Source of the DNA: an uncultured Gammaproteobacteria bacterium
Lineage (GTDB): Bacteria; Pseudomonadota; Gammaproteobacteria; Pseudomonadales; JAHEGP01
Direction of reading: 5' to 3'
NCBI GenBank assembly: GCA_963722805.1
Contig: CAVROQ010000012.1
Coordinates: 280,047-344,046, forward strand
DNA: 64,000 nucleotides
This document shows, piece by piece, positions 1 through 64,000 of the stretch. The notes beneath the pieces were generated by a model. It had not been told where the DNA came from, did not search any database, and worked only from the letters and a program-made list of their open reading frames with translations. The translations under genes and the position numbers were made by a program. Positions within the stretch are counted from its first letter, which is position 1. Each line of letters starts with the position of its first letter.

Positions 1-697
1 AGAGGACTACCCGGAAAACACCATGCTGGCTTTCAATGCTGCGGTGGGCATGGGCTATCGCTACATTGAGACCGACGTCCATATCACCGCCGACGGCCGA
101 CTGCTGGCCTTTCATGACGATCGTCTCGACCGGGTCTGCGACGGTGAAGGCTTGATTCAAACTTTACCGTGGTCTGAGGTTAAGTCTGCCCGGGTAGCCG
201 GCAGCGAACCCATCGTCGAGCTGGCGGAATTACTGGAGACATTCACCGAGACCCGCTTTAATCTGGATATTAAACACTGGGCCGCGCTGGAACCCTGCCT
301 CGACCTGATCGACCGCATGAACTGCTGGGACCGGGTATGTATTGGTTCGTTTTCCGATCGCCGCCTCGGCAGGGTGCGCGGCGCAATTATTCAAAGTCAC
401 CTCAATGCCTGCACCTCAATGGGACCGCTGGGCGTGCTCGCGATGAAAGCCCGTGAATTTCGCCTCCCGACGGGCTCAAGGGCCCAATGCGCCCAGGTGC
501 CGGTCAAGTATGCAGGGATTCCGGTGGTAACCCGCGGCTTTGTCGACACCTGCCATCGCCAGGGTATACAGGTTCATGTGTGGACGATTGATGATCCGGC
601 TGAGATGCGGCGTTTGGTGGAGCTGGGAGTCGACGGCCTGATGACCGACAAGCCTTCGTTGCTAAAACAGGTACTGGTGGAATTGGGACGCTGGTAA
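1..697 (+). CDS. Glycerophosphodiester phosphodiesterase (GDPD) family protein; 5' end lies outside the window
   Basis: The frame of ORF 23..697 stays open to base 2. EDYPENT precedes the first Met, which is the PENT motif of GDPD enzymes. YIETDVHITADGRLLAFHDDRLDR and VHVWTIDD...GVDGLMTDKP motifs are also present. Confidence 0.75.
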   Translation, partial: EDYPENTMLAFNAAVGMGYRYIETDVHITADGRLLAFHDDRLDRVCDGEGLIQTLPWSEVKSARVAGSEPIVELAELLETFTETRFNLDIKHWAALEPCLDLIDRMNCWDRVCIGSFSDRRLGRVRGAIIQSHLNACTSMGPLGVLAMKAREFRLPTGSRAQCAQVPVKYAGIPVVTRGFVDTCHRQGIQVHVWTIDDPAEMRRLVELGVDGLMTDKPSLLKQVLVELGRW

Positions 698-754
698 GCT
701 TGCTAGCAGCCAGCCTGAATGACTCCAGTGGCCGCCTTGGATCAATGTCTTTCC

Positions 755-1366
755 CTACCCGACAATGAGTACCGCAAGGTTGCGCGGACCATGGGCGCCA
801 AACACCTGGGTCAAGGCGACATCAGCGGTACTCGACGGCCCCGAAATTGCGTTGACGGCCCGGGGCAGTTGACCTTGCCAAAGCTTGCGGCACAGCTCCC
901 AAGCATCCTCCCACCGGCTGACGATGGTCTGGCCGTCCAGCACAATGATATGGTGATCCGGCAGAAAGTTCAGCGAAGTTGGGTTTGCCGCGCCGGATTG
1001 CAGCAGCGCCGTACCGCTTTCGGCAATACCGCACATCGCTTCGCTAATGGCCAGGGGATCGGAGACCAGCGCGGGGCGCTGTTGCAGCTCCAGATTCGCT
1101 GCCTGCCATGGCAGGTTGGCCAGGGCATCGCCACCGACAATCCGGGGCGGCAGCTGGTGCTCTTGCGCGTAAGCAGATACCCAGGCCGGCACATCATCGC
1201 CAGTGGCCAACTCGGCGACGGTAATATGCGTGGCGGTCATCTGTTGGATTAATGCCTCACGCGCATCGGCGCCCACTGCGGCATGCGGTCGAGGCATAGC
1301 TGGCGGGGCGACATCACGCCGGGTTTGTCGCAGGCGACTTAAGATCTGCTCTCGGTCTGCCATCAT
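755..1366 (-). CDS. lutC: Lactate utilization protein C (LUD domain, YkgG-like)
   Basis: LUD-type sequence and last gene of a lutA-lutB-lutC ordered minus-strand cluster. I place the start at ATG 1366, which overlaps the lutB TGA as ATGA, rather than at the longer track start (1402). Confidence 0.7.
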   Translation of the reverse strand: MMADREQILSRLRQTRRDVAPPAMPRPHAAVGADAREALIQQMTATHITVAELATGDDVPAWVSAYAQEHQLPPRIVGGDALANLPWQAANLELQQRPALVSDPLAISEAMCGIAESGTALLQSGAANPTSLNFLPDHHIIVLDGQTIVSRWEDAWELCRKLWQGQLPRAVNAISGPSSTADVALTQVFGAHGPRNLAVLIVG

Positions 1367-2790
1367 TGTTGCCGCTCTTGTTGACGTTTTTGTTGCTGCC
1401 ACTGATTGAGGAATGTCTGCCCCTGGGGCGCTGGAAAATCTCGCACCTCAGTCCAGCCATTCGCCAACAACAGGGAGCTAAAGCTGCCTTTTTTTCTGGC
1501 CAATGCCGCCATTATGGGCATGACGATTCTTGAGCCCCAGCGATACAGGCGCGGGTATGAAAGCATCCGCATATAGATCGCGATACCCCAGCGCCAGCGA
1601 CGCGGATTAAGCTTTCTATCGCTAGCCTCAGCACGCAACTGTCGCAGCATATCCGGCAACGGAATATCCATGGGACAGGCTTCCTGGCAGCGACCGCAAG
1701 TGGTGCATGCAACGGGCAGATCCTTGGAGTTCTCCAGTCCCTGCATCAGTGGCGTCAGCACAGATCCCATCGGCCCCGGGTAGACCCAGCCATAGGCATG
1801 GCCACCGACGTGGGTATAGATAGGGCAGTGGTTAAGGCATGAGCCACAGCGAATACAACGCAGCATGTCGCTGTATTCGCCAGCTAACATCTGTGACCGG
1901 CCGTTATCCAACAGCACCACATGGAATTGCTCGGGGCCATCGAGGTCGGCAGCTCGTTTGGGCCCGGTAAAGAAGCTGGTATAACAGGTAATTGCCTGCC
2001 CGGTCGCACTGCGACTGAGCACCCGCAGTAGTGAGCTGGCATCGTCCAGGGTCGGCAACACCTTTTCGATACTGGTGGCGACAATCTGCACCTTGGGCAG
2101 GGTGCTGCACAGGTCACCATTACCCTCGTTGGTCACCAACAGGGTGCTGCCGGTTTCGGCGATAAGGGCATTGGCGCCGACAATACCCACATCGGCCGCA
2201 CCAAACCGGTTGCGCAGTACCTCACGGGCCTCGGTTACGATAGAGATGGGATCGGGCAACTCGCGCTCACCCAGGTCGTGATGCTTGAGGAACAGCTGCC
2301 GAACCTGGTCGACCGTTTTATGAATGGCGGGCCCCACAATATGACTGGGGTGTTCGTGCGCCAGCTGGATGATGTATTCGCCGAGGTCTGTCTCCAGCAA
2401 GTCCATCCCGGCGCCGATCAGGGCATCATTGAGGCCGGTCTCCTCGGTCACCATCGACTTGCCTTTTACCACCCGCCTGGCATCGGCGGCCTGGCATATA
2501 CCCGTAATAATGCGGTTAAACTCGGCCGGAGTGTCGGCCCAATGTACAGTGCCACCATTCGCTTGCACGGCCGCCTCGAACTGCTCGAGGTAAGCCCCCA
2601 TATTCGCCAGCGTGTGATCTTTCATCTGTTTGACGTAGTGGCGTTGCTCCTCAAAATTGCCCATGGCGTCAATCGCCAACTTCCGCTTCAGCGGCATACC
2701 GAAGCCCAAAACCCCGAGTGAGGACTGCAGGTCCTCGTTGTTTATGCCGTCGCGTGAACGCGCAATAAAATCCTGGCTCTGAATTTTCAC
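1363..2790 (-). CDS. lutB: Lactate utilization protein B (LUD domain plus two 4Fe-4S motifs, YkgF-like)
   Basis: Ferredoxin-type motifs CIRCGSCLNHCP and CTTCGRCQEACP follow an N-terminal LUD-like region. The gene overlaps the upstream gene by 4 nt (2787-2790). Confidence 0.85.
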   Translation of the reverse strand: MKIQSQDFIARSRDGINNEDLQSSLGVLGFGMPLKRKLAIDAMGNFEEQRHYVKQMKDHTLANMGAYLEQFEAAVQANGGTVHWADTPAEFNRIITGICQAADARRVVKGKSMVTEETGLNDALIGAGMDLLETDLGEYIIQLAHEHPSHIVGPAIHKTVDQVRQLFLKHHDLGERELPDPISIVTEAREVLRNRFGAADVGIVGANALIAETGSTLLVTNEGNGDLCSTLPKVQIVATSIEKVLPTLDDASSLLRVLSRSATGQAITCYTSFFTGPKRAADLDGPEQFHVVLLDNGRSQMLAGEYSDMLRCIRCGSCLNHCPIYTHVGGHAYGWVYPGPMGSVLTPLMQGLENSKDLPVACTTCGRCQEACPMDIPLPDMLRQLRAEASDRKLNPRRWRWGIAIYMRMLSYPRLYRWGSRIVMPIMAALARKKGSFSSLLLANGWTEVRDFPAPQGQTFLNQWQQQKRQQERQQ

Positions 2791-3632
2791 GACTTTTCTC
2801 CAACGCCAATGGCAGGCCCCGACAGATCACCCGCGAGCACCTCGGCGACATGGCGCACTTCGAGGGCCTTTCCCTCCCGACTGACGCGACCGGCAATATT
2901 CAACAGACAGCCCATATCGCCGCCCAGCAGCAGCGCCGCGCCGGTAGCTTCTGCATTGGCCAGTTTGGTATCCACCATCTCGCGGGATATATCCGGTAAC
3001 TTGACGCAGAAAGTGCCGCCAAACCCACAGCAAACATCGGTATCCTGCATCTCTTTGAGCTCGAGTCCGGCGACGCCCGCCAGAAGGGTGCGAGGCTGCT
3101 GCTCGACACCCAATTCCCGCAGGCCGGCACAGCTGTCGTGGTAGCAGGCGGTCACCGGCTTTTGGCCCCGGGACAGCTGCGCCGGGTCTAACTGCATCAC
3201 ATCGACCAGAAAGCTGGTCAGTTCAAAACAGTGTTCTGCCAGCGCCACGGCGCGAGCATGCCACTGGGGATCTTCGGACAACAACCGGGGGTAGTGATGT
3301 TTGACCATCCCGATGCAGGAACCGGAAGGCGCGACCACGTACTGGTAACCTTCAAATGTTTTAATAAACTGCCTGGCGATCGTCTGGCTGGCGGGGAAGT
3401 CGCCTGAATTATAACCGGGCTGGCCACAGCAACTCTGGCCGTCAGGCACGACAACATCGCAGCCGGCGCGCTGCAACAGGTCCAGGGTGGCGAATCCCAC
3501 TGAGGGGCGAATGAGATCGACCAGACAAGTTACAAACAGTGCAACCTGGGGTCGCGGGGTGGAAGGCGTATCGAGTTGCTGGGGCACAGCGAGTTCCTTA
3601 GCAAGAATTAATGGTGCGACGATAGCTCCCAT
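2787..3632 (-). CDS. lutA: Lactate utilization protein A ((Fe-S)-binding CCG-domain oxidoreductase, YkgE-like)
   Basis: Two CCG cysteine motifs (QSCCGQPGYNSG and DVCCGFGGTF). The track ORF runs to 3782 and would overlap the divergent gene starting at 3706. The conserved core starts at QVALFVTCL, so ATG 3632 (or GTG 3587) is the more likely start. Confidence 0.75.
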   Translation of the reverse strand: MGAIVAPLILAKELAVPQQLDTPSTPRPQVALFVTCLVDLIRPSVGFATLDLLQRAGCDVVVPDGQSCCGQPGYNSGDFPASQTIARQFIKTFEGYQYVVAPSGSCIGMVKHHYPRLLSEDPQWHARAVALAEHCFELTSFLVDVMQLDPAQLSRGQKPVTACYHDSCAGLRELGVEQQPRTLLAGVAGLELKEMQDTDVCCGFGGTFCVKLPDISREMVDTKLANAEATGAALLLGGDMGCLLNIAGRVSREGKALEVRHVAEVLAGDLSGPAIGVGEKS

Positions 3633-3705
3633 TTGCAGCCCGGCAGCAGACCCTGCACAATCGTCTATCACACCACAAGCATGATGCCTTATCAAGGAGT
3701 TAACG

Positions 3706-4959
3706 ATGATCGAGTGGACTGAGACGCACCTGATGCTGCGAGATGCCGTGCGCGGTTTTTGTGAAACTGAAATTGAGCCCAATCTCGATCAGCTGGAGCA
3801 TGGCGATACACCTCCCTACGAGGTGCTGCGCAAGTTTATCAAGACATTCGGTATCGACGAGATGGCCCGCAGCAACTTTGCCAGGACCCTGGCACGAGAA
3901 GATAAGCACCAGGCGACAGAGGGGGCAGGGACTGGCAAAAAGCCTGATAGTGCAGATAAGTATGCCCAGCGACTGGATGCGGCGGCGATGCGCGCGGTAC
4001 CCATTATCGAATTGTCACGCTACTGTCCGGGCATGGTGACGGCGATGGGTGTCAGCATGGGGCTAACCGGCGCTGCCATTATGTCCCGTGGAACCCGGGC
4101 GCAAAAGGAGCGGTGGGCCCTGCCGGTGCTTACCATGGAAAAAATCGGCGCCTGGGCAATCACCGAGCCCAACTCTGGCTCTGATGCTTTTGGTGGTATG
4201 AAATCCACCTGCAAGCGTGACGGCAATGGCGGATATCTGCTCAACGGCAACAAGACCTACATCACCAACGGTCCCTATGCCGATACTATCGTGTTTATTT
4301 GTAAGCTGGATGAGCCCGAGGTAGACCCGCGCCAACGCAAGATTGTCAGTTTTATTCTCGACAGTGGCATGCAAGGCCTCACTCAAAGCAAGCCGTTTCG
4401 CAAAATGGGGATACATTCGTCGCCAACCGGCGAGTTGTTTTTACAGGATGTTGCGGTGGGGGCCGAGCGCCTGATTGGCGAAACTGAAGCGGTTTCGGCT
4501 CGTGCCGGTGCCAAATCGACTTTCTCTGCGGAGCGTTCCGGCGTGGTGGCTATGGCCCTGGGTATTGTCGAACGATGCCTCGAACTGTCAGTCAAGTATA
4601 GCAACGAGCGCGTTCAGTTCGGCCAACCGATCGGCCAGTTCCAACTGATCCAACTCAAGCTGGCCAATATGGAAGTGGCGCGGGTCAATTTACAGAACAT
4701 GCTGTTCCGCAACATCGAAATGGCCGCCAGCGATCGTGAGCAGACCCTGGCCGAGACCTCGGCAATGAAGCTCTATGCTGCCAGAGCCGCGGTCGAGGTG
4801 GCCATGGAGGCGGTCCAGATACATGGTGGCAATGGCTATATGAGCGAATACCGGGTGGAGCAGCTGGCACGGGACGCTAAAATACTGCAGATTTACGGTG
4901 GCACCGATGAAATCCAGATAACCCATGTCGCACGAGACTTGTTGCAGCGCGGAGCTTAG
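3706..4959 (+). CDS. Acyl-CoA dehydrogenase family protein
   Basis: ACAD motifs AWAITEPNSGSDA and YITNG, plus the C-terminal [12 protein letters not shown]...[23 protein letters not shown] lies upstream of the ATG. Confidence 0.9.
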   Translation: MIEWTETHLMLRDAVRGFCETEIEPNLDQLEHGDTPPYEVLRKFIKTFGIDEMARSNFARTLAREDKHQATEGAGTGKKPDSADKYAQRLDAAAMRAVPIIELSRYCPGMVTAMGVSMGLTGAAIMSRGTRAQKERWALPVLTMEKIGAWAITEPNSGSDAFGGMKSTCKRDGNGGYLLNGNKTYITNGPYADTIVFICKLDEPEVDPRQRKIVSFILDSGMQGLTQSKPFRKMGIHSSPTGELFLQDVAVGAERLIGETEAVSARAGAKSTFSAERSGVVAMALGIVERCLELSVKYSNERVQFGQPIGQFQLIQLKLANMEVARVNLQNMLFRNIEMAASDREQTLAETSAMKLYAARAAVEVAMEAVQIHGGNGYMSEYRVEQLARDAKILQIYGGTDEIQITHVARDLLQRGA

Positions 4960-5224
4960 GGCATCTCTGATTAATTCGGTGTCACCTCAGGCTTTGCGCC
5001 GTGATGTCCTGCAAAGCGAGGTCACGCAGTAAGGCTGGTTGCCTTTCGAGTGACCACAATGCCGCAGGAGATTGCGGCGCAAAGCCCCGAAGGGCGGGCC
5101 TTTGGTGATCGCTGGACTGCGTTGCGACGCTCGTCAATGAGAACCACCATTGACCTTCGCGCCGCGCCTTGCCAGCCATCACCAAAGGCTCCGCTGAGGT
5201 AGTACCTAATTGATCAGAGGTGCC
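4960..5224. repeat. MITE-like palindromic element, long copy (about 265 bp)
   Basis: Imperfect terminal inverted repeats: ggcatctctgattaattcggtgtcacctcag at 4960 matches the reverse complement of ctgaggtagtacctaattgatcagaggtgcc ending at 5224, about 25 of 31 positions. There is an internal long stem (ggctttgcgccg ... cggcgcaaagcc). (c)ttag flanks both ends (4955-4959 and 5224-5228). Related copies lie at 23137-23242 and 42160-42238. Confidence 0.6.
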
Positions 5225-5250
5225 TTAGCAGCTTATTGAGGAAGGCTGTG

Positions 5251-5278
5251 TTGACCATATGTTAGCTATGGCTATAAA
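5251..5278 (+). promoter_or_regulatory. Near-consensus sigma70-type promoter (TTGACC, 16-nt spacer, TATAAA)
   Basis: ttgacc at 5251-5256 and tataaa at 5273-5278, about 30 nt upstream of the ATG (5307) of the decayed Memo-like gene. This is a sequence pattern only. Confidence 0.4.
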
Positions 5279-5306
5279 ATAGCTCAGTAAAGATGGTATG
5301 AGTTCA

Positions 5307-6120
5307 ATGAAGACGCGACAAGCCGTGACCGGGCTGTTTTAAGACGCCGACGCCCGGCGATTACAACACCATATCGCCACATTGATGAGTGCCGCCGACG
5401 CGCGCAAACTGAGCCCACCGTGCGCTTTGATCGTGCCCCATGCAGGCTATGTTTACTCGGACCACACTGCGGCCCAAGCTTGCTGCTGACTGCAGGCTTT
5501 TCGGCGCTAAATCAGTCGAGTCGCGCTGTTCGGCCTGGCCCGCCCCGGTCCACCGGTTCTACCTGCTGGTCATGGCAGTGCCGAAGTGGCTGCATTCGAG
5601 ACGCCCCCGGACGAGGTCAAGCTGGATCGCGCCGCTATCCCCGAGCTCTCGGAAATGCCCGACGTGGAAGTGTCGGATAAGGCCCACCGGGAGGAACATG
5701 GCCTGGAAGTCCAACTGACGTTTTTGCAGGCGACGCTCGACACCTTCACTCTGGTGCCCGTGGTAGTGGGCAACAGTGATCGGCGATCAGAAACCAGGGT
5801 GGCGCACCGTGCGAGTACCCCAATACCCCGCTGGTCGTAAGGAGCGACCTGTCTCACTGCCATCGCTATGAGCAGGCGAACACCATCGACCAGCACACCT
5901 GTGATTGTTTGCTTGCCAAGGGCGATACACTGCTGGATGAAGACGCCTGCGGCGCCAACGCCCTCAATAGCCTGATGGCGAGCAACACCGCCAGGGACCT
6001 GCGAGTGGAATGACTCCAGCGCTGTAACTCTGGGTATACTGCGGGCGACCGCGGGAAAGTGGCGGCCAAGCTCCAGGCAATGAGGTTGGGCACGGCCGCG
6101 GAACTGGTTGATGCGGCTAT
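5307..6120 (+). pseudogene. Decayed Memo-like (AmmeMemoRadiSam system protein B family) gene
   Basis: Family hallmarks are spread over broken frames: IVPHAGYVYS, DKAHREEHGLEVQLTFLQ, VPVVVGN, SDLSHCHRYEQA, ACGANAL and NSGYTAGD. In-frame stops include TAA at 5340-5342 (codon 12) and several later ones. The frame changes near 5800-5830. The 3' boundary is approximate. Confidence 0.6.
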
Positions 6121-6348
6121 TCATGCGACGCTTACCTATTTCGTCTACCGACCGGCTACGCTAGTGGTCAGCAAACTATTGCGGAGCATGCAGGTACATG
6201 AATATGGCTCCACTGAAGTAAATGGATAAAGTTGCTGCGTACTCAGCAGCATGATCGAAAACCGGTGTCACCCAGAATCAGAAAGTGCGAAAGATTATTG
6301 ACGCCACCCCAAATACCGGTGAATTGACAAGAGTAGTATGGAGAACTT

Positions 6349-8214
6349 ATGAAACGATGGGTTAGGCGGCAGCTCGATATTAGCTTCACACATGCCTTTG
6401 TCTTTTTTCTATTTGTAGTTTTTTTATTGCGCTGGTATCGGAAGGATAACATCCTCAATATTCATTTTGATGCCTACTCTATTAGCGCAATATTGCTAAG
6501 TTTTTTGGCATTACATTTTTTTATGAGATTTTTTGATTCACTAACCTCTTTCCACAAGTGGCTCAGAATCCCAGTAACTTTTATATGCGTCTTCTTGTTT
6601 TTGATCTTGTCGTATTACACTTTGAGTGTGGGAGCGAATCTGGATTATAGCGTCATTGTTGATAATGCTGGCGCTGGATTGCATGCGGAAAGTTTTAAGG
6701 TCATTGCCAGTACCTTTTCACCAAGGGATTTTGTTGAGATTGGTGTTATTTTGTTGTTTTTAGCTGTTGCGCAAAAAACAACAGGGGCGCTCGAACTCAA
6801 AAGCGCCGAGGTTTTACCGATTGTTAATATTGCATTGTATGCAACTCTTTTTCTCGCAATCGCCCTATTCACCAAGGGCAATTTAGATCCTTTTTCAAGT
6901 TTTGGTGCGTCAGTACACAACACATATAATGTCAATGTGCTGGACAAACTATCTCCGGAGCTTAAGGCAAGATTAGAAGTCGAACCATATCCTCTGGTTA
7001 AATCTACCAAGAACATCGCGGTTGAAAATCCTCCCAATATATTTATTGTTATGATGGAATCGCTGAATGGTAATTATGTTGATGCTACTTCCCAAGATGG
7101 TAAAGCATACACCCCGTTTTTTAATTCTTTGACGCTTAGAGGGAGGCATTACAAGAACTTTTATGGCAATTCAGTTCAAACGGCCAAGGGGATGTTTGCA
7201 ACATTTTGTTCGTTGATGCCATCGTTTAGTGGAAATGCTTTCACTGAGTTTGAAGATAATAACTTTCGGTGCCTTGCTGATATCCTAAGAAGGAATAATT
7301 ATGAGACTTATTTTTTTAAGGCTTTTCATAGTTTGGCGTTCGATAATGCATACAATTTTAATGTGAAAAATGGATTTACGTATTTAAAATCAATGGATGA
7401 AACCATGATTTCAGAACAGGAGCGTAAAAAATACTATTGGGGATGGGGAATACAAGATGATTTTTTCTATAAAAAAATGTTTAAGTATATTGATGCGCAA
7501 CGTGATAAAAATCCAAAAAAGCCGGTCTTTGTAACAAGCTTAACTATTAGTCATCATAATCCGTTTGAATCTGTCCCAGAGCGCATGTGGAAAATATATC
7601 CGGATCAGAAAAACAGAAGAGAACAGTTTGCAAACTCTATGTACGTTGCTGATTCCTACTTGAAGGAGTTCTTTTCTCAGCTGGAGAGCAGAGATTACTT
7701 GGATAACTCGATTGTTTTCGTTCTCGGCGATCATAGTTTTCCATCCGGTGAGAATGGAAACTTCAATAGCGAAGTCGGCTATAAGGAGGAAAATTTTAAA
7801 ACCTCATTGGTGATGATCGACATGAGAGCGCAGGCAGGAGAGGAAATAACGGATGCCTATTCTCAGCTCAACATTGCTCCTACGGTGTTGCAATTAGCCG
7901 GTATATCTGGAGACAATCACTTTTTAGGTGAGTCGTTATTGGCGGCAGCGCCAGAATATATTCCACTTGTTCAACCATATAATGGTCGCTATCTTGGTTT
8001 AGTAAGTCAGCCATATAAATTTGTCTTTCATCAGCGAACTGGGCGGATGTATGCTTACAATCTGGACCTAGATCCTCAAGAGAAAGTGAATATTATTGAT
8101 GATATGAGTGACGAAAGGCTAAGCGAGTACCAGTCTAAACTGGCAGAGATATACTACAACTACTACCTGTTGAAGCAGGATCGTATTTGGCCACGAAATG
8201 ATACCGTTCAATGA
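6349..8214 (+). CDS. LTA synthase / phosphoglycerol-transferase-like membrane protein (alkaline phosphatase/sulfatase superfamily)
   Basis: A multi-helix hydrophobic N-terminus is followed by a sulfatase-type domain with motifs NIFIVMMESLNG, NSVQTAKGMFATFCS (putative Thr nucleophile) and FVLGDHSFP. GGAG lies 7 nt before the ATG. The gene is strongly AT-rich relative to its flanks. Confidence 0.75.
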   Translation: MKRWVRRQLDISFTHAFVFFLFVVFLLRWYRKDNILNIHFDAYSISAILLSFLALHFFMRFFDSLTSFHKWLRIPVTFICVFLFLILSYYTLSVGANLDYSVIVDNAGAGLHAESFKVIASTFSPRDFVEIGVILLFLAVAQKTTGALELKSAEVLPIVNIALYATLFLAIALFTKGNLDPFSSFGASVHNTYNVNVLDKLSPELKARLEVEPYPLVKSTKNIAVENPPNIFIVMMESLNGNYVDATSQDGKAYTPFFNSLTLRGRHYKNFYGNSVQTAKGMFATFCSLMPSFSGNAFTEFEDNNFRCLADILRRNNYETYFFKAFHSLAFDNAYNFNVKNGFTYLKSMDETMISEQERKKYYWGWGIQDDFFYKKMFKYIDAQRDKNPKKPVFVTSLTISHHNPFESVPERMWKIYPDQKNRREQFANSMYVADSYLKEFFSQLESRDYLDNSIVFVLGDHSFPSGENGNFNSEVGYKEENFKTSLVMIDMRAQAGEEITDAYSQLNIAPTVLQLAGISGDNHFLGESLLAAAPEYIPLVQPYNGRYLGLVSQPYKFVFHQRTGRMYAYNLDLDPQEKVNIIDDMSDERLSEYQSKLAEIYYNYYLLKQDRIWPRNDTVQ

Positions 8215-8594
8215 TTTTCGCTGAGCGCACTGAAGACCATATAGATCTTATCGCTGTAGTCCCAAAAATACTCATGCAAGCCGAAGTTGAACTTGTCGAA
8301 GTCCTTCCGGTAGTTCCGTTGGATCGACTCTCAGCAGCGGCAGAAAATCCCGTCTGTTTATTATGCTGGGCGTGCAATTATTAGCCATCGGCAGGGCCGG
8401 GGCTAATACACTCATTTTTAGCCACGCCAAAGACATCAATGAGTACATAATCAGGGAAACCCTCAACTGTTGCCTTTTGATATTTGGCGCATTACTGCCA
8501 GATTGCATGTACTGGCGCGATAGGAAACTGGCCATTTACTGGACAATAACCCGATCAATTCAAACAAGCAAAGACCGATAGTTGGTAAAACCAG

Positions 8595-10532
8595 ATGAAC
8601 AGAATCAATCCTCACTCCCCGAGCTGGGACTTCAAAATATGGTTGCCATTATTGCTGGCAGTTGCCTACGGCATTTTCGCGCGACTCTACAATCTTGGCC
8701 ACTGGGAACTCACGATTGACGAATACTACATCGTTAAATCAATCGAGAGCATACTGGACGACGGTCTGCCCTCTTTTGGCTGCGGAGGCTACTATGAACG
8801 CGGCCTACTTCAGCAATACCTGACTGCTCCGCTCATTGCCTACTGTGACAATACCGCATTTGCCGCTCGCATTCTGCCGGCGCTAGCCAATATACTCGCT
8901 ATTCCGGTGATGTTTAAACTCGCCGAGAAAGTCAGTCAATCCAGGCTGATAGCTGCAGTCGTCACCAGCCTGTTCGCGCTATCCCTATGGGAAATTGAAT
9001 TCGCACGTTTTGCCCGTATGTACAGTTTTTTTCAATTAGTATTTATCCTGCAACTGTATTGGCTCGTAGAAATTACTATCGAAGACCGAATTGACCGCTA
9101 CAAATACCTGCTAGCCACTACCGCACTCGGAATATTTATCTACCAGGGAGTTATCTTCTCCCTGGTCTTGTGCACACTGCCAATTATCCTGAGCACGAAT
9201 CGCATTAAGCCGGCACACCTCTTTGGCCTGGCCATTACTACAGTTTTAATAGCGATTCGCACCAAAATTCATTTTCGCAATCTGCTAGCCGAGCCTCGCT
9301 ATCCGGAGGAATACATGGGCAGTAGCAGCGAAAAGCTCCCAGTCCATATTCCAGAATTTATGCTGGTCGACGCAACTTCCGCTTGGGTGCTGACCGCGAC
9401 GGTATTTGCCGCGATAATCCTGGGCCTGCTTGTACTGCAAACACACAAGCAGCGCTTCAATATTTGGCAAGGCGTTGTGATGGCGGGGATTTTTGTCTGC
9501 GCCGTACTGCATCAATTTGCTCTGGCGTTAGTCTTGGCGATTATCTCTACTTGCTTTGGTATTTTTAAAGACAGGGGATGGTATTTCCTGAGGCTTTGTC
9601 TATGGATTGTCGTACCCTTGGGTATCTTCTGGCTATTGCTTGGCGTCATTGGCTTGGAGCTCGGTATACCTGACACTATCAGGCTAATGCTAAGATACCC
9701 CTCGGTTTACTGGAATGTGCTGGTTCCGTTCTTTGCTGCTGTTCCTCGAGACAGCCTGATTTTCTTTCCGATACTACTGCTAGGTGCTGTATGGCTTCTG
9801 CGAGAAGCGATACTCAGCGGAAAAATCAGCGCTCCATCGCTTTTACTCGGGGTGAGCATAATGCTGCTCGTTGCGCAAAGTGCATTTATAACTCCGGAAA
9901 ACCCTACCCGCTACAGCTTTTTCCTGTACCCCTGTCTGCTGCTGCTATTCTGCTATTTTTGCGTTCGTTTGCCGACCGTATTCCAGCTGCCCTCGAGAAT
10001 TCAACGGTCACTAAGCATTGGCCTTATATTGATATTCGTTTTGGTGTCGGAAAACTACAACCCCAAGCACTTGCTGAATGTAAGCTCAGCTGAATACAAC
10101 TTTCGCATGCCTTATCAGCTGTTTTTACAGTTTCACTTTTACCAGCGCTATAGCTACACAGATGTGGCAGATTTTATTAACAAAAACCTGGAGGATGGCG
10201 ACCAGGTTATAGCAGCCACGCCAGTTATTGATTACTACCTGGACAAGCTGGATTTCTCATACCGGGACATTGCGACAAGGTGGTTTCAGGAGACCAGTGC
10301 CTGCAGCGGTACCCGACACATATGGAGCCACTCGCCGCTAATTTATACACAGCAACATCTTTTGGAGCAGGTGGCCAATGGCCAGAAAAACACATGGATA
10401 ATTACTGGTGAAAACGGCAAAGGGTTTCAAGGTCCGGAAGATAAATTCATCTCCAGTCACTACCAGCAGTATCTAACGTTCACTGGCCAGGATTCTCAGC
10501 TTAAAGTCTACAAAATCCCGGCAGACAGATAG
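8595..10532 (+). CDS. GT-C fold membrane glycosyltransferase (ArnT/PMT-like, GT39/83-type)
   Basis: About 13 predicted hydrophobic helices. An acidic first-loop motif follows helix 1 ([24 protein letters not shown]), as in ArnT/PMT_2 enzymes. There is a C-terminal soluble domain of about 130 aa. The gene is AT-rich. Confidence 0.55.
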
Positions 10533-10558
10533 AATCAGGATGTTGGGTCAACTGCCTG

Positions 10559-10705
10559 GCAGTCAAAGTGTTTCGTATTTTTAATACCTATGGTCCCACA
10601 ATGTATCCGAGTGATGGCAGGGTGGTCAGCAACTTCTTACTACAAGCACTGCGCGGAGAAGATATTACGGTCTACGGCGAGGAACAAACAAGAGCCTTCT
10701 GTCCT
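10559..10705 (+). pseudogene. Internal fragment of a UDP-glucuronate decarboxylase / NAD-dependent epimerase-dehydratase gene
   Basis: [47 protein letters not shown] matches the conserved mid-region of UXS/ArnA-C-type enzymes ([10 protein letters not shown]...DGRVVSNF...YGDGSQTRSFC). No N-terminal Rossmann part or C-terminus is present. Confidence 0.7.
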
Positions 10706-10796
10706 GAGGAAGGGGCGCCATCGCAGGCCCGGCTTGTTTTGACTGACTCCATGACATCTTGATTGTGCTTTGCTGCTCCCTTTGAGGAAGCAGCAG

Positions 10797-10931
10797 GGCG
10801 GCAATGGCTATATGAGCGAATACAGGGTGGAGCAGCTGGCACGGGACGCGAAAATACTGCAGATTTACGGTGGCACCGATGAAATCCAGATAACCCATGT
10901 CGCACGAGACTTGTTGCAGCGGGGCGCCTAG
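10797..10931 (+). pseudogene. Orphan duplicate of the last 44 codons plus stop of the acyl-CoA dehydrogenase gene
   Basis: Aligns without gaps to 4825-4959 with 6 mismatches in 135 nt. It encodes the identical peptide [44 protein letters not shown]. Homology stops abruptly at about 10796. Confidence 0.85.
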
Positions 10932-10952
10932 AGCCTCGGGACCGCGACCACT

Positions 10953-12731
10953 CTACCCTCTGGGAGTGTTGCCTTGTTCTGCATCAGCTTGTGCTTGTTC
11001 TTCCATTGAGGCGGGCAGCGATGTTCTTCGTGGGCGTCTCAGTTTGCCAAGCCAACGCCAAAGGGCGCCACCGGGGGCCTCGAGACCTGAGCGCACATAG
11101 CGCTCGACATTTCTGTTATCGGCGATCCAGCGTATAAATATTTCGGCCTGACCTTGCCCACCGAGCAAAACCTCATCACCCACTTGCAGAGGGACTTGTG
11201 GCTCAGGAAGCAATATATATTCATCGCCGCGTTTGATCATAAGCGGCAGCACGGCCAGATCGCGATCGCGATTGCGTGGATCACGACACAAAAAACCCAC
11301 TCTTACCAGGCGCTGTCGTTGCAGGGCAGCGTAAATCGCCGGCGCGTTTTCCGGCGTTACATTAACCGTCCAGATATCCAGCGGTCGCTCTTCAATAATG
11401 GCGCTGATCCGCTGCAATAAATCGCGGGTCCAGGCCTCGTCCTGCAAGCGCAATAGACCGACGAACTCGATCATCAGCGGGGTTTTTATCAGGACGAAAA
11501 TTTCGTCGGCAATGATGCGCCCGGGCTCCATGATCATATTGATGTTGGCAGCCCTGAATACCGGCTTGTTGGCGTCCAGGTTCTGGCGCGCGACGGTAAT
11601 CAAATCGGGCTTGAGATTGCGGGCGGTAATGATAATCGACAGGTTGTCCGCATCGTCATCGGTGCCGGCAATAATGCCTACCGAGTTCATGATGCCCGCG
11701 AGCAAGAGTGTCTCAGCCTCCGTGCCGACCTCCTTGATGGTTCCTGCCGGGGCGTTGTGCAAGCTGGGATGAGGGTCGATAAATGTCATCGAAATCTGCT
11801 GGTCCTTGCAGGCCACCTCCAGGGCCTTGCCAAAACGCCCATAGCCGCACACAACCCAATGTCCTTCGGTAACCTGGTAAGGCGACGGCAGCACCTTGTG
11901 GTGAGGGTTGAAGATCAGATCCTTGACGATAAAACGGTACGGCCTGGTGATAGAGTCGACGAAGAACTCAGCAAATATCCTGAAAGGGTCGATGATATGG
12001 TCGGTACCGAAGGAAGCAAGGTTTGCCGTGGTTCCCGCTGACTCGGTACGGCTAATCACCTGGCGCTCGGGAAACACCAGTTTACTGTCTATCGATACGG
12101 CGAGATTGGTGTGGTCATCGTCGGTCAGGGCGATCACGCAGGCGCAGTTTGATAGTCGCAGTCCAGCGGTGTTGAGCAGGCTGGGATCCGCCGCGTCGCC
12201 GCAGATAGCGGGCACACCGAGACCGATTTGATCGGTCTCCAGTTCTTCAATCACGCGATGATCGATGTCGATGACTACCGCTTGAAGACCCTCATCGTAA
12301 AGTTGGTGCACCAATCTGCTGCCGGTAACCCCGTAGCCGCAAACCAGGAAAAAGGGGTCACGAATGCCGCGTACTTTGCGACTGAAAGTATTGTGCTTTA
12401 TCAGGCGAATAAAGCTTTGTTCCTGGAATAGGGCGAGGATCTTGCTGATGCTGTAGAGCCATGCCACCACCGTTGCATAGATGGTATAGATAGTCCAGAA
12501 ACGTTGGCCGGTGGTGAACGGGTAGGGGATTTCACCAAAGCCGATAGTGGTACCCATAAAACTGACAAAATAGAAGGCATGGAAAAAATCCATACGCCAG
12601 GGATTACCCTGGTCGTCGACGCCGGGGATCAACACAAAACCAAGTATGGAAATAGAGTAGACAACGACAATCGTAATCATGGGCGCCCGTAAACGCCTCA
12701 GAAACAAATAAATGACATGACCGTGCTGCAT
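10953..12731 (-). CDS. Potassium channel protein (2TM pore plus two RCK/TrkA-N domains)
   Basis: Selectivity-filter-like GTTIGFGE lies between two hydrophobic helices. There are two Rossmann-type RCK starts, LVCGYGVTGSRLV and VVCGYGRFGKAL. Confidence 0.85.
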   Translation of the reverse strand: MQHGHVIYLFLRRLRAPMITIVVVYSISILGFVLIPGVDDQGNPWRMDFFHAFYFVSFMGTTIGFGEIPYPFTTGQRFWTIYTIYATVVAWLYSISKILALFQEQSFIRLIKHNTFSRKVRGIRDPFFLVCGYGVTGSRLVHQLYDEGLQAVVIDIDHRVIEELETDQIGLGVPAICGDAADPSLLNTAGLRLSNCACVIALTDDDHTNLAVSIDSKLVFPERQVISRTESAGTTANLASFGTDHIIDPFRIFAEFFVDSITRPYRFIVKDLIFNPHHKVLPSPYQVTEGHWVVCGYGRFGKALEVACKDQQISMTFIDPHPSLHNAPAGTIKEVGTEAETLLLAGIMNSVGIIAGTDDDADNLSIIITARNLKPDLITVARQNLDANKPVFRAANINMIMEPGRIIADEIFVLIKTPLMIEFVGLLRLQDEAWTRDLLQRISAIIEERPLDIWTVNVTPENAPAIYAALQRQRLVRVGFLCRDPRNRDRDLAVLPLMIKRGDEYILLPEPQVPLQVGDEVLLGGQGQAEIFIRWIADNRNVERYVRSGLEAPGGALWRWLGKLRRPRRTSLPASMEEQAQADAEQGNTPRG

Positions 12732-12818
12732 CAGTATCTGGTCTGGCTAATCACGAGGTGACGGGGAATATAGGACAGGACGGGAGGGTGCCTGTGGATG
12801 ACGTGACCAGGAGCCACG

Positions 12819-13202
12819 CTAGTGCCTGACCATCATGGTTTCAAGGATCAGTAGTATCACTGATGTGATATTCGCCAACAGGGCTCCGGCAGACAATGAA
12901 ACAATGCTGGCCATCATGACCGAATCCAGTCCGGCTTCAGCGACATGATTGGCGAAAGCCCAGATCACGGCGGCGGCAATCAATTGCAGGTCTGCAACCA
13001 GACTCGTGGCCAGCAGCACCGCCCCCACATGGGTGCGATCACCGAATTTCATAATCGTGGCTATCAGACTGACAGACAGTGCCGCGAATAACTCGTAGAC
13101 GTTGTGATGATCCGGGTTGTCAATGTCCCCCAGCACAAACCCGAAGTTCAGCGTCATGGCCAGCAGGATAAAAAACGCGAAGACAACTTTTTCAGTATTC
13201 AT
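12819..13202 (-). CDS. Small integral membrane protein, unknown function
   Basis: Four hydrophobic segments, same strand as the K+ channel gene and 87 nt upstream of it. I take the start at MNTEK (13202); the track ORF starts at 13232. Confidence 0.5.
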   Translation of the reverse strand: MNTEKVVFAFFILLAMTLNFGFVLGDIDNPDHHNVYELFAALSVSLIATIMKFGDRTHVGAVLLATSLVADLQLIAAAVIWAFANHVAEAGLDSVMMASIVSLSAGALLANITSVILLILETMMVRH

Positions 13203-13436
13203 GGCCGTACGGGCACCTGTAATTTTTATCACTCAAATATAAATTTTATAGCGCCAGAGGTCAATCAGCCGGCTCTGCGTTTTACCGCTGTGTCCGAACT
13301 TCTCCTCATGCCAGAAACCTGGCTGACCGGCAGATGCGCGCTAATATTTTGCTGCGCGAAGATCAGATCGCGAGTGTGCCAGCTCCGCGTCTTTTGGTGT
13401 CTATCATTGGCGAAAGCCAAGTAGGTTAATGGCAAG

Positions 13437-14807
13437 TTAAACGTCAGCCGCTTTGGCCAAAAATTCAGCCCTCTCCGCTTGTTCCGGGATATGCTGTGCA
13501 ATTGCAGCGATACAGGCTTCTCTGTCGCCATTTTCAGCAAATGCCTTTCGCACCAGACGTCCCGCGAGGGGTCCGGCGTAAAATGCCAATAGTTTAGACA
13601 GCGACTCTAATTGTTGGTCACTCAGCGAAGCTGGTCGGGCCACCGATCCGTTGCGGGGGGCGATCGAAACAGCTGGCGGAGCCTGGTTGAAAGATCCCGT
13701 TTGCTTGATTCCACTTCGATTTAAAACCCCGATAAACTGGCTCCTCTCTGCTTCATTGGGGATATGCCGGGTTAAACTTTCGACCAATTCATCAATACTA
13801 CTGGCTGAACGGCTGGTCCTTTTCACCAATAACCGCGCCATTGGCCCCACATAGCGTGCGAGCGATTGCTCCAGCGATACCAACAATTCATCGTTCCACT
13901 GACTGGAGGAAACGCTACTGCGGGCAATCGGAGTGACTGGCTTGTGGGACTCCGGGCGCGGAAAACGAGCCACCGTAGCCATGGTGAGATCCATATCCTC
14001 GATGGATTTAAGCTCGCTAATAAACTGCCCGACCGATTGGTATCGTGCAGCGGGATCGCGCTGCAAAGCCCGGCTGAGTATCGGTCTAATAGATACAATA
14101 TTGTCGGGTGAGAGGTGTGCAACCGTCTCCAGAGCTTCCAGTGACTGCTCGAGATCTTTCTCGCGCAAGGGTCGACTGCGTGTCAACAACTCGAAAAACA
14201 GCACACCGACGCTGTAAAGATCCGAGCGCGCATCCACTTGCTGTCCGAGTAATCCCTCGGGCGACATATAGTTCGGCGTGCCTACCATGTAACCGGTGCC
14301 GGTAAGATCCGACGTATCGAGGCGAGCCACACCAAAGTCAGAGACTTTTATCTTGCCGTTCTCCAACAGGATAATATTGGCAGGCTTGATATCTCGATGG
14401 ACAATGCCTTTGTCGTGGGCGTGCTGCAACGCTTCAAGTATCTGGATAGTAATAGCAGTAGCCGAGTGAAGGGCAATAAAAGTTTCACTTTTCAAATAGG
14501 CACTGAGCTCGGTACCCTCAACGTATTCCATGACAATATAGGGAATGGCATCATTGCCAAAATCGAATATGGCTACAATATTGGGATGCAGGCAGCGAGC
14601 TGCCGCTTTTGCTTCCTGAAGAAACCGGACTTCGAGTTCAGCACCGTTATCTCCAAGACGAAGATGGTCGTGCAGAACCTTGACAGCTACCGGGCGTTCA
14701 ATCTGGGTGTCATACGCTTTGTAAACAATACCCATAGCGCCGCTACCAAGTACGGATTGAATATCGTATTTGGCAATGCGATGCGGATGGCCACCCATTA
14801 AAGTCAT
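13437..14807 (-). CDS. Hanks-type serine/threonine protein kinase with duplicated C-terminal helical module
   Basis: GSGAMGIVYKA (P-loop), AVKVL (Lys), HRDIKPANIIL (catalytic loop), DFGVA and GTPNYMSPE. No hydrophobic helix is present. Two homologous segments of about 57 aa lie in the C-terminal third. Confidence 0.9.
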   Translation of the reverse strand: MTLMGGHPHRIAKYDIQSVLGSGAMGIVYKAYDTQIERPVAVKVLHDHLRLGDNGAELEVRFLQEAKAAARCLHPNIVAIFDFGNDAIPYIVMEYVEGTELSAYLKSETFIALHSATAITIQILEALQHAHDKGIVHRDIKPANIILLENGKIKVSDFGVARLDTSDLTGTGYMVGTPNYMSPEGLLGQQVDARSDLYSVGVLFFELLTRSRPLREKDLEQSLEALETVAHLSPDNIVSIRPILSRALQRDPAARYQSVGQFISELKSIEDMDLTMATVARFPRPESHKPVTPIARSSVSSSQWNDELLVSLEQSLARYVGPMARLLVKRTSRSASSIDELVESLTRHIPNEAERSQFIGVLNRSGIKQTGSFNQAPPAVSIAPRNGSVARPASLSDQQLESLSKLLAFYAGPLAGRLVRKAFAENGDREACIAAIAQHIPEQAERAEFLAKAADV

Positions 14808-14811
14808 ACAG

Positions 14812-15690
14812 TTATGGATTCTCGTCGAGCATTTTCACAGCATTAGCCAGGCTGCGATGCATGCGGTTAAAGGATCGGCCCAGTGACGATATTTCATCTT
14901 TGCCACTAACACTCAGCTCTTCTACATCAAGTTCTCCCATGCTAACTTCATCGGCTTTTATCGACATCGCCCGGACCGGCTTGATAACGATGTAGTGTAG
15001 CAACAAATTTAATATGATCCCGATCAGAAGGAATATACCAACCAAGGCGCCCATGAAGGTGTAAAAAGTTGCCCTGGCACGTTCCAACGGCAATGACATT
15101 GGAACCGCAACGATTTGCGCACCAACGGTTTCATTGAGCTGCCACCCGAAGCCATTGCTCGAGCCATAGGTCTCGATCATGGTCGCAGGTGCCGCAGAGG
15201 GCGTACTATGGCAAACAAGGCAATCAGGATTGGTAATGGTAATGGGGCGGCTCAGGTATAACTGAGGCCCGGTGGGAGCCATGCGTTCGCCAATTAATTC
15301 ATTGCTATCTTCATGATTGCGAAACCATGAAACTATATCGGCTTCCCATTCGGTAGCACGGTCCGCCGGATTGGTTGGATTGAGTGTTGCTTCCTTGTAA
15401 CTGTAATCTTGGTGGCTGAGTTGTAATTCTTTAATATAGCGGCCAGCGGCATAGGCCGGCACTGTCTGGGGGATAAAACTCCGCCGCTGTTGTACCTTCA
15501 GCAATGGACGAATTTCATTGGCGGTATAACTGCGCACCGCGACCGCACTCTCCATCATAAGGCGGGCCATTTCCAGCACTTCTTCACGCGCATTTTGCTG
15601 CAATAACTTCTGGCTCACGAACGCCGAAATACCGAGACCCGCAAGGGTCGTTAGAATGAGTACAAGGTTAAACTTCAGGCGTAATCCCAT
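14812..15690 (-). CDS. Haem-c sensor protein (DUF3365/Tll0287-like periplasmic domain), TM helix and HAMP; no output domain
   Basis: An N-terminal TM helix is followed by a periplasmic domain with a single CLVCH haem-c motif and ADRATEWEADIV. A second TM helix is followed by a HAMP-like segment (IKPVRAMSIKADEVSMGELD...ISSLGRSFNRM), and the protein then ends. The start at ATG 15690 has GGAG upstream. The stop lies 4 nt before the kinase ATG. Confidence 0.75.
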   Translation of the reverse strand: MGLRLKFNLVLILTTLAGLGISAFVSQKLLQQNAREEVLEMARLMMESAVAVRSYTANEIRPLLKVQQRRSFIPQTVPAYAAGRYIKELQLSHQDYSYKEATLNPTNPADRATEWEADIVSWFRNHEDSNELIGERMAPTGPQLYLSRPITITNPDCLVCHSTPSAAPATMIETYGSSNGFGWQLNETVGAQIVAVPMSLPLERARATFYTFMGALVGIFLLIGIILNLLLHYIVIKPVRAMSIKADEVSMGELDVEELSVSGKDEISSLGRSFNRMHRSLANAVKMLDENP

Positions 15691-15704
15691 AAAAAATACT
15701 CCGG

Positions 15705-16631
15705 CTAAGGTGCGCTTATTCGTTGGTTGCAAAGCTGCCACACGGCGAAGGCAGCGGGAAAATGCTGAACTGAAAACTGGATTGAGCGGGCCTGGGTCAC
15801 CGGCCAAGTGGGCCAGAAGCCCAGTGAAACCGTCATCGAGCTCGCGTCTTGCAAGGCATCGGTCAAAGCCTGACGTTGCTTGACGAATTGGATCGACGTG
15901 TCTTTCACAACATTCTCCAGTTCAAAATGCTGGCCATTGTCAAGGGATAAACCGGTGTCACTGTAGCTCGTATCGATGTCAGACTGGGTTCGCAACCACC
16001 AACTGTCAGCGCTCAGGGACAGGCTGACGGGAGTTGCTCCCTGGCCATCATCGAGCTTAAGAGTCAGGGTATTAAGGCTACAGGATTGTCCCTCTCCCCT
16101 GATGATCCAGGTGTTTTCAACGGTAATGGGCAATTGCTCTAGAGAAAAGCCGGCCGCCAGAGCTGCAGTGGCTTGAACGGCGGGCTCGCCATCGCTGCTC
16201 TGCACGTCCCCCACCTCATCTGCGGCCTCCGTAATGTCAGCTTGATTTTCAGGCTCTTTTGCAAGCGGAACTGCCTCATTGACTACCTCAACGTCCGAAA
16301 CCGGGGGCGGTGCCTTTGTGACTGCGGGCGCTATTGGTTTGGGCTCGCGCTTTGGCGCCGCCGGAGTGACAATTTTTTCTCGATCGTGGGTGGCGGTTTC
16401 CAGCTCTGTGTCGATTGCCGGGACGGGTGAAGGTATCGTATCTGTTGTCGGTGATCGTTGCCTTTCATTTACCGGCGCCTCAAGCACTTTTTCAGGAGGC
16501 GCTACCACAATGCTTTGACTGGTTTTTTCTGAAGTAGTATCGGGCGGAGTTGCAGTCGTGGTGCAGGCAACCAGCAAAACCGCGTTAGCCACGGCCAAAG
16601 CCAACTGCAGTATATAGCGTTGAAATGCCAT
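15705..16631 (-). CDS. Lipoprotein with Pro/Glu/Thr-rich linker, unknown function
   Basis: Signal peptide with lipobox LLVAC, about 130 aa of low-complexity P/E/T/A linker, and a C-terminal beta-rich domain of about 150 aa. It is the first gene of the three-gene cluster ending with the kinase. Confidence 0.6.
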   Translation of the reverse strand: MAFQRYILQLALAVANAVLLVACTTTATPPDTTSEKTSQSIVVAPPEKVLEAPVNERQRSPTTDTIPSPVPAIDTELETATHDREKIVTPAAPKREPKPIAPAVTKAPPPVSDVEVVNEAVPLAKEPENQADITEAADEVGDVQSSDGEPAVQATAALAAGFSLEQLPITVENTWIIRGEGQSCSLNTLTLKLDDGQGATPVSLSLSADSWWLRTQSDIDTSYSDTGLSLDNGQHFELENVVKDTSIQFVKQRQALTDALQDASSMTVSLGFWPTWPVTQARSIQFSVQHFPAAFAVWQLCNQRISAP

Positions 16632-16723
16632 CGGGTTATCCTAATGTTGAGGCGTGTATCGGCTGAAAGAATAGGGTGATCAGTGGGATAAGTCCATTGC
16701 TATCCCGCTGCTGTCGAATGACT

Positions 16724-17968
16724 CTATGGCATTGTCGCAACCCAAAACTCACGCATGCCACGAAACGCAGGAATCGAATGATAGGCAAAACCTTTGTCGG
16801 CGTGGCGCAGGGTAGGGTAGCGATCCAACAAAGCGAGTATCGCCTCCTGAGCCTCAACCCGGGCCAGGTGCGCGCCGAGACAAAGGTGCCGGCCACCGCC
16901 AAAGGACTGGTGATGGGTGTCTTCCCGGTTGATGTCGAAAATGTCGGGATTGGCATACACCGCCGGGTCGCGGTTTGCCCCGGCCAGCGAAACACTCACC
17001 GACTCTCCCTTGGGAATAGGGCAGCCGGCCAAACTAATATCGCGATTGGGGATGCGACCTGAATTAATCACCGGCGAATCGTAGCGCAGCATTTCCTCTA
17101 CCGCGTTTTCGATAAGTCCGGGATTGACGCGCAGTTTGGCAAGTTGCTGCGGGTGATCGAGCAAGGCCTTTATGCCGTTGCCGATAAGATCGGTGGTGGT
17201 CTCGTTGCCTGCAACCAGCAACAGAAGGCATTGCAGTACGATCTCACGGGGCGACAGCTTGTCGCCGGATTCTTCGGAGCGAATCAAGGCGCCCAGCAAA
17301 TCATCCCCTGGATGTTCTCCACGAGCATCAATTTCGGACAGGAACAAGGCTTCCAGTGCTTCGGTAGCCTCGTTGCCAGCATGCTTCTGCTCCGGCGTAG
17401 GGAAGGGGTTGAAGCTGATCTGTACCACCAGATCCGACCACTGCTTGAATTGGTCGTGTCGGGAGGGATCAACACCCAGCATTTCTGCAATGACGACGGT
17501 CGGCACTGGCCCGGCGAATTGTTCGATCAAATCAAACTCAGGCGTATCAATACTGGCCAACACCCGCTGCACGATACCACGAATATGGGGTCGCCATTTT
17601 TCTACCGCGTGGCGCTTGAAAGGGCCATTCACCAGCGACCGAACCCGGCGATGTTCGGGCTCATCCATTAACAACATGGAGGGTTCGCCATCGGCGCCCA
17701 GGTTGTTAATCAACACTTCCCGCGAGAATGATCCGGGGTTGGCCTTCCGTGGATCAGTAAAAAACTCCTTGTCTCGCAATACGCTTTTGACATCGTCATG
17801 CCGGGTACAGATATAGCGGCCCAGTTGCGCGTCATGGTGCACCGGCGCGCGCTCCCGTAATTGTTTGAGAATGGAATAGGGGTCGTTGCGAAATTTTTCA
17901 TCCATCGGCATTAACTGCATGCCCTGGGGTAGCTCATGATCGTTGTTAATTGCGCTCACGGCGTTCAC
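16724..17968 (-). CDS. Cytochrome P450
   Basis: Haem-thiolate loop FGGGRHLCLGAHLAR, I-helix LLLVAGNETT and ExxR (EEMLRY). Confidence 0.9.
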   Translation of the reverse strand: MNAVSAINNDHELPQGMQLMPMDEKFRNDPYSILKQLRERAPVHHDAQLGRYICTRHDDVKSVLRDKEFFTDPRKANPGSFSREVLINNLGADGEPSMLLMDEPEHRRVRSLVNGPFKRHAVEKWRPHIRGIVQRVLASIDTPEFDLIEQFAGPVPTVVIAEMLGVDPSRHDQFKQWSDLVVQISFNPFPTPEQKHAGNEATEALEALFLSEIDARGEHPGDDLLGALIRSEESGDKLSPREIVLQCLLLLVAGNETTTDLIGNGIKALLDHPQQLAKLRVNPGLIENAVEEMLRYDSPVINSGRIPNRDISLAGCPIPKGESVSVSLAGANRDPAVYANPDIFDINREDTHHQSFGGGRHLCLGAHLARVEAQEAILALLDRYPTLRHADKGFAYHSIPAFRGMREFWVATMP

Positions 17969-18031
17969 TCCGATTTTTTTGATTGCCCAAAGCCCTATTG
18001 ACCGGGGGTGATAACTGTCCGGGACCCATTG

Positions 18032-18886
18032 CTACGTCGTTTGCCCTGTGCTGTCGGTAGCGCCTGGATTATGCCGCAAGCCATACCAATAGGTCATAAA
18101 GTCTTTGGTCAGCTCTTGCTCGATGTTGACGGCTTCCCGGGTGGGGCAGAATACAGTCACGGTCATAACATTGTGGCCAATATTGGTGGTGCCAATGCGT
18201 ACGCTGGCACCAGGACCAACCGTATTCACACCCAACCGTTTTTCGATCAAGCCACTATAGCGCTTGGCGACCTCACTGAAAGGCTCGCAACAGGTTTTGG
18301 CCTGCTGCAATAGGTAATCCTTGGCCGCAAACAAATCGCCCTCACTGGCGGGTCGGGTAATGGCAAACGAATGCGCCACATAGTGCCGCATAAAATTCAG
18401 GTTTTGCACCGGGTCGATGATAAACTGGTTGTTGGGTACTATCAGGCTCTTGCCGGTATAATCGTAGCTAAGCGAATCCATGTCAATTTCCAGCAAGGTG
18501 GTGCAGAGCCAGTCACTGCGCACGACCTGACCGGATACCGCACCAATCTTGATCCAGTCGCCGACCAAGAACAGCCGGGCAGTTGCCTGGTATATAGAAC
18601 CCAGGAAGCACTGAATAAACTCGCGTGTAGCGACCACAAAGGCAACTGCGAAAGCGGCTATCGATAATGCCACATAACGCAGTTCAGTCAGCCATATAAT
18701 AATCAAGCCCAGTGCAATCAACAGGTTGCTGAGATTTTTTACACTGTTGATCCAGCGTTGGGGTGACGCCTCTTCGTCGTCGGGCAGGCGTGCAAGATGT
18801 CGCAGCAATAGCCAGCGCAATAGCAAGATCAGCGTCACAAATACTAAGGACGCTAGCAATTTGTGCTCTAGTAGAACATCGTACAT
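18032..18886 (-). CDS. Mechanosensitive ion channel (MscS family)
   Basis: MscS beta-domain signature LFLVGDWIKIGAVSGQVVRSDWLCTTLLEID follows three hydrophobic helices. The start is at ATG 18886 (GGAG upstream). The longer track ORF would overlap the upstream gene. Confidence 0.8.
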   Translation of the reverse strand: MYDVLLEHKLLASLVFVTLILLLRWLLLRHLARLPDDEEASPQRWINSVKNLSNLLIALGLIIIWLTELRYVALSIAAFAVAFVVATREFIQCFLGSIYQATARLFLVGDWIKIGAVSGQVVRSDWLCTTLLEIDMDSLSYDYTGKSLIVPNNQFIIDPVQNLNFMRHYVAHSFAITRPASEGDLFAAKDYLLQQAKTCCEPFSEVAKRYSGLIEKRLGVNTVGPGASVRIGTTNIGHNVMTVTVFCPTREAVNIEQELTKDFMTYWYGLRHNPGATDSTGQTT

Positions 18887-18929
18887 ACCGTCTCCATCTC
18901 TGTAATCTTGGCAGCCCCAGGGGAGTAAG

Positions 18930-20565
18930 CTATTCCCAGACCACGGGGCCTTCGCCCATTCGAGCATTAACCAGGTCCGCGTAATGCCGCTCGATATCAT
19001 GGCGCTTTAACTTCATGGTCGGCGTTAGCAAGCTATTGTCGATCGACCATTCATCGTTAACGATAAACAATTGCGCAATGCGCTCATGCCCGGGCAGCTG
19101 GGCGTTAATAGTGTCCAGCTCTCGCAATAATTCCTGTTCCAGCCTGTTCCGTTTTTTGGCCCACCCTAGAGTCGTTAAATTAAGCAATGCCATAGGTTGG
19201 TCCATGCCGTGTCCGAACACCATTATTTGGTCGACGTCAGCAACTGCTGCAAAGCGGTCCTCAAGCGCGGTGGGTTTAACGAACTTACCCTTGGTGGTTT
19301 TAAATACCTCGCTGATGCGCCCGGTAACCCAGAGGTTGCCGTTTTTATCAAAGCGCCCACTATCCCCGGTGTGATACCAGCCATCCACCAACACTTCGGC
19401 GGTTTTTTCCGGTTCCCTGTAATAGCCCTTCATCAAGCCATCACTTTTGAAACAGATCTCGCCCGCATCGGTTATCTTGATAGCGACTCCCTCACCGGGC
19501 TTGCCGACACAACCAGGCTCTGGAATACCGTCGGAATAATTGGCACCATCAATAAAATTTTCGGTCATCCCGTAGCCGTCGCGCAGCAGTATGCCCATGT
19601 CGATAAACCACTGTTGCACCTCTTTCGGCGTTGGCGCGGATCCGGTAATAATGACTTTGGCCTGATCCAATCCAAGGTGTGCCCGCACAAAGGCTTTTTC
19701 GTCTTCGCCAAAGGTGGCCTGCACCGGCGGCGGAAAATGCGCATCTATCGCTTCTTTAAATCGTACCCACAAGCGTGGCACCGAGAAAAACATGGTGGGT
19801 TTAACGGCTCGCATCTCGTCGGCGAAAGGTATCGAGTCCCTGGGAGAAAGACACGGTGGGGTTGGTGTACAGTGCCAGCATTTCTATCAATATCCTCTCT
19901 GCCGCATGCGCCAGTGGCAGATAGGAAAAAAAACGCTCGCGCTCGCCATCTTTACCAAATTGTTTCATCAAAGTCATTGCCCGTGGCATCACCTTTGCCG
20001 GGGTGCCATGGGTGTGCATGACACCCTTGGGGCGCCCGGTGGTGCCGGAGGTATAGAGCAGGGTAAAGAGTTCATCCTGATCGGGAACCGGTGATTCCTC
20101 ATAGGGCGGATAGCTGGCGATAATATCCGCAAGCCTGGTGTCGCAGGATACGCTGCAGCCGCGCATAGCCACCCGTTTAACCCCCGGCGGGATCATTGCA
20201 TCGACTTCCCCGGCCCGGTTAAACGGCCCCAGGAAAATCATTTGCGCTTCACTGTGCTCGAGAATATAGCGCCCGGATTCAACATCCTGCCCGGGATACA
20301 ATGGCACGCTCACATGCCCGCCCAGCATTATCGCCAGGTCGACCACAAACCAGTCAACACTATTGGATGACAGTAGCGCAATACGACTGCCTGCCGGATA
20401 GTCCTGTTTGACGATAAAGGCAGCGAGGCTGCGTACCTGCTGGGCAAATTGCCGCCAGGTATATTCATGCCAATGCAAATTGTTGGCCTGGCGCAGAAAA
20501 ATATCCTGGGGCGTGGCGCGCTCCCAATGGTAAAACATCTCCAGGGGCGTTTTTAATGCGCTCAT
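18930..20565 (-). pseudogene. Long-chain acyl-CoA synthetase (AMP-dependent ligase) split by a single frameshift
   Basis: The N-terminal ORF (19801-20565) carries LLYTSGTTGRPKGVMHTHG. The C-terminal ORF (18930-19814) carries FFSVPRLW, GYGMTE, WYHTGD and TPTMKLKR. The two frames abut at 19801-19835, where a 1-nt change would fuse ...GLDTF with ADEMRAVKPT. Confidence 0.75.
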
Positions 20566-20764
20566 TGTCGGGTTCCGCTGATTAATTGTTATGGCTAGCC
20601 CAAGTGGGCGCCTGGCGCCGCTGCCCGCAGAACCAGGCTCTGACGCGTTTTACAACCGCTTAATTCAATGGTCGCCAGGGGAGGCGCTTGCGGCGACCGT
20701 GCCTTGCGCGCGACCACGTCAAGCCTGGCCAGGCAGACCAGCACGGTGCACCAACAATAGCGCT

Positions 20765-22996
20765 TTAGGCGAAGCTTGGGGTTATAGCGAACGATAAAAG
20801 CGGTCTCAAGCGCTCAATTGCTGCTTCAATTTTCGCCGGTAGGCGTGCAAGTAGCGGCTCGGTGTAGCCGCTGGGCTGCTCCATACCCTTAAACACCAGG
20901 TCCCTGGCCGCGGCAAAAGCAAGGCCATCGAAAGCTGGTCCCATCGGCGTATAACCCGGGTCGCCGCCATTCTGCTCATCGACCACCAGCGCCATTCGGC
21001 GCAGGGTATCTTCGACCTGCGCCGCGGTGCAAACGCCGTGCTCCAGCCAGTTGGCAATATGCTGGCTTGAAATCCGCAGCGTAGCGCGATCCTCCATCAG
21101 GCCGACATGGTTAATGTCGGGGACTTTGGAGCAACCCACACCCTGGTTGACCCAACGCACGACGTAACCGAGGATACCCTGGGCATTGTTTTCAAGCTCA
21201 GCAGCAATTGTGGCCTCATTGAGAGATTGAGAGGCGGGTTGCAGCGGAATCGTCAGAATCGCATCAATACTGGCCGGTTCGCGCCGCTTCAGCTCGTCCT
21301 GGCGCTCAAATACATTGACCCGGTGATAGTGAATACTGTGCAGGGTCGCACCGTTGGGGGAGGGCACCCAGGCGGTGTTTGCACCGGCCATGGGATGGGC
21401 GATTTTTTGCTCCAGCATAGCCGCCATTTCGTCGGGCATGGCCCACATACCTTTGCCTATCTGCGCCTTTCCCTGCAGGCCGCAGGCGAGGCCGATATCA
21501 ACATTCGAGTCTTCATAGGCATGAATCCACGGCTGCTGTTTCATCTCGGTTTTGGGCACAAACGGCCCTGCCAGCATACTGGTGTGGATTTCGTCGCCGG
21601 TGCGGTCCAGAAAGCCGGTATTGATGAATACAATACGATCCCTGGCAGCGCGAATGCATGCTTTCAGGTTTATTGTGGTGCGGCGTTCCTCATCCATAAT
21701 GCCGACCTTGAGAGTGTTCGCGGCAAGGCCAAGGGCTGTTTCGATACGCGCAAATAGATCGCAGGTAAAGGTCACCTCATCGGGGCCATGCATTTTCGGC
21801 TTTACGATATAAACCGAACCGGTGCGACTATTCCCCTTGGCACCTGCCGCTGCATTGTCGCGTTGCAGGTCATGCATCGCCGCCAGCGCCGTGACCATAC
21901 CATCGAGAATACCCTCGGGAACCTCCTTGCCATGCTGATCCAGCACCGCGTTGTTGGTCATCAAATGGCCGACATTGCGCACGAACAGTAAACTGCGTCC
22001 GTGCAGCCGTACTTCACTGCCGTCGCCAGCGACGTAGATCCGATCGGGGTTCAAGGCCCGGGTCATGGATTTGCCACCCTTGACGAAGCTATCTTCCAGG
22101 GTGCCCTGCATCAGCCCAAGCCAATTGCGATATACTTCAACCTTATCGACATCATCGACCGCGGCTACCGAGTCCTCACAATCCATAATGGTGGTGATGG
22201 CCGCCTCGACCAGCAAATCCTTGATTCCCGCAGCGTCGGTGCTGCCGACAGGGCTTTCGCGATCAATCTGGATTTCGATATGCAGGCCATTGTTGCGCAG
22301 CAGCAGGGCTGAGGGCGCTGCCGCATCTCCCTGGTAACCCAGAAATTTCTCAGGCTGCTGTAACTGCGCCGGGGAACCGTCATCCAGGGTAACTTCCAGC
22401 TGGCCATCAATCACGCTGTAGAGCACCGCGCTGGCGTGGCTACCCTGGCTCAAGGGTGCCACCTGGTCAAGGTGCTCACGGGCGAACGCTATCACCCGCG
22501 CACCGCGCACTGGATTGTACTCAGATCCTTTTTCAGCGCCGTCACTTTCAGATATGGCATCGGTGCCATATAGAGCGTCGTAAAGGCTGCCCCAACGGGC
22601 GTTAGCTGCATTCAATGCGAAGCGGGCATTCTTCACCGGCACCACCAGCTGGGGGCCGGCCTGCTCGGCAATTTCAGTATCGACATTGTTGGTGCCTATG
22701 ACAAAGTCATCGCCTGCCGGCAGCAAGTATCCAATATCTTGCAGGAAAGCCTTGTAGGCAAGTGGGTCGATCTCCTTGCCCTGGTGCTGTCGATGCCAAG
22801 CGTCGATCTGCAGCTGCAAGTCGTCACGCACTGCCAGTAATTTCTGGTTGACCGGCCCCAGATCGTTGACGATGGACTCAAACTCACGCCAAAAATGGAT
22901 CGGATCAATGCCGGTGCCCGGGGCGCATTCCTGCTCAATGAATTGGTAAAGTGAGTTGGCTACCTGTAGGCCACCAATGCGAGTTCTCTCGGTCAT
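20765..22996 (-). CDS. glcB: Malate synthase G
   Basis: Length of about 740 aa. The N-terminus [38 protein letters not shown] and the IMDEERRTT catalytic region are characteristic of GlcB. The start is at ATG 22996. Confidence 0.9.
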
Positions 22997-23136
22997 GTGA
23001 AGATACACCTTTGTCAGCTCATCGTAAAAAGCCGAGTCTATTGGTGCGGTGTGGCATGTTCAAGGTTTACTCTCCTTTTTTACAACATACCCACTATCAC
23101 GGTCGGCTATCGGGCCACCCTGCCATATTGCCACGG

Positions 23137-23242
23137 GGCATCCGGTCAGCGGGGGCGGAAGCCGCAAACAGGGGCCTCTGGCGCTTTTCAGAGCCTTCAC
23201 CAAAGGCTCCGCCGAGGTAGTACCTAATTGACCGGAGATGCC
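23137..23242. repeat. MITE-like palindromic element, medium copy (about 106 bp)
   Basis: The right end caccaaaggctccgccgaggtagtacctaattgaccggagatgcc matches the copy-1 right end at about 41 of 45 positions. The left end ggcatccggtca is the truncated inverted partner. The element lies in the divergent spacer between glcB and the ligase gene. Confidence 0.5.
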
Positions 23243-23280
23243 TTAAGCTGTGACAAACAGCTCTCCTGGCGGCCATCAGT

Positions 23281-24903
23281 TTGAACAAGCTCGATTTATC
23301 CAACCCCGCGGATCGCACCTTTGCAAAAATCCTCCGTAACCAGGCAGAGCAGGCCGGCGACAGTGTGTTTCTGCTGACCGACGACCAGAGCATCAGCTTC
23401 GCCGAGGCCGACGCACTGAGCGATGCCCTCGCCGGCGGCCTGCGCGCGATGGGCCTTAAAGCCGGCGATCGAATCGCCTTGTACCTGGGCAACAGACCGG
23501 AGACAGTGCTGTTGGCGCTAGCGGCGAATAAGCTGGGGGCAGTCTGGGTACCTATCAATACCGATTTTAAAGGCGCCTGGTTGCTGGATAGCCTGCAAAG
23601 AAGTCGATGCACCGTACTGGTGAGCGACCGCCGCCATGCCGGGCAGCTGGCGTCAATCAGAGCGCAGTTAAAGCTCGAGGGCTGGCTACTGGTGGCAGAA
23701 CCGGGCACAGCCCATGAGTTGCCGCCAGAAACCCGATTCTATGCCGATTTACTGTGCCATGCGCCCGCATCGCAGGAGCTGTCGCAACAAACCTATGGCG
23801 ATACCTGCGCCATACTCTGGACCTCTGGTACCACTGGCCGATCCAAGGGAGTGTTGCAAAGTTACAACAGCTGGATACGAGCTATCGTGGGCGGTGCCAG
23901 TCTGATGTACGACTCCCGCGAGGATGATCGGATCTACTGCATGCTGCCGCTGCACAATACCGCCGCCTGGGTAACCTGCGTCTTTCGAGCCTTGATCGAA
24001 GGCATTCCCTGCATCATCGAGGAGCGCTTCTCGGTAAGCAACTTCTGGCAGCGAGTGCGGCATTTCCAGGCCACCCAGACCTTTGCTATCGGCGCCATGG
24101 GTGTATTCCTGCTGAATGCCGAAGCCAGCGATGACGATGCCAACAATAGTCTCCGCGTTGCTCTTATCGTGCCCATACCACCCGGGCTCTGGTCAACGTT
24201 TGAGCAGCGCTTTGGGGTGCGGCTCTTGCGCTCGGGCTTTGGCCAAAGCGAATGCCAGATGATCTGCAACCAACTGCAAGAGCGTCCGGATGTGCCGGTC
24301 TACGCGCTTGGGTTTGGCCTTGATGACATTGAGCTGGGTGTATTTGACGAACAGGGAGCACAGCTTGCGAGCGGCGAGACAGGCGAGCTTTGTATTCGAC
24401 CGCTGCAACCGCACATTCTGTTCAATGGCTATTTCGACGACCCTGATGCGACCGCGGCTGCCTATCGCGGCGACTGGTACCTGAGCGGCGACCTGGTGCG
24501 CCAGGATCCTGCGACCGGTGCTTACTTTTTTGTGGACCGGAAAAGGGACGCGGTGCGGTTTGCAGGCCGCAATATTTCTACCCTCGAGGTAGAGGGCGTG
24601 GTGCGCCGCCATCCGGCTATTGCCGATGTTGCGGCTTTTGGTATTCCCACCGAGGAGTTGGCCAGCGAACAACACTTAAAGCTGAATATTGTACTCAAGC
24701 CAGGTTATACGACGTCTGCTGAGGCACTCTGCCAATTCATTAACGACAACGCGCCATACTACTTCGTGCCACGATTTATCGAATTTGTCGGTAAACTGCC
24801 TTACACAGCGACCAATAAAGTGCAAAAATACAAGCTCAGAGAGCAGGGTGTTGGGCCCCATACCTGGGACTTGCAACAATCCGACTATCAAGTGAAGCGC
24901 TGA
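23281..24903 (+). CDS. AMP-dependent acyl-CoA ligase (CaiC/FadD-like)
   Basis: ILWTSGTTGRSKGV, GQSE, WYLSGD and KVQKYKLRE motifs. The only in-frame start near the 5' end is TTG 23281. Confidence 0.85.
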   Translation: MNKLDLSNPADRTFAKILRNQAEQAGDSVFLLTDDQSISFAEADALSDALAGGLRAMGLKAGDRIALYLGNRPETVLLALAANKLGAVWVPINTDFKGAWLLDSLQRSRCTVLVSDRRHAGQLASIRAQLKLEGWLLVAEPGTAHELPPETRFYADLLCHAPASQELSQQTYGDTCAILWTSGTTGRSKGVLQSYNSWIRAIVGGASLMYDSREDDRIYCMLPLHNTAAWVTCVFRALIEGIPCIIEERFSVSNFWQRVRHFQATQTFAIGAMGVFLLNAEASDDDANNSLRVALIVPIPPGLWSTFEQRFGVRLLRSGFGQSECQMICNQLQERPDVPVYALGFGLDDIELGVFDEQGAQLASGETGELCIRPLQPHILFNGYFDDPDATAAAYRGDWYLSGDLVRQDPATGAYFFVDRKRDAVRFAGRNISTLEVEGVVRRHPAIADVAAFGIPTEELASEQHLKLNIVLKPGYTTSAEALCQFINDNAPYYFVPRFIEFVGKLPYTATNKVQKYKLREQGVGPHTWDLQQSDYQVKR

Positions 24904-24984
24904 TCAGGCAGCAAGTAGTGGTAAGTTTTCTCAACCCTGCCGCATACTGCCCAGGGCGATCACAACAGAATAAGGATAAATAAC

Positions 24985-25953
24985 ATGGCCGGAGGCAGCT
25001 TACTTCTCCTTTTGGATGACATCGCAGCACTGCTTGACGATGTCTCAGTGATGACCAAAGTCGCGGCAAAAAAAACTGCCGGGGTACTTGGCGACGATCT
25101 CGCCGTCAATGCAGAACAGGTAACCGGCGTTAAGCCAGACCGCGAACTGCCGGTGGTATGGGCGGTCGCCAAGGGTTCGTTTCGCAACAAGATGATCCTG
25201 GTGCCAGCTGCTTTGTTGGCCTCGGCGGTGGCCCCCTGGGCCATTACCCCAATTCTGATGTTAGGTGGCATTTACCTTTGCTATGAGGGCTTTGAAAAAA
25301 TAGTACACGGTTTTTTCAGGAAGCCTGACGACAAGTTGAAAGATCAAGCCCATCGTCAGGAATTGCTGTCAAATCCTTCCATCAACCCGGTGGAATCCGA
25401 AAAGGACAAGGTTAAGGGAGCCATTCGTACCGACTTTATCCTGTCGATAGAAATCATCGTTATCACCCTGGGGATCTTGGCCGAGAGCGATTTTCTCGTG
25501 CAAGTGGTGGTACTCTCAGGAGTGGCGGTGCTGATGACGGTGGGTGTTTACGGCGCTGTCGCAGGCATCGTCAAGCTCGATGACGCCGGTTTGTACTTGT
25601 CTAGAATACGTGGCCCCGGTGCCGTCAATAACTTTTTGCGTTGGTTCGGCTTGCGCTTGCTGGACTTTGCCCCCTTTCTGATGAAGTTCCTCACCTATGC
25701 CGGAACCGCCGCAATGTTTATGGTGGGTGGCGGCATTCTGGTTCATGGTATGCACGACATTGGCGCTAGCTTCGAGGCCGTTGCGCGGACGGTGACGGGC
25801 ATCGATGTGATCGGCCCGGCCTTTGGCACTATCACACCGTTGCTGCTCAATACCTTGTTCGGCGTGCTCGCGGGCGCAGTCACCTTGTTGGCCTCCAAAC
25901 CCATTGGCGCAGTGATCGGAAAATTCAGGAAGCAGCCCGATACCGGCGCCTAG
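24985..25953 (+). CDS. DUF808 family membrane protein (YedI-like)
   Basis: The N-terminus MAGGSLLLLLDDIAALLDDVSVMTKVAAKKTAGVLGDDLAVNAEQV closely resembles E. coli YedI as I recall it. Confidence 0.8.
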   Translation: MAGGSLLLLLDDIAALLDDVSVMTKVAAKKTAGVLGDDLAVNAEQVTGVKPDRELPVVWAVAKGSFRNKMILVPAALLASAVAPWAITPILMLGGIYLCYEGFEKIVHGFFRKPDDKLKDQAHRQELLSNPSINPVESEKDKVKGAIRTDFILSIEIIVITLGILAESDFLVQVVVLSGVAVLMTVGVYGAVAGIVKLDDAGLYLSRIRGPGAVNNFLRWFGLRLLDFAPFLMKFLTYAGTAAMFMVGGGILVHGMHDIGASFEAVARTVTGIDVIGPAFGTITPLLLNTLFGVLAGAVTLLASKPIGAVIGKFRKQPDTGA

Positions 25954-26373
25954 CACGACCTCTGCCGGGGGTGAGTTTGGTATCTCATCACGGCGCTCGT
26001 TGCAGCCGGTTCGCCAGCGAGCGGCGGGTCCGGGCCGTTAATTTTGCGAAGAAGTAGCGAGCCGCCAGGGGCGGCCGTCACAGACCGCGAAAAGCTGGCA
26101 GTCTGAATCACAGCCCCGGCAGGGTAGGCGCGGGGTGTCCCTCTGAGGCTTTTCCCTTTTGCCGGGTTCCCGGGGCTGTGGGGGTGGTATCGGGCTCATA
26201 AGCATTTCCTCTTGTTCAACGTTATGCCAGCAGTACGAGCATCACCCAATCATAGATCAACACCCCAGGCAAGAGTCGGCGGTTGCAAGCCTTGATCCGG
26301 CAAGTGCTTGCGCCCGTAGTTTATTACTGACTTATCCAGCTATCTTCTTGCAATCGCGACGACCGGAACGAAC

Positions 26374-26733
26374 ATGCAACAGGCGAAAGATATTTTGTAT
26401 TACGACGGCCAGTGCCCACTGTGCAATGCCGAAATGGCGAAACTGCGGCAATGTGCAGGTGACAGCCTCGAACTACAGGACATTCATCAGGTGCCGGAAG
26501 ACCCGGCACTACCGTCACGGGAGGAGTTGTTGCAAAGCCTGCACCTGCGCAGTGCAGAGGGAACTATGATCAGCGGTCTCGATGCGAACGTCGCCGCTTG
26601 GCAGCACACGCGCTTCGGCTGGTTGTGGAGAGTGCTGCGTTGGCCTCTGGTGAAACCCGTGGCAGACCGCTTGTACCAGGTTTGGGCGGGGATTCGCTAC
26701 CGCCGCCTGTACGACTCAGACAAACCATCATGA
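26374..26733 (+). CDS. DCC-family thiol-disulfide oxidoreductase (DUF393)
   Basis: ILYYDGQCPLCNAEM with the CxxC motif at the N-terminus and a length of about 120 aa. Confidence 0.8.
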   Translation: MQQAKDILYYDGQCPLCNAEMAKLRQCAGDSLELQDIHQVPEDPALPSREELLQSLHLRSAEGTMISGLDANVAAWQHTRFGWLWRVLRWPLVKPVADRLYQVWAGIRYRRLYDSDKPS

Positions 26734-27440
26734 TCGCACTGGTGGCTGGCGGCGCGGGAGGTATTGGAACTGCACTGGTGCAGGCGCTTGCCGACCGAGA
26801 CCAACTGGGGTGCGTGCATGCGACCTACCATCGCGGCGAGCCCAGCCTGCTTCACCCTAAAGTTCACTGGCACAGCACGGACCTGAGCAACGACCAGGCC
26901 GTCGCTGAGCTGATGACCCACATTGACGGTCCATTGGATTACCTGATCAATGCAGCCGGTGTGCTGCACGACGCGGAGGGCCGGCCGGAAAGAGCCGTCA
27001 GGCGCCTCGATCCCGATTTCTTTATGCACAATATGCGGGTCAATGCCCTGCCAACTCTTTTGCTGGCAAAGCATGCGGAAGGACTGCTTAAAGGCAGCAA
27101 ACAGGCGATATTCGCTACCGTTTCGGCCCGGGTCGGCTCCATTGAAGAGAATGGCCTGGGCGGGTGGGTGAGTTATCGTAGCTCTAAAGCGGCCCTCAAC
27201 ATGGCTCTTAAAACCCTGAGCATTGAATGGCGCCGAACATTGCCCCTGGTGGCGGTAGCGGCCCTGCATCCTGGCACCACGATTACGCCACTGTCAGCAC
27301 CGTTCAGGGGTGGCGTTGCCCCCGACAAGCTTTTTAGCCCGAGCCAGAGCGCTGCCTATATGCTGGCGGTCATCGACAAACTGAAGCCCGCAGATACGGG
27401 CCGTTTCTGGTCCTGGGACGGTAGTGAGTTACCATGGTAA
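26730..27440 (+). CDS. Short-chain dehydrogenase/reductase
   Basis: ALVAGGAGGIGTAL (NAD(P) site), NAAG and YRSSKAAL (catalytic YxxxK). ATG 26730 overlaps the upstream TGA as ATGA. The longer track ORF start is inside the upstream gene. Confidence 0.8.
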   Translation: MIALVAGGAGGIGTALVQALADRDQLGCVHATYHRGEPSLLHPKVHWHSTDLSNDQAVAELMTHIDGPLDYLINAAGVLHDAEGRPERAVRRLDPDFFMHNMRVNALPTLLLAKHAEGLLKGSKQAIFATVSARVGSIEENGLGGWVSYRSSKAALNMALKTLSIEWRRTLPLVAVAALHPGTTITPLSAPFRGGVAPDKLFSPSQSAAYMLAVIDKLKPADTGRFWSWDGSELPW

Positions 27441-27453
27441 ACCCACGAGGAGA

Positions 27454-28107
27454 ATGCCTGATATGCTGCTAAGCAGTGCTGAACTGGAACAAATGGAAAA
27501 GCGCTACCGGGCGAGCTTTATCAATTCGCTGGGAGGCTTCAAGTCAGCCAACCTGGTGGGTACTGCTGATAAAGCGGGCCATACCAACCTGGCGATCATG
27601 AGCTCTGCGGTGCATCTCGGCGCACATCCTCCCTTGCTGCTGTTGATCGTGCGTCCCGACGAGGCCGAGCGACACACCCTGGGCAATATTATCGAGACCG
27701 GGGTCTACAGTGTTAACCATGTGCATGAAAGTTTTATCAACGCGGCCCACCAGACTGCCGCACGCTACCCCAAAGATGTGTCGGAATTTGCCGCTACCGG
27801 CTTGACGCCACTTTGGCAGCCGGGCTTTGCCGCGCCGTTTGTGGCCGAGGCCACTATCAGACTTGGACTGGCGCTGCGCGAACACCAGCGCATGGCCATT
27901 AATGGCACTCACATTGTCATCGGCCAGATTACCTCGGTAATGGTGCCGGATGAATGCGTCGCGAGCGATGGCAGTGTTGATATCGCTCGGGCTGGAACGG
28001 TGGCGCTCAGCGGACTGGATAGCTATCATCGGCCGCAACCGCTGCGACGCATGGCCTACGCCAAGCCCGATAGCACTCCCGCTACCCTCGAACCCGGCGA
28101 GTCATAA
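27454..28107 (+). CDS. Flavin reductase-like (FMN-binding split-barrel) protein
   Basis: FINSLGGFKSANLVGT...NLAIMSSAVHLGAHPPLL pattern of the flavin-reductase-like domain. ATG 27454 is preceded by GAGGAG. Confidence 0.65.
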   Translation: MPDMLLSSAELEQMEKRYRASFINSLGGFKSANLVGTADKAGHTNLAIMSSAVHLGAHPPLLLLIVRPDEAERHTLGNIIETGVYSVNHVHESFINAAHQTAARYPKDVSEFAATGLTPLWQPGFAAPFVAEATIRLGLALREHQRMAINGTHIVIGQITSVMVPDECVASDGSVDIARAGTVALSGLDSYHRPQPLRRMAYAKPDSTPATLEPGES

Positions 28108-28119
28108 TCATTGCGATCC

Positions 28120-29010
28120 ATGACGCCTGAATTCCCGAGAAAACGTTTGCAACCAACAACCGTTGAAACCGCCCGACCAGACCTGGACACCCTCTACGAG
28201 CAATTGGAGGTGGTGTTGCGGCCTGCCAGACGATGGCTGGTGATAACCGGAGCAGGGCTTTCGGCAGCCTCGGGAATACCAACCTATCGGGATGACAACG
28301 GCAACTGGCTGCGCAGCGACCCCATTCAGCACCAGGACTTTATTCAGTCTGCAGCCAGTCGCCAGAGATATTGGGCACGCAGTATGATCGGTTGGCCCAC
28401 CGTGGCGCACGCCAAACCCAATATTGCGCACCAGGCGCTGGTCGATCTGGAAGCGCAGGGGCGGATTGCAATGCTGGTTACCCAGAATGTCGATCGGCTA
28501 CACCAAAATGCCGGCCAGCAACGGGTTATCGACCTTCACGGCCGCCTCGACCGGGTGCGCTGTCGAGCGTGCGGAAGGCTGGAATTGCGCAACAAAATTC
28601 AGCGCCAACTGCTGGCATTGAATCCCGGTTTTTATGTCCCTGCGGCCAATGCACGGCCCGACGGCGATGCCGATATCGATGCGACAACGCTGTCAGGATT
28701 CAGGATTCCAGCGTGCCAGTATTGCGACGGCGTGATCATGCCCGATGTGGTGTTTTTTGGTGGCAGCGTCGGGCGGCAAAGAGTGGCCCATATCAGCCGC
28801 ATGGTCGAAAGTGCCGACGCACTGCTGGTCGCCGGATCGTCGATGAAGGTGTTTTCGGGTTTCCGCTTTTGCCGCCTGGCAAAGCAGCTGGGCAAGCCCA
28901 TTGTGGTGGTGAATCGCGGCATCACTCGTACCGATGCCTTTGCCAGTGTCAAAGTGCCATTGGACTGTAGCGACGTATTAGGCCACCTGGCTGTCCGCCT
29001 TTCACAATAA
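28120..29010 (+). CDS. NAD-dependent protein deacylase (Sir2 family)
   Basis: VITGAGLSAASGIPTYRD, QNVDRLH and HG, with a Zn ribbon (CRACG...CQYCDG). I prefer ATG 28120 to the TTG at 28111. Confidence 0.85.
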   Translation: MTPEFPRKRLQPTTVETARPDLDTLYEQLEVVLRPARRWLVITGAGLSAASGIPTYRDDNGNWLRSDPIQHQDFIQSAASRQRYWARSMIGWPTVAHAKPNIAHQALVDLEAQGRIAMLVTQNVDRLHQNAGQQRVIDLHGRLDRVRCRACGRLELRNKIQRQLLALNPGFYVPAANARPDGDADIDATTLSGFRIPACQYCDGVIMPDVVFFGGSVGRQRVAHISRMVESADALLVAGSSMKVFSGFRFCRLAKQLGKPIVVVNRGITRTDAFASVKVPLDCSDVLGHLAVRLSQ

Positions 29011-29019
29011 ATCCAGTGG

Positions 29020-29550
29020 CTATAATAGCTTCTCTATCGCGTCCCGCAACTGCTCGCTCTCAGGCGTGACTCTACTTTCAAAATGCTCCACCACCTTACC
29101 GTTTCTATCCACCAGGTACTTGTTGAAGTTCCAACCCGGGGCCTGGGTCTGTTCGCTCAGTTGCCGGAATACAGGGTTCGCCGCCTCGCCGCGGACGTGA
29201 CTGGGCGCCAACATCGTAAAGCTCACGCCATTATTGACGAAGCAGATTTTGGCCGCTTTGGCCTCGTCCTTAGCTTCCTGGTTAAAATCGTTGCTGGAAA
29301 AGCCCACTACCACCAGTCCCTGCTCCTTGTATTCCTGGTGTAAGTCTTCCAGCCCCTTAAACTGTGAGGTAAAGCCGCAATGGCTGGCTGTATTCACGAT
29401 AAGCATGGGCTTGCCGGCAAAACTCTCGCACAGATTGATTGAGTCCTGGGAGTGCAATTTGCGCAGCGTTTGATCCAGGTAAGAGGGGCACTCGGCCCAC
29501 GCCAGCGGGTTCCACATGAGTGATGCTGCGAGCAGAGCCGCGATTTTCAT
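29020..29550 (-). CDS. Glutathione peroxidase with signal peptide
   Basis: NTASHCGFTSQFKGLEDLHQEY...VVGFSSNDFNQE and NFNKYLVDRNGKV. The N-terminal signal is MKIAALLAASLMWNPLAWA. Confidence 0.85.
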   Translation of the reverse strand: MKIAALLAASLMWNPLAWAECPSYLDQTLRKLHSQDSINLCESFAGKPMLIVNTASHCGFTSQFKGLEDLHQEYKEQGLVVVGFSSNDFNQEAKDEAKAAKICFVNNGVSFTMLAPSHVRGEAANPVFRQLSEQTQAPGWNFNKYLVDRNGKVVEHFESRVTPESEQLRDAIEKLL

Positions 29551-30185
29551 AAGGACCTCACTGCAGCACTCTGGCCGGATTCAGCCTTGCCCGCTGAGCC
29601 AGTCTCTGGCCACTCCACGTCGAACTGAATTTCGTTACGGCGTTTGAAGGGCAGGGTCCACGGCGGGTTATATTGATTCAGTAATGCAGGCCCACGAATC
29701 GCCACCTTGTTTTCCTGCAATACGGTTTGCAGCTTAGCCGTCATCTTCTCGACCTTGGACGACGTCGCCCATCCAGAGAAGCTAATCACCGCGGTGGTTC
29801 TGGACGCGACGGGCTCGATACTTATGCCATCGTCGTTCGGGCGAGGCAGGGTATCGAGCTGCATCTGTGACGGCATGGTGAAGGCCATCGTGGGTTGGTC
29901 GACAAACAAGGTTTCCTGCACCGGAGCGGTCATTGCAATCTCCTGTCCGGTCTCATTGCCCCCGAATATAAATCCTGCCAGCCGACGAAACCCCTGGCTG
30001 GTTTGTTTACTGTCAGCCAACTTAACTATCGCCTGGATCATAGGATCGTAGCGGCGAATCTCTACGTCGTCACCAAGACTGGCGACGACGCGGTAGTTGG
30101 GCTCTTCAATGGCTACAGCAGGTGACACGGCAACTCCGACAACGAGTGAAGTAAAAAGGACAAATTTTGCCATTGGACTGAACAT
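29547..30185 (-). CDS. SOUL/HEBP-type haem-binding protein with signal peptide
   Basis: EEPNYRVV...IAMTAPV...PPWTLPFKRRNEI pattern of the SOUL family. The gene overlaps the downstream peroxidase gene by 4 nt. Confidence 0.7.
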   Translation of the reverse strand: MFSPMAKFVLFTSLVVGVAVSPAVAIEEPNYRVVASLGDDVEIRRYDPMIQAIVKLADSKQTSQGFRRLAGFIFGGNETGQEIAMTAPVQETLFVDQPTMAFTMPSQMQLDTLPRPNDDGISIEPVASRTTAVISFSGWATSSKVEKMTAKLQTVLQENKVAIRGPALLNQYNPPWTLPFKRRNEIQFDVEWPETGSAGKAESGQSAAVRSL

Positions 30186-30344
30186 ACGCTTTCTCTCTCA
30201 GTTATCCAAGCTGTTTACGCTGTCAGACACACGCCGGATCAGCAGCCTGGGTATTGCTCTGGGCGACAGTATCAGTTGCGAGCCCGCGAGTATGCGATGT
30301 ATCCTGTGCCATCTAACGATAATAAGTTCATCAGGAGTTTACCC

Positions 30345-31970
30345 ATGCGCAAGATGCCTCTCACAGATGCTTTCTTTTTGCTCAATGAATCGAGCAGAAC
30401 ACCTATGCACGTGGGCGGGGTCAACTTGTTCACGCTCCCCGAGGGTGTTGACGATGTCGATTTCCTGCAAACCCTCAGTGAAGCACTGGTTTGTGAAGGA
30501 GAGTTGCGCCGGCCTTTTGGCGAGAAGCTGAAAATGGGCCCGCTGGGCGCACTCGGGACCATCCAGTGGGTTAAAGATGAAGCGCTGGATATGGACTACC
30601 ATATTCGTCGATCTGCGCTTCCCAAGCCTGGCCGCTACCGGGAATTGTTCGCTTTGGTTTCTCGCTTGCACGGCACGCTGATGGATCGAACCCGGCCCCT
30701 GTGGGAATTGCATCTGATCGAAGGTTTGCAGAATCGCCAGTTCGCGACCTATATGAAAGCTCATCACTGTGCCATCGACGGGGTCGGTTCAATGCAGCTG
30801 ACCACCAGCATGATGTCCCCCGATCCCAAATCCAAAATCAAGTACTCTCCCTTTTCGATGGAGGCCTATGAGGCCTTCAAGAAAGAGCTTGATGATAAAA
30901 AGGAAAGCAAGGTCGAGCCCAAGGAACACGAGATCAAAGCGGTGCTCGATGTGATCAAAAGCCAGTTGGGCGGCACCGTCAACGTCGCCAATGCATTGCG
31001 CCAAAACGCCAGTGTCTGGTTGGGCCGGGGCGGCAATCTTTCGGTGCCCTGGCACAACATCCCCAAAACACCCTACAACACTCACATTACCGGCGCGCGG
31101 CGCTTTGTGGCGCAATCCTGGCCCTTTGAGCGGGTGCGGGCGGTGGGCAAGGCCTTTAATGGTGGCACTTTGAATGACGCCGTACTGGCGATGTGTGCCG
31201 GGTCGCTGCGCCGTCACTTGTTGGAGCTCGGTCAATTACCCAAGCAATCGCTGAAGGCGATGGCCCCGATATCCTTGCGCGACAGCGATGATACCGAGTC
31301 AGCCAACGCGATTGCCTTCCTGACCGCCGACCTGGGCACCAACCAGCGCGACCCATCCAAACGCATGCGTGTCATCCAGGAGTCGATGCAGGCTGCGAAG
31401 GACCAGTTCAAAGGGATGAATCGACGCGAGATCGAGGTCTACTCTGCGGTCACCCAGGCTCCTGCCTTGATTGCCAGCATGACCGGGTTGGCCAGTCGTT
31501 TTCCGGCTTTCAGCACCGTGATTTCAAATGTCCCGGGACCCCGGGAGACTATGTATTGGAATGGTGCGCGGCTGGATGGCATCTACCCGGTATCAGTGCC
31601 CTTTGATGGCTTCGCCGTCAACATCACTTTGGTCAGTAATGGCGACAACCTCGATTTTGGCATTGTCGCTTGCCGCCATTCGGTACCCCAGGTGCAGCGG
31701 CTGATCGATTATATGGAGGACTCCCTGATTGAACTGGAAGAGGCCGCGGGGATTGTCCGAAAATCCAAGCGCGCCCCCCTGCGCGGTGTAAAAATTCCGC
31801 AAGCTTCCACAGACGAAGGTGGGACCAAAGCTAAAACCAAAACAAAATCGAGGGCCAAGGCAAAAGCGACCGCTAAACCTGCGTCAAAGGCCAAAGCTAA
31901 AACGAAAGCCAAAGCCAAAGCCAAGACTGTCCCGAAGACTTCAACCACCGGGGCAGATTCATCTGACTGA
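30345..31970 (+). CDS. Wax ester synthase / diacylglycerol acyltransferase (WS/DGAT) with Lys/Ala-rich C-terminal tail
   Basis: Active-site HHCAIDGVGS, N-terminal PLTDAFFLLNES..PMHVGGV and NVPGP. ATG 30345 follows CAGGAG. The last 60 aa or so are KAKTKTKSRAKAKATAKPASKAKAKTKAKAKAKTVPK. Confidence 0.85.
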   Translation: MRKMPLTDAFFLLNESSRTPMHVGGVNLFTLPEGVDDVDFLQTLSEALVCEGELRRPFGEKLKMGPLGALGTIQWVKDEALDMDYHIRRSALPKPGRYRELFALVSRLHGTLMDRTRPLWELHLIEGLQNRQFATYMKAHHCAIDGVGSMQLTTSMMSPDPKSKIKYSPFSMEAYEAFKKELDDKKESKVEPKEHEIKAVLDVIKSQLGGTVNVANALRQNASVWLGRGGNLSVPWHNIPKTPYNTHITGARRFVAQSWPFERVRAVGKAFNGGTLNDAVLAMCAGSLRRHLLELGQLPKQSLKAMAPISLRDSDDTESANAIAFLTADLGTNQRDPSKRMRVIQESMQAAKDQFKGMNRREIEVYSAVTQAPALIASMTGLASRFPAFSTVISNVPGPRETMYWNGARLDGIYPVSVPFDGFAVNITLVSNGDNLDFGIVACRHSVPQVQRLIDYMEDSLIELEEAAGIVRKSKRAPLRGVKIPQASTDEGGTKAKTKTKSRAKAKATAKPASKAKAKTKAKAKAKTVPKTSTTGADSSD

Positions 31971-32130
31971 CACAATAAAACTCGTGCCAATGACTGGCAA
32001 CCGGGGCCGGCGCTGCTTGACCACGGCGGCGGCAAATGTAGAATGATGTTTTGTTAACACTTGTGATACGTTTCCCATTGTCCAAAAACACGACAACTCG
32101 ACTGGAAGCTGATAACTGGAGTAATTTTCA

Positions 32131-32529
32131 ATGCAGACACAAGCAAGCCTCGCCCCGGGTTTATTCTTCAGACTCGGCATCGCCGCTGCCCTGAGCACGG
32201 CCTTGATCACGCCAAGCCAGGCTAATCCGGTTGCTTACTCAGAAGAGTCCATTGCCAGCGGGGCACAGCTATACACCCAATACTGCACGGAATGCCACGG
32301 CAAGGATGGGCGAGCCCAAATGGATGTTATCTCCGATGCAAGCAACTTGACCGAGCCCGTAGAGTATTATAACGGCAGCACTCAGGCCGATATTTTCAAT
32401 AGCATTAAAAACGGTGCCGGGGTTGGAATGCCGCCCTGGGGTGCGCAGATCAATGATGATGGCATCTGGAACCTGGTGAACTTTATTCGCAGCCTGTGGA
32501 CTGAAGAACAGCGCAGTGCTTTTGACTGA
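32131..32529 (+). CDS. Monohaem class I cytochrome c with signal peptide
   Basis: A single CTECHG motif, the distal Met region GVGMPPWG and a signal peptide ending ...PSQA. Confidence 0.8.
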   Translation: MQTQASLAPGLFFRLGIAAALSTALITPSQANPVAYSEESIASGAQLYTQYCTECHGKDGRAQMDVISDASNLTEPVEYYNGSTQADIFNSIKNGAGVGMPPWGAQINDDGIWNLVNFIRSLWTEEQRSAFD

Positions 32530-32573
32530 TTCGTTAGGCCTCGTTAAATCATTGAAAGTCGCAGGAGAGTAAA

Positions 32574-34577
32574 ATGAGTACCCCCCCAGAGCCAAGGCCT
32601 GAAAAAGAAAGCCATAAAAAGGATCAGCCAACGGACGGCAGTTCAAGGCGAGATTTTTTGCGTAAATCGGCAATGGGTCTTGGCGGGGCGGTAGCCGCCG
32701 GAGCGGCTGGCCAGGCGTTTAGCGCTGAATCCACTGCCATCTCCGATGTCAAATTGCCATCCATCGACATTGCAGAAGCTTTCACCCAATCCCTGGCAGA
32801 AGCGCCTGCTCCCGGCGAGTTTGAAGGTCGGGGTATGAGTGGGGCACAAGTGTTTGCAAAATTGTGCACCGAGGAAGAATTGGCCGCGCTGTTTTGCTGC
32901 CCGGGTAACTATACCGTAATCAATGCGCTTGCCGCTGCCGGGATACCGTCCTACGGGGGTCGCAACGAAGGCGCCATGTGCTCGATGGCCGACGGTTTTT
33001 CGCGCGCGACAGGTCAGGTGGCAGCCACTTCCGGTACCGAGGGGCCGGGCTTTACCAATATGATAATGAACATCGCCGCAGCCAATGCCGCGCGTACACC
33101 GCTGCTGGTACTGGCCAGTAACATGACCCTCGCCGGTGAAGACCGTGAAGCCTTTATCCAGCATGCCTATCAACAGCCCACTACCGAGGGCATCAAGAAA
33201 TATGGCAAGCGGCTGATTGATCCTTCCCGGGTGTGGGAGTATGGCGGCTATGCTTTTCGGGAACTTAAGTCGGGTGTGCCTGGGCCGGTGCACCTGGACT
33301 TTCCCGCCGAGGTCGCCCGCGCCACGTTTAAGGATCCGGCAGAACTCAAAGACTATTACGACAAGAGCAAGTACCGCTCCGAGTCCCGCAGTTATCCGGC
33401 GCCGGCGGAGGTTGCCAAAGCCGTGGCTATGATTGAAAAGGCCCAGCGGCCGTTGATCGTTGCCGGGCAGGGCGTATTCCAGCGTCAGGGCTGGGATGCC
33501 CTGATGCGGGCGGCTGAGCGCAACCAAATAGGCGTTGCGACCTCAGGCCCGACTCGCGGCTGCTTTCCCGATGATCATCCACTCTGCCTCAACGCTGCTC
33601 CCGACGCCTTGCTGAGCGCCGACCTGGTAGTGTTTGTCGGCCAATACTGCATGCCGAGTCCCGGCGAATATCGCTTTAATCCCGAGATCAAGGCCATTCG
33701 GGTGCACCCGGTACAGGTCGACCTGGGTCGCAACTGGCCACTGGATTTGGGTATTGTCAGTGACGAAACCGCGTTCCTTGAAGCATTGGCTGAAGGCGTA
33801 AAGAGCCGCAAGCGCGACGCCTGGGCGGGCGAAATAGGCACCGCCCAAAAAACCTACGAAGCCCAGATTGAAGATGTCTACCAACTCGGACTCAAATACA
33901 GTAAAGACACCAACACCCTGCATCCCGCGGTTATCGGCAGGGAAACCCAGCGTTTCATCGATTCTGGTACCGACGATCGCCTGGCCACGGTAGCTGGCGG
34001 TGGTGGCTGGACCATCGGACTGTATGCCGGTCGCTACCTGCGAGCGCGGCGCCCGGGGCAGATGATTGTGCCTGCCTATCAATACGGTGCCATCGGTCCG
34101 GATATGTCAATGATGATGGGCGCGTGCGCCGCCGTGCAACAGGGTGTCGGCCCGCAGCAGGGCTACGAAGGTGCACCTACCATCTGCGTTACCAGCGATG
34201 CGGGCGTAGCGTACAGTCTGATGGAGCTGGATACGGCAAGCAAATACAAGCTGCCGACCATCACCATTGTCTACAACAACAATGCCTGGGGTGTATGGCC
34301 CAACGCTGCACGTTCAGCCCGCTCCATGCATATGTACCTGTTTCAGGAAAACCTGCGCTACGACCTGCTGGCCCAGGGCCTCGGTGCCGCCGGAGACTAT
34401 GTCACCAATGTAGAAGATTTTCGCGCCGCACTCGCCCGGGCATACAAGCGGGCCCGCGACGAGAAAGTGTCTACGCTGATCAATTGCCAGGCCATCAAGG
34501 AGTTCACCTCGCCGCGGGATTACCCGCCGGGGATTTCGCTTAATGCAGAGCCTGGAGTGGGTGCGGTCGCACATTGA
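32574..34577 (+). CDS. Tat-exported thiamine-diphosphate-dependent enzyme (acetolactate synthase / pyruvate oxidase superfamily)
   Basis: Twin-arginine signal SRRDFLRKSAMGLGGAVAAGAAGQAFSA. Pyr domain (GGRNEGAMCSMADGFSRATG...GPGFTN). PP-domain ThDP motif TSDAGVAYSLMELDTASKYKLPTITIVYNNNAWGV. Confidence 0.8.
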   Translation: MSTPPEPRPEKESHKKDQPTDGSSRRDFLRKSAMGLGGAVAAGAAGQAFSAESTAISDVKLPSIDIAEAFTQSLAEAPAPGEFEGRGMSGAQVFAKLCTEEELAALFCCPGNYTVINALAAAGIPSYGGRNEGAMCSMADGFSRATGQVAATSGTEGPGFTNMIMNIAAANAARTPLLVLASNMTLAGEDREAFIQHAYQQPTTEGIKKYGKRLIDPSRVWEYGGYAFRELKSGVPGPVHLDFPAEVARATFKDPAELKDYYDKSKYRSESRSYPAPAEVAKAVAMIEKAQRPLIVAGQGVFQRQGWDALMRAAERNQIGVATSGPTRGCFPDDHPLCLNAAPDALLSADLVVFVGQYCMPSPGEYRFNPEIKAIRVHPVQVDLGRNWPLDLGIVSDETAFLEALAEGVKSRKRDAWAGEIGTAQKTYEAQIEDVYQLGLKYSKDTNTLHPAVIGRETQRFIDSGTDDRLATVAGGGGWTIGLYAGRYLRARRPGQMIVPAYQYGAIGPDMSMMMGACAAVQQGVGPQQGYEGAPTICVTSDAGVAYSLMELDTASKYKLPTITIVYNNNAWGVWPNAARSARSMHMYLFQENLRYDLLAQGLGAAGDYVTNVEDFRAALARAYKRARDEKVSTLINCQAIKEFTSPRDYPPGISLNAEPGVGAVAH

Positions 34578-35074
34578 CAAGCACGACTTCCGCCTCTGCT
34601 AACGCCCATGTGGGTGACATTCTGGAAGAATACGCCCAGCGGGGCGTATTTAGCGCCTTTAGTCGCCAACAAGCGGCGCGGAAGCAGGGCAGGTTCCTGG
34701 TGCATTGGCATCGCAAGCAGCGATTTGACTGGGTCTACGACGCTGCCCGGCAACGCCTGCGCATTGTTTGTGTACTGCCTGCGGTGACGCCCAATTCCCC
34801 CATGCACCGCGAATTTAAAGCCTGGTTAAAGACCAGGCAAGACGATTCCCTGCCTGACCATCGCCGCTGCGATAAACAAAAAATGAATCTGAGGAGCGTG
34901 AACCGGGGCGGCAATATCTCCCTGACGGCAACGCTGCTTGATGGCGATATTGATTATGGCGTGAGGAAGATGGTTGCACTGGTCAACGAGATTTACCTGG
35001 ACTTTCTGTCCAGTGGCTTGTATTTCGAGTGGATGCTGGAAACCTTCGATCTCGACCCCGACAACCCTTACTGA
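34574..35074 (+). CDS. Hypothetical basic protein
   Basis: The ORF overlaps the upstream stop (TTGA). The start codon is uncertain (TTG 34574 or an internal GTG). I recognise no family. Confidence 0.4.
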   Translation: MTSTTSASANAHVGDILEEYAQRGVFSAFSRQQAARKQGRFLVHWHRKQRFDWVYDAARQRLRIVCVLPAVTPNSPMHREFKAWLKTRQDDSLPDHRRCDKQKMNLRSVNRGGNISLTATLLDGDIDYGVRKMVALVNEIYLDFLSSGLYFEWMLETFDLDPDNPY

Positions 35075-35088
35075 GGGTTGTCGGGGTC
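35054..35088. terminator. Perfect 15-bp stem hairpin between convergent genes
   Basis: gaccccgacaaccct / tactg / agggttgtcggggtc. The loop contains the stop codon of the upstream ORF. No clear T-tract follows on either strand. Confidence 0.4.
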
Positions 35089-35095
35089 ACCGGGC

Positions 35096-35788
35096 TCAAG
35101 CCACCCGGTGATGAAAGAATTCTCCCCGCAGCCGATCGTCGGTTTTGAACTGCCCCCCCAATGCCGACGTCGAGGTCTGCGAGCTCGCATCCATCACCCC
35201 CCGTGCCTTGACACAATAATGGGTGGCGTCGATCGCAACGGCAACATCATCGGTGTCCAACAGGGTCTGCAGGGCCACCAATATCTGTCGGGTAAGGCGC
35301 TCCTGCACCTGCGGTCGCTGGGCGAAGAACCTTACAATGCGGTTGATTTTTGACAAGCCAATCAACTTTTTACCCGGAAGATAAGCAACCCTGGCCATAC
35401 CATCTATGGTGACAAAATGGTGCTCGCAGGTACTGACAACACTGATGTCAGACACCTTGACCACCTCATCCACGCCCATTTTGTTGTCGATAATCGAGTT
35501 CTTGGGAAAGCGGGTGTAATCGAGCCCGGAAAAAATTTCATCGACGTACATTTTGGCAATTCGGTGCGGTGTCTCTACCAGGCTATCATCGCTCAGGTCC
35601 AGGCCGAGCACCTCTACCACCTCAGTCATGGCCGCCTTGATACGGCCATACTTTTCATCGCGGCTGAGGGAGACATCAGAAAACGGCGTTTCCAGATTGT
35701 GTGCTATCAGTGCCTGCTGCACAACTTCAGCATCCCGGGGAATCGCATTGCGGACAATTTTATTTTCAAGCGCCGGCGAGGTTTGCAT
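35096..35788 (-). CDS. folE: GTP cyclohydrolase I
   Basis: [22 protein letters not shown] and a length of about 230 aa. Confidence 0.9.
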
Positions 35789-36027
35789 AGGTGTACTTCC
35801 TGGTAAATTTTTGACAAAACTTTTACGCTGACACAGAGATATTGGATTGCTGTGGATTCAACCAGCTAAACCCCATGCCGTGGGAGGCCAGTCGGTGATC
35901 CGGGCCTATGGCAAGCACGTAAGCCCCGTGGCAGCACCAGGCATTGATCGCGAGATCGCCGTGACAACCGCAGTCAGGCGCAACAAGGTCGCTGTGAGAC
36001 CTTCCGCCTAGAACAGGATACAGCCCC

Positions 36028-37464
36028 ATGCCAGACAGCGCCGTTTCAAAAACTCATCTCGTTTGGTTTCGCCAGGACCTGCGGCTCATTGACAACACCG
36101 CACTGGCGCGGGCCTGCGAAGACCCCAATGCCCGGGTGCTGGCATTGTTTGTCGCGACCCCACAGCAGTGGCAACTCCATGACATGGCCCCCATTCGCCA
36201 GCGTTTTATCTTACGCAACGTTGATCACCTCGCGCGCTCACTGCAAGCCATCAATATTCCGCTGCTATACCTCGAGATAGAGGACTACATCGGCGTACCT
36301 GAACTTATTCAGCGCCTGGTTGAGCAGCACGGGATTGATGCCATCTACGCGAATCGTGAATATGGATGGAACGAAAAACAGCGAGACAAAGCCCTATCGG
36401 AGCGATTGGCACCGTTAAACTGCGAATTTCATCAATTCCACGACCAGTCCATGTTGCCCCCTGGGCTCGCAACCCAGACCGGCAAGCCCTACACCGTATA
36501 CACACCCTTCAAAAAGCGTTGGTTGGAAACATGGCGTGCGAGCCGGCCGCACACTCTACCTGCCCCAACAATACGTAAGCAAACTGCCAACGCTACCGGG
36601 GATGCTATTCCTGTGCCGGCGGAGGAGCCGGTGGACAAGCACTGGCCTGCGGGGGAGGGCGCTGCATGGCGACGTCTGGAGAGTTTCTGCGACGAGCGTA
36701 TTGAAGATTACAAGCGCGATCGCGATATGCCCCGCTTAAACGGAACCAGTGCGATTTCTCCGTGGTTGGCAGCCGGCGTCCTTTCAGCACGCAGCTGCCT
36801 TGAGGTGGCAAGCAATGCTAACCGTGGTCGACTCAGTGGCGGCCAGGAAGGTATCGACTGCTGGATCAGTGAACTGATTTGGCGTGATTTTTACATTCAT
36901 ATTCTCGACAGCTTTCCTGTTGTCAGCAAAAATCGGGCATTCAAACGCGAGACTGAAACGATCGCCTGGCGCGATAGCAAAGATGACTTTGCGGCCTGGT
37001 GCAGCGGACGCACCGGCATCCCGATCGTCGATGCGGCCATGCGTCAGCTGCTGCAAACAGGCTGGATGCACAATCGACTCAGAATGGTTGTCGCTATGTT
37101 CTTATCTAAACAACTGTTGCTTGACTGGCGCCTGGGTGAGCGCTTTTTTATGCAGCATCTGATTGATGGACACCTCGCATCCAACAACGGTGGATGGCAG
37201 TGGGCAGCATCCACCGGCACCGACGCTGTACCGTATTTTCGGATATTCAATCCGGTGACCCAGAGCCAACGATTCGATGCCAATGGCGTTTTCATTCGAC
37301 AATATGTCCCAGAGTTGGCCGCTGTTGAAGGCAAGGATATTCACCTGCCGCTGCCCATGATTCGCCAGGCCCAGGCGCCGGATTATCCTGCCCCTATCGT
37401 CGACCTCAAATATGGCCGACAACGCGCGTTGGACGCGTTTGCCGCCGCAAAAAAAAGCGGGTGA
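36028..37464 (+). CDS. phrB: Deoxyribodipyrimidine photolyase
   Basis: LVWFRQDLRLIDNTAL at the N-terminus. FAD-binding C-terminal domain with TGIPIVDAAMRQL..TGWMHNRLRM and NNGGWQWAASTGTDA. Confidence 0.9.
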   Translation: MPDSAVSKTHLVWFRQDLRLIDNTALARACEDPNARVLALFVATPQQWQLHDMAPIRQRFILRNVDHLARSLQAINIPLLYLEIEDYIGVPELIQRLVEQHGIDAIYANREYGWNEKQRDKALSERLAPLNCEFHQFHDQSMLPPGLATQTGKPYTVYTPFKKRWLETWRASRPHTLPAPTIRKQTANATGDAIPVPAEEPVDKHWPAGEGAAWRRLESFCDERIEDYKRDRDMPRLNGTSAISPWLAAGVLSARSCLEVASNANRGRLSGGQEGIDCWISELIWRDFYIHILDSFPVVSKNRAFKRETETIAWRDSKDDFAAWCSGRTGIPIVDAAMRQLLQTGWMHNRLRMVVAMFLSKQLLLDWRLGERFFMQHLIDGHLASNNGGWQWAASTGTDAVPYFRIFNPVTQSQRFDANGVFIRQYVPELAAVEGKDIHLPLPMIRQAQAPDYPAPIVDLKYGRQRALDAFAAAKKSG

Positions 37465-37710
37465 CGGTTCAGCTCAGTGCGCAGGCTCCTGTTATTCCGC
37501 CTATTTGATATACGCCGCACTAGCTCGCAATCGACAGGTCGTGACAATTTCGCGAACGACCAATGTCGCTGGCGGTATTGCTGCAAAGGCGCTGCTTTCC
37601 ATTTTTTCTCCCGGGCATTGCCCGATTGAAGTACAATGCGCGCCTTCGCCGACGCAGCCTTACACCCCAAAAAAAAGCTTGAACGCGGCACCTCACAGCC
37701 GGGAGAAACT

Positions 37711-39315
37711 ATGTTTTTTAGCAACAGCCATACAGCCACCATGTTGAATAATGGGCAATTCGTTACGCCGCGCAGCAGTACCCTGGCCGTGCTATTGTCC
37801 CTGCTTATTTTCAGTGGCTGCGCCAGCCTGCCGCAGGATGTTGTCCGCGTGCCGACGCATGCTTTGGCCACTGTGTCTTCAAGTCCGCTGGCCCAGCGCG
37901 TCGAGCCAATGGTTGCGCGGCACCCCGGGCTGTCGGGTTTTCTCGCCCAGGCGGAGGGAATCCAGGCCTTCGCCGCCAGAATATATCTGGTGCAGGAAGC
38001 ACAGCAGACCCTCGACGTTCAATACTACATTTGGCATAACGATCTTACGGGCAACGCTTTGCACGCCGCCCTGTTGCAGGCAGCTGACCGCGGTGTGCGG
38101 GTAAGAATTCTCCTCGACGACCTCGATACCCAGGGCAAGGACAAAATGCTGCACACCATCGACGCGCACCCCAATGTTGAGGTGCGGCTATACAATCCGT
38201 TTGCCAACCGCGAAAGACGAGGGCTGGATTTCGTTGGTGACACCTCCCGGGTTAATCACCGAATGCATAACAAAACCCTTACCGCAGACAATTCCGCGAG
38301 CATTTTCGGCGGTCGAAATATTGGTGACGAATATTTCGATGCTGCAGAGGAAGTCGGATTCAGTGATCTCGATGCCCTGGCCATCGGTCCGGTTGTCGGC
38401 GAAATATCCAGCATGTTTGATCTCTACTGGAATAGTCAATGGGTTTATCCACTGGCCGCGTTTACCCCTGAAGAGCCAGTGACCGAGGCTGACATCGCCG
38501 GGCTAAGGCAGCAGTTAGCCGAGGCTATGGAACAAATCAAAGAGGCGGATTATGGCAAGGCGATCGTCAAGATGAGTGCCGAACGGGAAAGACCCCTCGA
38601 CTATTATGATTTTGAGTGGGGCCAGTGGGTACTGGTGTATGACCAGCCCGGCAAAGTCGATGCCCAGCAGGTTACGCGCAAGACCCATGTGGCGCCAAAG
38701 CTGCTGGAGGCCATGGACCAGGCACAGACTGAACTGCTCATTGTTTCACCCTATTTCGTACCTGGAAAAAAATTCACCCAGAAATTGGTCGACTGGGTGG
38801 ATGAAGGCGTCAGGGTACGTATTATGACCAACTCGCTTGCTGCTAACGACGTGTCACTGGTGCATGCCGGATATATGCGCTATCGAGAAGACCTGATCGC
38901 CGGTGGTGTAGAACTGTACGAATTCAAATCCGACAAAAGCTCCTACCAGGATACAGCATCAGGTCAATGGGCAGGCTCCCATAGTGCCAGCCTGCATGGA
39001 AAATTCTTTGCCTTTGATAAGCAGTTTGTCTTTATTGGTTCATTCAATCTTGATGGCCGATCAGCGTCACTGAACACCGAGTGTGGTGTCTATTTCGAAA
39101 GTCCGTTTTACGCGGCTGAAATTGCGGATTCCTTTGACAAATACGCACGGACCAAAGGCTACCAGGTGATGCTGGACGAAGCCGGGGATATGCAGTGGGT
39201 CACGCTGGATAATAATGGCGTCGAGATCAGTGTTGATACAGAACCGGATACCAGTTTCTGGACGCGGTTTAGCACCGGATTTCTATCCATCGTGGTGCCT
39301 GAAGGCCAACTATAA
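37711..39315 (+). CDS. Phospholipase D family lipoprotein (two HKD motifs)
   Basis: HRMHNKTLTADN and SLHGKFFAFDK HKD motifs. Lipobox LLIFSGC. ATG 37711 follows GGGAG. Confidence 0.85.
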   Translation: MFFSNSHTATMLNNGQFVTPRSSTLAVLLSLLIFSGCASLPQDVVRVPTHALATVSSSPLAQRVEPMVARHPGLSGFLAQAEGIQAFAARIYLVQEAQQTLDVQYYIWHNDLTGNALHAALLQAADRGVRVRILLDDLDTQGKDKMLHTIDAHPNVEVRLYNPFANRERRGLDFVGDTSRVNHRMHNKTLTADNSASIFGGRNIGDEYFDAAEEVGFSDLDALAIGPVVGEISSMFDLYWNSQWVYPLAAFTPEEPVTEADIAGLRQQLAEAMEQIKEADYGKAIVKMSAERERPLDYYDFEWGQWVLVYDQPGKVDAQQVTRKTHVAPKLLEAMDQAQTELLIVSPYFVPGKKFTQKLVDWVDEGVRVRIMTNSLAANDVSLVHAGYMRYREDLIAGGVELYEFKSDKSSYQDTASGQWAGSHSASLHGKFFAFDKQFVFIGSFNLDGRSASLNTECGVYFESPFYAAEIADSFDKYARTKGYQVMLDEAGDMQWVTLDNNGVEISVDTEPDTSFWTRFSTGFLSIVVPEGQL

Positions 39316-39410
39316 AGCCGCGGCCGGATTGTTTCAGCGAAATGACAAGGCTAACATTATCAAGGGCTGGTTCTTACCTATAGATTGCAGGAAACAATGG
39401 AGAGTTACCA

Positions 39411-40013
39411 ATGAACAACGATCTTGAAAACGTTAAGTTGCAAACGGCGGAGCTGCAGGAATTGAGCTCGCAATTTATGGAACAAATCAAACAAAACTCG
39501 GGCTGGACCATCGGTATTGGTGTGATGCTGGTTATTTTGGGTGTGTTGGCTCTGGCCTCACCCATGCTGACCGGTATTTCGGTGAGTATTATGGTGGGCA
39601 TCCTGGTGGCCATGGGAGGTGTCGCCCAACTGATTTTTGCGGCAAAGGCGGGGCAGGGTATATGGCCCTATGCGACGGGCATATTGAGCGTTTGCGCAGG
39701 TATCTATATGGCCTCACATCCTATTGTTGCTGTCGGCACCTTGACCGTCATCCTGGCCTTCTTCCTGTTTGCCCTTGGTGTCACAGAAATCATGATGGCG
39801 TGGCAGGTCAGGCCCGCTAAAGGTTGGCTTATGACTTTCATAACCGGCATTTTGTCACTGGCTCTGGGCGTCATGATCTGGGGAGAATTTCCGGTAGCCG
39901 GCGCCCTCGCCATTGGTGTATTGCTGGGGGTCAAGCTTTTATTCAGCGGTTTTATGTTGATCAGCCTCGGCAGCGCCGCCAAGGGCATGGTACGTAACGC
40001 AGCCAAGCAATAG
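39411..40013 (+). CDS. HdeD/DUF308 family membrane protein
   Basis: Six hydrophobic helices with repeated G-x-L-S-(L/V)-x-x-G patterns typical of DUF308. Confidence 0.7.
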   Translation: MNNDLENVKLQTAELQELSSQFMEQIKQNSGWTIGIGVMLVILGVLALASPMLTGISVSIMVGILVAMGGVAQLIFAAKAGQGIWPYATGILSVCAGIYMASHPIVAVGTLTVILAFFLFALGVTEIMMAWQVRPAKGWLMTFITGILSLALGVMIWGEFPVAGALAIGVLLGVKLLFSGFMLISLGSAAKGMVRNAAKQ

Positions 40014-40081
40014 ATCCACGACACTGGTGATAGGATTGTGCAGCGGTACGATCCTGTTCAACCACTATCCTGACAGGCCCT

Positions 40082-40480
40082 TTACTCAACGCCTCTGCCC
40101 GCTTGTTCGATATGCTGGGACATGACCGTCGCGAGACCGTTGAAGCTGCCGAAGTAGGGCAGTAAGCTCAGGGAGATGTCCGGATACTGCCCGCCTATCG
40201 ATTCAATCAAGGCCGGAATATCCCTGCTCACATGTCGGCCGCAATTAAAAAACAGCGGATACACATCAATGGAGTCTACCGGGCATATGGACAGACACTC
40301 AACAACCGCATTCAACGATGGCGCTGCGGCCTCAAGAAATGCCGCTTCGATATGGGCATAGCCGAGCGTGCCGCCATCCAGTTTCGCCAATACCTGCTTG
40401 AATTCCTCGTTGGCAGCTCTACTTCTGCTGCCGTGGGCGATCACTATTAACGCGCGGCTCGACGCCGGATCAGGCGGCAT
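40082..40480 (-). CDS. CbiX/SirB-type chelatase domain protein
   Basis: ALIVIAHGSRSRAANEEF and a length of about 130 aa. The start at ATG 40480 overlaps the upstream gene end by 11 nt. Confidence 0.6.
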   Translation of the reverse strand: MPPDPASSRALIVIAHGSRSRAANEEFKQVLAKLDGGTLGYAHIEAAFLEAAAPSLNAVVECLSICPVDSIDVYPLFFNCGRHVSRDIPALIESIGGQYPDISLSLLPYFGSFNGLATVMSQHIEQAGRGVE

Positions 40481-41924
40481 GGCTTTCGGGTAAATGCGTA
40501 TCTGTTCCGGCCTTATCGCCTGAGACAAAGGGTGCAGCAACCGTCTCCAGATAATGTTCCAACCTGCTTCGCTCCGCTGCGCTTTCGCGAGTCGATCTCA
40601 CAAAGTGAGTGGCGTGGGGCTCACGGTCCAAAAATAATTTCCCACTAGCCAGGCCTGCCTCCCGGGCAGCTGCCAACCAGACGATAGTGTCCGCGCCTTG
40701 TTCCGGCGTCCTGAGTATCCGCTTGGTTATCTTGTGAAAGGCAGGCAGGGCTGTTTCTACCCCCGGGGTATCAGCCCAGCCCGGGTGCATGGCGTTGCAG
40801 CTGATGCCGAATTGCTGCCAGTCACGGGCCCATTGCTCGGTCTTCACCATCAAGCCTCGCTTGGCTCGCGCATAGGCGACGCTGCCGGAATATTGGCCAT
40901 CCTCACTTTGCAATTGATCCACGACGAGCTTCTGCGAATACATCCCCCCGGATACGACATTGACAACACGGGCTTCGCCACTGCGCTGCAGCAGCGGCAA
41001 TACGCCCTCTGTAAGCAAGTAGGGGCCCAGCAACAACAGCGCAAAACTTTTTTCGAGCCCTTCAGCGGTCTCCTGTCGGGGGTTGAATAGTGCCCCTGCG
41101 TTATTGATCAATACGTCAATGGGCCGGTCCTCAGCGATCAGGCGCTCCACCAGTTGCTGCACCTGCTCCATTACAGACATGTCGGCCAATTGCAGCGCGA
41201 TGTCATCATTACCGGTCTCGGCGATCAGCTGTTTGACCAGACTTGCGCCACGGCTTTCGTCACGCGCCACCAGAGTCAAGCCGGCACCCATTTTGGCCAG
41301 TTCCCTGGCGGCCGCCAAACCGATGCCGGAGGTCGCCCCGGTAAGTACAATGTGCTTGTCGTCCATGCTGGCTGACATCGGGTGCCAATGCCTTTTACTT
41401 TTCAGGTATCCGAACTTGCTGAAGCGGGCAAGTCCGGGCAACACCAGCTTGTCTGCCAACAGCGCAGAAGTACTGATCGTTGGAGCTTCGAAATTATCCT
41501 CAAGCGCCTGCTGCAGGCCACCCACTGAGGTTGCGCCCATGCGCACCATTCCCGGCTTGATTATTGCCTCGAAGGGACGCAGCGCTGGGGTAAATTTGAA
41601 CTCAGCGGTGTAATCGAGCATCGCAGACCGGTCATCACCCGTCACCATGATGGTGTCGGTCACAGTAAACATCGGGCATGTGCCCTCGAGCACAACCTGA
41701 TGGTCAGGCTCCCACTTTAGCACCTTGTAACGCAGGGTGATTTTGCCGATTGGCATGGCGCACACCACGTCGTATTCAGTGCCCACGCCGGTGGGAGCAG
41801 ACCCTATCTTGTCCGAACTCAGCGCGGTGGCATCCCACTGCGCGCAGTTGGAAAATTCGCAGGCATAGGCAAATACTTCTTTCACAGGACGCTCTACTGA
41901 GCACTTTTCATTGAGCAAAATCAT
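40470..41924 (-). CDS. SRPBCC (START/polyketide-cyclase-like) domain fused to an SDR oxidoreductase
   Basis: The N-terminal 150 aa or so resemble SRPBCC ligand-binding domains (VERPVKEVFAYACEFSNCAQWD). The C-terminal half has VLTGATSGIGLAAAREL, NNAG and YARAK. Confidence 0.7.
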   Translation of the reverse strand: MILLNEKCSVERPVKEVFAYACEFSNCAQWDATALSSDKIGSAPTGVGTEYDVVCAMPIGKITLRYKVLKWEPDHQVVLEGTCPMFTVTDTIMVTGDDRSAMLDYTAEFKFTPALRPFEAIIKPGMVRMGATSVGGLQQALEDNFEAPTISTSALLADKLVLPGLARFSKFGYLKSKRHWHPMSASMDDKHIVLTGATSGIGLAAARELAKMGAGLTLVARDESRGASLVKQLIAETGNDDIALQLADMSVMEQVQQLVERLIAEDRPIDVLINNAGALFNPRQETAEGLEKSFALLLLGPYLLTEGVLPLLQRSGEARVVNVVSGGMYSQKLVVDQLQSEDGQYSGSVAYARAKRGLMVKTEQWARDWQQFGISCNAMHPGWADTPGVETALPAFHKITKRILRTPEQGADTIVWLAAAREAGLASGKLFLDREPHATHFVRSTRESAAERSRLEHYLETVAAPFVSGDKAGTDTHLPESHAA

Positions 41925-42159
41925 GTTTCGTAACACTCCTCCAGGCAACGGACGCCGATCAATAGCCGATCCGCTAAGTCATTTGATATCACTTATACCT
42001 ACGCAGAGAGGGGTTTGGACCACAGGCTTCGGCTCGGTTTCGTTTGAACCTCAGTACGAAAATATAACCGAGGGTGTTTATCAGTAGGCGCCGTCTACCG
42101 GCCGATTTGCCAGCCGGGGAAGAACCGTCAGATTTCTGGATGAGTACTGGCGAGGACGC

Positions 42160-42238
42160 CTCTGGTCATTGCGGCGTCAACTCAGGCTTTGCGCCCTGCA
42201 AGCCATCACCAAAAAAGTAGCGCATCAATGAACCGAGC
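42160..42238. repeat. MITE-like palindromic element, minimal copy (about 79 bp)
   Basis: cgcctctggtcattgcggcgtcaactcaggctttgcgcc resembles the copy-1 left arm. ctgcaagccatcaccaaa...gtagcgcatcaatgaaccgag resembles the right arm. The internal region is absent. Confidence 0.4.
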
Positions 42239-42242
42239 TGCC

Positions 42243-44285
42243 CTAAAATCGCTTGCGCAGCCCGGTAATCAGGAAACCCTGTTGCACCTGGTAGCTTTCG
42301 GACTGAAAGTCCTGCAGCAGCCATTCGTACCCCAACTCGAACTCCAGCAAAAAGGATGGGGTGAAATACCAGTCCAGGCTCACCACAGGCCGCAAGGTAT
42401 AGGCCTGCTGGTCGAAATCTTTGAGTGAGCGCTGGGTTGCCAGCATACGTAGGGTCAGGTTTAGATTTTGGTTAAAACTGATTCGCTCATCGACAAATAG
42501 ACTCGTGGCATCGGCACTATCGCCGGTTGTATACCGTATGCCGCCGCTGAGGTAGTCATTCGCCATTATGGCGTCGGCAATAACCAATTGCAGGCCAAAG
42601 GTTGTGTTCGCATCGGAATCTGGCGCATCAAACAGAGGATCGTATACCGGTAAATCACTCATCTCATAGCGGTAGATTTCGCCAATGAAGCTCAGCGTCT
42701 CAGTGATTTCCTGGTTGACCAACACCGATGCATAGCGGCTGATAGCCGTTTTGTCCAATGCAGCATCGTAGACGTCAGTGCCATCATCTAGGCCTTCCAC
42801 CAGCTGATCAAGGTCGATATCAAATTCGCCGATCAAGGCGTTGCTTGCCGAGAGAAAGGGACTTCGCTGGTAGCCCAACGATACCGCAATATTGGTAGCT
42901 GCTCCCAGATTCCAGCTACCATTGAACATAAGGTTGTTAGGCTCATTGAATTTGATATCGTAATCAACAATAAAAAGGTAATGGGAAAAATCATTGAAAT
43001 AGGAAACTTCTCCGCCTAGCGCGCGCCGCTCGGTAAACCCCTCATAAGTCTGCTCAAGAGCGTAAAGGTTTAGTCGCCACGCCGGGTTATCGAAGCGAAT
43101 CTCGCTACCCAGGCCGATTACTCTCCTGCCACTGTTGGAGAAATCCCGGCTGGAATTCGCCAAAGAGCCGGCGGACACGCTAACGGAAAATTTGTCGGTG
43201 ATGGGGTAACTGGCAATCAGTCCATCGAGATAGCCGTATACTCCATTATCATTGCTGCGCTGGCGACCTAAAGCCAGCCGCGCGCGACTAGGCTCATGGG
43301 TAACATCCAGATAGAGATTGTTAATGCGGGTATCCGATTCGCTGCGATAGGAATAGTCTGCCAGGTAACCGCCGCTAATTCGACTGCGCACCAGGTAATT
43401 GCCCGCACGACTCCGAAGGTACAGATCGAGGTTCGCCTGCAGTGATGAGATAGAGGTTTCGGCGCTTTGTTGCTCAACCTTGCGTCGCAAGCCTCGATAC
43501 ATTAGTGAAGTACTGCCGTAAATCGCCGTGTCATTGGTGCCTTTTTTGGCCTTTTTTCGCAGGGCTTTAGGCTCTGACGGGGCGGTATCCAAGGCCACCA
43601 GTCGCTGCTTTACACGTGTCTGTCCAGCATTGTCAGCGTACAGTGCCAGCCATTGTTGGTAAATTCGCATGGCACCCTCTCGATCGTTCTGTTTTTCCAG
43701 GCAGACGCCATAAAGTTCCAGCGCCCACGCCGCCTGCTCTTGGCTCGGTACTTTGCTTAGCAACAGATAGATGGTGCTAGCCTGTGAAAAGTCCTTTTGG
43801 CTGTACAAGCTCGCAGCACGCTTGAGTTGCAGATCTACTTGTCGACGGCCACCGAGGGCAACCACCACATTCTCTCGCTCGGAAGCTGCGGCTACCGGTG
43901 GCAGCTGCAGGGCATCGTCAATAGCCTGATTTTCATGCATCGCCACTTGCTGCACCATCAGGTCAGGGTAATTCACTCGCATTGCATTGGCGATTTGTCG
44001 CGCTTCTGCTGCGCTCGAAAAAAATCCGGCTTTCAGGCGCCAACTGGAACCCTTATCTCCGGTTTCAGCATACACCTGCAGCGGCTGTAAACGGTAAAGC
44101 TCAGTACGTATTTGTATCCTACTAACTGTGTAGTCTCCCAACTGAATCACGTATTGGCCAGCCTCTCCAGGAGTGTCGCCAAAGGCCATTGAGCTGAAAG
44201 CTACTGCCCAAAAACAGACAACAATACTGTTTACCAATCGCTCCAAAATTTGAATTCGGCCGGGCATATCAAAAATCATTGTCAC
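42243..44285 (-). CDS. Outer-membrane protein: signal peptide, SPOR-like domain, TPR-like region and C-terminal beta-barrel
   Basis: SPOR-like YVIQLG...RLKAGFFSSAAEARQIANAM. A helical repeat region (QAAWALELYGVCLEKQNDREGAMRIYQQWLALY). About 430 aa of alternating beta-strand-like sequence ending GLRKRF (terminal Phe). Confidence 0.6.
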   Translation of the reverse strand: MTMIFDMPGRIQILERLVNSIVVCFWAVAFSSMAFGDTPGEAGQYVIQLGDYTVSRIQIRTELYRLQPLQVYAETGDKGSSWRLKAGFFSSAAEARQIANAMRVNYPDLMVQQVAMHENQAIDDALQLPPVAAASERENVVVALGGRRQVDLQLKRAASLYSQKDFSQASTIYLLLSKVPSQEQAAWALELYGVCLEKQNDREGAMRIYQQWLALYADNAGQTRVKQRLVALDTAPSEPKALRKKAKKGTNDTAIYGSTSLMYRGLRRKVEQQSAETSISSLQANLDLYLRSRAGNYLVRSRISGGYLADYSYRSESDTRINNLYLDVTHEPSRARLALGRQRSNDNGVYGYLDGLIASYPITDKFSVSVSAGSLANSSRDFSNSGRRVIGLGSEIRFDNPAWRLNLYALEQTYEGFTERRALGGEVSYFNDFSHYLFIVDYDIKFNEPNNLMFNGSWNLGAATNIAVSLGYQRSPFLSASNALIGEFDIDLDQLVEGLDDGTDVYDAALDKTAISRYASVLVNQEITETLSFIGEIYRYEMSDLPVYDPLFDAPDSDANTTFGLQLVIADAIMANDYLSGGIRYTTGDSADATSLFVDERISFNQNLNLTLRMLATQRSLKDFDQQAYTLRPVVSLDWYFTPSFLLEFELGYEWLLQDFQSESYQVQQGFLITGLRKRF

Positions 44286-45870
44286 GCACCCGGTGTTCGC
44301 CTGAATTGGAATCTCTGATGGTCGTTTGGGTGCTGTCGGTGTATTCGTGGCAGGCTCCGGAACAGTCCCTTAGCTCAGACACCGTGTAATTTGTCCTGGG
44401 ATTCGAATACTTGCGATGCTCGCCGGCCTCGTAATCTCCGGCATGACAGCCAGCACAATTTGGTTGATAGGCCGCAAATGGCCAGCTGACTAGCTGCGCA
44501 TTGTTTCTGTGGCAGTCTGTGCAGTCCAGATTTCTATTATGATCACCCGGATAATTTGGAGAGCTATGTGAAAAGGTTTGCGGCGACCAGGCAATATTCG
44601 AATGACAACGATTGCAGTCCAGGCTGGTCTGGAAATGGCCATTCGGCTTACCCTGAGCGGTAGAACCGTTGTGACAACTCTGGCAATTACCGGTGATGCC
44701 GCTGTGATCAAAGCTTGCCGGTGTCCACGCCACCGGGGTATGGCAGGCCACACAGTCCTGGTTGGTGGCAATATGAGTCGCCGGCTTGCCTTCGGACTGG
44801 GTGCCGTTATGGCAGCTCTGGCAGTTGCCGGTAATCCCGGCATGACTGAAGTTGGCGGGTGTCCACGCCACCGGGGTATGACAGGCCACACAGTCCTGGT
44901 TGGTGGCGATATGAGTCGCGGGTTTACCTTCGGACTGAGCACCGTTATGACAGCTCTGGCAGTTGCCGGTAATCCCGGCATGGCTGAAGTTGGCGGGTGT
45001 CCACGCCACCGGGGTATGACAGGCCACACAGTCCTGGTTGGTGGCGATATGAGTCGCGGGTTTACCTTCGGACTGAGCACCGTTATGACAGCTCTGGCAG
45101 TTGCCGGTAATCCCGGCATGGCTGAAGTTGGCGGGTGTCCAAGCCACCGGAGTGTGGCAGGCCACACAGTCCTGGTTGGTGGCAATATGGGTCGCCGGCT
45201 TGCCTTCGGACTGAGCACCGTTATGGCAGCTCTGGCAGTTGCCGGTAATCCCGGCATGGCTGAAGTTGGCGGGTGTCCACGCCACCGGGGTATGACAGGC
45301 CACACAGTCCTGGTTGGTGGCGATATGAGTCGCGGGTTTACCTTCGGACTGAGCACCGTTATGGCAGCTCCGGCAGTTGCCGGTAATCCCGGCATGGCTG
45401 AAGTTGGCGGGAGTCCAGGCTATCGCTGAATGACAGCTGCCGCACGGTTGGTTAGAAACAATATGGTCAGCTGACTTGCCTTCGGCAAGGGTACCGTTAT
45501 GGCAAACAAGGCAATTTTGCGACAATTGCGAATGGTCTACCTGGGCAACCTCTTGCCAGGCAAAGGTGTTGTGACAGCTGTTACAGTTCGCATTGGTAGG
45601 GATATGGTCTTGTGGCTTAAAACTTGTCTCTAGAAGGCCGTTGCGGCTGTGACAAGTTTGGCACTCTCTGGGTGTACCCTGAAAGACTCCACGCGCATGG
45701 CAGCTTTCACACTGCAGATCACGATGACTCCCAAGTAGTTCAAAACCGGTGGAAAAGTGGTCGAATCGGGCCTTTTCGGCGGCTAAGGCGTTACTACCCA
45801 GGCCGTTCAACAACAGGGGCATGCACAGCCAAAGGCACACGTTGAAGGTATATCGACTCAATTTTGCCAT
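44269..45870 (-). CDS. Multihaem c-type cytochrome, 19 CxxCH plus one CxxxCH (paired-CxxCH dihaem modules)
   Basis: I counted 19 CxxCH motifs directly, plus CSGACH. A signal peptide is present. There are seven 46-aa dihaem units, five of them near-identical. The start overlaps the upstream stop by 13 nt. Confidence 0.9.
   Translation of the reverse strand: MAKLSRYTFNVCLWLCMPLLLNGLGSNALAAEKARFDHFSTGFELLGSHRDLQCESCHARGVFQGTPRECQTCHSRNGLLETSFKPQDHIPTNANCNSCHNTFAWQEVAQVDHSQLSQNCLVCHNGTLAEGKSADHIVSNQPCGSCHSAIAWTPANFSHAGITGNCRSCHNGAQSEGKPATHIATNQDCVACHTPVAWTPANFSHAGITGNCQSCHNGAQSEGKPATHIATNQDCVACHTPVAWTPANFSHAGITGNCQSCHNGAQSEGKPATHIATNQDCVACHTPVAWTPANFSHAGITGNCQSCHNGAQSEGKPATHIATNQDCVACHTPVAWTPANFSHAGITGNCQSCHNGTQSEGKPATHIATNQDCVACHTPVAWTPASFDHSGITGNCQSCHNGSTAQGKPNGHFQTSLDCNRCHSNIAWSPQTFSHSSPNYPGDHNRNLDCTDCHRNNAQLVSWPFAAYQPNCAGCHAGDYEAGEHRKYSNPRTNYTVSELRDCSGACHEYTDSTQTTIRDSNSGEHRVRDNDF
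44721..45410. repeat. Five near-identical in-frame 138-bp tandem repeats inside the cytochrome gene
   Basis: The landmark gtgtcc(a/c)(c/a)gccaccgg recurs at 44721, 44859, 44997, 45135 and 45273, and in degenerate form at 45411. That is exactly 138 nt apart. Each unit encodes TPVAWTPANFSHAGITGNCQSCHNGAQSEGKPATHIATNQDCVACH. Confidence 0.9.
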
Positions 45871-47450
45871 TGGACTTCCTTGAAGGATTCACTGTTGTGA
45901 CAGCGGCCACAGTTATCACCGAATCTTCCACCATGTCGATCCTGGGGCGCATGGCAGGCGGAACAGCGGCCCGACACATCGTCGGCATTGTTACCTTTGT
46001 GGCAACTGGCGCAGGCAAGACCTTCGTGGGATCCTTGCAGCTTGAATTCGGTTTCGTGATTGTGGTCGAAGGACCAGATTGCCCACGCGTTGGGGTTATG
46101 ACAGCTGGCACATTGGGTTCCCAACGAGGCACGATGAATATCATCGGTTTTATGGCAAACCACGCAATCGCTTTTGGTTTCGTTAAACACGAAACCCTGG
46201 TGACAGCTTTGACAAGGGGCGACGGCATGCATCCCTTCTAGCGGAAAAACCGTCAATTCATGATCGAAACCCAATGTTTTTCCCCAGCCTGCTGGCTGGT
46301 GACAACTGCTGCAATCTTCCAGCCTGCTCGATTGGTGGACATCATCAGCGCCATGGCAGGATTGACATTCGCCATCCAGCTTCTCATCCAATGAGCCCCT
46401 GTGGCATTGCAGGCAGTTAACGTCTTTATGCTTGCCAGCTAGCGGCCAATTGGTTTCAACTGCGTGATCGAACCGTGTATCGCTCCAACGCCGGGTATTG
46501 TGGCAACTCTGGCATTGCCCACCATGCCTGCCCGCGTGAACGTCACTGCCGAGATGACAGGCCGTGCATCGGCTAGAAAGGGTCTCGGCGTCAAATCCGT
46601 TAAAATGACAAGCATTGCAAGACTGATTGCGATGGACGCCGGTAAGTTTAAAATCAGTTTCCCGATCGTGATCAAAATCCAATTTTTCCCATTTGGATTG
46701 CGAATGGCACTGATCACAGCTCTGGCCATATTTACCGAGGTGAACATCCTTTACCTGATGACAACTAGCGCAGTCGGTTGTTTCAAACTGGTACTGCTCA
46801 CCCGCATGGCAACTGTTGCACTGCAGCTTCTGGTGCCGGCCGAGCAACGGAAATTCCGTTGCGTCATGGTCAAACTCCTTACGCCTTTTCCAACTCTGGC
46901 TCTGATGGCAAGTGCTACATTCTTCCCCGAGTGTCTGCTGATGTGGATCATCCTTTTTATGGCAGGCGTAACATTCGGACTCGGTTTCCCGGTACAAGGT
47001 ATTTTTCTTATGACAGGCTGTGCACCGGGTATCCGCATGTTTGCCCTGTAAACGGAAATCAGTGTAATCGTGGTCAAAGGTAGCTTTATCCAAAGGGGCG
47101 ATATTGAAATCTCGCCCCTTATGGTCCTGGTGACAACTCTTGCAATTATTGCTAGACGCTGAGGGTGACAAGCCATGAAACCCGGCCTTATCTTTACGGT
47201 CCTTCGCTACTTCCTCATGGCAACCCAGGCAAAGCGTATCCTGGGCAGATTTGTCAAATCGGCTATGGCAGGAGTCACACTGCTTCTCCTCGTCGGCATG
47301 TACCTTACTCACGGGGCCCGGCATAAGAATCAGCGATTTGAGATCGTTCACACTAGCCGGCGCTGAAGATGAAAATAGCGATCCGCAAAGGGATAAAAAA
47401 ATGCCGAGAGTGACACCATATCGCACTGCCTTAATACCAATGCACAACAA
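45858..47450 (-). CDS. Multihaem c-type cytochrome, 21 CxxCH (seven c7-type trihaem modules)
   Basis: I counted 21 CxxCH motifs. The module pattern C..CH - C..CH - W..(F)DH....F.L.G.H....C..CH recurs seven times, as in the cytochrome c7 / c3 family. An N-terminal signal peptide is present. Confidence 0.9.
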   Translation of the reverse strand: MLCIGIKAVRYGVTLGIFLSLCGSLFSSSAPASVNDLKSLILMPGPVSKVHADEEKQCDSCHSRFDKSAQDTLCLGCHEEVAKDRKDKAGFHGLSPSASSNNCKSCHQDHKGRDFNIAPLDKATFDHDYTDFRLQGKHADTRCTACHKKNTLYRETESECYACHKKDDPHQQTLGEECSTCHQSQSWKRRKEFDHDATEFPLLGRHQKLQCNSCHAGEQYQFETTDCASCHQVKDVHLGKYGQSCDQCHSQSKWEKLDFDHDRETDFKLTGVHRNQSCNACHFNGFDAETLSSRCTACHLGSDVHAGRHGGQCQSCHNTRRWSDTRFDHAVETNWPLAGKHKDVNCLQCHRGSLDEKLDGECQSCHGADDVHQSSRLEDCSSCHQPAGWGKTLGFDHELTVFPLEGMHAVAPCQSCHQGFVFNETKSDCVVCHKTDDIHRASLGTQCASCHNPNAWAIWSFDHNHETEFKLQGSHEGLACASCHKGNNADDVSGRCSACHAPQDRHGGRFGDNCGRCHNSESFKEVQWQN

Positions 47451-48309
47451 CGATATGGACGACTACCGTGCAAATCATCACGATAAATACAGGAATGTGA
47501 ACCACGTGCCAAAACCCGAACAAGCGTTCGAATAACCGCAGGCCGGCTAATCGTTCCAGCAAGGTAGCCAGCGATCGATAGTGTTCCCGTAGCGCTTGTT
47601 CCTGGCTGCCGATTTTAGCCCTGCGTAAAAAGAGGTCCTGTGATAAGGCTCGGTTTTTCATTTGCCGCAGCCAGCGCCGCTGAATCAGCAACTGCCTTAG
47701 TGATACCGCCTGCTGTTGCCTGTCAATGATATCCGCCGCACCCCGATAGATCTCGCGCATATGCTGCCACTTTTCTTCACCCAAAGAATGATATTCGAGT
47801 TGTTGGAAAAATCCGTCCAAATCTGTTCTGAGTTGCTGCAACTCAACTTGTTGCCCATACAATCCGTAATGAAACTTGCCGTAGAAATAGCGACCGATAA
47901 AGCCACTACCGGCGACCAGCAGCATGGCTATCAGGGCCACTGAACTATTGGTGGAACCTAAACTAAAGTTGCTGTGGAGGAGAATGCAGGCAGGACCCAA
48001 TACACCTAAAAGCATATGCAGGCGAAACCAGCTCTTTACCTTCAGCCAGCCATTCATACGGCGCCAACGTTTACGTAGAGGGTAGAGCAAAAGCAACAGC
48101 ATCAAACTGCCACCGGTTATGCCCAGGGCATATCCCCAACCCGATTCTGCGTCGAGGTAACGATGATCTCGGAGCAACCAAGCCCAAACCAGGACAAGTG
48201 CGACGAAGAAAGTAAAGATTGGGAAAGCCGCCAGGGACCGCGTTGATTTGTAGCGATGTGCCTGACCTTTGTGACGTGTTTCAACTGAGAGTGTTTTCAT
48301 AGTTGGCAC
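47431..48309 (-). CDS. His-rich integral membrane protein (possible haem-b / ferric-reductase-like module)
   Basis: Four N-terminal helices (YPLRKRWRRMNGWLKVKSWFRLHMLLGVLGPACILLH...), a helical cytoplasmic segment of about 100 aa and a C-terminal helix WHVVHIPVFIVMICTVVVHIVVVH. The gene overlaps the downstream cytochrome gene by 20 nt. Confidence 0.5.
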   Translation of the reverse strand: MPTMKTLSVETRHKGQAHRYKSTRSLAAFPIFTFFVALVLVWAWLLRDHRYLDAESGWGYALGITGGSLMLLLLLYPLRKRWRRMNGWLKVKSWFRLHMLLGVLGPACILLHSNFSLGSTNSSVALIAMLLVAGSGFIGRYFYGKFHYGLYGQQVELQQLRTDLDGFFQQLEYHSLGEEKWQHMREIYRGAADIIDRQQQAVSLRQLLIQRRWLRQMKNRALSQDLFLRRAKIGSQEQALREHYRSLATLLERLAGLRLFERLFGFWHVVHIPVFIVMICTVVVHIVVVHWY

Positions 48310-48467
48310 AGGAATTATGGGTTTACTATCATTCTAGAAGTCATTTGGCAATCAGCAATAATTCACAGTATAGTAGAGCTTATGGGAATATAATCCCAAA
48401 TAAGAGACGATAATTTGAACAAAGGGGCGAATAAGCAACCAAACGAATCACAAAAAGGAATATTGCT

Positions 48468-49772
48468 GTGGACCAACTGGCAGCTATCGGCGCGGTATAT
48501 ATCGCTCCAGCTTTGGGTATCATTGCCCTCTACTGGATCAAACAGCAGAAAAAGTCCAAATCTGCTCTTAAGGTCTATCGGGAAGCCGCAGAGGCGGGCT
48601 TGCTTGAACCCGCATCACTGCATCCCGTCATTGACACGGCACTCTGCGTTGGCTGCGCTACTTGCGTAGGCGCCTGCCCCGAAAAGGACGTTCTGGGCAT
48701 CATCAAGAACAAGGCCCAGCTGATTTCTCCTTCCTCGTGTATTGGTCACGGCGCCTGTAAAACCGCTTGTCCTACCCAGGCAATTGAACTCGTATTTGGC
48801 ACTGCCACGCGTGGTGTCGATATACCGTTAGTGGGCGAGGATTATCAAACCAATGTCCCCGGCATTTATATTGCCGGCGAACTGGGAGGTATGGGCCTGA
48901 TTCGCAATGCAATAGAGCAGGGGCATCAAGCTGTCGCCGCGATTGCCAATAATAAGCGCAGAGGGGGAGCAGACAGTCTCGACCTGGTTATTGTGGGTGC
49001 AGGCCCAGCGGGCATTAGCGCGGCCATGGCGGCGAGAGCTGCCAACTTGAATTTCACAGTGCTGGAGCAGGATTCTGTAGGTGGAACTATTGCGCATTAT
49101 CCACGAGGAAAACTGGTGATGACCCAGCCGGCGCATTTGCCGCTAGTGGGAGAGTTTCAATTCCGCGAGACCACCAAGGAAAGCCTCATGGCTTTTTGGT
49201 CGGAGGCGATAGCAAAAACCGGGCTTGATATCTCAACTGGCGAGCGGGTCGACAGCATCGAGCGTTGTGGCACGGGTTTCAAAATAACCGCCAGCAAGAC
49301 CTACCATGCCAGCAACGTTCTTTTAACCATTGGTCGGCGGGGAAGTCCGAGAAAACTGGGCGTGAGTGGGGAAGAGCAAAGTAAGGTTGTTTATCGGTTG
49401 GTTGAACCCGAGCAATATCGCGGTAAAAAGGTAATGGTGGTCGGTGGCGGTGATAGTGCGCTGGAAGCCGCTATAAGCCTGTCAGAAGAAGAGGGTACCA
49501 AAGTAACACTGAGCTACCGTGGGTCGGCATTTAATAGAGCCAAGGCAAAAAACCGCGAGCGAGTCGAAGAAGCGCAAAAATGTGGCCAATTACGAGTCGA
49601 ATTGGGCTCTGTACCGCTACAAATAACTTCGGATATGGTGCGAATCAAAACCGCTAGCGGTGAAGAAGACATTCACAATGACAGCATTATCGTTTGTGCC
49701 GGGGGCATTCTACCCACGGCCTTTCTGGAAAAGACGGGCATCGAAGTAAAAGCCCACTTTGGAGCCTTATGA
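48468..49772 (+). CDS. Membrane-anchored NAD(P)/FAD-dependent oxidoreductase with 2x[4Fe-4S] ferredoxin domain
   Basis: An N-terminal helix, then CVGCATCVGACP and CIGHGACKTACP, then thioredoxin-reductase-like VIVGAGPAGISAA and VVGGGDSALEAA dinucleotide sites. The start is GTG. Confidence 0.8.
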   Translation: MDQLAAIGAVYIAPALGIIALYWIKQQKKSKSALKVYREAAEAGLLEPASLHPVIDTALCVGCATCVGACPEKDVLGIIKNKAQLISPSSCIGHGACKTACPTQAIELVFGTATRGVDIPLVGEDYQTNVPGIYIAGELGGMGLIRNAIEQGHQAVAAIANNKRRGGADSLDLVIVGAGPAGISAAMAARAANLNFTVLEQDSVGGTIAHYPRGKLVMTQPAHLPLVGEFQFRETTKESLMAFWSEAIAKTGLDISTGERVDSIERCGTGFKITASKTYHASNVLLTIGRRGSPRKLGVSGEEQSKVVYRLVEPEQYRGKKVMVVGGGDSALEAAISLSEEEGTKVTLSYRGSAFNRAKAKNRERVEEAQKCGQLRVELGSVPLQITSDMVRIKTASGEEDIHNDSIIVCAGGILPTAFLEKTGIEVKAHFGAL

Positions 49773-51754
49773 ATCGTATTTCTCTCAAATTTTTACCGCT
49801 GGTCGTTGCCTGTGTAGCAGGGCAATCCATGGCCGCTGATCTGTCACCTGCCTACAAGGCTATGCGGCTTGGTGACTTTAGTCATGCGGCGAATATTTTT
49901 GAGCGCGAAGCAAATAGTGGATCCAGCGAAGCGCAGTTCCAGCTCGGAAAGCTTTACCTGGCGGGCCGAGGACTGGGTAAAAACGATGCGTTGGCCCAGC
50001 AATGGTTAAGCAAGGCAGCAAACAGCGGTGACGCCCGGGCCCAGTACACCCTGGGTTTGCTGCTATTGGAGAACGACGAGAGGTCCCAGGCGATACACTG
50101 GTTGACCTTGGCACAACAACAAGACCATCGACGCGCAAGCGAAAAGCTCGAAAGCTTGCACGCCAGCGTTGCCGACAATAACCCGGCTATGGTGGCCGGA
50201 AATCTGGAGGAAATATGGTTCAAGGCTGCCACGAAAGGCGATAGTAAGAGACTCAAGAAACTGCTGAAGCAGGGCGCTGACCTGCAGCTAACTGACAAGT
50301 ACCAGCGCAATGCCTTGCATTATTTGGTCGCATGCGATGGTGCTCACGGCGCCGGCCTGATGATCGAGGCCGGGATTGATGTCAACGCGCAAGACCGCTA
50401 CGGCGAAACCGCACTGATGCTGGCTGTAAAACGCGATCAGGCGACTATTGTGCGCTCGCTACTTTTGAATGGGGCAGATTCCTCGGTCACCACAAATTCT
50501 GGCGATACGCTGTTACATCTCGCCCTGACAAACGAGAGTTTTCAAGCACTGAGTCTGCTACTGGAGTTTAATTCGCCACTCAATGGTGTTAATTCCATGG
50601 GGCAGTCTCCACTTGACCTGGCAACACTTATTCAAGACAAGAGGGCTGAAAAGCTGCTGCGTGCGGCTGGAGCAGAGCATGGGCCCAAATGGCAAACCAG
50701 AGGGGCCAACAGTAGTGTATCGATAGCGAATTACCTTGATAAAGAAACGAGCACTAGGCAGGAGCCCTGGCTTTTGGCTCGCCAGGCGGTATTGCAGGAT
50801 GAAGCCGGCCTGCTGTCAGCCTTGCTTGGAAAGCATGGCTCGAACCTGGCAAAACAGCAGGACGCCCAACAACGCAGTTTACTTAACTATGCCATAGGCG
50901 CTTCTGCCATGGAGGTGATCCCGGTACTCCTAAATGCGGGCGCCTCTCTCGAACAGGCTGACGCCGATGGAAAAACCGCAATCATGCTGGCAGTGTCGCG
51001 TGACAAACCTGTTTTGGCCAGTCGTCTCCTCCAGCTTGGCGCCAATGCATCAGCCAGGGATAAACTCGGTCGTGACGCCCTGCATCTGGCACTTGAAGAA
51101 GGTCACACTGGTACCGCCAGAGAGTTGCTTGCCTATATCGTCAAAGTCAATCAACGCACCAGCGACGGAAGCAGCTATCTTATGCTTGCTATAAGAGGTA
51201 AAAGCACAAGTCTTGTAGACCCGCTCTTGAAAAGAGGAGTGAACGTCGGCCTGAAGGATAACAAGGGGCGAACAGCGTTATGGTATGCCGCTAGCCATTG
51301 TGATGTCCAGGCTATCGACAGCATGCTACCTTTGGATAGAAATATAGACCGGGCCGATCAACAGGGTTATACCCCCATGCATGTTGCAGCCAGCAGCGGA
51401 TGCCAGCCCGGAGTTCAGAGATTGTTGGCAGCTGGTGCCAATTTCGATGCACTAACTGAGGAAGAAAACACCCCCCTGATGCTCGCAATACGAGGCAAAC
51501 AAACCAGCGTGGCTCTGGAACTTCTCAGCAGAGGTGTCGACGTGAAGCGGCATAATTCACAGGGCGACACTGCGCTGCTCTGGGCAGTGGGTATTGAATC
51601 CCCTGCATTGGTATCCCAGGTCCTGGAACGTGGTGGCGACCCTTATCGCCGCAATCATCTGGGTGACTCAGCTCTGGCCCTGGCCAAGAAACACCACCCA
51701 TCTCTGGTGCCATTGATTAAGGAAAAGGGGGGATTTCGCTTTCCTCGCCTCTAA
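49769..51754 (+). CDS. Secreted Sel1-repeat plus ankyrin-repeat protein
   Basis: Signal peptide MNRISLKFLPLVVACVAGQSMA. Sel1-like EAQFQLGKLYLAGRGLGKNDALAQQWLSKAANSGDARAQYTLG. More than 10 ankyrin units (G.TALMLAV...IVRSLLLNGAD). ATG 49769 overlaps the upstream TGA as ATGA. Confidence 0.8.
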   Translation: MNRISLKFLPLVVACVAGQSMAADLSPAYKAMRLGDFSHAANIFEREANSGSSEAQFQLGKLYLAGRGLGKNDALAQQWLSKAANSGDARAQYTLGLLLLENDERSQAIHWLTLAQQQDHRRASEKLESLHASVADNNPAMVAGNLEEIWFKAATKGDSKRLKKLLKQGADLQLTDKYQRNALHYLVACDGAHGAGLMIEAGIDVNAQDRYGETALMLAVKRDQATIVRSLLLNGADSSVTTNSGDTLLHLALTNESFQALSLLLEFNSPLNGVNSMGQSPLDLATLIQDKRAEKLLRAAGAEHGPKWQTRGANSSVSIANYLDKETSTRQEPWLLARQAVLQDEAGLLSALLGKHGSNLAKQQDAQQRSLLNYAIGASAMEVIPVLLNAGASLEQADADGKTAIMLAVSRDKPVLASRLLQLGANASARDKLGRDALHLALEEGHTGTARELLAYIVKVNQRTSDGSSYLMLAIRGKSTSLVDPLLKRGVNVGLKDNKGRTALWYAASHCDVQAIDSMLPLDRNIDRADQQGYTPMHVAASSGCQPGVQRLLAAGANFDALTEEENTPLMLAIRGKQTSVALELLSRGVDVKRHNSQGDTALLWAVGIESPALVSQVLERGGDPYRRNHLGDSALALAKKHHPSLVPLIKEKGGFRFPRL

Positions 51755-51907
51755 ATCGCAGACCAATAAGAAGCGCATCTATGCAGCCCGGCACCAATAC
51801 CCCCCTTCACCACCGCAAGCCGGTTTAACGTCTGGCAAAAAGTACCACCGTGCTATGGCGGTAGTCAGGCCAAAATCCGCAAATTTGGATTTTTCACCAG
51901 GCCTTTT

Positions 51908-53380
51908 TCAGCCATCGATCTCCACTTTTCCTCCGCTGAGCGTGGAGTCCCCGTCCCACTGCGCGTCTTCAATTTTTACCGTCGCACCCGGAACCAGGTT
52001 TGGGAAAAAATCAGCGGGCAACTCGCTGACAGTGGCAGTGTCGATGGTCAAACCTAATATCTGGAAAAACGGCGGCGAGATATTTGATGCCGGCCCGCGC
52101 AAGTCGATAGAACGATTATTGATGCTTCCGTCAACTTCTATATCGGTGGCGATTACATTACCCGTAATATCGATATAAGCTTCGACATCTGCCTGTATAT
52201 TGCCGTTGCCCTCGCTAATAACCCCATCATCATCATCAGTCTGGGCATTTGCAAACACCCTTATTCCCATAATTTCCATGGACTCGCCAATGTCGATATC
52301 AGCAGTCAGCACAGGCGCCAGAATATTAACTCGCGATTCTTCAACCTCTATTTCCCGAGCGCGTAATATACCGTTAAGCGTATCGAAATCGCCCTCAACT
52401 TCCAGCTTCGCTCCCACCACGATATCGGCAGGCGTTCCGCCTTCAAATTCAGTAGCGGAATCAATAATTACCGTCTGGCCATCGACCATAAATTCGCCGG
52501 TCAGATTCACCTGAGTGACAAAACCTTCAATTTCCGCCTTAATCAAGCTCGTGGCGGGGCTGTCAGGAACCTGCAAACCCTCCAACTGGCATTCAACTCG
52601 AGTTACCGGGAGAAGATCACCGTTGCTGAAGTCGGGGGCTGGAGGTGATTTCACTTCCACCAGAGCACCATTAACCAGACCTCCGCTACAATCCTCAGGG
52701 ACGATACCGTTGAGGACGATTTGCTGGGAACCGACCTTAAAGCCTTGATTAGGCACCACCTCGGTTGCGCGGCCATTGATAACCCATACCGGCAAGCCTG
52801 AGGGTTTGTAAGCCAGGCGTGAGGCGCGAATTACGCCATCCACGTCACGGTAACCGGCCACCTCAACAATACTGCCTATCACAAGGTTCCCGGCGAGTCC
52901 TCCGGGTATATCAGACAGCACCGTGCCACCATCTATCACTACGGTCTGGCCAAGCACGCTAAGGGGATTACCGGTCGTTACCGGGCCGATAACCTGGTGA
53001 AATGCAGAAACATTGACCGCTGTGCCTGAATCAAATGTCTCACTCACATCGTCGGCAACATCGTAATTAACAACCATGCCAATGGCCAGGTCTTCAGACT
53101 GCACACTCTCACCGTCTATGGTGATGTTGGTGTCCGGTGTAAGCGCGAACACGCGGGTATCATTGATAACGATGCTTGAGAAGCGGGTGATAGTACCCAG
53201 GCCAGTGCCGCCGATGCCTCCATCGGCGATGACGCTATCGAGGCCACCATCGTCGGAACCTCCACCCCCTCCCGAGCAGGCGGCCAATAGTAAGCTGCAA
53301 ATGAACAGGATCACACTGGGGAAGTTCGTCAAAAATCTATGGCTATTCACAATTCCTCCTCGTGCCGGTGTTGCAGACAC
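51908..53380 (-). CDS. Repetitive beta-rich lipoprotein (DUF5666-like repeats; family from memory, low certainty)
   Basis: Lipobox LLLAAC followed by a Gly-rich linker. Units ending (V/L)EV(E/K)G...A..(V/I)E recur repeatedly. An alternative GTG start at 53350 overlaps the upstream TGA as GTGA. Confidence 0.55.
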   Translation of the reverse strand: MSATPARGGIVNSHRFLTNFPSVILFICSLLLAACSGGGGGSDDGGLDSVIADGGIGGTGLGTITRFSSIVINDTRVFALTPDTNITIDGESVQSEDLAIGMVVNYDVADDVSETFDSGTAVNVSAFHQVIGPVTTGNPLSVLGQTVVIDGGTVLSDIPGGLAGNLVIGSIVEVAGYRDVDGVIRASRLAYKPSGLPVWVINGRATEVVPNQGFKVGSQQIVLNGIVPEDCSGGLVNGALVEVKSPPAPDFSNGDLLPVTRVECQLEGLQVPDSPATSLIKAEIEGFVTQVNLTGEFMVDGQTVIIDSATEFEGGTPADIVVGAKLEVEGDFDTLNGILRAREIEVEESRVNILAPVLTADIDIGESMEIMGIRVFANAQTDDDDGVISEGNGNIQADVEAYIDITGNVIATDIEVDGSINNRSIDLRGPASNISPPFFQILGLTIDTATVSELPADFFPNLVPGATVKIEDAQWDGDSTLSGGKVEIDG

Positions 53381-54180
53381 TCTTCAAAAAAGTATATGCC
53401 AACGCCTGCACGGTAGCGGCCGTCACCCTCCAGCCCGGGATTTTGATCTCGGTCATGTTGCGCCAGCCAGGCGTCATACTGTTTAAGTAGTTGCAGCGAC
53501 TTTCGATCAGATAAACGTTTAAACTCGCGCACGGCATCCTCTGAAAGGTTGTCGTAAGCGACTTTCAACTGAAAATGAGAGCCCGGTATGTCTTCGTCAA
53601 GGTTGTAGTCGATTGTATCGATCAAGTCCGATACATCGCTTCCCAGAATGGCCAGTTTTTCCTCGGAGCCGGTCGCTGGAACATAGGCCGGCGCCAGCAG
53701 TCGAACCGCTTCCTGCGTCAATTCCGCAGACCCGACGCGAATGAGTTCATCCAGAACTGCCTTTACCGGCATGTCCCCACTATATCGGGACACCAGCGCG
53801 CTGAAACTGCCAACTTTTCCTTCCACCGGCAGAGTCGCCGGTTCACCATTTTCATCACAGAAAGCAGTATCTCGCAACCAGCCACTAATCACCCGGGCAG
53901 CACGATTGTAACTGACGTCGAGGGCGGCAGTGTCTAAAGGGGCGAGCCTCTGAATTCGCAACACCTCCTTGCGATTCAAACCAGTGATGACAGCAATTCT
54001 GGAATTCGTCTGCTTCCTGCCCGGCAAACGAAAACTTTCGTTTGCGACTTCCACATAATTTTGTTTTAGTATTTCAGAGACCGCCTGGAACGGGATACCA
54101 TGCCGCAGCAGCAGTCTCACCAAGGGTTTTAGCAACTTGGCGACGGCGGCAAGAATAGTGGCTTGAATCTGTGTATTCAT
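53347..54180 (-). CDS. Hypothetical cytoplasmic protein (possibly DUF6502-like; low certainty)
   Basis: Intact 277-aa ORF with no hydrophobic helices, translationally coupled to the downstream lipoprotein gene. The family name is from memory only. Confidence 0.45.
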   Translation of the reverse strand: MNTQIQATILAAVAKLLKPLVRLLLRHGIPFQAVSEILKQNYVEVANESFRLPGRKQTNSRIAVITGLNRKEVLRIQRLAPLDTAALDVSYNRAARVISGWLRDTAFCDENGEPATLPVEGKVGSFSALVSRYSGDMPVKAVLDELIRVGSAELTQEAVRLLAPAYVPATGSEEKLAILGSDVSDLIDTIDYNLDEDIPGSHFQLKVAYDNLSEDAVREFKRLSDRKSLQLLKQYDAWLAQHDRDQNPGLEGDGRYRAGVGIYFFEECLQHRHEEEL

Positions 54181-54287
54181 GATTGGGAAAATATTCCCAT
54201 AGTTCCTTTAAGTCAAGGTATAAGTCCGGGTAAATAGTAGTTTGCTTGTTCGCGACCCAGCCTGTCCAGATGCTCTAAATTCAATAA

Positions 54288-55477
<1,190 letters not shown>

Positions 55478-55478
<1 letters not shown>

Positions 55479-56338
55479 TGACTAGCCCGCTAGATAGCAC
55501 TGAACTGGAGCAACTCAGTGCCAATAAGTGCTTTGGTGGCCAGCAACTGCGCTACCGTCACCTGTCACCCACATTACATTGCACCATGACATTCTCGCTT
55601 TACCTTCCTCCCCAGGCAGAACTGCACGCAGTGCCCGTGCTGTACTGGTTGTCAGGACTCACGTGCAGCGATGAGAATTTCGTCACCAAAGCAGGGGCTC
55701 AACGCTGGGCAGCGCAATACGGAGTCGCCATTGTTTGCCCCGACACCAGCCCCCGGGGCGAGGGGGTTGCCGATGATCCAGAGGGCGCCTGGGATTTTGG
55801 TCTCGGCGCCGGCTACTACCTCAATGCTACCCGACAACCGTGGCGCGACCACTACCAGATGTACGATTATATCGTGACAGAACTACCAGAACTGATCGCG
55901 AAAAACTTTCCGCTGGACAGCGCAAGGGCCTCAATATTCGGCCACTCGATGGGAGGCCACGGCGCGCTGACAATCGCCTTGAAAAACCCGCAAACGTATC
56001 GCTCAGTCTCGGCCTTTTCGCCTATCTGTGCACCGATGCAGTGTCCCTGGGGACAGAAAGCATTCGCTCATTACCTCGGGAATGACCCCAGCCAGTGGCG
56101 CGCTTACGATACTACTGAACTATTGCGCCACGCTCGGTTACAGCTGCCCATGCGGGTCGACCAGGGTGATGCCGATGGCTTTCTGCACGAGCAATTGAAG
56201 ACCGGACTATTGGCACAGGCAAGCAAAGCCTGTGGCTACGACATCGATATAAAGATGCAGCCGGGCTACGACCATAGCTACTTTTTTATCGCCAGTTTTA
56301 TTGAAGAACACATCCGTTTTCATGCGGCATATTTATAA
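55478..56338 (+). CDS. fghA: S-formylglutathione hydrolase (esterase D)
   Basis: LSGLTCSDENF, GHSMGGHGAL and GYDHSYFFI. The ATG overlaps the frmA TGA by 1 nt. Confidence 0.9.
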
Positions 56339-56494
56339 GCCGCCACTGCAAGCCCGGCAGAGACGACCTCGGGTGGATACACAACTGCCACGCACAACTT
56401 GAAGCATTTCCAGCTGAACGGTGGCTGTTTTGGCGGATATCAATTTGACTGCATCACGAGCCATAAAAATTTGGGCAGAATAGGAAGAGGGAAA

Positions 56495-57283
56495 GTGGAT
56501 ACCAGCAAATTATTTTCATTGGAGGGGCGTGTCGCCCTTGTCACAGGCGGGTCGCGCAATCTGGGCAGGACGATAGCAGAAGCTTATATCGCCCAGGGAG
56601 CCAGGGTTTATATCAGTTCCCGCAAGGCGGCTGACTGTGACGCTACCGCGCGGGAACTGGGGCCAAATTGCTTCGCGCTGCCGCAGGATGTGGCCAGCGT
56701 GTCCGGGGTAAAAGCGCTGGCGCAGGCTTTTGGGGAAAAAGAGCAAAAGCTGGATATTCTGGTCAACAACGCCGGAGCGGCATGGGGCGAACCGTTTGAA
56801 CAATTTCCCGAGAAAGGTTGGGACAAGGTCATGGACCTCAACCTGAAGTCTCCCTTCTTTCTTATCCAGGCGCTGCACCAGCAGCTCAGAGCAGCTGGGG
56901 CCAGCGGCCACCCGGCGAAAGTCATTAATATTACATCGGTAGACGGACAGCGACTCAATCCCTGGGAAACCTACAGCTACCACGCCTCCAAGTCGGGTCT
57001 GATCTATCTCACCAAACGCCTTGCGGCGCGCCTTGTGCAGGACAATATCATCGTCACCTCGATCGCCCCCGGCGCATTCGCCTCCGATATGAACACGGCG
57101 GCACGGGATGCCCCCGACGAGGTTGGAAAGAAAATCCCCCTGGGCCGGATTGGCAATGCCGAAGACCTGGCCGGCGTTGCCATATTCCTGGCAAGCCGGG
57201 CTGGGGATTATGTAGTAGGTGACACCATTACCGTCGACGGCGGTCTGGTGCATGCGGCCTTGGGACCTTCTATCGATAGTTAG
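56495..57283 (+). CDS. Short-chain dehydrogenase/reductase
   Basis: VALVTGGSRNLG, NNAG and YHASKSGL. GTG 56495 follows GAAGAGGG. The upstream part of the track ORF has no SDR similarity. Confidence 0.8.
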   Translation: MDTSKLFSLEGRVALVTGGSRNLGRTIAEAYIAQGARVYISSRKAADCDATARELGPNCFALPQDVASVSGVKALAQAFGEKEQKLDILVNNAGAAWGEPFEQFPEKGWDKVMDLNLKSPFFLIQALHQQLRAAGASGHPAKVINITSVDGQRLNPWETYSYHASKSGLIYLTKRLAARLVQDNIIVTSIAPGAFASDMNTAARDAPDEVGKKIPLGRIGNAEDLAGVAIFLASRAGDYVVGDTITVDGGLVHAALGPSIDS

Positions 57284-57453
57284 CAATATGCTGGAGGCAG
57301 TCAGTGGACAGCTTATGCCATGTAAATATGATTACACCCTGATTTACCGTGTGCACAGTGGCAATGGAGCAGGCGTCGGTAATCCGCGAAATCAGCTTTG
57401 TGCGCTGCTATTGCCGGAGCGCCGCCGGATACTGTTGATAACTCCACGGCGCC

Positions 57454-57485
57454 GGGCCAGGCCGGGCCGGGCCGGGCCGGGCCAG
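57454..57485. repeat. GC-only pentanucleotide microsatellite (GGCCG/GGGCC, about 5 units)
   Basis: cgggccaggccgggccgggccgggccgggccag lies directly upstream of the RBS (caggag, 57491-57496) of the ArsM-like gene. Confidence 0.7.
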
Positions 57486-57505
57486 AACAACAGGAGCGAT
57501 GATCC

Positions 57506-58549
57506 ATGTACGACGAAGTGAAGGACTACTACGGCAGGCGTTTGCAGAATTCCGCCGACCTCAAAACCGACGCCTGCTGCGATAGCAATCAGGTGCCAGG
57601 ATGGCTCAAGCCTTTGCTGGCCAATATTCACCCCGAGGTCACAGCGCGCTATTACGGCTGCGGCCTGGTGTGTCCGGTCGAGCTCCAGGGTTGCAGGATT
57701 CTTGACCTGGGCAGTGGGGCAGGGCGTGATGTCTACGCATTGGCCCAGATGGTGGGCCCTGAGGGTGAAGTTGTCGGTGTTGACATGACTGAAGAACAGC
57801 TGGCCATCGCTGAGCAATACCGTGAACATCACGCCTCAACTTTCGGCTACCGTAATGTTCGCTTTATCAAAGGCTATATCGAGAAACTCGATGCATTGGA
57901 ACTGGAGGAGGGCAGTTTTGATGTTGTGGTATCCAACTGTGTCATCAACCTTTCCCCGGACAAAGACGCGGTGCTGGCCGGAGTCAAGCGCTTGCTTAAG
58001 CCCGGTGGCGAGTTTTATTTTTCCGATGTTTACGCTGATCGACGGGTCCCTGAGGAACTGCGCAACGACCCGGTACTTTACGGCGAGTGTTTGGGCGGCG
58101 CCTTGTACTGGAACGACTTTATCAGCCTGGCAAAACGCCAGGGCTTTGCCGATCCGCGGCTGGTGGAAGACCGCCCCCTGGCCATCACCAATCCCGAATT
58201 GGAAGCAAAATTGGGCAATATCAATTTCTACTCGGCCACCTATCGTTTGTTCAAGCTCGACGCACTGGAACCCGATTGCGAAGACTACGGCCAGGCGGTC
58301 ATCTATCGTGGCAGCATCGCTGAACAGCCGCAGACCTTCCAGCTGGACGCACAGCGCTCCATGCAAGCAGGGCAGAGAACCCCGGTCTGCGGCAATACCT
58401 GGCGCATGCTGCAGGACAGCCGCTTTGCAAAACACTTCGAGTTTAGTGGCGACTTTTCGCACCACCATGGCCTATTCAATAGCGGCGGCAAAAGCATTCC
58501 ATTTGCCAACCACGGCACGCAAACCGCCGTCAAAGGATCGTGCTGCTGA
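57506..58549 (+). CDS. arsM: Arsenite S-adenosylmethionine methyltransferase-like protein
   Basis: N-terminal YYG..LQNSADLKTDACCD, SAM motif ILDLGSGAGRD, and the conserved Cys contexts SNCVINLSPDK and YGECLGGAL. Confidence 0.75.
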   Translation: MYDEVKDYYGRRLQNSADLKTDACCDSNQVPGWLKPLLANIHPEVTARYYGCGLVCPVELQGCRILDLGSGAGRDVYALAQMVGPEGEVVGVDMTEEQLAIAEQYREHHASTFGYRNVRFIKGYIEKLDALELEEGSFDVVVSNCVINLSPDKDAVLAGVKRLLKPGGEFYFSDVYADRRVPEELRNDPVLYGECLGGALYWNDFISLAKRQGFADPRLVEDRPLAITNPELEAKLGNINFYSATYRLFKLDALEPDCEDYGQAVIYRGSIAEQPQTFQLDAQRSMQAGQRTPVCGNTWRMLQDSRFAKHFEFSGDFSHHHGLFNSGGKSIPFANHGTQTAVKGSCC

Positions 58550-58561
58550 AGGGTACCCGGC

Positions 58562-59098
58562 ATGAAAAATAAACCCATGCAATCGCGCCTGGGCGCGGAG
58601 CTTATGGCTTTCATCGAATCCTGTAAAAGCCTGCAACTGGCCAGCCTTGGTGCCGACGGCGCTCCCTTCGCGTCTTACGCCCCGTTTGCCATTGGTGACA
58701 ATTGCCTGTACGTGATGCTGAGTGAACTCGCAACACACGGGGTGAATCTGCAGCGGGATTCACGCGCCTCGGTCCTCATTATTGAAGACGAAGCCACTGC
58801 CGGTGAGCTGTTTGCCCGGGTTCGCGTGAACTACTCGGTGGCAGCCATACTGCTCGAACACGGAAGCGATGCCTGGCGGCAGGGCCTTGATCGCCTGGTG
58901 GAGCGCTTTGGTGAATTCCCGAAGCAACTGAGCCAGCTCGGAGACTTCAAATTATTCCGCCTGGAGCCGGGCGGCGGCCGCTACGTAAAGGGCTTTGCCC
59001 GCGCCTATAATCTGGCGGGGAATTCTCTGGCCGGGGAAGAATTACAGCATGTCAGGGCGCCTGCCGAGACAGCGAACAGACCAAGCAGCGATGAGTAG
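58562..59098 (+). CDS. Pyridoxamine-5'-phosphate-oxidase-fold protein (HugZ/HutZ-like)
   Basis: LQLASLGADGAPFASYAPF...LSELATHGVNLQRDSRASVLIIEDE...FARVRV pattern of the HugZ family split-barrel fold. Confidence 0.55.
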   Translation: MKNKPMQSRLGAELMAFIESCKSLQLASLGADGAPFASYAPFAIGDNCLYVMLSELATHGVNLQRDSRASVLIIEDEATAGELFARVRVNYSVAAILLEHGSDAWRQGLDRLVERFGEFPKQLSQLGDFKLFRLEPGGGRYVKGFARAYNLAGNSLAGEELQHVRAPAETANRPSSDE

Positions 59099-59182
59099 AT
59101 TAAGCCATTCGACTTAATATAAATACCATTATTATCAAATACCTATAGGTTTATACTAATAAATAGTATTAGGTTTAGTCGT

Positions 59183-59896
59183 TTATCGAAGCCGCTGCCA
59201 GAGGACCTGTGCAATAGCCGTCGCAGCGGCCTTGCCCCATATCGCATACGCTGCCGGGCCGGGATGAAAACCATCGCTTGCCATTGCAGACAGTTCGAAG
59301 GGAAAGTCGAAAGGCAGAAATACACTATTGTATTCAGCGGCCACCTGGCAACCCGCGGCGCTGAACGCCGCGGCACGGGCACCCAGAAACCCACGTAGAG
59401 GCTGGGGCAGAACCGGAAAGTGTTGCATCGGTGGCAAGCCCGACATCACAATCTGCGGCCCCGCAAATCGCTGCTGCAATGCTGTCAGCAACTGGCGCTG
59501 CTCGCGCCTGAACCGGCGCTTGCTGCGCATGGCTGTCACATCGTTCACACCCAGTGCCGTCACCACCACATCGAAGGGCTGCGATGGAATGGTATCCAGC
59601 CAGGACACCGCATCAGCAGTGGTGGCACCGGTCCTGGCCAGCAGGCGATAATCAACGCTGTAATCTTTGCCCAGATGACTCAACAATTGGCCCAGCAGGG
59701 CCTCGGACTGATGGCCGGCGCCCACGCCGGCAGCCGAGGAGTCGCCGAGCAGCAACAGCCGCAGTGGCGGACCTGAACCGTAGGTGCCCGTTCGACGGCC
59801 GACAGGTTCCGGCAATAGCGGTGTACTCGAACGCACAGACCGGCCCTGAGCAAACAAGATCGGGCCGAGTAGGGCAGTGGCAAGTAACTCTCTCAA
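59183..59896 (-). CDS. SGNH/GDSL hydrolase
   Basis: Block I LLLLGDSSAAGVG, block III GVNDV and block V DGFHP. Confidence 0.75.
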   Translation of the reverse strand: MRELLATALLGPILFAQGRSVRSSTPLLPEPVGRRTGTYGSGPPLRLLLLGDSSAAGVGAGHQSEALLGQLLSHLGKDYSVDYRLLARTGATTADAVSWLDTIPSQPFDVVVTALGVNDVTAMRSKRRFRREQRQLLTALQQRFAGPQIVMSGLPPMQHFPVLPQPLRGFLGARAAAFSAAGCQVAAEYNSVFLPFDFPFELSAMASDGFHPGPAAYAIWGKAAATAIAQVLWQRLR

Positions 59897-60164
59897 GCGT
59901 AGATCCTTGATCGCATGGAATTGAGAAGAATGATGGATTGTAGCGATTCAGCACCAAGCAGAACATAGGAAATTGCAGCCAATCTGCTAGTAATCGGCCC
60001 GGCGAAAATCATTTTATTGGTCCTGCTCAACGCTTTTGTCGTATCCAGAACAGGCCACTCTGTTGACTCTCTAACGCGGTACTTTTATGTTGCCGAAGGG
60101 CACTGGGTGCGCTGCAACGACAGCCAACACAATCTAAAAAATACAGTGATGATGGAGTATTGCT

Positions 60165-61412
60165 ATGGCAAGCGGCCAGCGGATTACAGAATGCATTGAG
60201 GAATTAAAGGCTTTAGATGACAAGGGCGATTACCTCGGTGTCATTGTCGGCATGAAAAATCTGATCGCTGAAGACAGTCGCGTGTTCACCAACGACTATG
60301 TCAAACAATGGTGCGGACGCCGCTGGCGCAAGCTGTTTTTGCAGGAGGCAGTCAAGGATAGTGCGGCCCTTAAGGAAGCCAAAAAGTTTCTCGGCGGCGA
60401 CAAGCGCCCCCCGGCGCAGAAGATTTCCGAGCGCTTTCTGAAAAACGATCACCCCGGTGAGTGGCAGGTCGACATGCCCGAGGCGCAGATCAGCAAGCTG
60501 GAAAACACCACCCTGGTGTTCTGCCCGGGCCTACTCAACGGCTTGCTACCGGAGCGCGCATTCTACCATGAATTACCCACAATCGAGCAGGAGTACGATG
60601 CAATGGGCTGGCGCATTATGCGGGCCGATGCGCACCCGATGCGAGGCTGTGACGCCAACAATGCGGATCTGTTGAGCGCCGTCAACGAGGGCAGGGGGTT
60701 TGAAGCGGACCCCGGGCGGGGTACCAAAGAAAATAAACGCAACGGCCCGCCCCCCAAAGATGTTGTCCTGATGGGCTATAGCAAGGGAGCGCCGGACATA
60801 TTGTCCCTGCTGGTGAATCACCCGGAGCTTAAAGATCGCGTGCGCTGTGTCTTCACCTGGGCTGGGGCTGTTGGCGGCTCTTACATGGCAGACAGTCTTT
60901 ACGAATTGTTTAAAGACCTACCCACCGAGGCTGTGATCGAGCGCCTGCATGATTTTCTGGCACTGGTGTCTGCCGGCTCGGTGCAAAAGGGATCGCTGCG
61001 GCGTCTCGATGAATATGACATCAAAGACGCCCTGCGAGAACTCAGCACGCATACCCGTTCTGCTTTTAATAAGCAGCATAAAGAAATGCTGGATGCCATG
61101 AATATCCCGTTCTTTACTATCACCGCTGCGACGACGCTGCTTGAGGTGCCGACCTTCCAAATGGCCGACTACCTGAACCTGAGCAAATATGATGGCAATA
61201 ACGATATGCAGCTGACACAGAACCAGGCCAAGCTCGATCTACCCATGGCCACCCATATTGCCATGCTGCATGGACACCACTGGGATATCTCCTATCCGCC
61301 GTATCCCCGGGCCGTGCGTATGACCTCTCCCAACCTGGACCACCCGTTCCCACGCAAGGCGGCAGCGGTGGCCATATTCAAGTTCGCCGCAGAACTGGGC
61401 TTGATGGACTAG
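60165..61412 (+). CDS. Hypothetical protein with alpha/beta-hydrolase-like nucleophile elbow
   Basis: Intact 415-aa ORF with VVLMGYSKGAPD (GxSxG). I recognise no other family signature. Confidence 0.4.
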   Translation: MASGQRITECIEELKALDDKGDYLGVIVGMKNLIAEDSRVFTNDYVKQWCGRRWRKLFLQEAVKDSAALKEAKKFLGGDKRPPAQKISERFLKNDHPGEWQVDMPEAQISKLENTTLVFCPGLLNGLLPERAFYHELPTIEQEYDAMGWRIMRADAHPMRGCDANNADLLSAVNEGRGFEADPGRGTKENKRNGPPPKDVVLMGYSKGAPDILSLLVNHPELKDRVRCVFTWAGAVGGSYMADSLYELFKDLPTEAVIERLHDFLALVSAGSVQKGSLRRLDEYDIKDALRELSTHTRSAFNKQHKEMLDAMNIPFFTITAATTLLEVPTFQMADYLNLSKYDGNNDMQLTQNQAKLDLPMATHIAMLHGHHWDISYPPYPRAVRMTSPNLDHPFPRKAAAVAIFKFAAELGLMD

Positions 61413-61474
61413 CGCGGCCCGTCGGGCGGGAAAGGGGGGGATTGGATTTCATCAAATCCGGCGCCCGAAATCGA

Positions 61475-62116
61475 TCAGAAGCGGTAATATATCTCAAGCA
61501 TGTGATTGTCGACGCCCACCGTGTTTGAGCCGTTAATGCCGGCATCGGAATAGTGCAGAAAGCGGTAACCCACTCCCCATTGCTTGTAGATCGGCACTGC
61601 GACGCCGACGGTGAGGGCAAACTGAAAAGGTCCACCGAAATCCTGGGTTCCGAAGCGCGACTTGCTGAGCAGTGCTGCCCCCGCACCGATATCAATCAGA
61701 AAACGCTCGTCTGCACTGCCGATAGTCAATTCAGGTATAAACGATACGACAGCCCCATCCTCGCCGCCACCCCGAAGAATTCCTGCACTGCCCATCAATC
61801 GCGAGCCCAAGCGCCAACCAGATACGAAATCGTACTGCCACGGCAAGCTGACATTGACGGCAAGGTCGTACTCTTCAAACTCCTCTGGCTGGGGGGCGCC
61901 GAGCGTTGTCGCGCTGGATAAATTCGCGCGTAAACTGAGGCTTTGCAGACCTATCTCCCCGGAGTGATTCACCCCGGGCGCAAGCAGGCAACTCAGTAGT
62001 GCTGGCCGCAACGCGAGGTCACGGCACTTCGCTGCGAACTTTTCGGGGTAACTCAAGGGTGTGAAACTGCTGGAAAGCTTGTCTGTGAAGTCGGGCTGGA
62101 TATGAAGGTATTTCAA
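61475..62116 (-). CDS. Acyloxyacyl hydrolase / PagL-like lipid A deacylase outer-membrane protein
   Basis: Small beta-barrel-like sequence ending YYRF, with the His-x-Ser motif in FLHYSDAGI. Confidence 0.55.
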   Translation of the reverse strand: MKYLHIQPDFTDKLSSSFTPLSYPEKFAAKCRDLALRPALLSCLLAPGVNHSGEIGLQSLSLRANLSSATTLGAPQPEEFEEYDLAVNVSLPWQYDFVSGWRLGSRLMGSAGILRGGGEDGAVVSFIPELTIGSADERFLIDIGAGAALLSKSRFGTQDFGGPFQFALTVGVAVPIYKQWGVGYRFLHYSDAGINGSNTVGVDNHMLEIYYRF

Positions 62117-62164
62117 TGGCTGAGGCCTAATTGAGTGTCATTCGAGGTTGACCCCATTTTTTAT

Positions 62165-62680
62165 TCAATCTTTGGGGATACTGATCGCTGAAGCAACAAT
62201 CGAATACTCAAACTTCTCAGGTGATGCTGCCGCTTTTTCACCGAGGTCAGCACTATAGTGCTCCGCATCTTTTTTGCTCACAGCCTTGCGGGAAAACGTA
62301 CCCAGAAGCACAACATCTTTACCACCGGAATCCGTGGGTATGAAAAAACTGTAGTCCTTGAATGTCACCCGTACGGTTGATGCGCCTTCCTGGGCAACGA
62401 AAAAACAGCCTTTCTTCTTACATACCTTGGCGATGCGTGTTTCAACCAGTACTTCCTGACCCAGGTATTTGTCCTTGTTGCCCATCAGGTCACCGAGACT
62501 CAACGTTGTTCCGCTTTCCGGTAGTGCACTGCCAAAGACCTTGTGAGTTGCAGTTACCTCTACGGGCTCCGACAATTGCTTCACCGCGTTATCAGCTGCA
62601 AGAGTTCCCGGTGCAATGCCGATCACTACCAACGTGAGCAGCGTGGGAAAAATGCGTTGCTTGAAGTGCGAAGTTTTCAT
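62165..62680 (-). CDS. DUF4920-like secreted protein
   Basis: Signal peptide after ATG 62680 (AGGAGG upstream). CKKKGCFF motif. Confidence 0.55.
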   Translation of the reverse strand: MKTSHFKQRIFPTLLTLVVIGIAPGTLAADNAVKQLSEPVEVTATHKVFGSALPESGTTLSLGDLMGNKDKYLGQEVLVETRIAKVCKKKGCFFVAQEGASTVRVTFKDYSFFIPTDSGGKDVVLLGTFSRKAVSKKDAEHYSADLGEKAAASPEKFEYSIVASAISIPKD

Positions 62681-62913
62681 ACCAAATGCCTCCTGTTTGA
62701 ACGCGTATTGTAATACACGAAACCACTGGGAATCTTGACTGACGATGCAGGGTGATCGTTCCCGACGGTCCATTGCCATTTGTTCAAAATAGAATCCGCA
62801 CAAGCGCACTGTGCAGCAGATCTTCTATTTAACATAATATACATTATGCGCAATTGTAATTATATGGGGGCGCAGTGCATATCCGGGCTGACTTACGATC
62901 CGCCAAGCCCTGG

Positions 62914-63837
62914 TCAAGGCTTCCTGGCAATCAAGGTTATGGTGTTATCGACAGTGGCATCCTCAATAACATTACCTTTCAAATCCAATGCCAGCGCCTG
63001 TGCTTGAAATCCTGCCGAGTCGAGTTGCTTGCGCTGGTTCGCCAACGAGATGTAATAGATCATGGTGGAATAATCATGATAAACATCATTGATAATTGAA
63101 AACGCTGCTGTGCGAATGCCTCGCCTCTTGTATTTTTTTCTATTCGCCAGGCGACGGGCCGTGCTGCGGCTAAAACGAGCTCCGCGGACCAACAGGCGAG
63201 CAGGATTCAAAGAGGCATGAAAATCAGGAAATTGAAAGCCGCGAGTATGAAAATCAGATTGCTGGTTCATAGTGGAGAACAAAAAAATCCCCCCTGGCCT
63301 TAATACCCTTAGCACCTCTGCCAGTATCGCCAATCTGCCCTGGTGATCAACCATACAGATCCCTTCGCAGGAGAACACAACCATGGCAAAGGAATTATCA
63401 TCAAATTGAGACAGATCACGAGCATCGCCATGTCGAAAGTCCACATTCGGGAAAAAGCTGCGACAGACAACGACCATCGCTTCTGCGTAATCCAGGCCGA
63501 TGTAATCCTTGCTGATTGCCATCAACGGTTCAACAGTTCGGCCTCCACCAACCCCAAGGTCCAGAATGGGTTGATCTCTCACTTCCCCTGCGACCTTTTT
63601 TAGCGCTTGCGCCTCCGCGTCTTTCAAGCCCCTGGCCAAGGCATAACAAGAATGCGCTGCAGCATTCATGGTCGGCTTATTCACCACATCCATGGCGTTG
63701 TCTGCATAAGGATTTTTATTCAAGCCCGAATCAAGCCCGGAGGTAGCTGATCCCGGTTTAGTATCTTGCGCAAACGGGCGGGCAACAGGTTTCAGCTCAA
63801 GTTGAGGGTTTTCACTCAAGTCGATGTTTTGGCTCAT
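62914..63837 (-). CDS. Class I SAM-dependent methyltransferase
   Basis: Motif I ILDLGVGGGR and motif post-II/III FAMVVFSCEG...LRPGGIFLFS. Confidence 0.75.
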   Translation of the reverse strand: MSQNIDLSENPQLELKPVARPFAQDTKPGSATSGLDSGLNKNPYADNAMDVVNKPTMNAAAHSCYALARGLKDAEAQALKKVAGEVRDQPILDLGVGGGRTVEPLMAISKDYIGLDYAEAMVVVCRSFFPNVDFRHGDARDLSQFDDNSFAMVVFSCEGICMVDHQGRLAILAEVLRVLRPGGIFLFSTMNQQSDFHTRGFQFPDFHASLNPARLLVRGARFSRSTARRLANRKKYKRRGIRTAAFSIINDVYHDYSTMIYYISLANQRKQLDSAGFQAQALALDLKGNVIEDATVDNTITLIARKP

Positions 63838-64000
63838 TTTCTAGTCTCTGGAGGCTTATTGAAAAAGGCGTCTCGGCCCTTGCGGTGTGTGCAGGATAGA
63901 ACGTACAAACGTTGAAATCTAGGGCAATCGTACTGACGACAGCGTGCTGGCGGATGTGGCCGCAGACGTCGGGTTGGACCGCAGCGGTGCTCTGGCCGAT

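Follow-up and report, generated by a model that had tools for sequence, protein, structure and literature searches.

A duplicated acyl-CoA dehydrogenase gene end brackets a recombinase-free islet in uncultured Gammaproteobacteria

Introduction

Direct repeats of a gene 3' end are usually taken as the footprint of an integrase. In a stretch of 64,000 nt from an uncultured Gammaproteobacteria bacterium (the window), the last 44 codons and the stop codon of an acyl-CoA dehydrogenase gene (ACAD) occur twice. The first copy (copy A) completes ACAD, the second (copy B) lies beside its native right-hand neighbour, a convergent K+ channel gene (Kch), and the two bracket a 5.8-kb mosaic insert (A-to-B interval, 5972 nt). 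The locus looks like an ordinary islet, a structure of a known kind, and the question that it raises is how DNA framed in this way came to lie there. An earlier note, made from the sequence alone, had read it as an old insertion, either site-specific or homology-driven, whose recombinase has since been lost. Here we examine the repeat, the insert and the corresponding loci of related strains (features are listed in Table 1).

Table 1. Features of the ACAD-Kch locus, in window coordinates
Feature	Coordinates	Strand	Description
ACAD	3706..4959	+	acyl-CoA dehydrogenase, intact, 417 aa; Pfam Acyl-CoA_dh_N, _M, _1
Repeat copy A	4825..4959	+	attL-like; functional ACAD 3' end
MITE	4960..5224	.	265 nt, secondary insertion; terminal inverted repeats, target duplication, multi-copy, empty site
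Memo pseudogene	5255..6065	+	remnant of a gene for Memo (AmmeMemoRadiSam system protein B); Pfam Memo 9e-25, read-through translation
Module 1	6308..8324 (gene 6349-8214)	+	sulfatase-fold LTA-synthase/phosphoglycerol-transferase-like membrane enzyme; Pfam Sulfatase 1e-36
Module 2	8467..10554 (gene 8595-10532)	+	645-aa polytopic membrane protein, without family match
Decarboxylase scrap	10565..10700	+	NAD-dependent epimerase/UDP-glucuronate decarboxylase type, internal, ~45 codons; Pfam Epimerase
Element 2	10703..10799	+	truncated multi-copy element, terminator-like hairpin at its end; right junction with copy B
Repeat copy B	10797..10931	+	attR-like; ACAD 3'-end stub without gene body upstream
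Kch	10953..12731	-	K+ channel gene, convergent, native right-hand neighbour of ACAD; Ion_trans_2 + TrkA_N

Results

Probably two alleles of one gene end

In a formal alignment, copies A and B are identical at 129 of 135 positions without a gap. All six mismatches (positions 4827, 4852, 4878, 4950, 4953 and 4956) are synonymous and the 44 encoded residues are the same, as the earlier note had described. Similarity begins ~3 nt sooner, at 4822/10794; the match that continues past the stop codon to 4965/10937 was set aside as chance, the sequence from 4960 on being the MITE end. The copies share a 71-nt core without mismatch (4879-4949 = 10851-10921), which occurs exactly twice in the window and gave no match in shuffled sequences. 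The coordinates also confirm the reported distance of 21 nt between the end of copy B and the stop codon of the channel gene, and the flank beyond copy B is the same as that found in an islet-free strain (strain E) and in an islet-free contig (L099), both described below.

The bracket structure was recovered in independent assemblies (ENA contig_12424, JGI contig L098 and Logan contigs L088 and L089) and is therefore no assembly artefact. L098, L088-L090 and L082 come from the same strain as the window, and in run X16 a 924-nt contig starts in the insert, crosses copy B and reaches the channel gene. One site within copy B, position 10850, varies between strains that bear the insert: the window, L088 and L089 have G, whereas runs X1, X3, X4 and X7 have T, the copy A state, and there A and B thus differ at just five sites. 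The T variant fits a continuing exchange between the two copies and would be compatible with gene conversion.

Across the genus, ACAD tail alleles differ from one another by 7-13 changes, all synonymous except one in L093. Since copies A and B are separated by six synonymous changes, and the changes among genus alleles are mostly synonymous, the two copies look like two natural ACAD-tail alleles, in line with the proposal that both evolved as parts of working genes. The distant sequences L001-L008 were dropped as an outgroup for polarising the six sites because synonymous positions are saturated.

The insert is a patchwork

The contents first proposed for the insert (a MITE-like element, a decayed Memo-like gene, an AT-rich two-gene block and a decarboxylase gene fragment) were each verified. 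The MITE has terminal inverted repeats that match at 25 of 31 positions, no coding capacity and a TTAG target duplication, at 4956-4959 (where it takes in the ACAD stop codon) and at 5225-5228. It is present at a read depth of 40-320 compared with 7-9 in the flanks, a 5-40-fold excess, its other copies occur in many flanking contexts, and among them are a full copy in a relative (L001:1494-1764) and a partial one elsewhere in the window (23192-23245). Its empty site is found in a relative, strain G (run X17), where 4954 is joined straight to 5224 and 269 nt are skipped. As the strain G islet is without the MITE, this element came later, as a separate insertion, and did not belong to the original insert.

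The Memo pseudogene has stop codons and a frameshift in its read-through translation, a promoter-like site of its own (5251-5280) and 78% DNA identity to an intact gene in L091, which lies in a radical-SAM/Memo/AMMECR1 cluster. In the GC and tetranucleotide comparison that had been suggested earlier, the Memo pseudogene is host-like in composition (GC 0.58; tetranucleotide r 0.76 vs a background of 0.81), module 1 is strongly foreign (GC 0.39; r 0.03), and module 2 has a GC of 0.48 and an r of 0.48.

The limits of module 1 were set from copies 88-91% identical in L085, L086 and L095-L097; in NCBIfam, its product gave weak LtaS/MdoB-like matches, all of them under the family cutoffs. For the 645-aa protein of module 2, no match was found in Pfam, NCBIfam, PADLOC or PDB sequence searches. 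In L085/L086 and L095-L097, which show that both modules also occur at other places in the genus, the module order is reversed, with module 2 before module 1; a simple circular permutation was rejected as the explanation, the spacer and junction sequences being unrelated to those of the window. By inference from the two proteins, a sulfatase-fold transferase and a large membrane protein, the cargo would modify the cell envelope.

The remaining pieces are small. The decarboxylase scrap (~140 nt) covers positions 167-212 of the 240 in Pfam Epimerase (E = 5e-4, slightly below the family cutoff), and both ends of its source gene are absent. Element 2, for which Rfam gave no match, has a core (10741-10791) at a depth of 50-118 compared with ~8 in the flanks; this core was not found in viral contigs. 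In other copies of element 2, GGCGGGC comes next, followed in two variants by a T-run, whereas the window copy enters ACAD at codon -45. The idea of a single transposon bounded by the MITE on one side and by element 2 on the other was rejected, since the MITE is self-contained, with inverted repeats and a target duplication of its own, and has no similarity to element 2.

No recombinase in or near the bracket

Every ORF and gap of 4960-10796 was scanned, and neither an integrase or transposase nor a remnant of one was found; the precomputed Pfam annotation likewise lists none within 10 kb on either side. Excisionases, relaxases and their remnants are absent from the bracket and from the same 10 kb. 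The islet has no phage, plasmid or conjugation genes, and no ICE/IME remnants were found in the bracket. The part of the insert that carries no assignment amounts to merely ~245 + 142 nt and is therefore too short to conceal an integrase. The search thus lends nothing to the suggestion of a recombinase since lost. Rfam and tRNA scans found no tRNA or tmRNA target in the region, and a 3.3-kb kinase block further to the right is without a flanking repeat.

Elsewhere, 80 orthologous ACAD loci were compared, 49 of them with at least 5 kb downstream. One extra tail match, in the distant L079, left aside, this set showed neither an integrase-bearing element nor a cognate ICE/IME at the ACAD tail; DNA repeats were just 14-21 nt long. 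What the islet has is its flanking repeats, candidate att sites, with recombination and transfer genes absent.

Empty sites and a chimeric tail

Without the insert, ACAD had been predicted to converge directly on the channel gene. This is the arrangement in L001, L002, L092-L094 and strain E (an empty site in metagenome runs X4 and X6), each of which has a single tail. The two genes overlap by 11 nt in L001 and lie 8 nt apart in L002, 20 nt in L092 and 51 nt in L093 and L094. The ACAD orthologues of L001 and L002 have 85-88% amino-acid identity to the window protein and the same LutABC neighbours upstream. In JGI metagenome contigs, a degenerate tail search returned one distant ACAD only, L084.

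A near-identical strain with an empty site is represented by L099, a Logan contig of 2356 nt that matches the window base for base over 3958-4949 and 10932-11370, with the insert absent. At the six variable sites its single tail carries T, C, T | G, C, C, compared with T, C, T | C, A, T in copy A and C, A, G | G, C, C in copy B; it thus combines the left part of copy A (sites 1-3) with the right part of copy B (sites 4-6), and the switch falls inside the identical core. As read from this one short-read contig, which shows no SNP of its own close to the tail and might represent a false path through a low-coverage repeat graph, the L099 tail is exactly what a reciprocal exchange in the core would produce or start from.

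An islet more alike than its flanks

Strain G was recovered from run X17. Its islet differs from that of the window at 31 of 3295 positions (0.94%) and its flanks at 207 of 2389 (8.7%; Fisher p = 8e-49 for islet versus flanks). Both junction sequences are the same as those of the window, and the switch from low to high divergence lies within the tails. The difference between islet (0.9%) and flanks (8.7%) therefore indicates that the islet was exchanged laterally between species-level lineages. The X17 contigs are short and cannot be phased across the shared core, such that the islet may be either integrated or on a separate molecule in this strain. Strain G copy B differs from window copy B at four sites, in the left part beside the islet; a simple one-step model would not predict these differences, and gene conversion or a different donor is needed to account for them. 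The possibility of runs in which the islet occurs but its flanks do not was dropped, as islet and flank word shares track together in all runs but X17.

Discussion

Probable homologous recombination in the ACAD tail

Three observations point to homologous recombination as the route by which the islet is gained, lost and spread: its presence or absence among strains, the chimeric tail of an empty site, and an islet ~99% identical between lineages whose flanks are ~91% identical. Near-identical strains differ in having or lacking the islet, and this, together with its close similarity across flanks that differ by ~9%, speaks against the old event that had been proposed. We hold, with moderate confidence, that the islet was gained by reciprocal (homologous) recombination in the last ~135 nt of ACAD, with no recombinase of its own, and it has probably also been lost by recombination in this gene end.

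The incoming DNA would have borne an ACAD gene end of its own, an allele of a related lineage. The exchange would most likely be RecA-type homologous recombination in a 71-97-nt core identical between the alleles, after which copy A would complete ACAD and copy B would stay behind as a stub beside the channel gene. It could follow either of two routes with the same product: a circular molecule would enter by one crossover (Campbell topology), and a linear fragment, from a strain with the islet already in place, would do so by two. Recombination of A with B would then remove the islet cleanly, ACAD would be intact in every state, and the same repeats would let the islet spread among lineages of the genus. 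As to the founding event, we think, judging from the junction sequence, that element 2 was joined illegitimately at its terminator hairpin to ACAD codon -45, where GGC(GG) is common to both.

Campbell-type events of this kind have been obtained in laboratory conjugation in E. coli, where a circle with truncated homology entered by a single crossover in 56/60 events and left duplications of 109-950 bp (PMC3240628). There, as proposed here, the duplication equals the length of the homology and no site-specific recombinase takes part (PMC3240628). The difference is that those were laboratory constructs, whereas the islet would represent a natural inter-lineage event for which a circular intermediate was not observed. 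In window-type strains neither a circular form nor a donor arrangement was seen, and no run has a contig that bridges the 5972-nt interval in window-type alleles; the X17 contigs are compatible with a circular or donor form made of one tail plus cargo, although they cannot be phased.

Could an integrase have done it?

The alternative that survives best would be an e14/icd-type integrative element, or a cis-mobilizable element (CIME) in decay, whose tyrosine or serine integrase was deleted or acts in trans, with attP in an element-borne surrogate ACAD tail recombining with a chromosomal attB. The topology is identical to that of e14 in icd: e14 (like phage 21) inserts into a metabolic housekeeping gene of E. 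coli, inside its 3' end, and supplies a replacement end, leaving the displaced stub at the far side (163 bp of pseudo-icd there, 135 bp here) with conservative differences between the ends (PMC6379469). The ACAD locus shares with that type the gene-end repeat, the intact target and the single-tail empty site, but has no internal integrase; as a prophage, e14 brings integrase and excision functions of its own, whereas the islet is a patchwork of scraps. A further likeness is to CIMEs, which keep their att sites without recombination genes (PMC7563491). At the 3' ends of streptococcal fda, rpsI, rpmG and tRNA genes, these are small cargo islets with direct repeats and neither recombination nor transfer genes (PMC7563491). 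They descend, however, from an ICE or IME, and their movement depends on a cognate element of either kind that uses the same att site; no such element was identified in our survey of ACAD loci.

The identical junctions of strain G, in a diverged background, would suit an integrase, and the L099 tail pattern fits integrase-mediated excision equally well. Against this stand the negative searches of the bracket, its surroundings and the orthologous loci, the shortness of the unassigned DNA, and the right junction, which lies inside a truncated terminator hairpin and looks like an arbitrary breakpoint rather than an att arm. We regard this alternative as unlikely. As to the two forms of insertion first proposed, the homology-driven one is supported, as it fits L099 and strain G, and the idea of a site-specific family at this gene gained no support from the orthologous loci compared. 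Still, either RecA or an integrase acting in trans may have been at work, since the data fit both; that the enzyme was RecA is what we infer.

Less probable events

Had a linear fragment entered by one-sided, homology-facilitated illegitimate recombination, anchored on its left in ACAD and joined on its right at codon -45, the resident tail would be copy B. Such a mechanism has been invoked for displaced 3' ends at Rhs and T6SS loci (PMC5361080). At Rhs/CDI/T6SS effector loci, too, a new 3' part arrives with cargo by way of conserved upstream sequence and the older end is orphaned downstream (PMC5361080), but the displaced ends are differing toxin tips with immunity genes and the process serves diversification, whereas the ACAD tails encode the same 44 residues of a metabolic enzyme. 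Microhomology of 3-5 nt, GGC(GG), is possible at the junction of element 2 with ACAD, though not provable. The mechanism predicts that copy B is wholly resident; if L099 represents the resident allele, however, copy B is foreign in its left part (C, A, G), where 3/3 sites differ. Moreover, the stretch proposed as the target of the illegitimate joint is the one with which the donor tail would pair, and in E. coli true one-sided events are far rarer than single-crossover duplications (PMC3240628). Altogether, we consider this course improbable.

Duplication of the tail in situ during capture of foreign DNA, by staggered breaks or template switching with the six differences arising later, is the least credible account: A and B do differ by fewer changes (6) than either does from the alleles of other species (7-13), but copy B, free of frame constraint, should not have accumulated 6/6 synonymous changes and no indels (p ~0.003-0.008 for neutral decay in situ, by arithmetic from the synonymous fractions), nor, relative to L099, should the left three differences all fall in B and the right three all in A (chance ~1 in 32).

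Implications

Homologous recombination in the ACAD tail, the reading that we prefer, would make this locus a natural case, in uncultured sediment bacteria, in which an integrase-like footprint encloses recombinase-free DNA. For annotation it counsels caution, in that a repeat at an island border does not by itself prove a site-specific element. The locus also provides a small and testable model for the movement, between related species, of cargo predicted to modify the envelope. Tentatively, and as a possibility about which we have more doubt than belief, the islet could be a recombinase-independent mobile unit that has, in its copy of a highly conserved gene end, a portable homology arm and that enters, leaves and moves between species-level lineages of the genus by host RecA alone, the target gene being restored every time. 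If this is true, duplicated gene ends would in general mark homology-arm islets and not lost integrases.

Duplication of the ACAD 3' end

The last 44 codons and stop of the acyl-CoA dehydrogenase (ACAD) gene, here called the tail, occur twice in the window, once as copy A at the end of the intact gene and once as copy B, a stub without a gene body upstream. Alignment confirmed the earlier note's description of this repeat: the copies align without gaps with 129/135 bases identical, the six mismatches (4827, 4852, 4878, 4950, 4953 and 4956, numbered below as sites 1–6) are all synonymous, so that the 44 encoded residues and the stop do not differ between the copies. Similarity begins ∼3 nt before the repeat, at 4822/10794. 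A 71-nt core identical between the copies occurs exactly twice in the window; shuffled sequence gave no matches. The two-copy structure recurs in ENA contig_12424 (6 differences from the window over 18 kb), in JGI contigs L082 and L098 and in Logan contigs L088 and L089, while a contig from metagenome run X16 spans the insert, copy B and the K+ channel gene (Kch). Given this recurrence, an assembly artefact as the source of the repeat is ruled out.

Features of the ACAD–Kch interval (window positions)
Feature	Position	Remarks
ACAD gene	3706–4959	intact, 417 aa; 3' end is copy A
Copy A	4825–4959	3' end of ACAD
MITE, 265 nt	4960–5224	terminal inverted repeats, target duplication, high depth
Decayed Memo gene	5255–6065	stops and a frameshift
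Module 1, sulfatase-fold enzyme	6308–8324	LTA-synthase/phosphoglycerol-transferase-like, membrane
Module 2, 645-aa polytopic membrane protein	8467–10554	gene at 8595–10532
Epimerase/decarboxylase scrap	10565–10700	internal piece, 45 codons; both gene ends missing
Element 2, truncated multi-copy	about 10703–10799	core 10741–10791, recognized by depth and hairpin
Copy B	10797–10931	stub
Kch gene	10953–12731	convergent with ACAD; stop 21 nt from the end of copy B

Contents of the islet

The DNA between the copies, which we refer to as the islet, was found to be free of genes for integrases, transposases, relaxases or replication, and of remnants of such genes; precomputed Pfam annotation likewise lists none of them in the 10 kb on either side. 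Only 6066–6307 and 8325–8466 are without an assignment.

The MITE adjoining copy A has terminal inverted repeats of ∼31 nt (GGCATCTCTGAT...; 25/31 positions matching) and a TTAG target duplication at 4956–4959, where it takes in the ACAD stop codon, and at 5225–5228; the family duplicates TTAG/TTAA. In metagenomes it is found in many other flanking contexts at 5–40 times the flank depth, or roughly 5–40 copies per genome equivalent. A full copy lies at L001:1494–1764 (77% identity), partial copies are present in the window at 23192–23245 and 42160–42213, and no matching transposase was identified. A contig from run X17, which holds an islet-bearing lineage (strain G), passes directly from 4954 to 5224, with the intervening 269 nt missing. 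Since this lineage has the islet without the MITE, the MITE is a later arrival.

The Memo pseudogene has a host-like composition and 78% DNA identity to the intact Memo of a relative (L091), where the gene lies within the usual radical-SAM/Memo/AMMECR1 cluster. The two modules are AT-rich, module 1 with a GC content of 0.39 (tetranucleotide r 0.03) and module 2 with one of 0.48. Searches of Pfam, NCBIfam, PADLOC and PDB sequences gave no match for the 645-aa protein, which recurs at ∼90% identity in several contigs, beside a sulfatase-fold partner. Elsewhere, in L085 and L086 and in L095–L097 (the last three from the window's genus), the modules occur in reversed order with unrelated junction sequences, and in the latter they lie among CoA-transferase genes, adjoining an IS110 transposase. 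Module identity to these copies is 88–91% overall and 90–91% in contigs of the genus. The two genes behave as two separate modules of ∼2 kb each with sharp ends.

The core of element 2 has a depth of 50–118 vs ∼8 in the flanks (6–14-fold). In its other copies, GGCCGTGGGCCGCCACAGGCCCGGTTGTTCGAT stands in front and a hairpin with a T-run forms the end: the core is extended there by GGCGGGC, with a T-run after it in two variants, giving a terminator. In the window, the element breaks off within the hairpin's 3' arm and passes into ACAD codon −45. Element 2 has no Rfam match; it may represent a small RNA gene, or else the 3' terminus of some repeated unit.

Loci without the insert

As the earlier note had predicted, ACAD is convergent with Kch where the insert is absent, in L001, L002, L092–L094 and strain E. 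The closest species-representative genomes, L001 and L002 (uncultured Gammaproteobacteria; ACAD 85–88% identical in amino acids), retain the LutB-LutA-ACAD and Kch-DUF6394 orders with one tail each, ACAD and Kch overlapping by 11 nt in L001 and lying 8 nt apart in L002. Closer relatives (88–92% DNA identity) are also empty, the ACAD–Kch gap measuring 20 nt in the 967-kb contig L092 and 51 nt in L093 and L094. Strain E, a further empty-site lineage, is represented by a 300-nt contig in run X4 and matching contigs in X5 and X6. Eighty ACAD-orthologue loci were compared, 49 of which extend 5 kb or more downstream; at the protein level, a candidate second tail turned up only at L079, a distant locus, and a DNA check found only short 14–21-nt repeats, in twelve distant loci, and no tail-length repeats at other ACAD loci. 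Among the empty-site relatives and orthologous loci compared, nothing was found of what the earlier note had listed as speaking against its reading, such as both copies in a relative lacking the AT-rich block.

Beyond Kch, a 3.3-kb block (13348–16675; Ser/Thr kinase, HAMP-domain protein and 308-aa protein) is missing from L092–L094, where the P450 gene comes directly after DUF6394. A flanking direct repeat was looked for around this block and not found, and its kinase has no match in L001 or L002.

L099, a 2356-nt Logan contig of SRR21285577, from the study that also yielded L088 and L089, equals the window over 3958–4949 and 10932–11370, without the insert. Its single tail matches copy A at sites 1–3 (T, C, T) and copy B at sites 4–6 (G, C, C), the pattern predicted by a reciprocal exchange within the core, whether L099 descends from the original target or arose by excision. 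On the assumption that L099 carries the resident allele, the tail borne by the element would have read C, A, G / C, A, T, in agreement with other species at 4/6 sites. No private SNP lies near the L099 tail, so the contig may reflect a wrong assembly path across the repeat in a graph of low coverage; we judge it probably real, since in X1, X3 and X4 the pipeline that produced it breaks contigs at this repeat.

The 5' part of ACAD (3696–3962) is a mosaic patch, with 54 differences from the window in L100 and 9, within 3759–3957, in L099; over the next ∼1 kb neither departs from the window. This suggests recombination in the enzyme's variable N-terminal linker.

Recent exchange of the islet

Over the 3295 nt of islet covered by X17 contigs there are 31 differences from the window (0.94%), against 207/2389 (8.7%) for flank contigs of the same run, taken across 20 kb (Fisher p = 8e-49). 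In line with this, near-identical words have a share of 0.46 in the islet, while the flank value fell below what was listed. Both junctions are present, from A tail to CAGCTTATTGAGG on one side and from the end of element 2 to B tail on the other, and the switch from low to high divergence is located inside the tails. The disparity between islet and flanks indicates a recent exchange of the islet between species-level lineages, and the old age that the earlier note had proposed for the insertion is not supported. The X17 contigs are short and allow no phasing across the shared core; two arrangements would fit this run, an islet inserted at the same site or an islet on a molecule of its own, with the site empty. 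Islet and flanks were recovered together at equal depth in ∼20 further runs, from urban, marine, freshwater, salt-marsh and macroalgal samples, and no contig skips the 5972-nt interval.

Origin of the two-tail structure

The best-supported explanation is reciprocal recombination within the ACAD tail. A single-tail chromosome would recombine with DNA bearing a tail plus cargo, such that ACAD would be completed by one tail and the other would remain as a stub. We favour homologous recombination for this exchange because neither the islet nor its vicinity contains a recombinase, the 80 orthologous loci, L079 with its candidate extra tail included, yielded no identified integrase-bearing element at the site, the right junction is an arbitrary break within a terminator hairpin, and the exchanges fall in the long identical core. 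There is also a single-crossover precedent in Escherichia coli, in which circles with truncated homology gave duplications of 109–950 bp in 56/60 events (PMC3240628). Alternatively, a linear fragment from an islet-bearing strain, with both crossovers in the tails, would yield the same product, and would explain spread into lineages with Kch ∼12% diverged. The first tail-plus-cargo unit would have arisen by an illegitimate joint of element 2 with ACAD codon −45, GGC(GG) being common to both partners.

Site-specific insertion with subsequent loss of the recombinase, as originally suggested, is not supported, the islet and 10-kb flanks being free of recombinase genes and the islet also of their remnants. 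It is possible that an integrase acted on the islet in trans, as for CIMEs (PMC7563491), or that one has since been deleted, as in a decayed e14-like element (PMC6379469); this analysis gave positive support to neither. One-sided illegitimate recombination, the displacement model applied to Rhs and T6SS loci (PMC5361080), predicts that copy B is resident throughout and is contradicted by L099.

Duplication of the tail in situ, with the stub then decaying neutrally, would leave six synonymous differences out of six with p about 0.003–0.008 by our own arithmetic (synonymous chance per difference ∼2f/(1+f), f being the synonymous fraction, 0.24–0.29). Any two tail alleles from the genus (A, B, L092, L093 and strain E) are separated by 6–13 changes, and the encoded peptide is constant bar one substitution in L093, so that A and B look like two ordinary alleles. 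The core of the original proposal, that an insertion at the gene end united two alleles, is supported. At position 10850 in copy B, the window, L088 and L089 have G and runs X1, X3, X4 and X7 have T, the copy A state, which is probably the result of gene conversion between the tails.

The ACAD-tail islet is a further example of an already known type of structure. Here, the footprint of an integrative element encloses recombinase-free DNA, and the gain, loss and lateral spread of the islet are visible in metagenomes.

Follow-up and report, generated by a model that had tools for sequence, protein, structure and literature searches.

The PCC3 type of porin–cytochrome cluster was defined from genomes by He et al. 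in 2017, with examples in Sideroxydans lithotrophicus (Slit_0867-0870 and Slit_1446-1449), Leptothrix cholodnii SP-6 and a Riftia endosymbiont (PMC5566968). As published, these clusters comprise four genes that encode, in order, an inner-membrane protein (IMP), a periplasmic multihaem cytochrome, an outer cytochrome and a beta-barrel protein, with a proposed link to the quinone pool. The IMP is about 300 aa long, has five transmembrane (TM) helices and carries two WX3HX13H motifs together with an SGxxG motif, whilst the outer cytochrome is rich in repeats and variable in haem number. The periplasmic cytochrome of the Riftia symbiont holds 21 haems, at 26 aa per haem, in seven 66-aa repeats, and the L. 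cholodnii porin has 22 predicted transmembrane regions.

A related locus lies in the window analysed here, a stretch of 64,000 nucleotides from an uncultured relative of the Halieaceae/Spongiibacteraceae which is not an Fe(II) oxidiser. We favour, with fair confidence, the reading that genes g1 to g4 are a PCC3-type cluster and form, with g5 and g6, a six-gene unit that most likely passes electrons from cytoplasmic NAD(P)H to the cell surface. The features of the unit, with the evidence that defines them, are as follows.

42243-44285, minus strand: g4, outer-membrane protein of 680 aa (open reading frame, Pfam, AlphaFold2)
42249-43529, minus strand: beta-barrel of g4, aa 253-679 (22 strands, AlphaFold2)
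43584-43847, minus strand: TPR domain of g4, aa 147-234 (five TPR-like helices; weak YbgF-TPR match)
43947-44159, minus strand: SPOR-like domain of g4, aa 43-113 (Pfam SPOR and model)
44269-45870, minus strand: g3, outer ("extracellular"-type) multihaem cytochrome of 533 aa (motifs, Pfam c7/c3/Paired_CXXCH)
44720-45417, minus strand: tandem array in g3, 138-bp unit (Tandem Repeats Finder, score 1242)
45858-47450, minus strand: g2, periplasmic cytochrome of 530 aa (21 CxxCH, signal peptide, seven c7-type units)
47431-48309, minus strand: g1, IMP of 292 aa (open reading frame, five TM helices, motifs, AlphaFold2)
48310-48467, no strand assigned: divergent intergenic region between g1 and g5, 158 bp (presumed promoters of both operons)
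48468-49772, plus strand: g5, membrane-anchored cytoplasmic Fe-S flavoprotein of 434 aa (Pfam, motifs, conservation)
49769-51754, plus strand: g6, periplasmic Sel1 and ankyrin-repeat protein of about 661 aa (Pfam, start codon, signal peptide)

The first-pass annotation had described four minus-strand genes with overlapping stop and start regions (47431-47450, 45858-45870 and 44269-44285), and the open reading frames were found exactly there; the overlaps persist with the public gene calls, in which g4 starts at an ATG two codons further in (678 aa) and g1 three codons in (289 aa). It had also proposed a trans-envelope porin–cytochrome module, and the parts present are those of such a module. 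Its delimitation was right for g1 to g4 but left out the divergently transcribed neighbours g5 and g6, which belong to the unit. Two sigma-70-like matches (48303-48332 and 48345-48374) face g5; they are only suggestive because shuffled sequences give at least as many matches in total as the region scanned.

Membership of PCC3 was judged by the features described in the text of PMC5566968, the founding clusters (Slit_0867-0870 and Leptothrix) being compared by description only, and each of these features that can be tested on sequence is present in g1 to g4. PCC3 had been named among the known systems by the earlier annotation, yet this cluster was not recognised as one, and the statement that its parts differ from known systems does not hold: the 21-haem cytochrome, the repeat-rich outer cytochrome, the His motifs of the IMP and the gene order all match. 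The design of the cluster, already described in 2017, is therefore not new. In g1, all five hydrophobic helices and both His-rich stretches quoted earlier are present. Positive-inside charge counts place its N-terminus inside, and its motifs, W94-x3-H98-x13-H112 in TM3, S135GFIG in TM4 and W267-x3-H271-x13-H285 in TM5, are invariant in alignments of 21 and of 52 sequences. TM4 and TM5 are separated by a helical insert of about 110 aa on the cytoplasmic side, and the AlphaFold2 model has a pLDDT of 84.2. The protein is a candidate transmembrane carrier of two putative b-type haems. Its best Pfam match was DUF4405 (E = 0.024), and no ferric-reductase/NOX-domain or cytochrome-b family was matched; a profile search of the Protein Data Bank found no relative by sequence, and a fold search with the model gave no relative at E < 0.9.

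The periplasmic cytochrome g2 has exactly the 21 CxxCH motifs first counted and is built much like that of the Riftia symbiont, with 25 aa per haem and seven c7-type trihaem modules of about 67 aa, in which haem spacings of 16-17, 18 and 33 residues recur seven times over. Composition-preserving shuffles (20,000) gave means of only 0.30 motifs for g2 and 0.24 for g3, with maxima of 4 and 6, respectively. Profile searches matched g2 to Pfam Cytochrome_C7 (1.4e-31) and to TIGR04257 (nanowire_3heme), and among solved structures the sole sequence relative is 3OV0 (E = 7e-6). The supply of ligands for bis-His haems is ample in both cytochromes, with 44 His for 21 haems in g2, which has 3 Met, and 41 His for 20 haems in g3. 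The four-gene synteny is conserved in loci from Gammaproteobacteria, Alphaproteobacteria and other phyla, in the order IMP, 21-haem cytochrome, cytochrome of 9 to 52 haems and barrel; the g2 counterparts hold 21 haems in most of 80 related loci and 18 or 24 in some, mainly alphaproteobacterial, ones.

The outer cytochrome g3 contains, as first noted, 19 CxxCH motifs and one CxxxCH (CSGACH). Its tandem array, of 5.1 copies at 94% identity with 46 aa and two haems per unit, is a length-variable core whose copy number differs among relatives, full-length homologues holding from 9 to 52 haems. This core, at one haem per 23 aa, is flanked by conserved modules at the N-terminus (aa 46-140) and C-terminus (aa 416-533) that are found in 66-67 of 67 homologues, with conservation of a C[ST]G[AS]CH site and a terminal EHRxxDxxF/W. 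Thr, Ser, Ala and Gly make up 36% of the residues, and a sequence search of solved structures found no relative. Both g2 and g3 carry plain Sec signal peptides without a lipobox, and the module includes no dedicated secretion genes. These features would suit a purely periplasmic system, in which g2 and g3 store electrons or reduce a soluble substrate and the barrel serves as a substrate or product channel or a peptidoglycan anchor; a capacitor role was suggested for PCC3 haems in the literature, and the fold matches of g4 are generic porins and ushers. We consider such a system improbable. In every case the barrel gene comes straight after that of the outer cytochrome, with reading frames overlapping or adjacent, the conserved ends and freely variable core of g3 fit a wire that reaches out better than an enzyme, and 22 strands would far exceed the needs of a small-solute channel. 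Exposure of g3 at the cell surface seems the likelier arrangement.

The architecture first proposed for g4 was borne out: an N-terminal hydrophobic signal segment, a SPOR-like segment, TPR-like helices and a 22-strand barrel that ends in Phe (...GLRKRF). The Pfam SPOR match (aa 43-108) scores 19.9 bits, just below the cut-off of 21 bits, and the segment adopts a beta-alpha-beta-beta-alpha-beta fold in the AlphaFold2 model (pLDDT 83.4). A helical insert in the barrel protein (aa 476-513) contains four positions, P476, N482, A483 and G486, that are at least 90% conserved among 50 homologues. In the same set, TPR occurs in at least 26 proteins, SPOR in 18 and LysM in 5. The combination of a TPR domain and a barrel after it recalls BcsC, PgaA and AlgK-AlgE, and this layout raised the alternative that g4 either secretes or anchors a polymerising cytochrome filament, or belongs with exopolysaccharide-type exporters and has no relation to the cytochromes. 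BcsC does appear among the fold matches of the g4 model, at rank 20, but with a TM score of about 0.27 it is no better than ordinary porins. Moreover, cytochromes and never polysaccharide genes are the neighbours of the barrel homologues, including the remotest ones, which were selected by means of the barrel. Across the 80 loci, genes for polysaccharide synthases or filament-type cytochromes do not recur next to the module, and none adjoins the remote homologues. The g3 protein is itself a long covalent repeat wire of genetically set length with no solved sequence relative. We regard this alternative as very improbable. Nor is the 22-strand barrel obviously too narrow to admit a haem protein, a point on which the conduit reading could have foundered.

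The non-Mtr design claimed earlier is supported, as neither g3 nor the barrel has a family-level Mtr match. The scores of g3 against DmsE/MtrA (89.8 bits) and OmcA/MtrC (37.4 bits) fall far below the cut-offs of 192 and 209 bits, the g4 barrel has no MtrB/PioB match in Pfam and searching solved structures by sequence paired neither cytochrome with an Mtr protein. The logic is nevertheless shared with MtrCAB, MtoAB and PioAB, which combine a barrel-insulated periplasmic multihaem cytochrome with an outer cytochrome and likewise use bis-His c-type haems. These systems have 10 and 10 haems, compared with 21 and 20 here, and the quinol dehydrogenase CymA as input, where this locus has a putative di-haem-b IMP and a flavoprotein; the MtrB barrel has 26 strands, four more than the predicted g4 barrel. 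The c7-type trihaem modules of g2 recall GSU1996 (3OV0), the dodecahaem "nanowire" cytochrome of Geobacter sulfurreducens, although the similarity is weak and GSU1996 has four modules with 12 haems, compared with seven modules in g2, which lies in a porin–cytochrome operon. PCC4 clusters (He et al. 2017, PMC5566968) have the same IMP motif pattern as PCC3, and in their subgroup II the IMP gene has an Fe-S protein gene as its neighbour, and the two were at one time annotated as a fusion, which parallels the g5–g1 link. However, the IMPs of the two types share no sequence homology, and PCC4 lacks an outer cytochrome and has three smaller periplasmic ones, with 4, 5 and 10 haems.

The locus departs from published PCC3 in its partners. 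The g5 protein has an N-out TM anchor followed by KQQKKSK, two cluster motifs (C60xxCxxCxxxCP and C91xxH94xxC97xxxC101P) and a thioredoxin-reductase-like flavin domain with GAGPAG (FAD) and GGGDSA (NAD(P)H) motifs, which lacks a redox-active CxxC. Pfam assigns Pyr_redox_3 (9e-43) and Fer4 matches, and the closest solved relatives are YpdA/Bdr and thioredoxin-reductase-like ferredoxin-NADP reductases; use of NAD(P)H is the probable specificity. In 67 cluster-linked homologues, 113 positions are at least 97% conserved, including seven Cys and His94. The likely ATG start of g6 overlaps the g5 stop codon (ATGA), and its product bears a signal peptide (MNRISLKFLPLVVACVAGQSMA, ending before AD), Ank_2 (2.9e-59) and Sel1 repeats; a hydrophobic N-terminal signal is present in 49 of 50 homologues. 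The topologies of g1, g5 and g6 agree with the positive-inside rule and the signal peptides. A g5-type gene is found in 71 of the 80 related loci, usually with the Sel1/ankyrin gene (61/80), and in all loci without g5, as in most without g4 or g6, the contig or fetched flank ends in or beside the cluster. The partners are kept in three placements (divergent upstream, after the barrel and co-directional upstream) and also adjoin barrel homologues found through the barrel alone, whilst some alphaproteobacterial and Woeseia loci have g5 without the ankyrin gene. Neither the partners nor the TPR plus SPOR or LysM modules of the barrels are mentioned in the two main PCC3 papers, relative to which the six-gene unit, the g5–IMP fusions and the recurrence of these modules are new.

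These fusions tie the flavoprotein to the IMP. An IMP-like domain is fused in 39 of the 150 best g5-family representatives, 35 in the order g5–IMP and four as IMP–g5. All 13 inspected fusions keep the CxGHxxCxxxCP site and 12 have both WX3HX13H motifs, the exception, P0334 (595 aa), ending after the first. The fusions are topologically coherent: an IMP-type TM helix follows the flavoprotein in both g5–IMP proteins examined for topology, and the one IMP–g5 linker examined, that of P0318, carries a g5-type anchor and then a basic cluster. One IMP–g5 fusion shares an operon with 23- and 13-haem cytochromes. Natural fusion in both orders therefore makes the g5 and g1 pair look like a NOX-like transmembrane dehydrogenase. 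In NOX/FRE enzymes, as predicted for g1, two bis-His sites of HX13H spacing on TM3 and TM5 are stacked across the membrane, the TM domain is paired with an NAD(P)H flavoprotein and precedes it, as in the four IMP–g5 fusions. Despite this, no sequence or fold homology to g1 is detectable; NOX/FRE have six TM helices (five plus one anchor here), a dehydrogenase of ferredoxin-NADP-reductase type rather than a thioredoxin-reductase-like one with two interposed Fe-S clusters, and O2 or Fe(III) as acceptor instead of a multihaem cytochrome.

The partner genes suggest export of electrons from cytoplasmic NAD(P)H. In the proposed path, g5 would oxidise NAD(P)H at its FAD and pass electrons through two Fe-S clusters, the second with an invariant His ligand, to g1, in which a stack of two bis-His b-haems would carry them over the inner membrane, with H98 and H271 towards the cytoplasm and H112 and H285 towards the periplasm. 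This route would bypass the quinone pool. The seven trihaem modules of g2 would bridge the periplasm, and g3 would thread through or dock on the g4 barrel and expose haems outside the cell, its reach set by the two-haem repeat. The SPOR and TPR modules of g4 would tether the barrel to peptidoglycan and probably hold a cytochrome, and g6 may be an assembly or scaffold factor in the periplasm. The g5 and g1 pair would thus resemble a split NADPH oxidase or ferric reductase whose electrons enter a haem wire rather than going to O2.

The direction of flow could also be the reverse. He et al. originally modelled an inward flow, in which g3 would oxidise a donor outside the cell, such as Fe(II), a mineral or a cathode, and electrons would run through g2 and the IMP to the quinone pool. 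In that case g5 and g6 would have accessory or regulatory roles. PCC3 was first found in Fe(II) oxidisers, with hosts from Fe-rich habitats (PMC5566968). In Sideroxydans CL21, the IMP of one PCC3 copy is up-regulated during iron oxidation. Multihaem wires are reversible in principle, as Mtr and Mto illustrate. Against this, Sideroxydans ES-1 down-regulates both its PCC3 clusters on Fe(II) (PMC8788666), which speaks against a role in Fe(II) oxidation, and a magnetite-oxidation study has their proteins at low levels or undetected in its proteome table. No title among the 80 related loci names a known Fe(II)-oxidising genus; they include Halieaceae, Woeseia, Colwellia, Thalassotalea, Caulobacter, Chromatiaceae and Thiotrichaceae. 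The IMP is connected to an NAD(P)H-type flavoprotein by tight linkage and gene fusions, transfer from Fe(II) to NAD(P)+ against the membrane potential would be thermodynamically implausible, and no quinone site is evident. Uptake is accordingly judged unlikely, if still the most credible of the alternatives, and NAD(P)H-fed export across the envelope is the favoured reading, its direction and the chemistry of each step being inferred. Such export would dissipate rather than build membrane potential, and redox balancing is one possible benefit to the cell.

The locus is built around four minus-strand open reading frames with overlapping ends, which lie where the first-pass annotation had placed them:

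47431-48309, minus strand: g1, inner-membrane protein (IMP), 292 aa
45858-47450, minus strand: g2, 21-haem periplasmic cytochrome, 530 aa
44269-45870, minus strand: g3, outer cytochrome, 533 aa
42243-44285, minus strand: g4, SPOR-like/TPR/barrel protein, 680 aa

The features which that annotation had read in these proteins were also recovered: 21 CxxCH motifs in g2, 19 CxxCH motifs plus a CSGACH site in g3, hydrophobic helices (five in number) and both quoted His-rich segments in g1, and, in an AlphaFold2 model of g4, a signal helix, a SPOR-like fold, TPR-like helices, a barrel and a final Phe. When the residues of g2 and g3 were shuffled, CxxCH motifs arose at a mean of 0.3 and 0.24 per sequence, respectively (maximum 6). 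The annotation's claim that the parts form a conduit of new design, unlike known systems, does not stand, as g1-g4 are of the PCC3 design, a porin-cytochrome cluster type defined from genomes (He et al. 2017, PMC5566968) that was on the annotation's own list of known systems and was left unmatched.

This assignment follows from gene order, IMP motifs, haem repeats and barrel, all of which fit the published definition. PCC3 comprises a porin, a repeat-rich extracellular multihaem cytochrome (median 34 haems), a periplasmic multihaem cytochrome (median 21) and an IMP of ~300 aa with five helices, carrying WX3HX13H on TM3 and TM5 and SGXXG on TM4 (PMC5566968). In the window, porin, outer cytochrome, periplasmic cytochrome and IMP (g4, g3, g2, g1) are contiguous on one strand with overlapping junctions. 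The 292-aa g1 has five TM helices by both hydropathy and its AlphaFold2 model, and its motifs (W94...H98...H112, S135GFIG and W267...H271...H285) do not vary in either of two homologue alignments (21 and 52 sequences). The 21 CxxCH motifs of g2, at 25.2 aa per haem in seven ~67-aa units, compare with 21 haems, seven 66-aa repeats and 26 aa per haem in the periplasmic cytochrome of the Riftia symbiont (PMC5566968) and with 21, 24 or 27 haems in those of Gallionellaceae (Hoover et al.). The outer cytochrome g3 is repetitive and enriched in Thr, Ser, Ala and Gly, and its homologues differ in haem number, whilst g4 ends in a C-terminal Phe and is modelled with 22 barrel strands (pLDDT 83), equal to the 22 transmembrane regions that were predicted for the PCC3 porin of Leptothrix cholodnii (PMC5566968). 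A scan of one genome per species with an IMP alignment found relatives in 481 of about 185,600 genomes, of which the best 80 loci were fetched; no named PCC3 host is among these 80, and a bridging search with the IMP of locus L072 led only to MAG or otherwise unnamed proteins. The feature is therefore real and of a kind already described from genomes. What this analysis adds is a six-gene unit, protein fusions that support an NAD(P)H-flavoprotein input, and recurrent peptidoglycan-binding and TPR modules on the barrel.

Identity with MtrCAB, MtoAB or PioAB was considered and rejected, as no family-level match to MtrA, MtrC or MtrB was obtained. Against the MtrA/DmsE family (TIGR03508) g3 scored 89.8 bits, the cut-off being 192, and g2 gave no match; against OmcA/MtrC (TIGR03507) g3 scored 37.4 bits with a cut-off of 209. 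These scores bear out the statement of the first-pass annotation that no decahaem MtrA/MtrC-like protein is encoded. The Pfam MtrB/PioB family does not match g4 and is absent from the 25 families listed for 49 of its homologues, no MtrB is visible among the top 50 fold matches of the g4 model, and no Mtr protein was found among solved structures matching g2 or g3. A 2026 paper on a Methylobacter porin-cytochrome system was also set aside, since it describes an Mto-type system.

The topology of g1 can be read from its Lys/Arg counts, which are 5 at the N-terminus and 7 in loop 2, compared with 2 and 0 in the periplasmic loops. By the positive-inside rule the protein would be N-in, so that TM5 ends outside, and, because TM3 and TM5 would both run from inside to outside, H98 and H271 are predicted close to the cytoplasm, with H112 and H285 close to the periplasm. 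In ferric-reductase/NOX domains such an arrangement binds a stacked pair of b-haems; He et al. (PMC5566968) were the first to draw this analogy for the PCC3 IMP. The NOX-like feature consists of two His pairs, each spaced by about 13 residues, on TM helices running in parallel, together with coupling to an NAD(P)H flavoprotein (g5, below). Membership of the ferric-reductase/NOX domain family (PF01794) was nonetheless rejected for want of family-level similarity in sequence or fold. At E <= 1, Pfam returned for g1 only a sub-threshold DUF4405 match (E = 0.024) and no PF01794, NCBIfam gave no match, a profile search of the Protein Data Bank found no sequence relative, and a Foldseek search of the same database with the g1 model (pLDDT 84) found no fold match at E < 0.9. 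By analogy, g1 probably works like a ferric-reductase domain, without being a detectable member of that family; it would represent a new type of haem carrier in the membrane. Five loci (L017, L030, L052, L076 and L080) contain long g1 reading frames; these were not taken as fusions, since the low-complexity stretches at their N-termini are ORF-calling artefacts.

In g2, the seven regular ~67-aa units each hold three haems, spaced by 16-17, 18 and 33 residues. The only solved structure related to it in sequence is 3OV0, which is GSU1996, a chain of four c7-type modules ~12 nm long. On this analogy the seven modules of g2 would reach ~20 nm, sufficient for crossing the periplasm. The same periplasm-spanning point has been made for PCC3 by Hoover et al. 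With 44 His for 21 haems in g2 and 41 for 20 in g3, the supply appears just sufficient for bis-His ligation at every haem of both proteins.

The outer cytochrome has a different architecture, with Thr, Ser, Ala and Gly making up 35.6% of its residues and a 138-bp tandem array (5.1 copies, 94% identity) whose unit encodes 46 aa and two haems. Its homologues in the best 80 of the 481 loci carry 9-52 haems and keep an N-terminal (aa 46-140) and a C-terminal module (aa 416-533), between which the repeat core varies. The C-terminal module, which holds a C[ST]G[AS]CH site and a terminal EHRxxDxxF/W, is the very last part of the chain in 66 of 67 homologues. Constant ends around a variable core suggest that the length of the outer wire is tuned through gain and loss of repeats. 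No lipobox was found in g3, and a sequence search found no related solved structure. The repeat array also contains two shadow ORFs, at 44490-45395 (minus strand, 301 aa) and 44578-45429 (plus strand, 283 aa), which were rejected as genes, being artefacts of the 138-bp repeat; comparable families of antisense ORFs are seen repeatedly in related loci. Of the outer wires in the best 80 loci, the longest belongs to the cultured isolate Thalassotalea sp. ND16A (L027), where the cytochrome has 1301 aa and 52 haem motifs and the barrel gene is on the opposite strand.

The AlphaFold2 model of g4, built on 31 homologues (pLDDT 83.4), has an N-terminal part composed of a signal helix, a domain at residues 45-113 and five TPR-like helices at 147-234, followed by 22 beta-strands spanning residues 253-679 and the C-terminal Phe. 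The first domain is modelled in the order beta-alpha-beta-beta-alpha-beta, as expected for SPOR. The Pfam SPOR family (PF05036) scores 19.9 bits on residues 43-108 of g4 itself, with a cut-off of 21, and matches 18 of 50 g4 homologues at E <= 0.01 (best 1.6e-7). Among these 50 barrel proteins SPOR occurs in 18, LysM in 5 and TPR in at least 26, and many close relatives of g4 are of ~575 aa and do not have the first 100 aa. That one peptidoglycan-binding domain swaps for another argues that peptidoglycan anchoring is the function under selection. Conservation in g4 peaks in a helical insert that follows strand 13 (aa 476-513, SPFLSASNALIG); strand parity in the model would place it on the outer side, making it a candidate contact site for g3.

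By the standard barrel-geometry relation, a 22-strand barrel has a backbone radius of ~21 Å, comparable in size with TonB-dependent receptors, whose lumen houses a plug of ~150 aa. The first-pass annotation had recognized that a barrel too narrow to hold a haem protein would speak against a conduit; judged from strand count and barrel geometry, 22 strands are not obviously too narrow for a slim haem chain. It had also likened the layout of g4 to exopolysaccharide exporters, and had noted that barrel homologues consistently accompanied by polysaccharide genes would undermine an electron-transfer role. A fold search returned only generic porin, usher and BcsC matches for the barrel model (TM about 0.3), that to BcsC being weak (TM about 0.27). 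An exporter of the BcsC/PgaA/AlgK-AlgE type was rejected because the neighbours in all loci examined are cytochromes, the flavoprotein and cytochrome-maturation genes. Even the most remote homologues, picked through the barrel and not the IMP, adjoin multihaem cytochromes, a g5-type flavoprotein and an ankyrin protein, and no polysaccharide genes are present beside them.

Two further genes, divergent from g1, adjoin the four:

48468-49772, divergent from g1: g5, membrane-anchored Fe-S/FAD/NAD(P)H flavoprotein whose N-terminal TM helix precedes KQQKKSK; two Fe-S motifs are present, and the flavin domain resembles thioredoxin reductase
likely start 49769 (ATGA overlap with the g5 stop), divergent from g1: g6, secreted (periplasmic) protein with Sel1 and ankyrin repeats

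Within the best 80 of the 481 loci, g5 is found in 71 and g6 in 61, and at each locus without g5 the contig or fetched flank stops within or beside the cluster. The pair stays linked in three placements, namely divergent upstream, downstream of the barrel and co-directional upstream, whilst g5 occurs without the ankyrin gene in some alphaproteobacterial and Woeseia loci. As judged from this gene linkage, g5 and g6 belong with g1-g4 in a six-gene unit. The two main PCC3 papers make no mention of ankyrin, flavoprotein, FAD, TPR, SPOR or peptidoglycan, and a literature search found ankyrin named in no paper on multihaem cytochromes, porins or electron transfer.

The best-conserved protein of the unit is g5, with a median identity to the window protein of 55%. 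Across 67 sequences, 113 positions are at least 97% conserved, including C60, C66, C70, C91, C97, C101 and His94; the second cluster motif (residues 91-102) accordingly reads CxxHxxCxxxCP and may bind a 3Cys-1His [4Fe-4S] cluster. In hydrogenases, clusters of this kind sit at the electron exit surface. The flavin domain carries GAGPAG and GGGDSA without a redox-active CxxC, the only CxxC of the protein being in its Fe-S domain. Among solved structures g5 is closest to YpdA/Bdr and thioredoxin-reductase-like ferredoxin-NADP reductases (7A76, 7A7B, 2ZBW and 3AB1), and it has the two dinucleotide-binding domains that mark YpdA and the thioredoxin-reductase-like ferredoxin/flavodoxin-NADP reductases. 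Since it scores 147 against the NCBIfam YpdA model, below the cut-off of 340, it is a distinct subfamily.

The association of g5 with g1 extends to their fusion in single proteins. An exhaustive HMMER search of 1.84 billion representative proteins with g5 gave 858 matches at E <= 1e-30, and in the best 150 of these an IMP-like domain follows the flavoprotein in 35 cases and precedes it in four. The His-containing cluster motif is kept in all 13 fusions inspected and both WX3HX13H motifs in 12 of the 13, the remaining protein (P0334, 595 aa) stopping after the first motif. The linkers that were read also fit a common topology. The g5 anchor is N-out with a basic cluster behind it; flavoprotein-first fusions run from anchor through flavoprotein to TM1 of the IMP, and in P0318, where the IMP comes first, the two parts are separated by a g5-type anchor with its basic cluster. 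The predicted topology of the fusions is thus coherent with that of separate g1 and g5 proteins. One IMP-first fusion is encoded in an operon directly after 23-haem and 13-haem cytochromes and a secreted 597-aa protein. That the two are fused in either order, and in many clusters differing by >50% in sequence, provides strong evidence from protein architecture that g5 and g1 function as one unit. In PCC4, a comparable Fe-S gene adjoins the IMP gene and was once annotated as fused to it (He et al., PMC5566968).

Apparent fusions of g5 to 20-34-haem cytochromes (P0327, P0360, P0368, P0375 and P0383) were set aside as evidence. In the two whose linkers were read, P0360 and P0375, the join resembles a signal peptide, and such proteins may be real membrane-passing fusions or read-through gene calls. 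Other long architectures occur in the g5 family (P0299, P0305 and P0321, of 1006-1377 aa; P0378 and P0397): in some, 600-900 aa lie behind g5, with TPR_12 or without a Pfam match, and in others FHA domains and a cytochrome-like region lie ahead of it.

The four-gene synteny, whose conservation the first-pass annotation had proposed as a check, is retained across the best 80 of the 481 loci in the order IMP, mostly 21-haem cytochrome, 9-52-haem cytochrome and barrel; the periplasmic cytochrome has 18 or 24 haems in some, mainly alphaproteobacterial, loci. These 80 loci come from Gammaproteobacteria, Alphaproteobacteria (Caulobacter, Emcibacter, Marinicaulis and Hyphomicrobiaceae) and a few other phyla. 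Close relatives of both barrel and IMP are found in Halioglobus, Mangrovimicrobium and Spongiibacteraceae MAGs (Halieaceae and neighbours), and marine sediments and vents are the source of many IMP-bearing genomes. Two hosts are cultured: Mangrovimicrobium sediminis SAOS 164 (L008) has all six genes, and Thalassotalea sp. ND16A has the module as far as the fetched DNA reaches, g5 lying beyond the flank. No plasmid-borne copies of the module were found. CcmF lies beside the module in 13 of the 80 loci and a CcmH/CycH-like gene in 20, and an 8-haem cytochrome of ~745-820 aa is encoded upstream in three (L006, L009 and L066). The extra cytochrome and Ccm neighbours suggest dedicated haem-attachment capacity. 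Such recurrent neighbours include those at 5146-6201 of L012 and 7812-9821 of L020.

The genes flanking the module in the window, itself part of a 467-kb metagenome contig, have unrelated functions (SDR, CbiX-type chelatase, DUF5666, formaldehyde detoxification, photolyase and others). Directly downstream of the barrel gene (40082-41948, minus strand), a CbiX-type chelatase of 152 aa overlaps the end of a 492-aa SRPBCC-SDR fusion. These two genes were rejected as parts of the module, since none of the 80 fetched related loci contains a counterpart of the SDR and no CbiX-like family recurs among them. The minus-strand stretch 51908-54180 encodes a DUF6502 protein of 277 aa, overlapped by a 490-aa protein that begins like a lipoprotein (…LLAAC), contains two DUF5666 domains and has a Gly/Asp-rich linker. 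Unrelated housekeeping and stress genes occupy 54324-58549 and 30276-37464, including glutathione-dependent formaldehyde dehydrogenase with S-formylglutathione hydrolase, an ArsM-like methyltransferase, photolyase and a wax-ester/triacylglycerol synthase. The stretch 6001-10532, with a GC content of 0.41-0.47 compared with about 0.55 elsewhere in the window, holds a sulfatase gene (6349-8214) and a 645-aa ORF without a Pfam match (8595-10532), and may have been horizontally acquired. Promoter and terminator scans gave counts not above those of shuffled sequence, and an Rfam scan of the window returned no matches.

Taken as a pair, g5 and g1 resemble a split NADPH oxidase. In the mechanism proposed here, electrons would pass from NAD(P)H to FAD and on to the [4Fe-4S] clusters of g5, from these to the inner and then the outer haem b of g1, and finally to the 21-haem cytochrome g2 as acceptor. 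The main rival to such export is an uptake model, in which electrons flow inward through PCC3, which has been on lists as a candidate iron oxidase since 2017. Three considerations favour export over uptake. Outward flow from NAD(P)H would be thermodynamically easy, whereas inward transfer from a donor at the level of Fe(II) to NAD(P)+, against the membrane potential, would not. Both PCC3 clusters of Sideroxydans ES-1 show lowered expression on Fe(II) (PMC8788666), and a magnetite-oxidation study has them as low or undetected in its proteome table. Lastly, no known Fe(II)-oxidising genus appears in the titles of the best 80 of the 481 loci.

Extending electron export to the whole family, we tentatively suggest, as a possibility that we consider rather less than even, that PCC3 is a widespread quinone-independent NAD(P)H:extracellular-acceptor oxidoreductase and not a quinone-tied iron-oxidation device. 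A NOX-like input, formed by the Fe-S flavoprotein and a new di-haem-b membrane family, would be hard-wired to a ~40-haem wire, pinned to peptidoglycan and passing through a 22-strand barrel, allowing aerobic or facultative marine heterotrophs and sulfur oxidisers to offload reducing power to minerals, humic substances, partner cells or O2. The question is directly testable, since the cultured hosts SAOS 164 and, as far as the fetched DNA reaches, ND16A carry the module. Together, the six-gene unit, the fusions and the barrel modules give PCC3 a concrete, testable mechanism. If the input is an NAD(P)H flavoprotein, as linkage and fusions indicate, the expected direction of flow and physiology of PCC3 change, and it would be among the few routes that bypass the quinone pool.
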